Below are positions 1 through 64,000 of a stretch of 64,000 bases of DNA, piece after piece; positions within the stretch are counted from its first letter, which is position 1, and every line of letters begins with the position of its first letter. A program made the position numbers and the translations under genes. This DNA is from Paraspadella gotoi. Taxonomy: Eukaryota; Animalia; Chaetognatha. Where the stretch lies: NCBI GenBank assembly GCA_051294375.1, contig CM119264.1, positions 3,143,575 to 3,207,574 of the forward strand. The letters run 5' to 3'. The notes under the pieces were generated by a model. It saw nothing but the letters and a program-made list of their open reading frames with translations. It was not told the origin of the DNA and did no database searches.

Positions 1-413
1 ATGACAGAACCGTTCAATATAAGCAGTCCCTGAGCTTCAGATCAGGCTGTAACACCATGTTACAGGCAGGTTAAGCGCCCCGTCCCTCTTAACTGCTGGA
101 CGACCACCGGGCTTGAACCCCGGACCTTTGGGTTGGGAGGCGAATGACTTGCCTCTGGCACCAATGGCCGCTGATGAACGGTTGGTGGATTTTAGTCCAC
201 CATACATCCCCCCCTCCCATAGGGAGATGTCTGTTGCGTCTCTTCAGTGAATTGTTGTTGATGGAAAGTTCGTCACCAAGTTGAGGCATGTTGCTTGATG
301 TGTTGTTGGTGGAAAGTGCATCGCCAGGTTGAGGCATGTCGCCTGAAAGTGTTGTTGTTGCTGTTGTGTTCGGAAGTCGGGCTCACCAATGAAGTGGATT
401 TTAGTCCACCATA
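1..413 (-). mobile_element. Miniature LTR retroelement family 1 (tRNA-like LTR): 3' LTR truncated by window edge, internal domain, internally deleted 5' LTR
   Basis: On the minus strand: collapsed LTR 413-390 (TATGGTGGACTAAAATCCA joined to CTTCA), PBS TGGTGAGCCCGAC (388-376), ~185 bp internal domain, PPT GGGAGGGGGGGA (218-207), then LTR 204-1. Near-identical to 13346-13981. Confidence 0.85.
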
Positions 414-1048
414 GATGGAAGATTTATTCTTCTGTAGAAACTATTTCGTTGATAGGATGTGAAAACGCCGTGGGAAACGAAGCGCCGCTATCGTCGGTTT
501 TTTCAGAATCTATCTCTCTGGCTCACCATGTCGCCGCCAGCGGCGTCAAAGCATCCCGCCCGACCTTTTTTCCCGCCGAATGTGTCTTCTACAAATGAGT
601 CAAATTTTAAGTCTGCATCGTTGTTCGCCGATGACGGCAACACCTGTTTGGAACCGGCGCCGTTGACGGTGACCCCCTGCGTTTCGGCGTCTGACAAAAG
701 CCGGCTCAACTTCGTCTCTACTCTTCCCCGATGATTCCGTCTACCGATCTTCAAATTTGGAGTCAATGTAGCGTCGCCTAGAGGTGTCTCTACCTGCCCT
801 GTCTTCCTCTGCTGCTTCCGTTGTGTTGTTGGAGGCGGTGCCGGCGGAGGCGCCGGTTGACGCCATCGGATCGTCCTGCATCTCCTCTAGCCAAGGGATT
901 GCCGACGTCGCGACTATTGGCAAAACTTTAGTTTTAACTGACAACGAAAACGACGACGAAGAGAAAGAAGAAGAAGAGAGAAAAAACTCAAATTTAAATT
1001 TGGCGATTGACTCTACTTTCGAAAGGATGACGCTAAAAATTCGCCACG

Positions 1049-1834
1049 ATGGCGCCGGTCTCTCTCAACATTTGCTGCGGCGTCAATGCCCCTTCGGCGG
1101 CATCGGATTCCAACATCTCGACGCCGTTTTGTCCGTTGGTCAACTCCGCTGTGGAGACGACAGGCTTCTTGAAGATTCAAGCGCAAATGCTCGCCTTCCA
1201 AATGCTCCAACAGCAGCGCCCAAAGGTTAAAACCGACGAAAATACAACGCGTCTGGACTATGAGCAGCAGCTTCGTGATTTCAAGAGTTGCGTAGTTTCG
1301 TTGGACTCTGCGACTTCGGCGGCCTTCCAAAATGGTCCGTCGAGAGATACGTCAATCGACGCAACGCGGCCGACGCCCTTCGCGATGCGATTCAATTGTT
1401 TAAGAGGAAATAGGGATTAAAAAGAACAACGACAGACGAAATGTTGCAGCAAGTCCTCACTGACGAAAAGCTCGACCGTGCGGCAGGACCCCACGCTCTT
1501 CTGATCAACCTGCAGCAAATCCAAGATCTCGCGCTGGAGATGGGCCAGCTGGTGGACCTGGACCGGGCGTCGGTGATGTCATATTTTCTAGCTTTGTCCA
1601 CTCTGCAGCGGGGATCATAAACTGAAATGCTGCGCCCAGTTCATCTCCATGGAACCGGCGTCGCAGCATCGTTTTATCGCCGCTGCTTTAATTGCCTGGG
1701 AAGTGGACATTGGATTGAAGACTGCTTTGCGATTGAAAGATGCTTCTGCGACGAGAATCATCATCATCCTCTTCTCCACTTCTGACGAGGAGATGAGTGA
1801 GCGGAACATCCTGGAATCTGCCATCGGACGATAG
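1049..1834 (+). pseudogene. Degraded GC-rich coding remnant, possibly LTR-retrotransposon gag (BEL/Pao-like)
   Basis: GC-rich island in an AT-rich background. Consecutive broken helical frames (DYEQQLRDFKSCV; LQQIQDLALEMGQLVDLDRASVMSYFLA; FIAAALIAWEVD). The family call is only a weak motif resemblance. Confidence 0.3.
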
Positions 1835-3484
1835 GACCGCCAGAAAGACTGACGACGATGTGACTTTGTCGGGTAGCCGTCGGGCGAGTGCCCGCTCCAC
1901 GCCCGGCTACGCCTATCGAGTTTCGCGACGAACAAATATGGGAGAAAAACTTTGCTTGAAATGGTATTTAATAGTCAGAAGTATGTTTATTTTCATTTTA
2001 GATATTTGATTCCAAAAGGTATTATAAAAGGTAATATAAAAAAATTTAAAAAAAATAAAAAAAATAAAAGCAATTAGTATTTGGGCAAAAATTTAAAAAA
2101 ATTTAAAATTTGAGATTTTATCAAATCTGCATATCTTTTAACTTTTACTGATAAGATATCATGCTTCTACTTCCAAATAACCTTAAGACTACAAAAATTT
2201 ATTAAAAATATATTTCATAGAATTCGCTTAATTGCTCACACTTTTGATATATTTTACCAACTGTGCTAAACTATCATGTGAGGAGACATAAAAATCAGAT
2301 TTTCTAACTGAAAATCTTGATAAGAATCGATATTTTTTATCAGAAAGCTGAAAAACTAAACCACGTGAGCCTTAAGGTATCTAATTTTAGCTAAACGTTA
2401 TTTGCGAAAATATGCCTCTACAATCTCGGCCATCTATACCATTTCAAGGTATTTCTATGCCATTACGTGGTAGCAATTTGCCATTAAAAAACGCATAGAG
2501 ATTTTTACTTTAAGGAAGGAAAGGCATGATATTTTTTTTTATCAGTGACAGTTACAAGATATGCAGATTTGATAAATTGTAGAAATGAGTCAGAAAACAA
2601 GAGCATTAAAAGGGAAATAATAAACTTTGCAACTGGTATTCTGTACTTTTCTTTTCTCTCTTTGGAATTAAATATTCCCAGTAACCTAATAAAAAAACAA
2701 ATACTGCATATAGAAATTTTGTTTCACAAAAAAGAACTGGACCTTTTGTTGTAAAAAAATTTCCTTGTTTATGGTGCCCTCTGGCCCTGTGCAAATGTGC
2801 GATTTTGTGTAAAGCGATGCAAGGGAAGAATAGGTGGGTGCAGACCAAATAGAAAATCTCTATAGAAATCAATAGGAATCTGAACCAAAATGCTGTTAGT
2901 AAGAAATGAAAGAAAACCTCCTCGTAGGAGAGAAGAAATGACGGGAAAAAATGATGGACGAAAAAAAAAAAGAAAAAAAATTGACCGAAATTCAAGGGCG
3001 GTATTGCAATTTACAATTATTATTTTCAAATAATTTGCACATTACTGGGCACCAGTATAATATAATATAGTATACAGGAAGGTGCAGCTCTAATGGGTCT
3101 AACTTCTAGTGCTTACAGCACAAAAACGGTTTGTGATAGAAGAAAAGCGAGACTACTTGGGCTTGAGGAGGATTCTTTTGTATTGCTTTAAAGTCGTGAG
3201 GATATTATGGGAGAACATTATGATATTTATTTAGAGAATTGACAAAGTTTTTGTTTGTCAATTCTCTAATCACTACTAACGACGAAAAAGAAAGGATTAC
3301 TTCAATATATTTATTTAGAAAAGAGTGAAATATTTTAAATTAACATTGCTTAACCATAATTTGTTTGCTTAAATTAAATTAAATATTATTAGGCAAGGTT
3401 AACCAAAATATTCTCTCTTTTTTCTAAATAAATATGCTCCAATATGATATATGATTTGATATGATATGATGTATAATATGGTAT

Positions 3485-3601
3485 TATGGTGGACTAAAAT
3501 CCACCAACCGTTCATCAGCGGCCATTGGTGCCGGAGGCAAGTCATTCGCTTCTGGCACCAATGGCCGCTGATGAACGGTTGGTGGATTTTAGTCCACCAT
3601 A
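3485..3601. mobile_element. 117-bp palindromic element made of two family-1 LTR 5' ends head-to-head, 4-bp TSD GTAT
   Basis: TATGGTGGACTAAAATCCACCAACCGTTCATCAGCGGCCATTGGTGCC...GGCACCAATGGCCGCTGATGAACGGTTGGTGGATTTTAGTCCACCATA, flanked by GTAT (3481-3484) and GTAT (3602-3605). Confidence 0.85.
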
Positions 3602-3734
3602 GTATATGATAAATATGATAAAATGTTCTTCCATGTTGAAAATAAAAAATTACGCCAAAACTTTCTTTCATTTCAGTCACTTTTGTAGGTTTTAATACAG
3701 ATATCGACAAGTTACCCTTTTATTGCTTGTACTC

Positions 3735-4292
3735 TAAGGCGGGCCAGCATTTAAATTTTTTTACAATATGAAATAGTCTGAAATAAAAGTCATTTGTCCT
3801 TTTACAACCACATTGGCTTATGATGTTAGATTATGACTAAATTCATTTTTCTCACGCATGGAAGCATTTTAAATTTTTAATATTTAACAATATATAAAAA
3901 ATTCTTAATTTTTTTTTTAAATTTTAATTTTTAAAAATAGATTCTTATAATGATTAAAAACTTAGATAAAGTTAAGTATTACAAATTTTAAAAAATTTAA
4001 TGATAAATAGGTTTAAATTGGAAAAAACCTTAAAAAATCATCATCATCATTCAATAAATTTGATAGTTTTTTTAGTTTTTATAAACAAAAGCTCTATCAG
4101 AATCCGATAAAAAAAAAAGAAATTACCCAAAATAAATTTTTGACATTATATAGTATTTTGATAATATAATATAGCATCCATGCATTTAACTATAAGATAA
4201 ATCTTAAATTTTTTTTATTTTCATGCTCTTTAATGAACATATTAACAATATTTATACCGGACTTCTGTTAGTATGTAACCTGTTCCGCCTTA
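3735..4292. mobile_element. hAT-like MITE
   Basis: Termini TAAGGCGG...CCGCCTTA. Imperfect 8-bp flanks TTGTACTC/TAGTACAC. Internal sequence is related in inverted orientation to 29297-29852. Confidence 0.55.
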
Positions 4293-4416
4293 TAGTACAC
4301 AATGTTCACAATAAATATTAGGTAATTAAAAAATTAAAAAATAAATAAATAAATAAATACAAAGTGAGATATGAAATTAGCAATGATTTTTACTTTTTAA
4401 TACTTTTTACTTTTTA

Positions 4417-7400
4417 CTACTTAAAATATATAAACCCACAAAGAATAGGAAAAAGCATGAAGAAATAAAGAAAAATATTAAAATCGTTTTGATTTTCTAA
4501 ATTGATAAACTTCAAGAGCTCTTTGAAAACCATGCCAGGTTCTAAGTTGTTTTTTGAATGATCTTTTCTAAGCACCAACAAATTCATTGCTTTTTTATAG
4601 TAGAACAAAGAAAAAGAGAATGAGGGCGTCTCCGTTGAAAGAAAATCTATAGGAAAATTATTTCTAGGATTGGAAATTAATTTATTCAATATAATTAAAT
4701 CATCCTGAGTCCTATTTGTTTTTGGCATTAAATTTTGTCCATTGAAAATGAATATTGGAGGTATAACTAAAAAAATTATAAATGATAATTTTGTACAATA
4801 TATATGTAATCTTTTACATTTAATTTTTAAAAGTGCAATTGCAATCCAAATAATCAAAGGCAGAAATGAAATGTTACAATAAATAGAAAAAGATTGACTT
4901 TTCTGGCTCAGACTAACCATGGCATCATGACAATTTTCAAAAGGAAAATTCTTAAAATTTTTTCGATAAAACTTCATTTTAAAAATTATTTCCATCTCAT
5001 GCGTTGTATCGCGAGTTCCTAATGTCAAGAAACCAGCGACCGAAAGCCCGAACGAAATTATTCCAATTAAACAAAATGACTGTTGAATATCCATAGACAA
5101 ATTTGACCAAGACCTTTTGTCAAAGGCCTCCAAAAATAAAAGAACAAAGTAAGATGTAATTGAAGTAAAACAATATTTGGTAAAAGTTGTAAAGCTTTTG
5201 TACCGAAATTCATTAAATTCATAAAGAGAATTGAGATTCAAACCAGCAAAACACTTAAAATTGTTGCATTGCGAAAAACCCAAATCTGAGAATGCGTGAG
5301 TGTAATTGATCGTTGCATAGATGTTGAGGGCAACCACGGTCAAAGGTGAGAGTGAAGCGATGGCCAATAGAGCTATCTTTGCTTGTTGCTTTCTTTGCAG
5401 CAGATGGATGAAGAGGTAAATGAAGCCCAAAATCAAATCTATGTTCAACATCAGAAGAATTCGTAAGTGAGTAGGATCAAGAAATTTGTAATTTCCGACT
5501 GCGTCATATTGAACTGGAATAAGTTTCCATTGAGGCCAAGAGAAACTAATCAGAGAAAAGAAATTGTATTAATGACAAAATATTTAACTATTTTCTTATT
5601 CGATAACTATTTAATTTTTTTGTTTTTATATTGAATTGTCAAATGAGAAAGTTTCAAATTTTTAGTAACTTGAAGTTTGAAATCTAAGGAATAGAAACAA
5701 TTAGAGAATCAGACATATAGTTTTAATATATACAAATATAAATCTACCCTAAATCGAGGTCGAATTACTTTTAGAGCAGTAGATTTTTTTTTAAAAATTA
5801 AAGAACATTACCTGAATTATTTTTTTTAAAAATAGTGCAACAAAGCAAAAAACAAAAAAATTCATCATTAATTTATGCAATAAGCAGTACAAAAATCAGA
5901 CTAAATTTTCATAATGTTACCGGTTTTGTGGGTGAGTTGCAAAGTATTGTTGTAATGATACTATAATGTCAGCAGTTATAATTCTTTCCCATCTTTTATG
6001 ATCAATTATACCAATTTTCTTGTAACATACATTTGGATATCTATGACCAGGGATATAAATTTTGTTATAATAAATGATTTTTGGAGATTGAGCCCAATGG
6101 TCTTTACCTTTATAAGATAAACTCTCCATAAACTTGACTCTCTTTGAAAATAAATTTACAGTGATGCGTGTATCTTCATTAAGAAAAATGGAGACTACCA
6201 GAACTGACATTGAGATCCTTATAAAATATTGGGCAAATGATATCTGTTTCTTTTCTAGAGAATCCCGCCCAAACAATCTGGACAGATAATCTCTCAACTC
6301 TGAAAAAGTAAAAATCCTTAGGAGTGCAAATGGTGACAAAATTGCAAACCAGATTGATGTCTTTAGGGTCCAAACATATATCAAATAAATATTTAAAACA
6401 AGACCAATGCAACTTTCTATGAGGCCAATTATTCCAACAAATGATGTCAGTTCATCACGAGATTTAACAGCAAAAGAGGCTAAGCTGATACTTGAGAGAC
6501 CAAAAGAGATGATAGTATTGTATTCATTAATCTCCCACCTGCAAGAATTTCTATTGCAGGTGCAGGGTTTGGACGTTTGGGTAAATGTTCCATTATTCCC
6601 AATTTTGTACAAAATAAATGTTTTACTAAATGAAAATGAAAGAGTTTTTATAATAACTGAAAATATCTTAACATCCTAAATAATACCATCGCAGAGAATG
6701 GATTACCAAGTAGCTTGCCTCTCTTGGCTTCTCCGTCTTTATGAGAGTTCCGATGACCGTTAATTTTTTAAGAAATTCGCTTAACCGTTAAAACTAACAT
6801 TTTTAATGGTTAACCGTTAAGATCGGTTAATTTTATAATTTAACTTTAAATTTAAAATATTAAGATTTAAAACAAACTAAAGTATTTAATGGTATTTTCC
6901 CTTTAACTCTGGCTCTTGAATGCGCTGATAAAGACTTGAAACAGAGTCGAAACATGTCTGTTTTTTATGTCAAATTATATTGTTGTTGTAACAAAACAAA
7001 TATTTTTGTTAATCTCATAACACAACGAAACGAAAGGATACCATCAAATTCTAATTCTATATTTTGTTTTCTCTTTCTCTCTTTTGCTTTTTCTTTCTCT
7101 ACTTCTTCTCTTCCTCATTATTTTTGGAGTTGTTTGTTTCTTAAACGCTTGTTTTCTGTTGTTAGTCTTTCATAAACTATGACCAATGGTCCTTGACCAT
7201 AAATATAAATATGAATTTTAATTTATTGATAGACTAGTTGATTTATCGATTGATCAAAATATTTATTGATGAATAAATATATTTTTCAGTTTAATTAAAA
7301 AGTATATCATCATTATTCTTTTTTATATGTCTTTTTTAAGATTCGTTCCTTCTATTATTAATTTTTAAATTTTTTTAAATAATTTTTTTTATTTGTTTTT

Positions 7401-10400
7401 TTATTAATTTTTTTTATTCATTTGGTTTTATTTCATTTGCTTCTTTAATCGTTTTAAAGAAGGAAAGAAAAAGAGAGAAAAAGTAAAATAAGCTGGATTA
7501 TTTATTTTTAGTTAAATTGAATATATTATTGCATGAAAGGGCAAAAAAAGGAAAAAGGTAAAACAAAGGGCAAAAAAAGGAGAAAAAAGAAAGGGGGAAA
7601 GAAAAAGGGGAAGTGAGAAAGAAAAAGAAAGGAACAGGAGATAAATAAAGGGGAAGAGAGAGATTAGGATAGAAAAAAATAAAAAATAACAAAAGAAAAA
7701 ATCAGGAAAAAAGTGGAGAAGAGAGAGAGGGGTAAAAATATGGTGAGGAGAGGAGAATAAGAGAAAACAGGAAAAAAATATATTTTTTTTTAAATTTAAA
7801 GACTTCATACCAAAAAATGAAAAAAATCACATTTGAAAATTAATCGAATTTAACCGTTAAAATAAATATATTAACGGTTAAGTTAAAATTTTTTTTAACC
7901 ATTAATAACCGTTAACAGTTAACGGTTATCGGAACACTAGTCTTTAGTTAAGATTTAGGAGTTATACTTTTTATATATTTTTATATATAAAGGAACAAGT
8001 TTGAGCAAACAATGTCGGATCACCATATGATAATTAATTGATTAATTAATAATTAATAATTAACTGATCATAACAGATCATACCATGCCAAACCAGTGGC
8101 TGCGCCAATACATGTAAATCACTTGAAATGGATTAAACTGAACTTTTACTGTGGTACAAATAGTTTTTTTGACTAGTATTATTTTTTCAACTTGTATTAT
8201 TTTTTCAAACTTGCATCATTTTTAAATTAGCATCATTTTTTCAACTCACATCATTTTTTCAACTAGCATCATTTTTTAAACTCACATCATTTTTTAAACT
8301 CACATCATTTTTCATCTTGTATCATTTTTTAATCTAGTATAATTTTTTCAACTTGCATCATTTTTTTAACTCGCATAATTTTTTCAACTTGCATCATTTT
8401 TTCAACTCGCATCAAACGCAAAGCGATTGCGACGATCTTGTAACGCTTTTGCACATAAGTGGCGTCGTCGCTGTCGTCCTCTTTGTCGTCGTCGGCGTTC
8501 CAACTTATCGATTACCTTTTTGATGATTAAATTTGGGTGTATGAAGCTGAAAATTTATATACAGTTTCTCATCATCGAGGTCCTTGAAATTGGGTGAGGA
8601 CGGTTATTAAATACGTTTTGTTTACGTTTTATCAAAACAAACAAATTTCCTCTATTATTTTTATTATTTTTATTTTTAAGAAAACATAAAAAAATTTGAA
8701 AGTTGTAATTATATTTTGTATTTATTTTTTTATGCTCTATCATAATCCATCAAAAAGTTAAGATTGATTAAAAAAAATTTTTATCATTATATAGTTATTT
8801 TATAATTTAGATAGTAACAATAAAAGCATTAAAATTGAACTTTTTTGAAAAATTATTTTTTTACCTGAAAGTAGACTTTAAGACTAAAGTTTTGAACGCC
8901 CGACCCTATTGAATTTAATTTCACAGTAGATTTCTACTTATATTTTTTTCCATTTAAACTCATTTCCACTTTTACGACTCCATCGAAACTTTATATCCAG
9001 CTTTATCACACACTTTCCTACCCACACACAAAATGTACTCTCAAACTATCCACCCAATTATGATTAATTAGAGTAATTATGGATTAAAATTAGTAAAATA
9101 TTTAAGTAAATGGACTTCTGTTGCTTCCATTTATACTAATTTTCACTCCCACGATTCCATCGAAACTATATATCCAGCTCAATCACACACTTTTCTAACC
9201 ACACACAATATTTCATTACAATACAACCATCCAATCACCAGTAATTAGTGTTTTATGCTATGGGTGACAGACAAACAGACGGACATCATTTTTTTTGCAT
9301 AATTTATCATAATTCGATGTTCTGACATGATTTAAGTTAATACCCAACACGATTAAGGGGGGGAACGATGGACCGACAAAGTCGAGAAGCTGATAAGTAG
9401 ATCTGACTAAAAACACATATATTTTGTCTATTGATTAGCGTATTATATTATATATATTGCGCTGATGAAGAGTCAAACATGTTTTTTTAAGTTGCGCCGC
9501 GAGTCGGACGTCAGTCGGTCTGTCGGTCCATCCGTCGGTCGGTCGGTATGTCTGTCTGTCGGTCTGTCCCACTGACGTTGAAAACACTTATTGCTTTCAG
9601 TTTGTTGCTCATTTGTTAAAACAAAAAAACCTCAAATCTATGAGACTAGTAGCGTCGCTTTTCGTTTTTAAAAATCTTACAAACTATAAGGAATAAAACA
9701 GGTGATTCTGATGCAGGGTGGTCGTATATACATGGAAATACAAGGGATAAGAAAGTAAAAAGAAAAGTAATGTGGCGCAACACCTTGGAATAACTGTTCT
9801 TTGTTTCCATAAAAAAATTGTTGTATGTTAACTTTAACACTTTGGGTTTTTTCTCTAGTAAATCTAAAAAAGCAACGAAAAGAAAGTTCAACACAATGTT
9901 TATACATGTATATTTCCAAAAACTGATTTACCCGCGTACTCGAAAACACTGCTCAGTGGTTCCACTTGTCAAGGCCAAAATAATTGCTAAAGCCTGAAGC
10001 AAAAATTGAGGAAAAGACTCAAACAAGATGTGCAGAAAATCAAGGGATGTGATAAAGGACATTTTTGATGACTTCAATATTGCAGAATGGGCATTGCAAT
10101 GTTTGTAGTGGTCAAGACGCTCATCCAAGTAAAATAACACATTTCCAAGACCAAAGACGCATAGACCACAAGTTCCAAATTTTCTCCAAATGCCAGAACT
10201 GAGTCGTGGATACAATGATGGATTGGTGGATAATGTTCGCCAGATTCGCCCACCAGAAACGCTGTTGTGAACGAAAAGCACAATGCCCATAGCAATTCCA
10301 ACGTGTTGCTCCATGAAAAATTCTCTTTGGTAGAATCTGATCATCGTTAACAAATCAGTGATGGTGTCAAAAATGCTGAGAAAGAAAAAGACCAAAGCAG

Positions 10401-10425
10401 CCATTATGATCTTTTGATTCTCCAT
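4417..10425 (-). CDS. XK-related-like multi-pass membrane protein, copy A (~775 aa; exons 10425-9932, 6625-5921, 5545-4417)
   Basis: TM1 FDTITDLLTMIRFY and LFESFPQFLLQ match XK-family DxxTD and ESxPQxxLQ motifs. Both GT-AG introns are phase 2 and join in frame (494+705+1129=2328 nt). The same structure recurs in copies C and D. Confidence 0.8.
6743..7939. mobile_element. hAT-like MITE in intron 1 of copy A
   Basis: Terminal inverted repeats GTTCCGATGACCGTTAA / TTAACGGTTATCGGAAC, multiple subterminal TTAACCGTTAA motifs, 8-bp flanks GTCTTTAT/GTCTTTAG. Confidence 0.65.
6919..6963 (+). ncRNA. Degenerate Penelope-type minimal hammerhead ribozyme (core mutated CUGAUAA)
   Basis: CTGATAA-a-GACT-tgaaacag-AGTC-GAAA-CATG-TC. 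Followed by the same ...CACAACGAAACGAAAGGAT tail as the copy at 19874. Confidence 0.55.
7994..9412 (-). mobile_element. Helentron/HINE-like non-autonomous element
   Basis: Ends match the family consensus TTTTAGTC(G/A)GATCT... and ...GATCCGACATTGTTTGCTCAAACTTGTT. Internal 18-bp (AACTCGCATCATTTTTTC)n array and GACA/GACG microsatellite. Confidence 0.7.
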
Positions 10426-11423
10426 GTTAAGATATAAAGAAATTTAGGATTTTTATGACCTGGAAATTAGCAACATACAATATCTGTTATAAGGGCAAGT
10501 GACAATAGTGTAAAATGAATTAAAGCTAGTCAATATAATAAATTTATGTATATAAATAAGATTTAGGTCAAGTCCGAATTTTGACACTGTACTCAGCTAA
10601 AAGTTGTATTTTCTATTACTAAACATGGTTTACTACTTTTTTTTTAAATTCGTTCAGTTTGCTGGCCGCAGTTTTGAACAATCAAAATATGCAAATTAGC
10701 TGCCGGCGACAGATCATTTTATTAAGATTTTGTGCTTAAATTTTGTTTTTATCCATAACAACCATTTAATATAATAGTTTAGACTAATATGAATGATTAA
10801 AGAATTATAACAAAGCTTTTAAAAATAATAACAAGATAAATATATTAAGAATATTATGTTTAAAACATGAATCCCTCTTTTGTTTAAGACTGTCATTGGA
10901 CTCTATTAAAAAGTGAATGAAAAGTGAATGGGCTGCCCAGCCCTTCTGTCAGTGTTAATAGCCCTATCATTCCCTTACTTGCTTATTTAGCACTAAAAGA
11001 TTTTAAAGATTAAGTATTTACCCAATATTTTTTACAAAGATGTTGAATGGAACACCATCATCCACCAGGTTAAGATCATAAAATGTCAAGTTTCTTGTTT
11101 ATTATTAGATTTTACAAGTTTGAGCAAAAAATGTCGGAACTGCCTACAATAATTTAGCAGTAAGTAGCTAATCAGATGGAATGTCCAATGAATGTGACAA
11201 GAAAATCCATAAATAAATAGAGAGAGAAACATTACTAATCATAACTAGATCATAACATTATGATTAACTTATTTCTAAATTAATCAATTAAAAAATTTAT
11301 AAATCAATTATTTAACCAAATTAACCATCAATCAATAAATCAATCAATCAATCAATCAGATAAATAGAGAGAGAGAGAAACTTTTAAAAATTCAGTGCAA
11401 TGAAACGTCTATGAAATATTATG

Positions 11424-12107
11424 AAACAAGTTTGAGCAAACAATGTCGGATCTTCCTACAATAATTAAGCGGTAATCTGCTAATCAGATGATAAATCACA
11501 ATATTTTTTTAAATTTTTTTTTACTCGCATCATTTTTTTAACTCGCATCATTTTTTCAACTCGCATAATTTTTTCAACTTGCATAATTTTTTCAACTTGC
11601 ATATGGACGGATTGATTGACTAATTAATTAATTATTGATAAATTATTAATTATTAATTGATTAATTATTGATTAATTAATTGACTAATTGATTAATTAAT
11701 TGATTAATTATTTGATTTATTAATACATCATTTACATTTAATATAAAAGGAAAAAGAAGCATAATCAATTAGTGAAACAGGTTTTTTGTTTTTTTCCATT
11801 TAAACTCATTTCCACTCGGACGATTCCATCGAAACTTTATATACAGCTCAATCACAGACTTCCCTACCCACACACAAAATTTTATTCCAATCCATCCATC
11901 CAATCACGAGTAATTGGTGTTTTTTGCTAAGGTGGGACGGACGGACGGACGGACGGACGGACGGACATCATTTTTTTGCATAATTTATCATAAATCGATG
12001 TTCTGACATGATATAAGTTAGTGCCCGACAATATTGAGGGGGCGGACCGACGGCCGACAAAGTGAAATATAGAGTCGGGATCTGCTGATAAGCAGATCCG
12101 ACTAAAA
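11424..12107 (-). mobile_element. Helentron/HINE-like element (plus truncated 3' end at ~11115)
   Basis: 5' palindrome AGTCGGATCTGCT-TATC-AGCAGATCCCGACT, (GGAC)n, 18-bp minisatellite, 3' subTIR plus GTTT-GCTC-AAAC hairpin. Confidence 0.7.
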
Positions 12108-12115
12108 AATTTGTA

Positions 12116-12971
12116 CATGGTGACAATTTTACAAGCGCCGGTAAAAAAACGCTGTCATTTGCAAACCAGTGGTTATTTCATTGATTTTAAAAATTATTTG
12201 AGTAGAAAAAATTAAAGTAATTTATTTGTTTAAATTTTATATTGATCAGTTAAGATATGCCCTGACAATGAGTGGAGAAAGTTGGCTTGCAAAATCGGGT
12301 TTCATTTTCCAACTCACTGTGTTTAAATTCTTTTTTTTCAACTTTTAGCACTTTTTTAAACAGCCCAGCTTTGGTTCAATTAAGAGAGTCAAAAGTGAAT
12401 TATGTAAAATTTTAAATATTTTTTTAAAATATATGACCTGTTTAAATTATTATAACCTAAAATATTATTGTTTATATAAGTATCATGAAAGAGCCTGAAA
12501 AAAGAAGATTTATGATAGCCAATCACAATTTAATAAAAATCATAAATTTACCCTCCAGTTATTGATTTTTGGAAAGATGTCTCATTTTTGAGTATCCTAA
12601 TTAAATTAAAGCTGGGCCGGTTAAATTTTATACTACAGCATTTGTAAATACGTCATTCTATTTAGATTTGAAAGGGCTTTCAGAAGATAATAATATTAAT
12701 AATATTTTGTTTCAAATTTCTTCAGAAAACTTACTGAAAGTAAGAGAAAAAAATTGAATCTAAAAAAAGTTAGTTGGAAAATGAAACCCGATTTTACAAG
12801 CCAACTTTCTCCACTCACTGTCAAGGCATATCTTAACTGATCAATATAAAATTTGAACATATAAATTACTTTAGTATTTTCTACTCAACTAATTTTTAAA
12901 AATCAATGAAATTACCACAGGTTTGCAAATGACAGCGTATTTCTACCGGCGCTTGTAAAATTGTCACCATG
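12116..12971. mobile_element. Tc1/mariner-type MITE with ~200-bp TIRs, TA TSD
   Basis: TA|CATGGTGACAATTTTACAAGCGCCGGTA ... TACCGGCGCTTGTAAAATTGTCACCATG|TA. The inverted match extends to about 12312/12774. Confidence 0.85.
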
Positions 12972-13345
12972 TACATGTACAGTTTTGTACACTCTTTGGT
13001 GCAAGAACACTTTTCAGCAAATATGCAAAAAAAATTTAAAAAAAAACTGTTTTGAAATCTTAACATTTATTGGATTAGTACAAGAATAAATATGGCCTAC
13101 TCCGTAAATTGTAAAATTTATATAAATTTTTTATTACATAATTGTTCATTAGTATAATGTTGTTCATTCCTAACTTTTAGAATTTTAATTAAAGTTAAAT
13201 TTAGAAATTTTACTACGCCTTACTATACACATTATTGCCTATGTTTCAACATTTTCACTGTGTTATGTCTCTCCAATGTTTTACCTCATTCATAATAGAT
13301 GTCTCCCTACTCTCTATGTCATGGACCTCCACAAAAGCAAGTTAT

Positions 13346-13981
13346 TGAAGAGACATAATTAATTGATAGTGTTAATCAGACGTTCAATTATAAGAGTCCC
13401 TGAGCTTCGGATCAGGCTGTAACACCATGTTACAGGCGGGTTAGCGCCCGTCCCTCTAACTGCCAGACGACCACCGGGCGAGAACCCGACCTGTTGGGTT
13501 GGGAGGGCGAATGACTGCCTCCGGCCACCAATGGCGCTGATGAAGGTTGGTGGATTTTAGTCCACTATACATCCCCCCCTCCCGGTAGGAAGATGTCTGT
13601 TGTGTCTCTTCAGTGAATTGTTGTGGTGGAATGTCGTCACCAAGTTGAGGCATGTGCCTGATGTGTTGTGGCGGAAAGTGCATCGCCAGGGTGAGGCATG
13701 TCGCCTGAAAGTTTGTTGTTGCTGTTGTGTTCGGAAGTCGGCTCACCAATGAAGAGACAGTAATTATTTATAAGTGTTAATGACAGAACGTTCAATATAA
13801 GCAGTCCCTGAGCTTCGGATCAGGCTGTAACACCATGTTACAGGCGGGTTAAGCGCCCCGTCCCTCTTAACTGCCAGACGACCACCGGGCTAGAACCCCG
13901 GACCTTTGGGTTGGGAGGCGAATGACTTGCCTCCGGCCAATGGCCGCTGGATGAACGGTTAGTGGATTTTAGTCCACTATA
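13346..13981 (-). mobile_element. Complete 636-bp TRIM (family 1) with tRNA-like LTRs, PBS, PPT and 4-bp TSD TTAT
   Basis: Two LTRs of ~225-230 bp (13981-13750 and ~13569-13346) starting TATAGTGG and ending CTTCA. PBS TGGTGAGCCGAC, PPT GGGAGGGGGGGA, TTAT on both sides. The empty site AAAAGCAAG-TTAT-CAAGAATG is present in the inverted paralog at 28262-28265. Confidence 0.92.
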
Positions 13982-14325
13982 TTATCAAGAATGAAAGAAA
14001 GAAGGCAAGTAAGAAAATAGTTAATGTTCAAAGGCAGGACAATGCCTTAAAGAAAGAAGGAAAAAAAGCAATTTATCAAGAATTCAAGCATCGCAAATTT
14101 ATTTAGAGCAACCTTGTTCAGGGATCATTTCTGTATGCGGGGATTAGATTTTTTTGGATTCACAGTTAACGTCTGGGGTATTTTCAACAATGAAATTGAA
14201 ACTTATATAACTATTATTTCTTTTTCCCACTGATTAATAAACACACGCTTTATTTAAAAAAAACGGTTGGCATATAGTTATCTTCTCCTTATAACATAGA
14301 ACTAACTTGGAGAATTTCTATGCGG

Positions 14326-14356
14326 TGGCAGCGGTAGAACTCGAACCCATGCCTTC
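14326..14356 (-). other. tRNA-Leu-like 3' half fragment (SINE remnant or tRNA pseudogene)
   Basis: Minus strand reads GAAGGCATGGGTTCGAGTTCTACCGCTGCCA, i.e. T-arm plus acceptor end. No 5' half is visible. Confidence 0.4.
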
Positions 14357-14599
14357 TTAAATCATCATTTTTTGCGCCAAATTTGACTTTCTATAAAACG
14401 ATTCGACGGGCAAAAAGGGTTGTTGAAAGGGTCGCCGACATGTTATTTCACTGATTATTGCTACGGTCGTTGACATGGTCTCTGACATATTGACACAGGC
14501 TGTTAAATATTTCCGTGTTTCACGTTGCTTTTCTGCCTAAAACGTTTATTAGAAAAATTACCTTCGTGAGAGAAAGAAAAATTGGCGGAATGCTCTTCA

Positions 14600-15010
14600 A
14601 TGCCCCCTCTTCTGGCTGGATGACTCAGAGTCAGGATCTGGATTGACAAAATGATGATAATTTGAACAATGGATTAATTGTTTAGGGTTTTGGTTAGGGA
14701 TAAGGTTAGTTTAGGGATAGAGATTAGGGTTAGGGATTAGGGTTAGGGATTAAGGTTAGGTATTAGGTATGTTTTCCCTACGCTACTTTTTTAACAAAAA
14801 AATTCTGGCTTGCTGGGTGACTCATTGGTTAGGATCGAGATCGCAGAAACGACAGTGAGAGCAACGACAAAAGGAGTGATGCATAAAGCAACGAGGGAAG
14901 CAGCAAAAAAGACAAGTTTTGTCCATGTGTTTGAGTCCGCTGCTTCAGGAGCCGCCAGCAAGGGGGCATCGATGGAAAAGTGCCAAATAAAAAAAAGGCA
15001 CTTTTTTAAA
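14600..15010. repeat. Dispersed repeat with internal degenerate (TTAGGG)n tract
   Basis: GGCTGGATGACTCAGAGTC...TTAGGGATTAGGG...GTTTGAGTCCGCTGCTTCAGGAGCCGC. Recurs at 50050-50500 and partly, inverted, at 35400-35600. Confidence 0.7.
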
Positions 15011-15509
15011 TAAAATTCATTAAAAAATTTTTAAATAGATATAAATTATTTAAATTTAAATTATTTTAAATTGATATAAATTATTTAAATTTAAATTTGT
15101 AAAATAAATGAATTAATAAAAACAAATAAACAAATGTTAAAAAAATATAAAAATTGATAAAAATATACTAATTAATTTGATATTTAAATTGTATTATTTG
15201 AAGTTGTGAGCGATTGTATCATTAAGTCAGAACGGTTTTGCGCAGCCACAAGATTTTTCCATTCCAGATTCACTTCCTACTTTCCCTCTCTCTCGTTAAG
15301 ACCTATTTTCTCGGTATCATTATTATTTTTGTGATCATTTTTTTCTCAATATACGCCTTACCGCCATTTCTTGAGTTCTTCTTCAGCCAGAGTCTTATTT
15401 TGGGGTCTTATTTGGGTGGCGCCCAATGTGGAGTCTTGTTCTCTAACCACGAACCGCCCAGGATCTCTTATATACCAATTTTACCTAAAATCCTTTTTTT
15501 TTCTCAAAA

Positions 15510-16183
15510 TCTTGACCAAGTTATGCCAGTTGATCAAATTATGCCAGTCGATCACATTTTGCAATTGCAAGTTGACCAAATTATACAAGTTGAAAAATTA
15601 TGCCAGTTGACAATATTATGTCAGTTGACCAAATTATGCTAGTTGACCAAATAATGCAAGTTGATTAAATTATGGAAGTTTATTAAATTATGGAAGTTGA
15701 TTAAATTATGCCAGTTGACCTAATTATGTCAGTTGACCAAATTAAGCAACTTAACCAAATTATGCCAGTAGACCAATTCATGCCAGTTGACCAAATTAAG
15801 GCAATTGACCAAATTACATCACTTGACCAAATTACATCAGTTGACCAAATTATGCCAGTTGACCAAATTACATCACTTGACCAAATTACATCAGTTGACC
15901 ATGTTATACCATTTGACCAAATTATGCCAGATGACCAAATTATGTCATATGACCAAATTGATTAAATTATGAAAGTTGACCAAATTATGCAAGTTGGTAT
16001 TGGCACAGCTAATGGTAATGATTGATAGATTAATTGATTGATAGATTTTTTTATAGATTTATTAATAAGTCTGTTATGATTTGTTATAATCACAAATTGA
16101 GAGTTACAATGATTTATCATCGGATTAGCTTATTACTGCTTAATTATTGTAGGCATATCCGACATTATTTGCTCAATCTTGTT
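15510..16183 (+). repeat. 18-bp minisatellite (GTTGACCAAATTATGCCA)n inside the 3' part of a HINE-like element
   Basis: About 25 units, followed by the family 3' end ATCCGACATTATTTGCTCAATCTTGTT. The same array occurs at 53775-54005. Confidence 0.8.
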
Positions 16184-16699
16184 CTTTCTCATTATGACCT
16201 CGAAGTTTTCTCCTCTTCCTCTTCCCCATTCTAAGTAAGTTCTCTTTGCAAATCGACTCTCATCTCAACTTACAAGTAAAATCAAGGGATTTATTTTCTT
16301 TTAAAAAAAACCAGGTAATTTTGGGGTTCTCTGTATTACGGCACAATATCGCATTATCACTTAACGTGAAAGAAAAAGAGTATCTAATTTAATCCAAATT
16401 GATCATCACGTCAACAGGTTTGTTATAGAAAGCCTATGAGGCTTTCAAACTGTCATCTCAATTTATTACGGATTATCTATAATTACGTACTAAACTGTTA
16501 TACCACTTCATTGATAAGAAAGCCAGGTACTCTGGAAGTGAAGAAAAGAGACTGTGAGAGAGTCTTGATTGAAAGCTTGCAGAGACTTGCTCTCATAAAA
16601 TGTTCAAAGACAGGGTCAAGATAGCTTGTTTTTTAAATGAATGGATAATTTTATATTGGTTGTACCAATTTCATAGTATTCATAGTATTCATAGTATTG

Positions 16700-17087
16700 T
16701 TTTCTTTTTTTTCTTCACTTTCCAACCCACATACAAAATTCCAGGTCAATCGGCCCATCCACTCATGTTCAAATAGTAAAATATATTTTTTTGTTTTTTC
16801 ATTTAAACTTATTTCTACTCGGACGATTCCACCAAAATCCAGCTCAATCACACACTTCCTTACCCACACACAAAATTTCATTCCAATCCATTTATCCAGA
16901 CAGACAGACAGGCAGACAGACAGACAGCGTACAGACGGACGTACAGACCATATATTTTTTTTGCATAATTCATCATAATTCTGACCTGATATAAGTGAAT
17001 GCCAGACAATATTGAGGGGGCGGACTGACGGACCGACAAAGCGAATTATAGAGTCGGGATCTGCTGATAAGCAGATCCGATTAAAAA
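16700..17087 (-). mobile_element. HINE-like element, 5' part
   Basis: GAGTCGGGATCTGCTGATAAGCAGATCCGA palindrome, (GACA)n, conserved CACACTTCCTACCCACACACAAAATTTC core. Confidence 0.65.
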
Positions 17088-17914
17088 TAATCGGGATATC
17101 ACGAGTTCACGTTTCATCATCGTCTTCATAATCGTCGTCGCGTTCTCTCTCTCTATCTCTCTCTCTCTCTCTCTCTCTCGACAAACTGGGCAAAGTGAGA
17201 CGCCGATATCGTCGGACGTCGAGCCACTTTTTTCCCTCTACGGTCACGACAACACGCAGCCACGACCGTAAATACACTTTTACAACTTCCAATTGAAAAA
17301 ATCATAAATATTTCCAATTGTAATCGGTTGTGACATTTTTTAAAAATTATATATTTTATATATTAATTTCGGATAGCGCCCTAAATTATGCTAAAAATGG
17401 CTAGATTTTTTTTAGTATGCTAAATATTATGTCAAAGTATCTTTTAGCTAATTTAATGCAAAACTGTTACAAGAGTAAAGAGAAATGCTTATTATTAGAG
17501 CCTATGAAAAATTATTTAGAGAGATAAAAACAAAAAAGATGAAAAAAATGAGACTTTTTGTGAATTGCTTAATAGGGTGGAGTGATGAAAAGATTGAACG
17601 ATGGAACAATATTTTTTTGCTGCCATTGTATATGTAATATAATATAATTAAGCCCTTTTTAAAAAAAATTTGTATAACAGTATCATTAATTGAATTTTTT
17701 TATAGTAATATCCTTATAAAATCATAAAATTTCAAAATCATATTATTTTAATTTTAAAAACAATTTTGGATTTGCCGGAAAAAACTGAAATACTTTTGTA
17801 AAATATGTTACATAATATTTTTAGGTTAAAGCTGCGAAAAATGACCAAAACGTTTTTTCTACTACAAAGTGTAAAAAAGTAAAGAATTTGACCTGTTTTT
17901 TCCGGTGGCTGTAG

Positions 17915-18202
17915 TATTCCTCCCACACGGGATTCCTCCCAACTGGATTCCTCCCACACGGGATTCCTCCCACGCGGGATTCCTCCCCATGGGATTCCTC
18001 CCACACGGGATTCCTCCCCGCGGGATTCCTCCCACACAGAATTCCTCCCCAAAGAATTCCTCCCCATAGAATTCCTCCCACACAGGATTCCTCCCCAAAG
18101 AATACCTCCCACGCGGGATTCCTCCCACGCGGGATTCCTCCCACACGGAATTCCTCCCACGCGGGATTCCTTCCACGCGGGATTCCTCCCACACAGAATT
18201 CC
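17915..18202. repeat. 15/16-bp GC-rich minisatellite (GGATTCCTCCCACACG)n
   Basis: About 18 units. It explains three overlapping repetitive ORFs. Confidence 0.9.
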
Positions 18203-18672
18203 TGTGACTGTGAGTAACTATCATCGCATCATAAACCAGGATGAACAATTCTACTATCTTCGCTCGCCACTTCTCTTAAGTAGCCATTACAATAATAATA
18301 AACAATTTCTATCTTTTTTTGCCGGTTTATGGTTTAACTACCAAACAATGTATCTAGTTATCAAATTCTATTAGTGAGGCAGTGAAGAAGTTGAAATGTG
18401 TGTCCATTTTCTTTGTTTCATATCGATACAAGTATTTTTTGTTTGAATTTCCACATGATTATGATTTACTGCCATATGCAAATTAGATTATAGTACTTTT
18501 TTTTATTAATTTTCTTTGATAGTAGGGTATGGCTCGATCATTAGTCTTTTAAGATTTTTTTTATTCCTTTTGCAACTTCTGCTTTAATTGAATTTTAGTT
18601 GTGGATTGATGTTTTGTTTGTTACTGTGCATCTAACACAATGTTTTCAGTCTAAAAATAAAATAGTCTAAAG

Positions 18673-21600
18673 ATGGCGATTTCTCTCGCTTCCCTCGTCA
18701 TCGTGAGTGTGCTCAACGTTCTGGACTTATTGACGGACATACGGACCACAGCGTCACATTTGACGTCAGACAGCGTGACGTCACGCATCATCGGTTGGAT
18801 CCTTGGTGCCATCTTGTTAGGCCACGCCCTCGTTTCTTGTCTGTACAGCGTACCATTTGTCTGGAGATTCTCAGCCAAGTATTCAATTCTGATAAAGAAT
18901 CGTTGGCGACGCTCAGTAACAATGGTCTTGTATCTGCTGGGACTGGGCTCCGTTCCCATCATGGTTGACCTCTACTTGGAAACTGAATCGAATTTGCGCG
19001 GGCAAATTGAATTCAAGAAAGTTAAAGGTACAAATCGGATGATTTAAAACTGAGCAAACTTTGTTAAAGAAATTTCATTCATAAATTTAATTAATCAATA
19101 TTAATCAATAAGCATAGAAAAACGCATATGTTTTCCATAAGGTTGTGGATTCGCCATAGTATTTTCTTATTATAACTACCGGTTAAAGAAATTCAAAATT
19201 GTTGCACAAAAGATGCGTCTCACTATCACTAAATGATTCACCTTAGAGCTGCCAACCTCAGAACTTAGTTTACTAACTTCAGTTTCGATTTTGAAATTAA
19301 ATATTTTTTCTCGTGTATAAATTGAACTTGTACAGTATCATTATTTTTAAGAAATATTTCAAAAATTAATAAACAGACTATTTTAAGGCGGCCAATCATT
19401 TTCCCGGCATTGAAGAGTAAAGTGTAGTAAAAATTCTAAATTTAACTAAATGTGAGGAATCAATAACGTTGTACTAATGAATTTGAAAAAATAATATTAA
19501 CGGACATGTTTCGGCTCTTGTTCAAGCCTTCTTAAACTTTTACTTTACACACTATTATCCCTTAAATATCTTTTCAAATTCACACTCAAATTTTTTTTTC
19601 ACTTTCACTAATTTAAAGTAGTTAATTGTTAACATTATTTATTGTCACTTCAGTTTATAATTTTTATCTTTGTTGTACATTACAAAAATGTTTTATTTTT
19701 CTTAATGTCCCTCTCTCTCTCTCTCTCTCTCTCTCACCATTTCAATTTCTTTTCACAAACTCACTATGTCTGTCCTCACCTTCGTTTGTCCTCAAACTGA
19801 CACTAATCTTTACTCAACTCTCTCTCTCTCTCTCTCTCTTCTTCTTCTGCACAAAGAATTTTAAATCTATTCAAACGCTGACGAAGGCTTGAACAAGAGC
19901 CGAAACATGTCCGTTAATATTATTGTTTCAAATAAATCGTTGTTGAATCCTTTTCAAACTCTTCTCTAAATCTCAACCACAACGAAACGAAAGGATCATA
20001 ATGTCTAGTATTAACCCTATAAATGTTACAATTTTAAAATGGTTTTTTACAATATTTTTTTGCAGATTTGGATTCTACATGAAAAGAAATATAATTCTTT
20101 TTATAAAATTCTTTCATTAAGTTACTCAAAAATCTAAAAAAAACTTTTGACAAGGAATTTAAATGTCCCATCAAAATTAAGAAAAATCCATTTTGAAATT
20201 TTAGGATATTTTAAGGATAATACTATATATAAATATAGCCTACCGCGAAAATAGCCCATATTTCGATTAAAATTGCCATTATTTCGATTAAAATTTCTCT
20301 CTATATCTCTCTTTCTCTCTCTGTTTCCCTTTAACTCTTACATCTTTTACTTTTCACATTTGGACTGCCTTATCAATGTAAATCGAAATATTGGCAAAAA
20401 TTAAAAAACTGCACTTGTAAATCCCACAATAAACTGTCTTATCTTCATGAAATTATTTATTTTTAAAAATTATTATTCACTGGTGGTACGTTATTCATAA
20501 TTGACCAGTAGAATTTTCATATGTGACTTTCACTATACTCTATTAAACAGGCTATGGTTTAATGTTTAATGTTATTACTCTTACAGAAAATCATGCAGAC
20601 AGACTTTATTTGATCCACATCTTTTTTGAGTCTTTTCCTCAATTGATTTTTCAAACTGCTTCAGCGGTTGTGTCATGGACTGCAGAGAGTAAGCAGATTT
20701 GCATCAAGAAGAACTCTTTGAAGAAATATGTGCCATTATTACAACGGGTCTATGAACTTAATGCAAACGGTGACCTAATGCAAACTAATATTGAATGCGA
20801 ATGTAGCGCCGCGGGCAAAGGTAGTTTGTGGGTTGATTGATTGATCTTTTTATTGAGTGATTTTTTTTATTATTTTATTGCAAGATTGATTAACATTGAT
20901 TGGTTTTTTAACTTCACAGATGGAATATTTGTAAATCATCTGCATAATTACCGAGAGCCAGCTTGAAAAAAAATTACTTCATTACCTTTTTTAATTATCT
21001 TTATAATGAGCGGCTTTCTCTCTCATTCTCTCTCTCTCTCAATTCAATTAAAGAAAAAAAATATTAAAGATGAAACTAATTATAAAACCTTAATATGAGG
21101 GTCATCGAATCAAGATCAGATTTGGTTCTTCCTTGGCCTTGAGGTCTAATTTCCAAAATTTCCAAAACCCTTATTTCTCTATTTCAAAAGGAAACAATGA
21201 TCTGGGTTTGTTACGAATGACTTTATGCTTCTGGCCGGTAAGCAACTACTTCCTTCTGGCATCAATGGCCTTGTCAACAATGAGTCTTGCTTCTGCAGCC
21301 ATCAAATACCAAATCAAATTTCAAAATGGTTGCAGGTATTTAATAAAGATTTCTTTATAATAGAGATGTAGAAAAAATTAAACATAAACATGGTATAAAA
21401 TTTATGAATAAAACTTGAAGATTTTCTACATTTTAAAGACCCAAGTTTAAATAATGCCTTCCCTTTATTCCTTTTATTTTTCAATCCATCGCTTAAGCAT
21501 GACATATTCGAGTTTGCTTCTCAACGCTTACTCCATCTTAGCCACGGGCTTAGGCACTTTCTCAATCACCCTAAGCAACATCCTCATTTTTGAAGCTGCA

Positions 21601-23229
21601 GTTAATTTGAATCCTTATTTCGCTTTATTTTCATTTTTAATCCCTTTGCGAGTTTTCACTCCTGCAATGACTGTCGCGTTGATGAAGGATCTGCTTCTTG
21701 GCTGTGAACTGCGGCGGCAACTAGATCGAACGCTGCTCCGCGCTCCCCGGAGGTCGGATGAAGGATTGCAGCTTCTGCTACAGTCCAACTTGAATCTTTT
21801 TCTTTATTCGTTTATGTTTCTCTTGAAAAAACAAAATGCAATGCTTCATAACTATTATATTATTGGATGGGGTCTGCAGCCGTTGATTTTTGTCAAATCC
21901 GCCATTTTGATTTTCTTTGGAAGCCGTCGACCGAGTGATCCACGTTATTTTACCACAAAAGGAATCATCAACAGGATGGGATGGGAAAAGGCAGTTTTTC
22001 CTGGCAATATCACCTTCTTACCGGATGAAGGAATGTTACCAAAAAACTACCGTATTTACAATGCTTTTCATTTGGGAAATTATTTTATTTTTAACATTCC
22101 TCACATAACGTTTTTGATACTTCTCATGATTGACGTTGCCTTGGGATCTTTGTGCAGCTTTTTTGTTTTATACTTAAAAAATATATTTTGGAAATACTTG
22201 TTGGCTTCAATAACTCAGTTGATTTTGATTGTACTTATCTATATGAACATGTATGCCTCGATACGATATATAAATTTGTTTTCTTTCTTTTGGGTTAGTC
22301 TACCTTGGACTAAAAAACCGCAAATTCCATATTTGGGAGATTGGATGGTAGAAAGGTCGTTATTAACACGTTCAATTTTAGAGAAAACTGCCATTGATTC
22401 AATGTGGTATCATTATGCATTTCTGAATGTATTTTTAATTTTAAGTCCCATATTTCTGTATGTCTTTATTTTCTTTCAACTTGAAAAAATATTAGTAAAA
22501 TCGCCAGTTTTGAATTATGGTTCAAAGGTCATTTTTAGTCTTTCAGTGTTTAGTGTTTTATCCTCTAAGGTTTGGAAATACGACATAGAAAAAGTTATTA
22601 TAAAGGAGTATGCAAAGTATTGCCAAGTAGAAAGTAGACATAATAGGGCGCTTCTTACCTTTAAGTCCATCCCATATCGCTACTCTATGTGGCTAATTTT
22701 GGTGGAAGAAAATTATTTTGTAATTTTTACTTTGTCCCTGATGCCGATACTAACTGTTGTTATGCGTGTAATTTTTAGTAAAATAAACAACAACAACAAT
22801 AACAAAATATCCTGGAAAATAATAATTTTTTTGTTTGGATTTTTATTTTACGGATCAATTTATTTATATTTGAGCCAATCCTCACAACTTAGAACCCATG
22901 CTAATTTATCGTCCAATTTTGAAAATCTTATCAAATATTCAGATTATTTTCCTACTATCCACTTTAGCGAGTTGTTAATCTATTCGCCTGTGTATCAAGT
23001 GGCAAAATCTTTGTACGACGAACAGTTTTGTGAAGTTTATAATAAAATGAAAAAAAGGCTAACAAATTTGAATATCTCTTCGGTTTCAAAAACAATCGAT
23101 TCTCTTCTCATGATATTTTTTGAAAATATGACAAACATTGTCAGTTTGAAAATGTATAAAGAGAATGTCAACTTGTACATTCTGGTTTTTGTCCTAATTC
23201 CGCTATTGCTTATTCTTTGCAATGATTAA
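18673..23229 (+). CDS. XK-related-like multi-pass membrane protein, divergent copy B (~833 aa; exons 18673-19027, 20551-20820, 21191-21335, 21498-23229)
   Basis: VLDLLTDIRT and FFESFPQLIFQ XK motifs. Introns of phase 1, 1 and 2 join in frame (2502 nt). The C-terminal half aligns by eye with A/C/D (GNY..F..PH...L..LM.ID..LG; N.YA.I.Y...FS; final TM). The exon 3 and exon 4 acceptors are AAG, so those boundaries are less certain. Confidence 0.78.
19490..20000. mobile_element. Penelope-like element remnant with inverted terminal hammerhead segments
   Basis: 19490-19531 is the reverse complement of ~19883-19924 (GAAGGCTTGAACAAGAGCCGAAACATGTCCGTTAATATTATT), enclosing a CT-rich spacer. Confidence 0.65.
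19874..19915 (+). ncRNA. Intact minimal type I hammerhead ribozyme (Penelope-associated type)
   Basis: AACG-CUGACGA-a-GGCU-ugaacaag-AGCC-GAAA-CAUG-UC^CGUU. Stem I AACG/CGUU, stem II GGCU/AGCC, palindromic CAUG loop in place of stem III. Confidence 0.8.
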
Positions 23230-24774
23230 GATTCAAACATCTTTGGTCCAAATAAAGAAAATTAGCCTGACATTGTCTGACAAATCTTTTTTTTTCAGTA
23301 TTAAAAATAAATATTTCTAAAGAACGCAATAAACATTTTAGGATTGGTACTTATGGTTTGCATCTAAGTCTATAAATAAGATATTTTAAGTTATGTTTCC
23401 ATTTATTATTAAATGTAATACCGAGATATCTCAATAGTTAATCTAAATGTCAATGTAAGCGAAAAGATTGTTTATGGAGCGATTAACTCATTATCAATAC
23501 TATTCAAAGGTTGAAAATGTTGTAACATGAGAATGTAAAATGTATGTATAAAAAATATATAAATAAAACAAATTATATTGTAAGTTAATTGGGTGAGTCC
23601 GATTCCCTAAGAAAGAAAAACTGAGGTAAGGTCGATTAGAGTGTGGATGAAGCAAGCATGGAGGGTTAGTGACAAACTAAGCAATGCAGACGAAAGGTAA
23701 AGCAATCAAAGGGAGGGTCGCGAGAATAGATCGCCTGAAGGGGTGGGGGGCAGAGGGGTAACTGAGTGGTAGGAATTTTTCCGTGGTCGGATAGAAAACT
23801 GATGGGTCTGTTTGGGGCATTGAGGGGGCTTGAAAGGCATAGAAGGGGTTGAAGTCATAGAGGGGGTTGAGGGTATTGAGTGAGTTGAGGGCATTGAGGA
23901 GGTTGAAAATTCTCTCATGTAGTCAGCGCTTTTCGACTCAGAAACGATCGAAAAGTCGCTGTGACTGATTTAGGTGATCGAAAAGTCGAATTCAACTCAA
24001 TTCCAGTTGAATGCGAGGAGAAGAATGAATTCATTACACACTTTAATTTCGAGATCAAGAGAGGAATTATTGTAAAACTAATTGTGAATTTAATATTTAT
24101 GAATTCAATGAAACAAATTTCCCTTAATAATTATTTTAATATTAGTAAGAGAAAGTGAATTCAACGTTAATGAATTTAATGAAACTAATTTCTTTGTTTT
24201 ATTTTTTATTATTATAATGAATTAATAAATGAATAAATAATTGATAATTATTTTAATATTAGTAAAAGATGGTAAATTCAATGTTTACGAATTCAATAAA
24301 ACAAATTTTTTTTATAAATGATTTCAATATCAATGACAGAAAATGATTTCAATGTTTATGAATTCAATTAAACAGAAACAGATTGAATAGTTGTTGGTAA
24401 TGATTACATTATTATTAAAAGTAAGTTAAGGTTATGATAAATTAAGGTTAAGAATATAGTGAAATTTATTGCAAATGAAGAAGAAAGGTAATGTTTGTGC
24501 CTCTGTAGTTTCGTTGGCTGACTTTAGTTCTTATTTAAATAACGTTCAGTTTTTGGAACAGGTTGGTACATTTATTCATCAAAAAACAATTTGGCGACGA
24601 GGAACGGAGATAAAATGTTTGTTTCATAAAAACGAGGTGTGAAATTAATTATTTAATTTCGAGGTTAAAAATATAAAAACGTGAGTATAAAATCAATTAA
24701 AAATAAACCCCAATGGCGAGTTAAAAACGTTAAACGTTCTAGAGGCAACGACTTTCTCTCTCTAAAGTTAAAAA

Positions 24775-25009
24775 TGAAGAGACAGTAATTATTGATAAGT
24801 GTTAATGACAGAACCGTTCAATATAAGCAGTCCCTGAGCTTCGGATCAGGCTGTAACACCACGTTACAGGCGGGTTAAGCGCCCCGTCCCTCTTAACTGC
24901 CAGACGACCACCGGGCTAGAACCCCGGACCTTTTGGGTTGGGAGGCGAATGACTTGCCTCCGGCACCAATGGCCGCTGACGAACGGTTGGTGGATTTTAG
25001 TCCACCATA
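24775..25009 (-). mobile_element. Solo LTR, family 1 (235 bp), TSD AAAA
   Basis: Full LTR TATGGTGG...GTCTCTTCA with the tRNA-like core. AAAA on both flanks (low complexity). Confidence 0.85.
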
Positions 25010-25208
25010 AAAATAAGACGGATACCAATTGTCCCCCTTTTTTCCCCCTTTCTTCACGACTGAATCAGTTGTAAAACTTTTCCCTATTATTTGGGCCGTC
25101 TCGATCGCGATGTCGTCCGCCGGTGACTCCGCGGACGTTGAACTTTCATTCCGCTCGGGAACGCACGCGTCGGCCGCCACGAGCGTCAAAACAGGTAAGT
25201 TAAAGCTA

Positions 25209-25960
25209 ACAAGTTTGAGCAAACAATATCGGATCTGCCTACGATAATTAAGCGGTAATCAGCTAATCAGATGATAAATCACAATATTTTTTAAAATTTT
25301 TTTCAACTCGCATCATTTTTTCCACTCACATTATTTTTTAAACTCACATCATTTTTTCAATTTTCATCATTTTTACAATTTGCATCATTTTTTTTAACTT
25401 GCATTTTTTTTTAACTTGCATCATTTTTTTAACTTTCATCATTTTTTCAACTTGCATAATTTTTTTAACTTGCATAATTTTTTTAACTTGCATCATTTTT
25501 TTAAATTGCATCATTTTTTCATTAATTAATTAAATAATTAATAAATTAATTAAAATATTATTAGTAATCATAAATAATAAAGATTCAAGTAAATGTGACT
25601 TATGTTTTTTCCATTTATATCTAGCTTCTTCACACACTTTCCTACCCGCACACAAAATTTCATCTCAATCTATTAATTCAATTATGATTAATTCGAGTAA
25701 TTATGGGTTAAAATAAGTAGAGAGATTCAAGTAAATGTGACTCATATTTTTTTTATTTAAACTCATTTCCAATCGCACGTTTCCACCAAAACTTTATATC
25801 AAGCTTCGTCACACACTTTCCTACCCACACACAAAATTTCATCTCAATCTATCCATTCAATTATGATTAATTAAAGTAATTATTGGTTAAAGTAAGTAAA
25901 AAGATTTTAGTAAATGCGACTTATTTTTTTTCTATTTAAACTCATTTCCACTCGCGCGAT
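25209..25960 (-). mobile_element. HINE-like element, 3' part
   Basis: AACAAGTTTGAGCAAACAATATCGGATCTGCC end, 18-bp array, tandem ~190-bp core units. Closely matches 38400-38968 in inverted orientation. Confidence 0.65.
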
Positions 25961-26389
25961 TTTATGTACTATTGAAAATGTTTGAGAATAAAATAATAGA
26001 AAATAATTTTAAATATAGTACTAAAGGTTTTTTTTGTTTATATTTTTGAAGATACTTTTAACATATCTTCTCACAGCTAGTCAGTTAAATTTGCTTAAAT
26101 TTCACTCTCGCAAGAAGCGTTCCTTTTACACATGGTTACTTGATAGGTCTTATTGTTGTCTATTGAACCGCTTTTACTTTCTTATCACGCAATAACATCC
26201 ATAAGTGACCATGTGACACTCTCAGTACACATTGAAAAATATGGCACATAATCTTTCTTTTAAGTATTAACTTGTAATGATCAGTACTACAAGAGTTATT
26301 TTCATAGATTTTCTGGTCATGTGCGTGACTTGACATGTATTACACTATTACAGTGAACTTCTGAAGCGACGGATTTTGAAAAAGGAACG

Positions 26390-26716
26390 TGTGGCGGTAT
26401 ATTTACACCGCCTCACATCTACCATCGTTTAGCCAATCCCATTGGCTCAGAGGGGGAATGCGCCATCCCAAGCATTGCGTTCAATCCCCAGTCCTAATGA
26501 CTTCCCAGTGTTGGCAAAGCAAGACCATCCTCAGGTAACCGCGTTAGTGACAAGAGGCATCACTGACGATGGGCATCCTCCAAAGCCGACAGTGAGTTGC
26601 CCCATCCCAATGGGCATCACAGGCAACCCGCCTGCCTCCATACTGATTACGAACTGTGATTAGCTTACACAAAAGTCAGCGGGGGTTTTTATCATCTGCC
26701 GTATATATCACTTTCA
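26390..26716 (+). mobile_element. Putative solo LTR, family 3, with Pol III A/B boxes
   Basis: TG...CA ends with flanks AACG/ACG. 5' hairpin GGCGGT-ATATTTAC-ACCGCC, A box TGGCTCAGAGG, B box GTTCAATCC. A second copy lies inverted at 54995-55245. Confidence 0.6.
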
Positions 26717-27676
26717 ACGCATCTATTCTAAATTAAAATAAATATATTGGAACGATCGTCCCGCCATTGAATTTGCTATTTTTCATGATCCAAGTAAAAG
26801 GATAGATATAACGTCAGAGGGCAACGCCCTTATCTCCATGACATCTATTTCTAAAGTAAAAAACAAAAAAACTTTCTTTCATTTATAATTTTTAGCAAAG
26901 ATTCAATTAGTTAGTTTGCTAACTTTTTTACTAATAGGAAAGTAGAAAGTTCTTAACTGAGCTAAAAAAAAAACAAGAATGGTAATTCCAATGTGTTGCG
27001 CCACAGTGACTTTATTTTCATGTGTAATTGACTTTGATCACATGATATGACATGACGAAAAAACTTTCATGACATGCACTGCATCAAATTTATGTCTTCT
27101 ATTTTTTATAGTTTTAGGAATTCTTGCTTTAGAAGTCCCTTAGATTAGAGGTTTTTTTCTGTCTTAATAAATGAGCAACCAACTATAGGCAAATTATATG
27201 CATTTTTAATGTTAGTGGGGTTGACCAATGTACAGACATACCAAAAGACTGACAAACTAACTGACGGACTGACAGATCGACCAAAAAGTAACATGCTTCG
27301 TGACTATTAGCGGCGCAACTAAAAATGAAAAAAGAAACAGACACCCGAAATAAGTAATTTCAGAAAAAAGACGATGACGACAAGAGTTTAAGATATAAGA
27401 AGTTTAAGATATAGAGTCGCAAAAATCCTAGTCATTTTTGTCCAAGATGGAATTGTTTTTCTTTTTTTTTTTAAATATGTTTTACAAGTGGTTAATGTTG
27501 TAACTGTTGGTTAGACACAAATATTATCTTGGTCATCCTGATTTTTTTGTTGGAACATATTTGCTGGATTTGAGTCGTCAATTTTGTTATTATTTGTGTT
27601 TTCTTATCTGTTTTTGTTTTGGCAGTAATAACAGTATAACTAATTCAATTTTTAAAAACTTATTGTATAATTAGAT

Positions 27677-27920
27677 AGAGATTACACATGGGAGTAAAGG
27701 TACAGTATTTTTATTTATGACCAATATTTTGATCCATTGGACAGATCATCTTCAGGGCCAAATGAGTAAGTTAATAGACAGAGCAAAAAAAGAAGAGAGA
27801 GGGAGAGAGGAGAGAGAGTGACCAAAATCAGGGATTAATCCCTGAAGATGATCTGTCCAATGGATCGAAATATTGGTCATAAATAAAAATACTGTACCTG
27901 TACTACCATGTGTAATCTCT
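27677..27920. mobile_element. Inverted repeat of a second Penelope-type hammerhead-bearing terminus
   Basis: 80-bp arms 27677-27757 and 27840-27920. Each contains CTGAAGA-t-GATC-tgtccaatg-GATC-(G/A)AAA-TATT, with GAAA intact only in the right arm. Confidence 0.55.
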
Positions 27921-28389
27921 AATTCATTATCTTGGTACATGCAATGACTCTCAAAGAATTTTTGTATAATATTACGCATTATTAGTTCTGTGGACCAGTA
28001 GAACATCTTATTCATTCACGTCTGTTTAAAAGTCCATGTAAAAAGGAAAATTGACAAAACTGCCAGACATTAAATGTGAATCCAATAAAAATCTAATCCC
28101 TGCATACAAAAATTTATCCCTGAGTCACAAGGTTGCTATAAATGAATTCGCAATGCTTGAATTCTTGATAAATTGCTTTTTTTTTCCTTCTTTCTTTAAG
28201 GCATTTTCCTGCCTCTGAACATTAACTATTTTTCTTACTAGCCTTCTTTCTTTCATTCTTGATAACTTGCTTTTATGGAGGTCCATGACATAGAGAGGAG
28301 GGAGACATTTATTATGAATGAGGTAAAACATTTGAGAGACATAACAGTGAAAATGTTGAAACATAGGCAATAACGTGATGTGTATAGTT

Positions 28390-28550
28390 TGAAGGTTGAA
28401 ACAGTTGTCTCTCATGGCTTCGGCCACGATGGAAGAAACCTGTTAAAGCCCGGGACGATGAGACCAATGACCTGAGGTCTGAGGTCATGTGGTTGTTGAG
28501 GGAAAAGAGAGAGAGAGAGTTGAGCTAGCTCGGCCTCATCCCACCCTCAA
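28390..28550 (-). mobile_element. PPT plus short LTR-like segment (TGAGGC...TTCA)
   Basis: Minus strand ACTTGAGGGTGGGA|TGAGGCCGAG resembles ACTTGAGGGGGGGGA|TGAGGCGAC at 48392-48414. Absent from the paralogous site near 13220. Confidence 0.4.
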
Positions 28551-29296
28551 GTCGCATCTCCAGAAAGAGGCACTCTGGTGTCATATCAATGAAGATTTGC
28601 TGACAGGTGATCTTGCACCAAAGAGATGATGCTGATGTACGAAATTATTTAAATCCAAATCCATGAGCTGAGGAATTAAAAGAGAATGATAGCCTCGGGA
28701 GTTTCAGCGGCATCTGTGGCGTTTGCAGCCATCCATCATGCAGTGGAGTTGCAGCTGGAACTTGAAAACATTGCGCTGGCCTTTCCACAGATGTAATGTT
28801 TATCGATTTCGTGGACATTTTTTTATAAGATTTCATAGACGTTTCATTGCACTGAATTTTTAAAAGTTTCTCTCTCTCTATTTATCTGATTGATTGATTG
28901 ATTGATGGTTAATTTGGATAAATGATTGATAAATTTTTTAATTGATTAATTTAGAAATCTGTTAATCATAATGTTATGATCTAGTTATGATTAGTAATGT
29001 TTCTCTCTCTATTTATTTATGGATTTTCTTGTCACATTCGTCGCACATTCCATCTGATTAGCTACTTACTGCTAAATTATTGTAGGCAGATCTGACATTT
29101 TTTGCTCAAACTTGTAAAATCTAATAATAAACAGGAAACTTGATCTTTTATGACCTTAACCTGGTGGATGACAGTGTTCCATTCAACATCTTTGTAAAAA
29201 ATATTGGGTAAATACTTAATCTTTAAAATATTTTAGTGCTAAATAAACAAGTAAGGGAATGATAGGGCTATTAACACTGACAGAGGGGCTGGGCAG

Positions 29297-29852
29297 TAGG
29301 CTGAAACAGGTTGAAAACTAGAAGTTCTCTCAAATGAATAATGGTAAAGTGACTGTTAGAGAATATAAAAAAAAATTATTTTAAAAAATTATTTCAGTAA
29401 TAATTAAAAAGATTTTTTTAATTTTTTTGGATAGATTCTGATAGAGCTTTAAAAGTTAGATAAAGGTTATTAATACAAATTTTTAAAATTTTTTGGTTTT
29501 ATTGATAAAAAATTTTAAAAACCCATAAAATTCAGCCAATGATGATGATGATAATGAAATTTTAACGTTTTTTGGGTTTTTAACCAATTTCTTGTCAAAA
29601 TTTTAAAAAATTGTAGTACTAACTTTCATTTAACTTTTCAAGCTTTATAAGAATCCGTTCTTAAAAAATAATTAAAAAAAAAAAAATTTTATCATTTGTC
29701 ATATATTAATAAATATTTAAAAGCTTCAGTGCAACAACCCAATGAACTAATTCAAAAAGTTGCCTTGAAAATCGATTTAGTAATAGAAGGAAAAAAAAAT
29801 TTTTCTGAAAGAATTAGAAGTTATAAAAAGTGTTCAACTTTGGCCCACCTTA
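29297..29852. mobile_element. hAT-like MITE with 8-bp TSD CTGGGCAG
   Basis: CTGGGCAG at 29289-29296 and 29853-29860. The inverted paralog carries a single CTGCCCAG at ~10933-10940 (empty site). Confidence 0.8.
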
Positions 29853-31047
29853 CTGGGCAGCCTATTCACTTTTTAATAGAGTTCAATGAAAGTCTTAAAC
29901 AAAAGAGAGATTCATGTTTTTTTCTTAATATATTTAACTTGTTATTATTTTTAAAAGCTTTGTTATAATTCTTTAATCATTCATATTAGTCTAAACTATT
30001 ATATTAAATGGTTGTTATAGATAAAAACAAAATTTAAGCACAAAATCTTAATAAAATGATCTGTCGCCGGCAGCTAATTTGCATATTTTGATTTTTCCAA
30101 ACTGCGGCCAACAAACTGAACAAATTGGAAAAAAAGTAGTAAACCATGTTTAGTAATAGAAAATGCAACTTATTGCCGAGTACAGTTTCAAAATTTGGAC
30201 TTGACCTAAATAGCCCCCATCTAATTTATATACATAAATTCATTATATATGACTAGCTTTAATTCATTTTACACTATTGTCACTTGCCTTATAACAGATA
30301 TTGTATGTTGCTAATTTCCAGGTCATCAAAATCCTAAATTTCTTTATATCTTAACATGGAGAATCAAAAATCATAATGGCCGCTTTGGTTATTGTTCTTT
30401 CTCAGCATTTTTGACACATCACTGATTTGTTAACAATGATCAGATTCTACCAAAGAGAATTTTTCATGGAGCAACTCGTTGGAATTGCTATGGGCATCGT
30501 GCTTTTTGTTCACAACAGCGTTTCTGGTGGGCGAATCTGGCGAACATTATCCACCAATCAATCATTGTATCCACGACTCAGTTCTGGCATTTGGAGAAAA
30601 TTTGGAACTTGTGGTCTATGCGTCTTTGGACTTGGAAATGTTTTATTTTATTTGGATGAGCGTCTTGACCACTACAAACATCGCAATGCCCAGTCTGCAA
30701 TATTGATGTCATCAAAAATGTCCTTCATCACATCCCTTGATTTTCTGCACATCTTCTTTGAATCTTTTCCTCAATTTTTGCTTCAGGCTTTAGCAATTAT
30801 TTTGGCCTTGACAAGTGGAACCACTGAGCAGTGTTTTCGAGTACTCGGGTAAATCAGTATTTGGAAATATACATATACGAAAAAAAGTTCAACACATTTT
30901 TTATACTATAAACATTGAGTTGACCTTTTTTTCATTGCGTTTTTAGATTTACTAAATGTTTTTTAGATTTTTAGATTTTTTAGATTTCCTAGAGAAAAAA
31001 CCCTAAGTTTCCTAAGTAGTTAACATACAACAATTTTTTTATTGAAA

Positions 31048-31097
<50 letters not shown>

Positions 31098-31398
31098 CAA
31101 GGTGTTGCACCACATTACTTCTCTTTTTACTTTTCAACTCGCATCATTTTTTCAACTCGCATCATTTTTTCAACTTGCATCATTATTTGAACTCGCATCA
31201 TTATTTGAACTCGCATCATTATTTCAACTCGCATCATTATTTCAACTCGCATCATTATTTCAACTCGCATCATTATTTCAACTCGCATCTTTATTTCAAC
31301 TCGCATCTTTATTTCAACTCGCATCATTTTTTCAACATGACAATTCCATCTAGAGAAAAACAAAGTTTTTATTAGTTTTCAACGAATTTGTTTTTATT

Positions 31399-31444
31399 AA
31401 ACAGACATGTTTCGGCTTTGGTATTCAAGCCTTCTTCAGTGTTT
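31399..31444 (-). ncRNA. Intact minimal type I hammerhead ribozyme (Penelope-associated type)
   Basis: Minus strand AAACA-CUGAAGA-a-GGCU-ugaauaccaa-AGCC-GAAA-CAUG-UC^UGUUU. Stem I covaries with the 19874 copy (AACG/CGUU vs AACA/UGUU). Confidence 0.8.
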
Positions 31445-31483
31445 TTAGTTTGTGAATTGGACAAAATATTGTGCAAAAGAAGA

Positions 31484-31527
<44 letters not shown>

Positions 31528-32901
31528 GAGTTAAAGTTTCCAACAAAGTGGTGAGACAGAATAGTGGTCAGAGGTGAGGACAGGGTAAGTTGAACACAGA
31601 TTGAGTGAGTTTTTGAAAAAGAAATGAAATTTGTTAGAGAGAAAGAGAGAGAGAGAGATTGACTCAACAGGGATAAATAAATAATTAAAATATACATTGT
31701 GCAATGTACAACAGTGATAAATGTTTAAAAACTGAAAAAGATTGGTGAGAATTTTTAACAATTGTAAAAGAGTGAATAAATAATTCAATATATGTACTAA
31801 TTAGCTAAAAAGAAAATTTGGTGAAATGTGAAATTGAAAAGTGAAAGAAAGTTTAGTTTATATTTTAATGCTATATAAGAACCTAAGAAACTGAAATTTA
31901 AGGAGTAAGAAAGAGCTCAAAATGAGCTGGCCCCCCTTGGTTGTGCAAAGGAAGGACATAGGGGATGGTGACGGGTCATTGGCGCGTCAATGGCTGAGAG
32001 GAGAGTGTGACCGAACTTGTAAGTGTTGGAGTGGGGACTGAGCCAGAAGGAAAGATCCCCAGGGCCACTCTTATGTCTCTTTGGCCTGATACGCCTGCCG
32101 ACTGCCCTCGTCTCGCCTGCTGGCGAGGTGGGCGGTTGTCCGTTCTTGCCGCTTTAGCGACAGGAGTGGTGGACTCCTCTCCCTCCTCCTGAAGCGGTCG
32201 TTTTGGGCGACGCCCAGTCACCAGAGAAAGGGACTGAGTTGCTGCATTTGAGGGAGAGGCCTCGCCTGTCGATTGCTTTGTTTTTCTCTAAATCATTTAC
32301 AACGAAAATAAAGGATTATCACATAATGACAATTCCATCAAAACTTAATATCACACACTTTCCAACCCACACACAAAATTTCATTCCAATTCAACACCCC
32401 AATCATGAGTAATTGGAGTTTTTTGCTAAGGGGATCGGATGGATGGACAGACGGACGGACATCATTTTTTTGCATAATTTATCATAATTTGAAGTTCTGA
32501 CATGATCAAAGTGAATGCCCGACAAGATTGGGGGGGTGGACCAACGGACCGACAAAGTGAATTATAGAGTCGGGATCTGCTTACTAATTTTTTTTGGTAT
32601 TTTATTCTTACAATTTTTGTTACATATGGTTAAAACATAGCTCATTTAAAAGATAAAAAAACTAAATTACTTAAATATAATACTTTTTATTTTTAACTTT
32701 TTAATTTATGAATCCAAAGATATACAATAAAAGTTATCATATTAGTTTTTTCTTTCAAGGTATATTATATGCCTGAAAGGAATAACCAAACTTGGGTATC
32801 CTGTCAATCTTTTTATATTAAGGTCGGACTAAGTGATAGACAAAAAACATTGGATAAGTTCAGGGTTTGAAAAAGGACTGGCCAGGAATAATGAGGATTA
32901 A

Positions 32902-34104
32902 GGCGTAGTAAAATTTCTAAATTTAACTTTAATTAAAATTCTAAAAGTGAGGAACGAACAACATTATATTAATGAACATTTATGTAATAAAAAAAATTAT
33001 AATAAATTTTACTATTTACGCAGTAGGCCATATTTATACTAGTACTAAATCAATAAATGTTAAAATTTTAAAACGGTTTTTTCTAAGTTTTTTTTACAGA
33101 TTTGGATTCGTCATAAAAAGTTGATAAAAAGAAATATAACTCTTTATGAAAAATTCCTTCATTAAGTGGGTCAAAAATTAGAAAAAGCTATATTTTAAAC
33201 TGAAAATTAAATTTTTATATATTAAATATAGTTTTTTTAATTTTTAAACCACTTAATGAAAGAATTTTTAAAATGATTTATATTTTCTTTTATCAACTTT
33301 TGACGAGAAATTCAAATCTGCAATCAAAATTAAGAAAAGCTTATTTTGAAATTTTTCGATTTTATAAGGATAGTACTACTATCTAGGAAAAAAGTTAGAA
33401 ACATTTTTTTTTTAAAAGTTCATTTATTCAATAAAAAATATACAAAACATGGGTAAAACATTCTCAATATTTGGTATGCCCTCCCTCGCATCGACCACTG
33501 CCTGCATTCGTCTGGGCATGCTCTCGTAAAGCGAATTGAGGTACGAAGGTGAAATGTTTTTCCACACCTTTAGCGCAATTCTTTTCAGCCCGATGTTGAT
33601 GTTGCGCGTTCTCGACTTTGCATCTTTTTCATCTGCGACAAAGAGATTCAATTGGATTGAGATCGGGGGAGTTCCCCGGCCAACCAGAGAATAAGTTGAT
33701 ATGATGATTGGCATGCCACTGCTTCGTCGTAGCGGCTCTATGCGCAGGAGCTCCGTCTTCCATAAAGCGATAGGATTTTTTTCCGCCATTTTTCACTTGA
33801 GGTAGCAATCTTATTTTGCCTCTAACTTCTATACGGTTGGATCTACGAAAAATGGAAGGAAGCAACTGAAAGGAAATTTAGTGTAGAATCTGAAACATCC
33901 TGATTTTTTAAAAATCGAGCAAGTTTTCGAGTAGATATCCTCAATTAAAATGTTTCTAACTTTTTTCCTAGATAGTATATATAAATATAGCCTACTGCGA
34001 AAATTAAAAAACATAAAATTAATTTTTTTACAAATTAATGTTCACTGATGGTATGTTGTTCATAATTGACTTTTAGAATTTTCGTATGTAACTTTCACTA
34101 CGCC
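32902..34104. mobile_element. Kolobok-like MITE (TTAA TSD, GG...CC ends) hosting a nested Tc1 element
   Basis: TTAA|GGCGTAGT ... ACTACGCC|TTAA. Related pieces at ~13020-13222 and ~19420-20535. Confidence 0.6.
33379..33975 (-). mobile_element. Internally deleted Tc1-like transposon with transposase C-terminal remnant
   Basis: TIRs CTATCTAGGAAAAAAGTTAGAAACATTTT with TA TSD. Frameshifted peptide FMEDGAPAH...WPGNSPDLNPIE...LYESMPRRMQAVV carries the Tc1 D(34)E motifs. Confidence 0.9.
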
Positions 34105-34299
34105 TTAATGAGGATATAATAAGCTTTCCCACTCACCCTGAATGAACCTCAATAAAAACCCTAACTCTAATTAATTTATCTTACTTACGATCTTACATAA
34201 TTTATAGCCTAACCTCTTATGCCAAGCTGAAACCTTAACGCTATTTTTGTTTATTTCTGAGCTTCACCCAAACCCTAGGTTATATTTTATTCAAATAAC

Positions 34300-35250
34300 A
34301 AAGTCGCTGGCGATTCACGTCTGAGTCACAATTGTGGTTTTAGTTAGTTGGCGACTTTACTATGGCAATATCGCCAAAACCCTGGTGGTGTCGCCACTGG
34401 TGACCTCGCCAATAATAAAAGTAATGAATATAATGAAAGGCGCGAGTTAAAGGAAAAGCTTGCGGCTGAAGTTGAGACATGGGGATAAATACATCACCTG
34501 CAAGCCTTTCCCTCATAACAAAACCCTAACCCAAGTCTCCAGTACATCTCCGTGCTTTTCCCCCAACCCTAACCCTAAACCGGGCTAGGCATCCCGTACA
34601 TTTCCATGCCTCAACCCTAACCACCTTCGATGCGCCAACCATGGGCTTTCCTAACCTTCACCCTTACTCGGTCCTCCGGTTTAACTCCATTCCTCTCCCC
34701 CAACCCTAACCCAAGCCCTGGCCTCCAGTACATCTCCTTGCCTTGATCCAACGCTAAGCGCCTTCAATGCATCAACCACTGGCTTCTCCCCCAACCCTAA
34801 CTCGGGCCTCCCATTCAACTCTGTGCCTCTCTCCCAACTCTAACCCTAACCCGAGCTTCCCATATATCTCTGTGCCTCAACCCTAACCCTAACCGCCTTC
34901 GATGCATCAACAGTGGGCCTCTCCCCCAACCCTAACCCGGGCCTCCCATTCAACTCCATGCCTCTCTCCTAACCTTAACCTTAACCCAGGACCGGGACTC
35001 CCTTATATTTCCGTACCTCAACTTTAATCCCTAATGTCCATTGCCAGTACCTTCCCTAACCCTAATGCCGGCTTTCTGTTTATCTTAACCTTAAAATTCA
35101 TATTAACCTTAACCCTAACCCTAAACTACTCAACCCTAACTCCAATTACTACCAACTCAACCCTAAACCAAACCAACCCTAATCTAACCTTAATCTAACC
35201 CTAAACTACCTCAACCCCAACCCTAACCAAGTAACCATAATCTGAGTTTT
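34300..35250 (-). mobile_element. Element filled with degenerate (TAACCC)n higher-order repeats; inverted relative of 59646-60790
   Basis: Shared non-telomeric end (GTCGCTGGCGATTCACG...TTGGCGAC...ATCGCCA) and interspersed CCCTAACCCTAA units. Confidence 0.65.
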
Positions 35251-36922
35251 AAGTAAAATCACCATAATGAGAATGCTAAATGTAATTTAGAGTTAAATTA
35301 CCAAATAGTGAGGATGTTATAAAAAAATAAAACAAGTTTTGCTTATTATTTTAATATTTTTACAAATAATTTTAATTATATAATATATTTTTTAATAATA
35401 AAATAAAGGCACTTTTTTCAAAGAAGCCCCCTTGCTGCGGCTCCTGAAGTAGCGGACTCAAACACATGCACAAAACACATATCTTTTGCTGCTTCCATCG
35501 TCGCTTTATGCGCCACTCCTTTTGTCGTCGCTCGCACCGTTGCTACTGCTTCCTACATTGTTCAAATTGTCGTCGTTTCTGTTGATCACGATCCCAGAAA
35601 GACAGAGAGAGAGAGAGAGAAAGAAGCTGAACAGACGCTTTGCAGAGCCGGAACTCGTTTACTTGTCGCCTAGTGACTGGTGGTGAAAAAAAAAGTGACT
35701 AATTTTTTTTTTTGTAAAAAAAAGAGATAGAGAGAGAGAGTGAGAGAGAAAGAGAGAGAGAGAGAGAGAAAAGAGAGAGAGAGAGAGAGAGAACGATGAG
35801 AGAGAGAGAGCCGGAACTCGTTTACTCGTCGCCTTGTGACGGTGTGTGAAAAAAAAGTGAATAATTTTTTTTTTGGTAAAAAAAAAATAGAGAGAGAGAT
35901 AGAGAGAAAGAGAGAGAGAGAGGAGACGGAGGGAGAGACAGAGAGAGCCTGAACTCGTTTTTAAACGATTCAGAAAAGGCAGCGCCTGATCAAATATATA
36001 TTTTTTTGAGAAAGAAAAAAATAATCAGAATTTTTCAAAAAACGAACGATCACGCAAGAGATCGTACAGAGAGAGACAGACGCACACAGAGAGAGACAGA
36101 GAGAGACTGAGAGAGACTGAGAGAGGGAGACGGAGGGAGAGAGAGAGAGAGAGACCCTGAACTCGTTTTTATTAACGATTCAGAAAAGGCAGCGCCTGAT
36201 AAAAAAATATATATAATTAAAAAATAAATAAAAGAAAGGCAAAAAATGTTACAATGGTTTACAATTGGAAATTTTTACAATTTTTCTAATCATAGGTTGT
36301 TAACGATTTTATTTTTATTTGTATTAAAATTAAGATATAGCTTCTCATTAAAAAGTTCCTTTGAGTTCCCATTTTTATTATAGATTTAAAAAAAAATTTT
36401 TGAATTTCATCTTCAATATTATATACTGCAATATGTAAATTAGATTAAAGCATTTCTATATACTAATTTGGATATTATAATGAGTACTATAATCTCATTT
36501 GCATATTGCAGTAAATCATAATGAAGTGAAAATTCAAACAAAAAATACTTAAATCCAAATGTAATGAGAAAATATCAAAGCTATTTCAAGATGAGAAGCC
36601 ATATCTAAATTTTTAACTTACTATGATCGCACACTTTTGTAAAACTTTATCATAATTCATAATAATTTTTATTTAAAAAAAAAAGGTAAGTCACAGCCAA
36701 ACCTATAAAAGCGTAGTAGTTTTTATATAAAAACAGCGTGACGCCGACGACGACGACGACTACGTCACAAAGAAGCTCACCCGAAACAAAATCAAGCCTG
36801 AACCGGCTTAGCCGGTCATGGCTTGATAATAAATATTAAATATAAGCAATATATAAATTATATAATTTAAAGAATATAATAGGAATATTTAATTTCATAA
36901 ATTTTAATTATTTACATAGTAT

Positions 36923-37037
36923 TGGAGCCGGAGCCAAGTTGAAATTTTTGCTTGAGCCAGAGCCGGAGCTAGAGCCGGAAAAAATTTTGGCCTGGAGCTG
37001 GAGCTCAGACAAAATTAGGTCGGCTCCACATCCCTGT
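36923..37037 (-). mobile_element. End of a (GGAGCC)n-rich MITE
   Basis: TACAGGGATGTGGAGCCG... followed by GGCTCC/GGAGCC repeats. Absent at the equivalent intron position in copy A. Confidence 0.45.
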
Positions 37038-38148
37038 AGCGATGGTATTATTTAGGATGTTAAGATATTTTCAGTTTTTATAAAAACTCTTTCTTTTTCA
37101 TTTAGAAAAAAATTTATTTTGTACAAAATTGGAAATAATGGAACATTTACCCAAACGTCCAAACCCTGCACCTGCAATAGAAAATCCTGCAGGTGGGAGA
37201 TTAATGAATACAATACTATCATCTCTTTTGGTCTGTCAAGTATCAGCTTAGCCTCTTTTGCTGTTAAATCTCGTGATGAACTGGCATCATTTGTTGGAAT
37301 AATTGGCCTCATAGAAAGTTGCATTGGTCTTGTTTTAAATATTTATTTGATATATGTTTGGACCCTAAAGACATCAATCTGGTTTGCAATTTTGTCACCA
37401 TTTGCACTCCTAAGGATTTTTACTTTTTCAGAGTTGAGAGATTATCTGTCCAGATTGTTTGGGCGAGATTCTCTAAAAAAGAAACAGATATCATTTGCCC
37501 AATATTTTATAAGGATCTCAATGTCAGTTCTGGTAGTCTCCATTTTTCTTAATGAAGATACACGCATCACTGTAAATTTATTTTCAAAGAGAGTCAACTT
37601 GAGGAAGAGTGTATCTTATAAAGGTAAAGACCATTGGGCTCAATCTCCAAAAATCATTTATTTTAAAAAAATTTACATGCTTGGTCCTCATATTCAAAAT
37701 GTATGTTACAAGAAAATTGGTATAATTGATCATAAAAGATGGGAAAAAATTATAACTGCTGACATTATGGTATCATTACGACAATACTTGGCAACTCACC
37801 CAAAAAACAGGTAACATTTTGAAAATTTAGTCTGATTTTTGTACTGCTTATTGCATAAATAAAATTTTCATTAATGACTTTCTAACAGAAATGATGTGTG
37901 ATATCTATTAGAAAACTAGGACAGATAGTAATCTAACCTTGTGTTGTATAGATGCTCCCTCTATTTCCAGAAGACAACACTGACTTCCCCTTCCCAAATT
38001 GAATTATTAGATAAATAAATCATTTTTAAGAAAGAAAGCAATATATATTTGATTAAATAATAAGATTAAATACTAAATCCTTCATAAAATATAAAAATAG
38101 AAAATAGTGAAACAAGTAATTTGCAAATTTTCATAAATAAATGATTAA

Positions 38149-38968
38149 TTTTTAGTCGGATCTGCTTTCAGCAGATCCCGACTCTATGATTCACCTTGTC
38201 GGTCCGTCGGCCCGCCCCTTCAATATTGTCGGGCAATCACTTACATCATGTCAGAACATCGAATTATGATAAATTATGCAAAAAAAAATGATGTCCGTCT
38301 GTCCTACCTTAGCAAAAAGCTCCATTAACTCGTGATTGGGTGGTTGGATTGTAATAAAATTTTGTGTGTGGGTGGGAAAGTGTGTGACGAAGTTTGATAT
38401 AAAGTTTCGGTGGAAACGTGCAAGTGGAAATGAGTTTAAATGAAAAAAATATGAGTCACATTTACTTGAATCTTTTTACTTATTTTAACCTATAATTACT
38501 CGAATTAATCATAATTGAATTAATAGATTGAGATTAAATTTTGTGTGCGGGTAGGAAAGTGTGTGAAGAAGCTAGATATAAAGTTTTGACGGAATCGTGC
38601 CAGTGGAAATGAGTTTAAATGGAAAAAACATAAGTCACATTTGCTTGAATTTTTATTATTTATGATTACTAATAAATGTTTTAATTAATTAATTAATTAA
38701 TGTGAAATATTGATGCAATTAAAAAAATGATGCAAGTTTAAAAAATGATGCAAGTTGAAAAAATGATGCAAGTTAAAAAAATGATACAAGTTAAAAAAAT
38801 TACGCGAATTGTAAAAATGATGCAAATTGAAAAAATTATGTGAGTTGAAAAATGATGTGAGTGGAAAAAATGATGCGAGTTAAAAAAAATTTTAAAAAAT
38901 ATTGTGATTTATCATCTGATTAGCTGATTACCGCTTAATTATCGTAGGCAGATTTGCTCAAACTTGTT
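38149..38968 (+). mobile_element. HINE-like element, full length
   Basis: TTTTAGTCGGATCTGCTTTCAGCAGATCCCGACT start; ...GGCAGATTTGCTCAAACTTGTTT end. Confidence 0.72.
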
Positions 38969-39026
38969 TTGTTTTTTGCTCTGTTGCACTTTTTAAAAAA
39001 AGAATAGTTCAGGTAATGTCCTTTAA

Positions 39027-39975
39027 TTTTTAGTCGGATCTGCTTATCAGTAGATCCCGACTTTATAATTCACTTTGTTAGTCCATCGGTCCGCCCCCTC
39101 AATATTGTCGGGCACACACTTATATCATGTCAGAACATCAAATTATGATATATTATGAAAAAAAATGATGTCCTCTCGTTCGTCTGTCTGTTTGTACATC
39201 CGTCTGTCCGTCCCACCTTAGCAAAAAACACCAATTACTTGTGATTGGATGGATGGATTGGAATGAAATTTTGTGTGTGGGTAGGGACATGTGTGATTGA
39301 GCTGGATATGAAGTTTCGATGGAATCGTCCGAGTTGAAATGAGCTTAAATGGAAAAAACAAAAAAATATATTTCACTATTTGAACACCAATTGCTCATGA
39401 GTGGATTGGGCGATTGACCTTGAATTTGGTATATATGTGTTTTATTCGTTTACAACAATTAGTTGAAACAGTACATTCAAAAGGGCATACAGCATTACAG
39501 ATAAACGCATAAATTGTACAGTTTACAATTAAACAAAATATAAATATTCAAATTAACAGAACGAAAAAAAAAAAATTAACAATAAGCTGACAAGAGTAAG
39601 TGTGTGATTAAGCTGGAAATCATTTTTGATGGAATTGTTTTAGTGGAAATGAGTTTAAATAGAAAAAACAAAAAACCTGTTTCACTAATTGATTATGCTT
39701 CTTTTTCCTTTTATATCAAATGTAAATGCAATTTAAAATCAATTAGTCAATTAATTAATAAATAATTAATTAATCAGTCAATAAATGAGTCAATCGTTAT
39801 CGGCATTATTCTCATTGTTGTCATTGCTTTTGTCGTGGTTAGTGACGAAAAGACCTAAAAACAAACATTTGGGATCAAATTAATTAATTAATTAACTTGA
39901 ATAATTTAATTATTAATTAATTAATTACCGATAATGATCGTGGTCAGATCCGACATTGTTTGCTCAAACTTGTTT
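39027..39975 (+). mobile_element. HINE-like element, full length, inserted in a T-run without TSD
   Basis: Both family ends are present. Copies A and D show the empty site CTTTAATTTTTAAAAA (e.g. 56570-56585). Confidence 0.78.
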
Positions 39976-42648
39976 AAAAAAACTACTGCTCTAAAAGCTT
40001 AAGTATTTTGTCATTAATACAATTTCTTTTCTCTATTTAGTTTCTCTTTGCCTCAATGGTCACTTTTTCCAATTCAATATGACGCGATCGGAAATTACAA
40101 ATTTCTTGATCCATCTCACTTACAAATTCTTCTGATGTTGAACATAGATTTGATTTTAGGCTTCATTTACCTCTTCATCCATCTGCTGCAAAGAAAGCAA
40201 CAAGCAAAGATAGCTCTATTGGTCATCACTTCACTCTCACCGTTGACTGTGGTTGCCCTCAACATCTATGCAACAATCAATTACACTCACGCATTCTCAG
40301 ATTTGGGTTTTTCGCAATGCAACAATTTTAAGTGTGTTGCTGGTTTGAATCTCAATCTCAATTCTCTTTACGAATTTAATGAATTTCGGTACAAAAGCTT
40401 TATAACTTTTACCAAATATTCTTTTACTTCAATTACATCTTACTTTATTCTTTCATTTTTGGAGGCCTTTGGCAAAAGGTCTTGGTCAAATTTGTCTATG
40501 GGTATTCAACAGTCATTTTGTTTAATTGGAATAATTTCGCTCGGGCTTTCAGTCGCTGGTTTCTTGATATTAAGAACTCGCGATACAACACATGAGACGG
40601 AAATAATTTTTAAAATGAAGTTTTATCGACAAAATTTTAAGAATTTTCCTTTTGAAAATTGTCATGATGCCATGGTTAGTCTGAGCCAGAAAAGTCAATA
40701 TTTTTCTATTTATTGTAACATTTCATTTCTTCCTTTGATTATTTGGATTGCAGTTGCACTTTTAAAAATTAAATGTAAAAGATTACATAGATATTGTACA
40801 AAATTATCATTTATAATTTTTTTGGTGATACCTCCAATATTCATTTTTAATGGACAAAATTTAATGCTGAAAACAAATATGACTCATCATCATGATTTAA
40901 TTATATTGAATAAATTAATTTCCGATCCTAGAAATGAGTTTCCTATAGATTTTCTTTCAACGGAGACGCCCTCATTTTTTCTTTGTTCTACTATAGAAAA
41001 TCAATGAAATTGCTGGTGCTTAAAAAGATCATTCAAAAAACAACTTAGAACCTGGCATGGTTTTCAAAGAGCTCTTGAAGTTTATCCATTTTAGAAATCA
41101 AAACGATTTTAATATTTTTCTTTATTTCTTCATGTTTTTTCCTATTCTTTGTAGGTTTATATATTTTATGTAGTAGAAAGTAAAAATTATTAAAAAGTAA
41201 AAAGCACTGCTAATTTTCTATTGGTTAAAATAGAAAATATCGGCAGCTCTTACTTTAAATAAATTAAATATTTAAATAAATTATAGTAGGAAACATGTCT
41301 TTTCAACTTTTGATACCTACTACGAGGATTTGTCTCTTACTTTTTCTACTATGAGTAATTGAGTATTTTCCCTTTACTTTCTATAGAAATTTGCTCTTCT
41401 GTCTGCACCCACTAGATCTTCACTTGCATTGCTTTACACAAAATAGCAAATTTTTGTTTGTTTTGGTCTTAATAAACCAGATGGCTCTACAAAAAAGAGC
41501 GTTTTTAAAACAAAATAGCAATGAAATTTAGTTTTAGTATATCTTTTCTGAAACAAAAGAACAGTCCTATTAAATCTTCTTTATATTTATACCATATTTT
41601 ACTAGAGGCCTTTACAAAACAGGAGGCCCTTTGTAAGACAAAGGAACAATCAAAAAATTTTATCTCTACCCACTAGATCTTCACTTGCAACTGCTCTTCA
41701 ACAAAATAGCAAGTTTTTTTTTCGCTTTTCTTATCAGAAATATTTTTAAAAATAATTTTTTTTATATTTTTGCAAAATATAAAAATATGCAAAATTACTT
41801 ATTTATTTTTTTAATATCTTTTAATGACGGCATATATGCAAGAGAGACACAAAAGAATTGAAGCAATATAGAAGAAAAAATGCAGGTTGATGTCCGCAAA
41901 ATTAACTTAATAAAAATTACGCAACAGTTTAGATTTAAATTAATTATTAAATTTCAAAACACTATTTACAATCACTTAATAGATCAAATTTATACCAATA
42001 TTACACATTTGAATTAGAATTCAATTGAAGTAATTCCATCTTATTATTCAGATCATCACCTTATTGATTATGTCTGCCAAAAACAATTCCAAAGGGTAAA
42101 CCAGTGGCTTAAACTGAACTGTTACTGCGGCAATAATAATATTTTTTTTAAATTTGCATCATTTTTTAACTTTTTTTTCAACCTTTATCAATAAATTAAA
42201 ATAAATTTCTGTAAAACTCATGTTTTTGTCGATTTTAGAGTTGTCTTTTATTGGCTTAGTATAGATATAACATTATTGTTCGTTTCATACCGTCGACTTT
42301 AAATGCCACCGATCAAATATCGAAAAGTTTGGAATCGAGCGACGAGAATTCAAAAATGCCAGAGGCTAAAAATATTTTTCGCGATATTATTATTAGAAAT
42401 TCACTGGGTGAGGTTATCCCTAACAAAAACCTATTCTCAAAAGATAAAAGAGACGAAATGAATTTATTTTTCGAAAAGGGGAAAAGAGGGCCCTTGGCAA
42501 AAATATCTAATATTTCAAAAATAAACTCAGATGACTCAGAAATCTTCCCTTTAGAATCTTTTTGGGCCCTGGATCTGAAAGTGGAATCCGCTGCACCTCA
42601 GGGGTTGAAACTCAAGAAGCAAACGAATCCGCCTGCAGGATGGCAGTG

Positions 42649-42815
42649 TAAAAGGATAAGGGCTGTTGTGAGAGGAAACCAAAGGATAAGGGCTGCTGTG
42701 AGAGGAAACCAAAGGATAAGGGCTGTTGTGAGAGGAAACCAAAGGACAAGGGCTGTGAGAGGTTTAAATTAAACCTTTAATTAAACTTTAATTAAACCTT
42801 TAATTAAACTTTAAT
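42649..42815. repeat. 30-bp tandem repeat (~3.5 units) plus AAAC(C)TTTAATT repeat
   Basis: AAAGGATAAGGGCTGTTGTGAGAGGAAACC repeated; it produces the RIRAVVRGNQ repeats in the ORF track. Confidence 0.85.
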
Positions 42816-43099
42816 TGTAATCGGAGCATTGCTCCTGCTGCTGTAATTGTATATCTCAACTAAATAATACAAAAGAAAAATGTACGATAAACGTAACATC
42901 GACCGATGACTTATTAGCTAATAACCGAAATTAGAAATAAAAGATGATTTCGAAAAAATAGAATTACCCAACGTTTTCGCAATTAGGAAGTGAAGGAATC
43001 CTAAAACTGCAAAACGAATCCACTGAAATACAAAAGTGGAAATCTTGGATGACAAACGACGACTCTCGACCAAATAAGAGCGACGCTTAACAATTAGAG

Positions 43100-44149
43100 T
43101 TGCACGACTTAACAATTTTACGACACATTCCGTTTTTCAAAATAAATAGTCAACAAATTATTTTTAGATTATTTATAAAAGAAAATGGAAACGTAGATAA
43201 ACTAATTTTAATAGATACTAAACAGCTGACCGAAATGACGGAAAAAGTACACCACGAATATGGACATTGTAATTTTAATACAGTTTTTAAAATTATATCG
43301 ACAATGTACAATGTACTACTGTACACCTGGAATGCGACGACGAATTACTGACGCAATCAGAAACTGTCATGTTTGTGTGAGTTACAACATAAAACCGACG
43401 GTGAAGGAGAAACCATCGACTTAATGCCGTTCGCACCGAGACAAATACTTTCTTGCGATTTGCTGGGTCCGATAACAAACTCGAAAGGGTATAAATATAT
43501 ATTCTCAGCTCGAGACGCTTACAGTAGAGAATCTTTCTTAATACCGATAAAATCTACTTCGGCTGAAGATGTCGCTCATGCCTTTTTAAAGATATTCGAA
43601 TCTCATGGAATTTGGGATTGCGTTTCAATCGATGGTAAATGTGTGACACAATGAAAAGTCGATAGGACTATTTTCAGAAAACTGGGAGTACAGGTGCAAC
43701 AAAGTACGTACGTCAGTAGACATCAGCTTTACTTGGAACGATTAAATCAAATCTGTCTGATTCGAATTTTGAAATGGTTAAACAAAGAACCCGACTTACG
43801 AAAGTGGTCCGACATTTTGAAGAAAGTTGAATTCTCCATAAACATGAGTCCATGCGTCTCGTTAGGGGGAAGGAGTCCATTCCAGGTAACCCGGAAAGAC
43901 GGGATGAAGGCGTTGACGCCGGAGATCGACCCGTTGGAAGGGCGTAAAGCTGTAGAAGAGGATTTTAATATGTTATTAGAAATGCACCGTGAAATTCGCT
44001 TTGCGGCATATAAACATTTATTATCTTATCAGCAACAATTGAATCCTCGAGATAAAAACCGAAGCGTTAAGAAAGGGAGAAATAATCTTTCGAAAACGCA
44101 TGTCGTTGAAATTGAAATTACAGAAAGTATAGTCTCTGCTCTCATTTAA
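43100..44149 (+). mobile_element. Degraded Gypsy-type retrotransposon integrase
   Basis: HHCC finger (VHHEYGHC...IRNCHVC), core DLLGP...YKYIFSARDAYSR...IDG...ERLNQ, and W...L..VEFSIN....SLG..SPF. Broken by frameshifts and stops. Confidence 0.85.
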
Positions 44150-44320
44150 TGAAAGTTGAACAAGTTATTATTAAAATTAATAGTAATTAATCAAAATTAA
44201 TCAAATTGGTGTGAACATTAGTATAATAATAATGCTTCGCCGTATGACCGATATTTAGTAATCATTTTAATTACAGCATCTTACGGCGACGTTTGAAAGT
44301 AAACAACAGACTCGTGAGGC

Positions 44321-44324
<4 letters not shown>

Positions 44325-44411
<87 letters not shown>

Positions 44412-44420
44412 CGAGAGCGA
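44325..44420. repeat. (GA)n microsatellite
   Basis: Long uninterrupted GA run. Confidence 0.95.
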
Positions 44421-46942
44421 TCGATCGTAAGTCGCCTCACTCGTTTTATTTTGATTTCTGGAGATACGATGCTAGCTTAAGTTTCTTAACTAGTTACAGA
44501 TTTTCGTTATTAATTTAACTGAATTATAAACAGTATTTAATGAAAATGTTGAGATGAAAATAAAAGTGTAATAACATGCATATTGCCATGTAATGTTGAC
44601 ATTGAAATTTCTTAAATATCTTCGATGTCAGCGATTTGGTTTTTCGATTTGCGCTGAGACATTTCTTAATCTTGTTGCGATGATTGAGCAGAGTACAAGG
44701 AACTGACAAACGATACTTGGAACTTGACGACCCTGAAATCATAATTTGTTTGCACCCTTTACTTCAAAATAACCTGTTTGCACGAATCTCTTTCATTTCG
44801 ACTTAAATTGATTTTTGCCCTGAATAAATTTGCACCTTTCTCTTACTGACACAATGACGACATTGAAGGGTGACGATGCCGATGAGCAATGCCAGACAGA
44901 CAATTGACAATGCAACAAGAACGACCAAGTAAAGTAGAATAGTCGGGCTGACAAATGCCGAAACGCCTTGATTGGTGACGGGAATGGAACATGATTTCCC
45001 ATATTTCCAGTCGAGGTTGGCGAGCAGAGTGTAAAATGGCGCCGCAGACCGAACGAAAACAATTTTCTGCATTGGTGTTTACGAAATATCTTACAAAATA
45101 ATACTTTATATTTTACTTTAACTAAAAACCCGTACTGGCGAAATAATCTTACCTTAAGGTTCTGAGTCTTTTACCCTTTTGCACCGTTAAAAGGATATTG
45201 CGGCTCTCTGCACTCTCAGAAAACTGAGGTTGCCAGTACTGTTTTGAGTTTAAATTAAAATTATGAAACGATTGATACTTTTTGGAAATTGATGATTTAA
45301 TTATAATTTGCGCACCTTTAAAGAGGATAATAGACTGATCCGTTACACTTACCATTTTGGGGTTAGGAAAAGGAAGAGCAGAATGAGTTTTACTTGATTG
45401 ATGTAGTGGACCGATTAGATCGATTAAAATTGATTTGATGTTTTGAGGAAAGATATCGAAAAATAGATCAAGTGACATGAATGACTGCCATATTTATGTG
45501 AATATGTTTGTTTGATGTTTGCTTACATACTGGTTCCCAATATATATATATAATTAATTTTACATTTTAGTTCTGAACTGTTTGGCCGGCAGTTTCGACT
45601 TATTTTCAAAACAATTTATTTTAGTTACGTTTTTTAATAATAGATGCAGCGCAGATTTATTTTAGTCCTTAATTCACTTTTCCCAAATTTAGCTATATGT
45701 GATCAATTGTAATACTGTTATAACTATTGAGATTAATGTGATACATGTGATCATTTGTACTCATTGTTTAGCTTACTCATCTATTTGCCATTTAACAAAA
45801 TTTGTTTTGGGGGGGGGAGATGTTAGTTATATTTTATTTAGCCTCCAATTTTGTAATTAACTTTCTTTCAAATTTTGTCTCTCTTAATTCTGTAAGTTCC
45901 AAAGTTTAATATTTCATAGATTCCCATGAACTCGGTGCCTATTTTGTAAACATTTTGTCTAAGTAGAATAAACAAAGGAAGAGAGACGAGAGGGAGGCCG
46001 AGATTTTAGTACATTCCATTTTTAGATCTCAAGGGAGTAAGACGCAATATTTTATCACTGTTTAATTTTCTAATACAACTTTGGCAATCTACAATTATTT
46101 CAGGTAACTTCAAAAACTAATTAAACAGATTATGCATAATCCAGCTCTCTATCCGTCATCTATTGAGGGTCACAGGTCACGTTACCGACACTTGCTTTTC
46201 CCCTCTCTTTCTTTTAGGGATTGTCCTGCCTTCTTGATAACTTGATTATCCCCCCATCTTTTCATTAAAAATTATCCTGCCTTTTTCTTTCCTCTTTCTT
46301 TTTCTCACTCTTTCTTTCTTTCTTTTTTTTTCTATCTTTCCTTCATTCTCTGTTTTACGATAACATTATTTTTGATTTCAAGAAGTGAAAAAGAGTGTTG
46401 TGGCAACAGTATTTATTAAGGTTTCTGTGGCATCTAATAGTTATTGTGTGATTCTGGTTGTAGATTTGGTTGTTGAGATTTTTGTTGCTAAGGTTATTGT
46501 TGTTGAAGTCAAGGTAGTTACAGTGATTAAGGTTGTTGTGGTCATTGGCAGTTGTAGTCGCTGTATTCGTGGGGGTTAATGTGGTAGTCATTGTGACGGA
46601 ATGTTGCTTGTGGTTGCTATGGATATCCTGGTTCTTGACTTCTCTTGTATAAAGTAATTGTCCCAAAAGTGATCCACTTTTTCCAATCATCTTCGTTTCA
46701 TCCAAAACTCATTGTTTTCTCATCATTCGAGATGAAGACAGAAAATCGGAAATTGGTTCCGTTTAATCTCATTCTTTCATTTTCAAAACATAATAAAACG
46801 AGTTTGAGCAAACAATGTCGAATCTGCAAGAGATAATTTACCGGTAATTAGCTTATCAGATAATTAGTGCCTTTTTTAAATTCATATCAAGATTACAAAT
46901 GGTTCAATGGTTTTGTGGCGGTTGTGGTTTGTATGTTAGTTA

Positions 46943-47048
46943 CTATCTAGGAAAAAGTATATGGCATAATTCATTTATTTAATAAAAAGTATACAAAACA
47001 TGTGTAAAACATTCTCAATATTTGGTATGCCCTTCTTCGGTATAATTC

Positions 47049-47102
<54 letters not shown>

Positions 47103-47594
47103 TTATTCTGCATTTATCTGGACATGCTCTCAAACAGCAAATTGAGGTATGACAGTGAAATATTTTTTTACATTTTTTCAAATTTTTTCCATAGTTTTCC
47201 ACACGCAATTTTTTTTCAGCCCTGAAGTTAATGTTATGCATCTTTCCCTCTTTTCTAATAACTATAATAGCACTTTTTTAAACCAAAAAAAGGTGCAAAG
47301 CCTTTAGCATTATCAAATTAAAAAAAAATAACTAACTCGATTCAAAATAAAAACAAATAATTAAATACCAAATATAGTAAAAAACTTAATATGATTTTTT
47401 TCGATATTTTTTATTTTAAGTGACAATATTCTTTTGCCTTTAACTACTAAACGATTTGACCTCCAAAAAATGGAAGGAAGTTACTGAAAGGAAATTTAAT
47501 GTAGATTTGAAAATATTCTGATTTTTTAAAAAATTAAACAAGTTTTCGAATAGATATCCTTTATTAAAAATGTTATATACTTTTTTCCTAGATA
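46943..47594 (-). mobile_element. Second, more decayed copy of the Tc1-like element, with (ATT)n expansion
   Basis: TA|CTATCTAGGAAAAAGT ... CTTTTTTCCTAGATA. Shares AAAACATTCTCAATATTTGGTATGCCCT and AAATGGAAGGAAG..ACTGAAAGGAAATTTA with 33379-33975. Confidence 0.75.
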
Positions 47595-47682
47595 AGTGTT
47601 ATAGTAGCTGTGGATATTAAGGAAGTTTGGATTCTTTTGCTTATAATAGTTTTAATTCATATACTATTTTTATTGTTGCTGC

Positions 47683-48671
47683 TATGGTGGACTAAAATCC
47701 ACCAACCGTTCATTAGCGGCCATTGGTGCCGGAGGCAAGTCATTCGCCTCCCAACCCAAAGGTCCGGGGTTCTACCCCGGTGGCCGCCTAGCAGTTAAGA
47801 GGGACGGGGCGCTTAACCCGCCTGTAACATGGTGTTACAGCCTGATCCGAAGCTCAGGGACTGCTTATATTGAACGGTTCTGTCACTAACACATAAAAAT
47901 TATCACTGTCTCTTCATTGGTGACCCCGACTTCCGAGATCCGTGGTTGTTAGATAACCGGTTATCAGCACTATCACCAAATCATCACCAGTTGGTCACTG
48001 TTACGATTAAACACAACTTGCCTAACAGCAAGTAATCATCAAAAACAAAATCTTCAACAGCTGGTTATTTTCACGATTTAACCAAGCTTGCCTAATAGCA
48101 AGCAATCATCATAACAAACATAACCAAACAAATCATTTTTCCTATCTCCCTACTTCCTTTTTATAAAATTTCTTCCCAAAATATATTTTTTTTGAGAAAA
48201 GATATATGTAAATATTTATTGTAGAAGACAAACCACTTTTTAGTGGGTCCCCCCAAATGTTTCTCCTAGACCTTATTGTTTGCCCAAATATTACCCCAAG
48301 GAGAAACAATATTGTAAAGTACTTTGTTCCTTAACAAGTAGTTCAAGTCACCTCAACTGTAAATAGGGTCAGTTCGAACCCTCAGGTCCGAACTTGAGGG
48401 GGGGATGAGGCGACTTACCACTGGTCCATCTCTAAACCCTTCCTCTCTCCTCTTTCTTCGAGCCGGTCTATTCCACACGGTCACTTTGCCCGAGCTTTGG
48501 CAATGACCGGACACAGTAATAGGGCCGAGGCGACCGTAAGGTCAAGTTGGTCCGAGCGATGATAAAAGTGGATCAGGAGAGAGCTAGACTCACTTCTTTT
48601 CTACTTCTCTTACATCGTCACAATTCTTCACCTTCTCCTCACTTTTATTATTATTATTTTCGTCTTCTACA
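47683..48671 (+). mobile_element. Family-1 5' LTR + PBS, ~480-bp internal region, PPT and an unrelated 3' LTR-like segment, candidate TSD CTGC
   Basis: LTR 47683-47916; PBS TGGTGACCCCGAC (47918-47930, matches the tRNA-Trp 3' end); PPT GAGGGGGGGA (48396-48405); TG...CA segment 48406-48671; CTGC at 47679-47682 and 48672-48675. Confidence 0.65.
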
Positions 48672-49039
48672 CTGCAACCATTAATATTGCTGTATTTGTA
48701 GTTTTTGAGGTTGTAGTGATTATTATGATTATAGGAGTATAATAAAAAAAACTAATTTACACTCGCACGATTCCATCTCAACCATTGGTTTATCCAATTG
48801 GCATTCAAAGTGGATGGACGGACAAACCGACTGATCGCCAGACGGACATAGTTTTTTTTATAATTTTTAATAATTCGATATTTTAAGTTACTGGCCGACC
48901 AAACTATAGGGGGAACAACAGACCGAAAAAGCAAATTATAAAGTTGAGATCTGCGATGAGCAGATCCGACTAAAAATGATGAGAGAAAAATTCATGTCAA
49001 AACCTTGAGAGACAAACTAGCGTTTTTCCATGTTATAAC

Positions 49040-49400
49040 CTTTTTTTTAGAGAAAGTTTGATTTTAATTTTGAACGACGATTTTTTTCATTATTAATAGA
49101 TATGTTTCGACTTTGGTACAAGTCTTCATCAACACTTGTGAATTTACAATTTTTTTTCACATTACAGGAAATATGTGAGACAGAGAGAGAGAGAGAGAGA
49201 GAGACCAACAAAGATTTGAGAAAAGGACAGAGGTTTGAGGTTAGGACAGGGTAAGTTTTAGGTCAGAGGGAGAGACAGATACCGAAAAGGAAATTTTGAG
49301 AGAGAGAGAAAGTCGAAACATGTTCATTAATAATAAAAAAAAAATCGTTGTTCAAAATTAAAATAAAACTTTCTCTAAGTCACAAACACAACAAAATTTA
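49040..49400. mobile_element. Penelope-like remnant with inverted hammerhead-bearing ends (degenerate)
   Basis: Minus strand TTGATGAAGACTTGTACCAAAGTCGAAACATATC (~49099-49132) and plus strand AGTCGAAACATGTTC (49311), with mirrored AT-rich tails. Confidence 0.55.
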
Positions 49401-51313
49401 AATTTAATTCCTATTTTTTCCCTTCATAATCATTATATGTAGAGTGTCAAGCGTACTGTCACTTTGAATGAACACTGTGTCAAATTGGTAAGTTTATTTT
49501 TTAATTTGATTGAACCACCGGAAAGATGAGTTCATACAGTTTTTATTGTGTCTACAAATCTACATTATCATGTTTATTTGTATTATTATCGAACCATTGC
49601 AAAGTTCAAATGAGGGAGGATTTTTGTTTCGACAATCGATCAAAAAATTTAGGTGATATTAAATTTATAAAGTTGAGCTGCTTTTGGTAAAAAATAATTG
49701 TGCAATGTGCATGTTGGTTATGTTGATTATGCTCTTGCTTAGATTTTTGTAGATTAGAATGATTGACGATGTTAATAATTTCAGAAAAGAAGTTGCAAAG
49801 AATGATTGTGATGAAAATTTGTTTTCATGGACGCTCTTTAATTTTTACCTTCAGGAAACAGATAAACATTACAAATTTATTATGTTATTATTCAGCATAT
49901 GGTGTTAGATGCATAGAGTCCATTTTACTGCTAAAAATAATTTCCAGCTGACTGCAGCTAATATGTATTGCCAATGCGGCCTTTTTAATCATCATGCCCC
50001 GTTGCCATATGACGGAGCAGGGAATCTCTCTCGTTCGCTCTCTCTCTCTCTTTGGCTGGATGACTCAGAGTCCGGATCGGGATCGACAAAAACGACGACG
50101 ATAATTTGAACGATGGATTAATTGTTTAGGGTTTAGGTTAGGGATAAGGTTAGTTTAGGGAATAGATATTAGGGATTACGGTAGGGGTTAGGGATTAGGG
50201 TTGGGATTAGGGTTGGGGATTAGGGTCGTTTTTCCCTACGCTACTTTTGCAACAATAAAATTCTGGCTAGCTGGGTGATTCAGCAAGAGAAAGAATTTAG
50301 CCTCCGTCAGGATCGGGATCGACAGAAACAATGACGATAATTTGAACGATGGAGGAAGCAGTTGCATCGGTGAGAGCGACGACAAAAAGAGTGATGCATA
50401 AAGCGACGATAAAAGCAGCAAAATATACGAGTTTTGTGCATGTGTTTGAGTCCGCTGCTTCAGGAGCCGCAGCAAAAGGGCTTCTTTGAAAAAAAGTGCC
50501 GTTTTTCTAGTTAAAACTTATAGAAAATAAAAATTTTAGCGTTAAAAAAATGGATAAGAACAATGATCTGGCAAGAGCCTGTTGCCTAACTAAACCTTGA
50601 AATATATTATTAAGAATTAATGAGACATTATACTAACTAAGGATTATAAAAGAATTTAAAAAAATTACCTAAACTTTTTTACAATGAGTTTAAAATTGAA
50701 TTATCAAATAAAAGGAAAAAAATGTTGCAAAAAAAGCTGCTGGAATGCAAGCGCACCAGTTGCTATAATGTAAAACTAAAATTAACAATTTTCTTTATAG
50801 GAACAAAAACTTCCAACTAATGAAATGAACAAATATTAAACACAGTAAGTCAGTTAAGAGTTATAACAACTCTTTTCATTTCACTCCCATTTGAAATCCG
50901 TGTATGGTAAAAATCTGTCAGTGTATGTAGACAAGTAGCATAAAAAAATTAGGGTAGTGTAGTTGGGTAGTTGGAAAGATTTTAAAATTTACAATGAATT
51001 TTTCAAAATTTTAAAAAGTAAAAAAAAGTAATAAAAAGTAATAAAAAGTAATATAATCGTTAGATTTTAAAAATGAAGACATCATATAAAACTGTAAGGA
51101 CTTCTGAATCCAACAAGTATACATAGTAAATGCAGTTTTTATAACTATATATAAATTCATTATATATGACTAGCTTTAGTAAATTTTATACTATTGTCAC
51201 TTGCCCTTACAACAGATATCGTACATTGCTAATTTCCAAGTCAGCAAAATCTCTTTAATCTCCTCAATTTCTTTATGAAATTGGTACAACCAATATAAAA
51301 GTTGTATCATAAC

Positions 51314-54300
51314 ATGGATAATGAAAAGATGATAATGGCCGCTTTGGTCTTTGTCTTTCTCAACATTTTTGACACCATCTCTGATTTGTTAACAATGATC
51401 AGATTCTACCAAAAAGACTTTTTAGTGGAGCAATATGTTGGCATTGCTATGGGTATTGTGCTTTTTGTTCACAACAGCGTTTCTGGTTGGCAAATCTGGC
51501 AATCATTATCCACCAATCAATCATTGTATCCACGACTCTCTGGCGTTGGGAAAAAAATTGTAACTTGTGGTCTGTGCGTCTTCGGTCTGGGAAATGTGTT
51601 ATTCTACTTGGATGAGTGTCTCGACTCCTACAAACAACAAAATGCCCATTATGCAATATCGATGTCAGCAAAAATGTCCTTTATCAATTCCCTTAATTTT
51701 CTGCACATCTTGTTAGAGTCTTTTCCTCAATTTTTGCTTCAGGCTTTAGCAATTATTTTGGCCTTGACCAGTGGAACCACTGAGCAGTGTTTGAGAGTAA
51801 ATCTCGGGTAAATCAGTATTTGCAAATATAATACTGACGAGAGAGAAATAATTGTTATGAATTAGTGACTGAGCCGTTCAATATAAGCAGTCCCTGAGCT
51901 TCGGATCAGGCTGTTACACCGTGTTACAGGCGGGTAAAGCGCCCTGTCCCTTGAAACTGCTAGGTGACCTACGGGCTAGAACCCCGGATCTTTGGGTTGG
52001 GAGGCGAATGACTTGCCTCCTCTACCATACTACAATGTATTACTACATGTATAAACATTGTCTTGAACTTTATTTTCATTGCGTTTTTAGATTCGGAGAA
52101 AACAAGAACAGTAATTCTTATGTGTTGCGCCGCAGTGACTTAATATTCATGTGTATTTCCCTTTGATCACACATAACATGACATGACATGACTGTCAAAC
52201 TTTCTATGCCCGTGTATTTATGACATGCACAAATAAAAATTATGTCTTTTATTCCTTATGGTTTTAGGAATTCCTGAAAGTGGCGATAGCAATCCCTTTG
52301 ATTTGTGGTTTTTTCTGTCTTAACAAATGAGCAACCAACTATAGGAAAATTATATGTATTTTTAACATAGTGGGACAGACCGACGGACAGATATACCAAC
52401 CGATGGACCGACCGACAGACCGACCAAAAAGTGACTTATAGCAGGGGAAGCCCAACTCAATGGGGTGAGTCAAAAATTAAGAGTGAGTACATACTCAAAC
52501 GAATATTTAGACATTTTAAGGAATACTTTCAATGGACAAAATTTTTTTAATATGGCTTTATACCCTAGTAATTATTTTTTTAATATTTATTTATAGATAG
52601 GAAAGGCCAAAAGTTTTTTTTATAAATTTTAAATTTTAAGACCAGATTCAGATAGCTCATAAAAAGTTGTCTACATAAAGTATAATTCTTTTTTAAATAT
52701 TTTTTATCAATATTTTTTGATGATTTTTTCATTTTTAAAAGCTGTAATTATATTCATCGTTTAACTTTTTATGATCAATTAGAATCCATCAAAGTTTAAG
52801 ATTTCCAAAAAAACATTTTGCTCTATATAGTAAAATGATATTTTTGATTAGGCTTGTACCCTCAGAAGAAAACATTTTTGACAAAAAAATATTTGAATAC
52901 CATAATTTATGGTTATGATAGATTATTCTAACGCTGTATACATTAGCATTTAAATTTCATCGGCTATGGCTACTTATATAGTTGCTCCGCGAGTACCGTC
53001 TGTCTATCTGTCTGTCCATCACCCTTAGCAAAAAACTTCAATTACTCGTGATTGTGTAGTCGGGCATTGCTTAGGTTCACCCCGCCTATAAGTATGACAC
53101 TTTCAGTCGTGACCCGGTGGCTCATTGAGTAAAGCCATCAGCTCATGACCACTAAGTACCGGGTTCAATCCCAACCCAGTACCTACCATGTGAGAAGAGT
53201 GAGGACGGCCGTAAGCTGCCTTGGGGGCATGGCGCCTTATCCATAATTGGATGGATTGAAATAAAATTTGGAGTATGATTAGAGTTAAATGAAATTTCGT
53301 GTGTGGTTAGAAAAGTGTGTGATTGAGCTGGATATAACGTTCCGTTGGAATCGTGCAAGTGGAAACTAGTTTAAATGGAAAAAACAAGTCACATTTACTT
53401 GAATCTTTTTACTAATTTTAATTTTATTTTGAAGTATTTTTACTTATATTNNNNNNNNNNGGTTCAATCCCAACCCAGTACCTACCATGTGAGAAGAGTG
53501 AGGACGGCCGTAAGCTGCCTTGGGGGCATGGCGCCTTATCCATAATTGGATGGATTGAAATAAAATTTGGAGTATGATTAGAGTTAAATGAAATTTCGTG
53601 TGTGGTTAGAAAAGTGTGTGATTGAGCTGGATATAACGTTCCGTTGGAATCGTGCAAGTGGAAACTAGTTTAAATGGAAAAANNNNNNNNNNCATTTATT
53701 TGAATTTTAAAAGTTTTTCTATCTCTCTCTGATTGATTGATTGATTAATTGATTGATTGATTGATTTACAAAAGTATGCCAGTTGACCAAATTTGCCAGA
53801 TGAAAAAATTATGTCAGTTGACCAAATTATGCTAGTTGACAAAATTATGCCAGATGACCAAATTATGCCAGTTGACCATATTTTACCGGTTGACCAAATT
53901 ATGCCAGTTGACCACTGGTAAAATTTGGTCAACAAGCGTTATTTTGTCATCTGAAAAATAAAGCAAGTTGAATAAATTATTCAAGTTGACCAAATTATGC
54001 AAGTTGGTATTGATTGATAAATCAATTGATTTATAGATTTTTTCATAGATTTATTAAGATGTCTGTTATTATTTGTTATGTTATGGTTTGTTATGATCTT
54101 AAATTGAAAGTAAAAAAAAACTACCGTGATTTATCATCGGATTAGCTTATTACCGCTTAATTATCGTAGGCAGATCCGACATTGTTTGCTCAAACTTGTT
54201 TCAACTTGCATTTTTAGTTGGATCTGCTTATCAGCAGATTCTGACTCTATAATTCACTTTGTCGGTCCGCCCCCTCAATCTTGTCGGGCATTAACTTAAA

Positions 54301-57300
54301 TCATGTCAGGACATCAAATTATGATAAATTATGAAAAAGAAATGTCCGTCCGTCCATCCGTCTGTCTGTTAGTCCGTCCGTCCATTCCCGGGTAGTAGGG
54401 CATTGCATATGCATAAGTTCACCCCACCTTTAGCATGACACCTTCAGTCATTACCCGGTGGCTCATAGAGTAAAGCCATCAGCTCATGACCACTAGGTAC
54501 CGGGTTTAATTCCAACCCGGTACCTACCCTGCAGGAAGCGTGAGGACGTCCGTAAGCCGCCTTGGGGGCGTGAAAAATCCTCAAACATGGTTCCAATCCC
54601 AGGACCAGTTCCATGGCTGCTAGAGGGGGTTAAAGAAGTTGCGGATAGCACTCTTCAGCCCCACTTACGGCCTTATCCACACCCCCTTAGAAAAAAACTC
54701 CAATTACTCGTGATTGGACGGTTTGATTAGAATGAAATTTTGTGTGTCGGTAGGAAAAGGTGTGATTGAGCTGGATATAAAGTTTCGATGGAATCGTAAG
54801 AGTGAAAATGAGTTTCAATGGAAAAAACATAAGTCACTTTTAACCCATAATTATACTAATTAATAATTATTGGATGGATAGAATGAGAATAAATTTTGTA
54901 TGTGGGTTGGAAAGTGTGTGATTGAGCAGAATATAAAGTTTAGATCGAATCTAGGAGTGGAAATTTGTTTGCATGAAAAAACCAAGACGTTATGGCAACA
55001 GCCAGGTTGCCTGTGATGCCCTTTGGGATGGGGAATATCACTGTTGGCTTTGAGGGCTTTCGACCCTCAGTGACGCCTCCAGTCACTGGCGCGGTTACCC
55101 TAGGACGGTCTCGCTTTGCCAACGCAGAGGGAAGTCGTTAGGACTGTGGATGGAACACTACGCCTGGGATGGTGTGTTCCCCCTCTGAGCCAATGGATTT
55201 GGCTGAATGATGGTGGACGTGAGGCGGTGTGAATATACCGCCACAAAGTACATATTTCTTTTGGCATAATTTATCATAATTCGATGTTCTGATATGATTT
55301 AAATGATTTACCGACAAGATTTTGGGGTGGGATTTAAGGACCGACAAAGTGGATTATAGTCGGAATCTGCTAAACAGATCCGACTAAAAATAAAAACAAA
55401 ACTCGATGGTAATTATCAGGATATTAAGCTATTTTCAGTTATTATAAAAACTCTTTCTTTTTCAACAAAGGAAGTAGGCGTGGTTTATTAAGTGAGAAAT
55501 AGGAGTTTTATTGACATAAGAACACGTTAGGATGATGAGAATTAACATACAAAATATGTAGATTATGCAGAGAAAAGGCAGGCAATAAACAATATAACAA
55601 ATAGTCCATAAGGAGTTTGATGTTTGTTTCTTGAAGGTAAGTTGAAGAGTGATCTAGTTCCCTCTCTCGTTTCTCTGCCGTCGGTTTCCTGAGGGAAGCC
55701 TCCTCTCTGATTGGTCAATCAGAAGAAAAGACGTTGTATTCATTTAGAAAAAAAAATATCTTGTACAAAATTGGAAATAACGGAACATTTACCCAAACGT
55801 CTAAACCCTGCGCCTGCAATAGAAAATCCTGTATTTGGGAGATTAATGAATACCTTACTATCATCTCATTCGGTTTGTCAAGCATCAGCTTAGCCTCTTT
55901 TGCTGTTAAATCTCGTGATAAACTGGCATCATTTGTTGGAATTATTGGCCTCATAGAAAGTTGCATTGGTCTTGTTCTAAATATTTATTTGATATATGTT
56001 TGGACCCTAAAGACGTCAATCTGGTTTGCAATTTTGTCACCATTTGCACTCTTAAGGATTTTTACTTTTTCAGAGTTGAGAGATTATCTGTCTAGATTGT
56101 TTGGGCGAGATTCTCTAAAAAAGAAACAGATATCATTTGCCCAATATCTTATAATGATCTCAATGTCAGCTCTGGTAGTCTCCCTTTTTTTAAATGAAGA
56201 TGCACGCATTACTGTAAATTCGTTTTCTAAAATAGTCCAAAAGATTAAGTTAGTATCCTATAATCTTAAAGTGTATTGGACTCAATCTCCAAAAATCATT
56301 TATTATGACAAAATTTACTTCCGCGGGCCTATTTTATCAAAAGTATGTTACAAGCAAACTGGTATAATTGATCATAAAAGATGGGAAAGAATTATAACTG
56401 CTGACATTATAGCATCATGCCGACAATACTTGGCAACTCACCCAAAAAGCAGGTAAAATTATGAAAATTTAGTTTGATTTTTGTACTGCTTATTGCGTAC
56501 ATAAATGATTAAATTTCTTGTTTTTTGCTTTGTTGCACTATTTTTTAAAAAATAGTTCGGGTAATGTCCTTTAATTTTTAAAAATAAAAATCTACTATTC
56601 TAAGAGTAATTAGACCTTGATTTAGGATATATGTATTATTGTATATACTAAAACTATATACCCCGTGTTTGTTCGCGAGTGACACTAAAAAAATGCGTAC
56701 CGAAGTACTGAACGTTTATTTTATAACCTTTTTTTAAAGGTCATTCATTTTCATCCTCAGTAAAAACAGAATTTAAAAAAAAATCATTATAAATTAAGTA
56801 CTAATTAATTACTTAAAATTATTGAAATTCATTTAACTATTAAATGAAGTATTAACTGGGAATCCTTACAATATAAAATAATTATTCAAGACAGTCAAGA
56901 ACTTGCTCAGGACAGCATTTTTTTCTAATTGGGTGTATTGTACAAAGAAAGCTTAAAATTTACAAATAAAATTTAAAAAAAAATCATTACTCAAAATTTC
57001 TAAACATTACAAGAATTCAGATACGCCATTGATAGGGATTTCTTATGATGTCAATTTTTAAATTTTTTTAATGCAACCAAGAACACGCCAAAAATGGTCT
57101 TTTTTCGCCAATCTGTTAGATAAAAAATTAAATTTAGAATAGTAAATGAATTAAACATGAAATTAAACTTATCCACAAAAAACGTCCAGTATATTAAATG
57201 TAAAAGCAAAAGTATTAATTAATCAAATAATTAATCAGTTAATAAATCAATTAGTCAATTAATTAATCAATAATTATTTACGTTTTTAATCAATTAATCA

Positions 57301-59099
57301 ATAAATTAATTTTTGAATCAATCTATTTAATTATCAATCAATCAATCAATCAGTCAATCAATCAATCAAGTCAATTAATTGTTATCGGCGTTATTCTGGT
57401 CTTTATGTAAATTGTTATTGTGACTGTTACTGTTTTTGTTTTTATATTAATATCGTTTTTGTTATCAATAAAAAAAAGTAATGGACCGAGATTTACTTTT
57501 AAAATTAAAAAAAAGGCTCATCGCCCACAACAATCACCCTCTAACAAATATAACCTCAAATTCAGATATTTCTGCTTTTAAAAAAATAAAAGGTCAGTGG
57601 TCTATTCAGATAAAAAATATTTTAACATATACTACAGCATCATATTAATTTTTCTTTTTTATATTATTATGAGAAAAACAGTTTTGGTTTGAAAACGATT
57701 TTTTTGACATAATTAGCCAGACATGTTTCGGCTCATTCAGTTAGAGCCTTCATCAAAGCACTGATGAAGGCTCTAACTGAATGTGCCGAAACATGTCTGG
57801 CTAATTATGTCAAAAAAATCGTTGTCAAACCAAAACTGTTTTTCTCCTAATACTTCAAAAACAACGAAAAGAGAGTATATACATAATGAATATTATTATG
57901 AAAAAAATTTAAAACCTAATTGCTCTTCATTACGATTATATTACAAGTATTTTCCGTATCACTCCAGATTGAACTCCCCGTTTGGTAGATGGAAACTTAT
58001 TCCATCACAATATGACGCGATCGGAAATTACAAATTTCTTGATCCTTCTCACTTACGAATTCTTCTGATGTTGAACATAGATTTGATTTTAGGCTTCATT
58101 TACCTCTTCGTTCATCTGCTGCAAAGAAAGCAACGAGCAAAGATAGCTTTATTGGCCATTGCTTCACTCTCACCTTTGACCGTGGTTGCCCTCAACATCT
58201 ATGCAACGATCACTTATACTCGCGCATTCTCAGATTTGGGTTTTTCGCAATGCAACAATTTTAAGTGTGTTGCTGGTTTGAATCTTAATTCTCTTTACGA
58301 ATTTAATGAATTTCAGTACAAAAGCTTTACAACTTTTACCAAATATTTTTTTACTTCAATTACATCTTACTTTGTTCTTTCATTTTTGGAGGCCTTTGGC
58401 AAAAGGTCTTGGTCAAATTTGTCTATGGCTAATCAACAGTCATTTTGTTTAATTGGAATAATTTCATTTGTGCTTTCGGTCGCTGGTTTCTTGATCTTGG
58501 GAACTCGTGATACAACGCATGAGACGGAATTAATTTTTAAAATGAAGTTTTATCGACAAAATTTTAAGAATTTTCCTTTTGAAAATTGTCATGATGCCAT
58601 TGTTAGCCTGAGCCAGAAAAGTCAATCTTTTTCTATTTATTGTAACATTTCATTTATGCCTTTAATTATTTGGATTGCAGTTGCACTTTTAAAAATTAAA
58701 TGTAAAACAATACATAGATATTGTACAAAAATATCATTTATAATATTTTTGGTAATACCTCCAATATTCATTTTCAATGGACAAAATTTAATGCCAAAAA
58801 TAAATAGAACTCATTATGATGATTTAATTATATTAAATGAAATAATTCCCAATACTGTAAAATCTCAAATAGATTTTCTTTCAACCGAGACACCCTCTTT
58901 CTCTTTTTCTTTGTTCTATTTGAGAAAAACAATGCTTTTGATTGTGAATAAAAAAGATTATTCAAAATACAACTTAGAACCTGGTATGGTTTTCAAAGAG
59001 CTCTTGAGGTTTATCAATTTTGAAAATCAAAACGATTTTAATATTTTTCTTTATTTCTGCATGTTTTTTCCTATTCTCTGTGGGTTTATATATTTTTAA
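51314..59099 (+). CDS. XK-related-like multi-pass membrane protein, copy D (~776 aa; exons 51314-51807, 55748-56452, 57968-59099)
   Basis: FDTISDLL and LLESFPQFLLQ motifs. Two phase-2 GT-AG introns; 494+705+1132=2331 nt in an open frame. Confidence 0.8.
51835..52029 (-). mobile_element. Diverged, internally deleted family-1 solo LTR in intron 1 of copy D
   Basis: Same CCGTTCAATATAAGCAGTCCCTGAGCTTCGGATCAGG core. Flanks ATAC/CTAC. Absent from copies A and C. Confidence 0.75.
53055..53245 (+). mobile_element. Solo LTR-like element, family 2, with internal tRNA-like core; 4-bp TSD ATTG
   Basis: ATTG|TGTAGT...CCTTATCCATA|ATTG, inserted into the HINE motif CGTGATTGGATGG. A box TGGCTCATTGAG, B box GGTTCAATCC, CTCATGA anticodon-loop-like segment. 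Confidence 0.72.
54391..54681 (+). mobile_element. Longer family-2 solo LTR-like element (291 bp)
   Basis: GGTAGT...CCTTATCCACA with flanks CCCG/CCCC. Same tRNA-like core as 53055-53245, and also nested in a HINE (starting ~54210). Confidence 0.68.
54995..55245 (-). mobile_element. Family-3 LTR-like element, 3'-truncated
   Basis: Minus strand TGTGGCGGTATATTCACACCGCC...TTGGCTCAGAGG...; colinear with 26390-26640. Confidence 0.6.
57671..57846. mobile_element. Near-perfect 176-bp palindrome of two back-to-back Penelope-type hammerheads
   Basis: Plus strand CTGATGA-a-GGC...GCC-GAAA-CATG-TC from 57761; minus strand TTGATGA-a-GGCT...AGCC-GAAA-CATG-TC from ~57756. Arms mirror out to GAGAAAAACAG / CTGTTTTTCTC. 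Confidence 0.8.
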
Positions 59100-59416
59100 A
59101 ATGTTATTTTTTTTATCTATTGTAAAAAGTAATGTTTATTTTTAGCATTACTAATTTTCTATAGTGTTACCAAAATATTGACAGCTCTTACTCTGTATTT
59201 AAATAAATTATAGGAGATAACATATTAACAGTTAAAATTTTTAATGACCTATTATGTGAAAGCAATAAAATGATAAAATGGTAAATAATGAAGAAGTTGA
59301 ATATCCCACGCATAAACTTTATAACTGTCAACTTTCTGTGAATTGCAGCCCTCTCAATGAGCGCAATCGCAAAAGCATGCGCCATAAAGTTGATTGATGA
59401 GCAAATTAAGAACTGC

Positions 59417-61227
59417 CTTTTTAGTTGGATATTCTTATCAGCAGATTCCGATTCTATAATTCACTTTGTCGGTCCGTCGGTTTGCCCCCCCCCAATCTTG
59501 TCGGGCATTCACTAAAATTATGTCAGAACCTTGAAATATGATAAATTATGCAAAAAAATTATGTCCGTCCGTCCATCTGTCTGTCTGTCCGTCTGTCCGT
59601 CCCACCTTAGCAAAAAACTCCAATTGGTTGTGATTGGATGGATGGTTCTAGTTGGTGTGCGACTTCGCCATGGCGAAAACGCCATAACTAGAACGCTAGA
59701 TGTAGTTCAGTGCGAAATCGCCAAATCTCGACTTAGTCATGACACCCTCGCCATTTGGCGATTTAGCTGTGAACTAAATCTAGCGTTCGAGTTATGGCGA
59801 TTTCTCCTAAACTAAACTCAGATTAGGGTTAGGTTTGAGGTGGTTTAGGGTTGAGTTGGTTTAGGGTTGATTAGTTTATGGTTAGAGTAGAGTAGTTTAA
59901 GGTTAGAGTTGAGTTAAGTATATTTTAGGGTTAATGTTAATGTCAATTTTAGGGGTAGGGAGGGTATTGTTGATGAACAGGAGTCTTGCGTTAGGGTTAG
60001 GGAAGGTACTGGCGGGGGACATTAGGGATTAGGGTTGAGTCATGAAGATGTACGGGAGGCCTGGGCCCGGTTTAGGGTTAGGGTTGGGAGAAAGGCACAG
60101 AGTTGAACAGGAGGCCCGGTTTAGGGTTGGGAGAAAGGCCTGTGGGTTATGTATTGAAGGCGGTTAGGGTTAGGGTAGAGGCATGGAGGCCTGGTTTAGG
60201 GTTGGGGTTGTGGGAGGGGCCCATGGTTGACGCATCGAAGGCGGTAAGGGTTAGGGTTGGGGCACGGAGATGTACGAGAGGCCCGGGCCCGGGTTAGGGG
60301 AGAGGCATGGAGTTGAACGGGAGGCCCGGTTTAGGACTAGGGGAGGGGCCCGTGGTTGACATGTCCAAGGCAGATAGGGTTAGGGTTTAACGGGAGGCCT
60401 GGGTTAGGGTTGGGGGAGAGGCATGGAGTTGAACCAGAGGCCTGGTTTAGGGTTAGGGTTGAGGGAGGGGCCCGTGGTTGATGTGTCGAAGGCAGTTAGG
60501 GTTAGGGTTGAATGGGAGGTCTGGGTTAGGGTTAGGGTTGGGAGAGGAGCCCGTGGGTGATGCGTTCATCCCCGTGTCTCAACATTAGCCGCGAGCCTCT
60601 CCTCTAACTTACGCCTTACATTATATTCGCTACTTTTATCACTGGCGAGTTCGCCAGTGGGGGTACGGGCGACATCGCCAGGGCCCTGGCAATATCGCCA
60701 TGGCGAAATCGCCAACCAACTAGAACCACACCTGCGACTCGTGCGTGATTCGCCAGCGACATCGCTATTTGAATGAACTACAACTTAGAATTGGAATTAA
60801 ATTTTGTGTGTGGGAAGGGAAGTGTGTGATTTAGCTGGATATATGAAGTTTCGATGGAATCGTTTGAGTGGAAATGAGTATAAATGGAAAAAACATAAAA
60901 ACCTGTTTCGCTAATTGATTATGCTTCTTTTTCTTTTTTTATTAAATGTAAATGCAAGATGTATTAATTAATCAAATAATTAATCAGTTAATTAATAGTT
61001 AATTAATCAATCAATTATTCAATCAATCAATTTATTTAGTTATCTATTAATTAATTATTCAATAATCAATTTATTTATAAAATAATTATTTATTTAATCA
61101 ATCCGTCAATTAATTTATTAATTAAATTATTATTTTAGTATATATAGTTTGTATTAATTAATTAACTAATTATTAATTATTGCTAATGATTGTGGGCACA
61201 TCCGACATTGTTTGCTCAAACTTGTTT
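59417..61227 (+). mobile_element. HINE-like element containing a nested TTAGGG-rich element (59646-60790)
   Basis: Both HINE ends are present. The host motif GATGG|ATTGGAAT is interrupted by TTCTAGTTG...CAACTTAGAA, which encloses ~750 bp of degenerate TTAGGG higher-order repeats. Confidence 0.72.
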
Positions 61228-61499
61228 ATAATTGATTCGTTTTCCGAGCTCTGATAAAAATATTTTTATTTTGTCTATAATTTTTTGCGCACATTTCTTC
61301 ATGGTAAAAACTTCTAAAGCTTCTGCTTGGTAAACGTAATACTACAGAACTAAAAAAATGTTTCAACATGTATTCGCGAAAGATGGAAGTGCATGTTTTT
61401 CCCGGCCTACTCGAATTTTTTTTCGAACAAAAGAGCAGCACATAATTTAAATTTTAGACACTCTTTATTGGACTAACTTCCTTTTTCAAAATCTGAGAA

Positions 61500-62835
61500 A
61501 TATTGTAAAGTGTATATATACTGTATACTTCACATACCCCTCCTCCCAAAAAAGGCCTTATTAATTTTATATTTTATAATGTAATATTAATATGTAATTA
61601 AATTAATAATTAAATTAATATTATAATTATTATAATATTATTATAATATATTATATTATATATATATAGATATATATATAAGAAATATATAATCAATTAT
61701 TATAATATTTATTATAATATCGATTATAATTAAATTAATATTAAATTAATATTGTTAAAGTGTATATATACTGTATACTTCACATACCCCTCCTCCAAAA
61801 AAGCCTTATAAATTTATCTATTTATAATGTAATATTTAATATTGTATAATTAAATTTAATATTATAACTATTCAATATCTATAAATTATATAATACTTAT
61901 TATAATATATATTATTATATATTATAATATATAGTATAAATATAATATATAATTATTATTTATTATATATTAATATAGATATTATAATTAAAATTAAATA
62001 TTTAAATTTAAATATTGTTAAAGTGTATATATACTGTATTACTTCACATATCCCCTCCTCCCAAAAAAGGCCTTATTAATTTTATATTTATAATTGTAAT
62101 ATAATATTGTATAATTTAACATTAATAAATTAATATTATAATTATTATAATATTATGTAAATATATATTATTATATATTATAATTATAATATATAATTAT
62201 AATATATAATATTATTGATAATATTAATAAATTATAATTAAAATTAATTAAAATAATATTGTAACTGTGTATCTACTAATGACTGTTATACTTCACATAC
62301 CCTCCTCCCAAAAAAGGCCTTATTTAATTTTTATTATTTTTAATTAATGTAAATTAATATTGTATAATATAAATTAATATTAAATTAATATTATAATTAT
62401 ATATAATATTATAGTACGAATATTATTCATCTATATATATTAATAATATATATAATATAATATATAATATTATCTATAATATATTATAATATTATAATTA
62501 AATTAATATTAATTAATATTGTAAAGTGTATATATACTGTATACTTCACATACCCCTCCTCCCAAAAAAGGCCTTATTAATTTTATAAATATTTATAATT
62601 AATATTAATATGTATAATTAAATTAATATTAAATTAATATTATAATTATTATAATATTATTATAATATATTTATTATTATATATTATAATATTCATATAT
62701 AATAAATATATTAATATTATTATAATATTTATTATAATATTATAATTAAATTAATATTAAATTATATTGTAAAGTGTATATATACTGTATACTTCACATA
62801 CCCTCTCCCCAAAAAAGGCCTTATTAATTTTATAT
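61500..62835. repeat. ~250-bp AT-rich tandem repeat, ~5.3 units
   Basis: Core GTAAAGTGTATATATACTGTATACTTCACATACCCCTCCTCCCAAAAAAGGCCTTATT at ~61505, 61753, 62017, 62260, 62521 and 62769, separated by almost pure A/T. Confidence 0.9.
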
Positions 62836-64000
62836 TTTCATTTCTCTCTGATTGAATTTTAATAGTTTAAATAAAAATTACAAAATTTTTAGTTTTAGAT
62901 AACAAAAATACGTTTTGTGTGTTTTTTTTTTCTAAGAACTTCACGCCTTCAAAGTTTATATACTACTATGTTCATGTCTCTGATAAAAATTTCAAAAATG
63001 TTTTTCAAATATTCTCAAGTTTACCAGTTTTCTTTTTCTCATTTTTTTCTTGAGAGCTCTTCACAATTAAAAAAAAAAATTATCACAATCTCTTTTGCAC
63101 TCACGAAATATGTTAATAAAAAAAAGGAATAGTCATTGTTGTCACCCCATTAAAACTTTATTTCGTTAAATATTTCAGATTTAACAAATAGAAAGATGGT
63201 ACACAATTACATTGTGTGAGATTGTCAATATATTCAAAGAATTTTTTAAAAAATTCAGGCTCGAATATTTCCCGTCAGAGTTTTTGTTTCCATCGCGGAT
63301 CCGAACATTCGACGGAGAAAGAAAACCTTAAATATTTTTCGTACTTATCTAAAAAATATGATGTTTTAGACAACCCTTTCAAAAGCACGATATATAGTCA
63401 CTGAATTTTTTTTATTTCTGCATAGTCTCCGCCACGTTAACTTGCAAGTTAAATATGATGAGTAGTTGGTGCCTTTCTATTCAACCATGAGTCAAAAAAC
63501 CTGAATCTCAAAATTTTTGATTAATACGACGTATATGTAATCAAAATTAATTTATTTTGATTAATATCACATATAAGCAATTGCATAGCCTCGACCATTT
63601 TCTCTTTCCTCCCCTACAGTAACCATTACTGCACTCAGTCGGTTCCTCAAAAAGAAGAATCCTGACGGAATTTTCAAATTCGAGAAGGTCTACTATGTAA
63701 GAATAATAATGATTGATTGAGTATTATACTAATCAATGTTTAAATATACAGTGAAATTTACAAAAGGTCACCCATTCTCTAATTCGTTCGAAGTCTGACC
63801 ACCGAGAAAAGAATAAACAAAAGACGCGTGCAATTAATCATGTAATTAACATTTCGTCAATTTAATCTATTGTAACTGTATTCTGCGACATTTAATACAA
63901 TTTTTGTCACACATTTTAATTAAACAATTCAAAACGACTTTGTATTCCTTAAATAAGTTTCGAAAAAAAAAACATTTTAAAGTTATCAATTGTAATGAAA

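Follow-up and report, generated by a model that had tools for sequence, protein, structure and literature searches.

A 636-bp element in the genome of the chaetognath Paraspadella gotoi is a TRIM of the Helenus type that, with a probability that we put at roughly 0.6, works as an animal LTR retrozyme carrying a predicted type-P5 twister ribozyme in each of its LTRs. The element lies in a stretch of 64,000 nucleotides (contig CM119264.1 of assembly GCA_051294375.1, positions 3,143,575 to 3,207,574), which is referred to here as the window and provides the coordinates used throughout (Table 1). TRIMs of the Helenus type with a tRNA-like head have already been described, and the twister in the LTR is the new part; the candidate ribozyme domain takes up 76 nt of the unit, and its presence behind the tRNA-like part changes the likely life cycle of the element. 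In what follows, we present the anatomy of the element and its family, the evidence on both sides for a ribozyme, and a model for its propagation that is weighed against three other explanations.

The whole TRIM is carried on the minus strand at 13346-13981, in the order LTR, PBS, interior, PPT and LTR. A two-LTR unit with PBS and PPT had been proposed at this place by the first-pass annotation, and its strand can now be given as minus. One spacer base separates the 5' LTR from the PBS and two separate the PPT from the 3' LTR, and the termini of the element are TA...CA, not TG...CA. TTAT stands on both sides of the element and the paralogous segment has a single TTAT at 28262-28265 without an insert, in agreement with the exact 4-bp TSD and the uninterrupted site that had been reported. 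The element had also been described as devoid of coding capacity, which holds in that the only frame of at least 100 codons lying over it (13459-13767) has no Pfam match. The two focal LTRs differ by three substitutions and 18 gap events and are 89% identical, and 16 gap events separate the focal 3' LTR from the solo LTR. Compared with all other LTR copies, the indels at 13346-13569 comprise one or two bases and fall mostly within short runs; they are likely errors of long-read consensus or assembly. Because of these presumed errors, the LTR-LTR identity of 89%, with three substitutions but 18 gap events, gives no age for the insertion, and an age estimate on this basis was dropped.

Table 1. 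Positions of the element, its relatives and other features in the 64,000-nt window (strand: +, plus; -, minus;., none assigned)
Feature	Position	Strand	Remarks
Whole element (TRIM)	13346..13981	-	ends TA...CA
TSD TTAT, left copy	13342..13345	.	
TSD TTAT, right copy	13982..13985	.	
5' LTR, 232 bp	13750..13981	-	
tRNA-like stretch, 5' LTR	13877..13947	-	two G-U pairs in acceptor stem; box B; box A weak
Type-P5 twister-like domain, 5' LTR	13800..13875	-	descriptor match; outer limits inferred from 47790-47865
Positions in the 5' LTR domain	general-base G 13862; loop L4 from 13819; predicted cut 13851/13850	-	
Primer-binding site (PBS), tRNA-Trp/CsRn1 type	13737..13748	-	G variant, one C missing
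Interior, 180 bp, A/C-rich	13570..13749	-	92% identity to 205-389
Polypurine tract (PPT)	13572..13583	-	2 nt ahead of 3' LTR
3' LTR, 224 bp	13346..13569	-	rich in 1-2 base indels, likely from assembly errors
Twister-like domain, 3' LTR	13393..13464	-	G 13452; predicted cut 13443/13442; approximate limits
Empty site in paralogous segment	28262..28265	-	
Second two-LTR copy	1..413	-	interior 205-389; 3' LTR cut by window edge
Fold-back, 117 bp, two inverted LTR heads	3485..3601	.	GTAT both sides
Solo LTR	24775..25009	-	TTTT both sides (inside T run); twister core intact
LTR (47683-47916) with perfect Trp primer site	47683..47936	+	then interrupted by another repeat
Decayed 5'-truncated LTR	51835..52020	-	general-acid A and one pseudoknot base changed
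Twister-like domain, copy 47683	47790..47865	+	
P5, 6 bp	47790-95/47860-65	+	copy 47683
P2, 3 bp	47799,47801-02/47817-19	+	bulged A
General-base G; A	47803; 47804	+	copy 47683
Pseudoknot T1, 3 bp	47805-07/47847-49	+	
Linker, 6-nt self-complementary (near-palindrome)	47808-13	+	in place of P1
Predicted cut site U-A-A	47814/47815	+	
Pseudoknot T2, 2 bp, G-C	47820-21/47852-53	+	
P3, 8 bp	47822-29/47833-40	+	
P4, 5 bp	47841-45/47854-58	+	
Hydrophobic-protein ORF sets	4420-6675, 9931-10443, 30415-30849, 37056-37811, 40018-41004, 51299-51808, 55653-59096		

All six related loci that had been counted in the 64 kb were found again (Table 1). The three loci with both ends are each flanked by 4-bp direct repeats (TTAT, TTTT within a T run, and GTAT), and the LTR copies of the window differ from one another by 5-9 substitutions; the family is young. 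The copy at 1-413 retains 24 bp of its 5' LTR (about 390-413) after a deletion that fuses the first hairpin arm with the final LTR bases, and it bears two C-to-T changes within the twister stems. The fold-back at 3485-3601 is made of inverted copies of the first ~55 bases of the LTR, joined at the LTR's own central hairpin; it occurs as a single copy between low-complexity flanks and has the appearance of a reverse transcript that snapped back on itself, ended up with two left ends and nevertheless became integrated.

Copies and their ends were assessed in contigs of public reads from runs X2, X7 and X9, which belong to three studies, one of them possibly that from which the assembly itself was made, and from run X10. 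Unrelated flanks begin at the first base of the LTR of copy 47683 in 152, 108 and 30 contigs of X2, X7 and X9, respectively, with 39, 32 and 11 further contigs diverging one position outside it; at the other end of the LTR, such flanks follow the last base in 172, 113 and 43 contigs, and flank agreement outside the LTR ends is 0.41-0.46 in the same runs. Fixed ends had been set beforehand as a test by which the TRIM interpretation could be refuted, and the LTR ends proved to be constant across many loci; similarly, the many copies suggested from the six loci are borne out by contigs that leave the LTR ends into unrelated flanks at many loci. The summed contig depth of the LTR is thousands of times that of the flanks, a figure that is not a copy number. 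Contigs that cross the PBS continue in each of the four runs into an interior of the focal type; of these runs, X10 carries a second organism label and contributes two contigs' worth. Since contigs past the PBS of copy 47683 enter this interior, the idea that this copy represents a sister family with an interior of its own was rejected. The DNA that follows its PBS is part of another repeat, an A/C-rich stretch at 47934-48302 with an internal 73-bp duplication, which has a different upstream sequence in read contigs and is thus a separate repeat. The exact LTR motif had no match in metagenome contigs and none in viral contigs.

The PBS had been described as complementary to the 3' end of tRNA-Trp, which is true of a perfect 13 nt in the copy at 47918-47930 only, but not of the focal copy. 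In the focal copy, as in that at 205-389, the seventh position of the PBS is G. Read contigs restore the base that is absent from the focal PBS, and none of the 40 rows listed, out of 45, departs from that G; the G form appears to be the form of the family. The site at 47918-47930 equals those printed for Gypsy-32_NVi and Helenus-2_SyJa (supplementary Fig. S2 of PMC10886601), and CsRn1-like Gypsy elements are reported with both forms of the PBS (G and C) and with 4-bp TSDs (PMC2582038). A tRNA-Trp PBS of the G or C form and a 4-bp TSD, by which the CsRn1 clade is recognized, are both present in our element, and this correspondence points to the clade of its helper. No helper element was found, and the single match of the PBS motif in metagenomes lies inside a bacterial gene and is due to chance. 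The window also contains a broken integrase remnant at 43091-44149 (43352-44149), which has in-frame stops and a match to Pfam rve (E 4e-06) under the cut-off of that family; two homolog searches gave no homolog, and its look-alikes are generic eukaryotic integrases. No LTR link between the remnant (43352-44149) and the TRIM was seen, and this candidate was set aside.

Each LTR had been thought to hold a tRNA-like cloverleaf, best preserved at 47717-47788. A tRNA-like stretch is indeed present in that copy, but its position is one base off and should read 47716-47787, and the cloverleaf itself could not be upheld: ARAGORN found 0 genes, a single hairpin stands in the place of the D and anticodon arms, and the stem of the T arm is shifted by one base relative to box B. 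The Rfam scan of the whole window at E<=1 returned no tRNA. Local Rfam scans covered three regions with 4227 families, and the Infernal-type check that had been recommended for the LTR thereby gave the tRNA model in two of the three, but below its cut-off of 29 bits: with 19.2 bits at 13947-13877 (E 0.31), where it was the top match, and with 16.9 bits at 47717-47787 (E 0.55). The local scan of the copy at 1-270 gave no tRNA match. The 7-bp acceptor stem is paired by G-C or G-U in every copy that possesses it, box B (GGTTC) occurs with at most one mismatch in four of the five LTRs scanned, the indel-rich 3' LTR failing the pattern, and a box A-like word is found 44 nt before box B in three of the five, with one mismatch to a box A pattern and not in the TRGCY/YGG form. 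The tRNA-like part is, in sum, a tRNA-derived relic with promoter-like boxes and not a cloverleaf, and it is likely to represent a putative RNA polymerase III promoter. The element contains no run of four T, which is not significant, as 24% of shuffles lack one too. The domain behind the tRNA-like part was also considered to be a further tRNA, one whose variable arm is long; this reading was rejected because the twister pattern explains the same helices and there is no Rfam tRNA match at that place.

The stable hairpins that had been noted behind the tRNA-like part both exist, but their identity is a different one, namely helices P3 and P4 of a type-P5 twister ribozyme pattern. The copy at 47790-47865 presents the general-base G, A46, U-A-A, the loop U..AAGC, T1 and T2 in the order of type P5 as given by the Rfam consensus; the roles of the residues (general base, general acid and others) are assigned after twister structures. 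All catalytic and pseudoknot positions are intact in four LTR copies, and among six copies pairing amounts to 95% over the twister stems and to 100% in P4. Variants that reach at least 8% of read depth occupy 19 LTR positions, of which one is in the twister core (at a CpG), two are at the P3 loop and one is at the outer P5 pair, with pairing kept.

We combined these features in a descriptor that demands the core bases and pairing, but not P1, and that was shaped and loosened after the target had been seen. On both strands of the 64 kb it matches four places, all of them LTR copies (both focal LTRs, the solo LTR and copy 47683), and a looser version finds the same four. It had no match in 20,000 shuffles of the LTR or in 20,000 shuffles of its GC-rich part, a result that is generous because the descriptor had been fitted to a known target. 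For comparison with natural twisters, a motif scan led to 121 phage loci, from which the 20 best paired were chosen; 19 of these 20 passed Rfam Twister-P5, and the descriptor recovered 16 of the 20 selected loci when P5 was not demanded and 4 when it was. A model of our own, built from 17 phage twisters, places the LTR copies as six of its first seven matches. T1 of the LTR has one pair swapped relative to the common twister form. Among 120 phage loci with the swapped T1, 18 (13 distinct) also have P1, P2 and P4, and all eight swapped-T1 phage twisters submitted to Rfam scored above the Twister-P5 cut-off, at 43.5-57.5 bits, six of them being near-identical. Swapped-T1 Twister-P5 ribozymes of phages (L174, L190, L223 and their kin) are common, with an estimated ~470 matching stretches. 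Natural twisters have been found to tolerate defects in P1, P2 and P4, but not changes of the pseudoknots or of catalytic positions (PMC11662667). Taken together, the LTR motif is very probably derived from a twister. Two further candidates were rejected, an alternative register with the cut inside P3, which gains a 4-bp P1 but has only two of four P2 pairs, at read-variable positions, and a weak match of the twister model at 26446-26477, which lacks T2 and P4 and is attributed to chance.

Other results speak against a ribozyme. Local Rfam scans gave no twister in the LTR at E<=10, the gathering score of RF02684 being 37.6 bits, and no match to hammerhead, HDV-like, pistol or hatchet ribozymes. 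Even our own 17-twister model scored the LTR copies at 7.3-12.6 bits (E 0.32-4.9) and mostly aligned P4/L4 alone. Two of the six LTR copies have damaged twister cores, and covariation among the six did not go beyond that in shuffles. The LTR domain is not a full member of RF02684: it resembles that family in helix order, catalytic G and A, both pseudoknots and the L4 loop, but it has no P1 helix, its P2 consists of 3 bp with a bulged A versus 4 bp in the type-P5 twister, and its score is below detection. In folding calculations, which leave pseudoknots unscored, the monomer prefers a competing hairpin at -29.0 kcal/mol, which buries the T1 and P2 strands, over the nested twister fold at -19.5 kcal/mol. 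The linker duplex between two copies was calculated at -8.3 kcal/mol, and a swapped dimer, again with pseudoknots unscored, at -50.7 versus -58.0 kcal/mol for two monomers and -69.2 kcal/mol for the best two-strand fold. Control folds of natural twisters, judged by eye, had P1, P2 and P4 all in the best fold for three of five. The predicted circle, computed on the indel-rich focal copy, is 48% paired and no more stable than shuffles, with a z of -0.8.

The observed parts of the life cycle that we propose are the anatomy, the 4-bp TSD, the fixed ends and the motif. Polymerase III would probably initiate in the tRNA-like head of the 5' LTR and read through both ribozymes, a read-through that we propose because the element is without a run of four T, which alone is not significant. 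The twister motif would then probably cut the transcript once per LTR, and cuts at 13851/13850 and 13443/13442 would yield 408 nt here and about 420 nt with error-free LTRs. The unit RNA from such a double cut would have no terminal redundancy; the usual strand jump would therefore be unworkable, and a circle would solve this problem. There may be an even chance that a host ligase circularises the unit RNA and that reverse transcription from the PBS rebuilds the whole LTR without a strand jump, a route that has been proposed for plant retrozymes (PMC4918200). We suggest somewhat tentatively that the two ribozymes could pair through the 6-nt self-complementary stretch that replaces P1, in which case cutting would need both LTRs; short palindromes are also found in the hammerheads of Penelope-like elements and amphibian repeats, which cut as dimers (PMC6765202, PMC7229834). 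Reverse transcriptase and integrase would quite probably be supplied by a Trp-primed, CsRn1-like Gypsy element. The model in its entirety, with a Pol III tRNA head, P1-less twisters that cut only as a dimer, a 420-nt circle and a CsRn1-like Gypsy reverse transcriptase, is speculative and, as a conjunction of all its parts, less probable than not.

The element could instead be an ordinary Helenus TRIM, as the first-pass annotation had proposed, that makes a linear, terminally redundant Pol III RNA; the twister would then be a dead relic or a set of structural hairpins without a role in replication. All of the Helenus anatomy is present, Rfam recognizes no twister, P1 is missing and the competing fold is preferred; moreover, in a family separated by only 5-9 substitutions, an intact core could reflect recent ancestry and not selection. 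However, such a relic would have to have kept all catalytic and pseudoknot positions intact in four LTR copies, together with a compensated pair also found in natural twisters, and its defects sit on helices in which natural twisters tolerate defects (PMC11662667), so that we consider this explanation unlikely. It is also conceivable, although we hold it to be rather improbable, that the twister does cut but that the intermediate is linear or multimeric, the cut in the 3' LTR making the 3' end in place of a terminator while the competing hairpin delays the 5' copy long enough for ordinary LTR strand transfer. The monomer fold that buries P2 and the pseudoknot strands is consistent with this route, as is a predicted circle that is not unusually self-paired, and the only model shown for LTR elements is that of the plant retrozyme circles (PMC4918200). 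Against it, the same motif is present in both LTRs, nothing was seen that would make one cut and the other not, and a full double cut removes the terminal redundancy on which strand transfer would depend.

A chance tandem of a tRNA-derived SINE, with unrelated DNA between the two units, is scarcely credible. A solo unit does exist at 24775-25009, but one 4-bp TSD encloses the whole of the focal unit, for which an empty site is known, PBS and PPT lie at the LTR edges, and the second copy has the same interior. The ends are fixed and tail-less, and contigs from the PBS enter the same interior in four runs; the shared interior and the fixed ends refute the tandem. We return to a Helenus-type TRIM that likely works as an LTR retrozyme and compare it with known systems.

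Helenus elements of animals are non-autonomous TRIMs with tRNA-like LTRs, a 4-bp TSD, a Trp-type PBS and a Gypsy helper, and they correspond to the TRIMp3 proposed by Kojima 2024 (PMC10886601). The Helenus-like reading of the first-pass annotation matches this published definition, but it overstated the cloverleaf and left out the twister pattern. Our element shares with Helenus a size below 1 kb, the tRNA-like LTR, the box B GGTTC, PBS, PPT and the 4-bp TSD, and its copy at 47918-47930 has the Trp PBS of Helenus-2_SyJa and Gypsy-32_NVi, identical over 13 nt. It departs from most Helenus families in a box A that deviates from TRGCY/YGG, and from published Helenus elements in its TA...CA ends and in the twister pattern of its LTR; apart from box A, it has all of the Helenus characters that we tested. 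Three LTR motifs had no match in the published Helenus consensus set, and the family is therefore not among the published ones. Twister L4 motifs likewise had no match in published Helenus LTRs and one match in an interior, and the available portion of PMC10886601 names no ribozyme in Helenus. As to Cassandra and Ajax, which are recognized by 5S rRNA in the LTR, Rfam scans of the window and of the local regions gave no 5S match. Two published Helenus LTRs from Synergus wasps, Helenus-2_SyJa-LTR and Helenus-2_SyUm-LTR, contain, as judged by eye, a type III hammerhead-like core behind the tRNA-like part; these cores have complementary loops and go unmentioned in the available text of PMC10886601. 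The wasp elements are similar to ours in having the same Trp PBS and, within the LTR, a ribozyme-like core behind a tRNA-like part, but their core is of the hammerhead type, their interior is longer and no LTR similarity was seen.

Plant LTR retrozymes (PMC4918200, PMC7761336) are, like our element, non-coding, with a self-cleaving-type motif per LTR, PBS, PPT, a 4-bp TSD and a Gypsy helper. They differ in their hammerhead, their tRNA-Met PBS, LTRs of 300-400 bp and an interior of 300-600 bp, they are without a tRNA-like head, and their circles have been shown, whereas ours is only predicted. In addition, the RNAs of described retrozymes are highly self-paired, in contrast to our predicted circle (48% paired, z -0.8). 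By the strict, hammerhead-based definition the element is not a retrozyme, but it likely works like one; according to the accessible part of a 2026 preprint, LTR retrozymes occur primarily in plants. A relaxed or missing P1 is known from twister variants of the Schistosoma retrotransposon Perere-3 (PMC8501958), which is a non-LTR element, and the short palindrome recalls the dimeric hammerheads of Penelope-like elements and amphibian repeats (PMC6765202, PMC7229834), which are hammerheads in non-LTR elements. In the literature covered, mostly open-access, we found no twister described from an LTR or a TRIM; the supplementary twister lists of PMC11662667 and PMC8501958 could hold the motif. If our reading is true, the range of LTR retrozymes comes to include a further ribozyme and, likely, animals, and twisters gain a concrete job. 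It would also answer how the Pol III transcript of a Helenus-type element obtains a defined end and is reverse transcribed, and, together with the wasp hammerhead, it would imply that self-cutting RNAs were acquired repeatedly by TRIMs with a tRNA head. Should the pairing of the two ribozymes also be true, twisters can act as obligate dimers.

The remainder of the window contains paralogous long ORFs for hydrophobic proteins, in three sets and in inverted segmental copies (Table 1). One set is XK-related by a Pfam match (E 1.5e-05) just under its cut-off, and the other two have no Pfam match. A fragment of a DDE_3 (Tc1-like) transposase lies at 33632-33877 (E 2.3e-06), and at 53162-53682 a 222-bp exact duplication is found beside two runs of 10 N, which is likely an assembly join.
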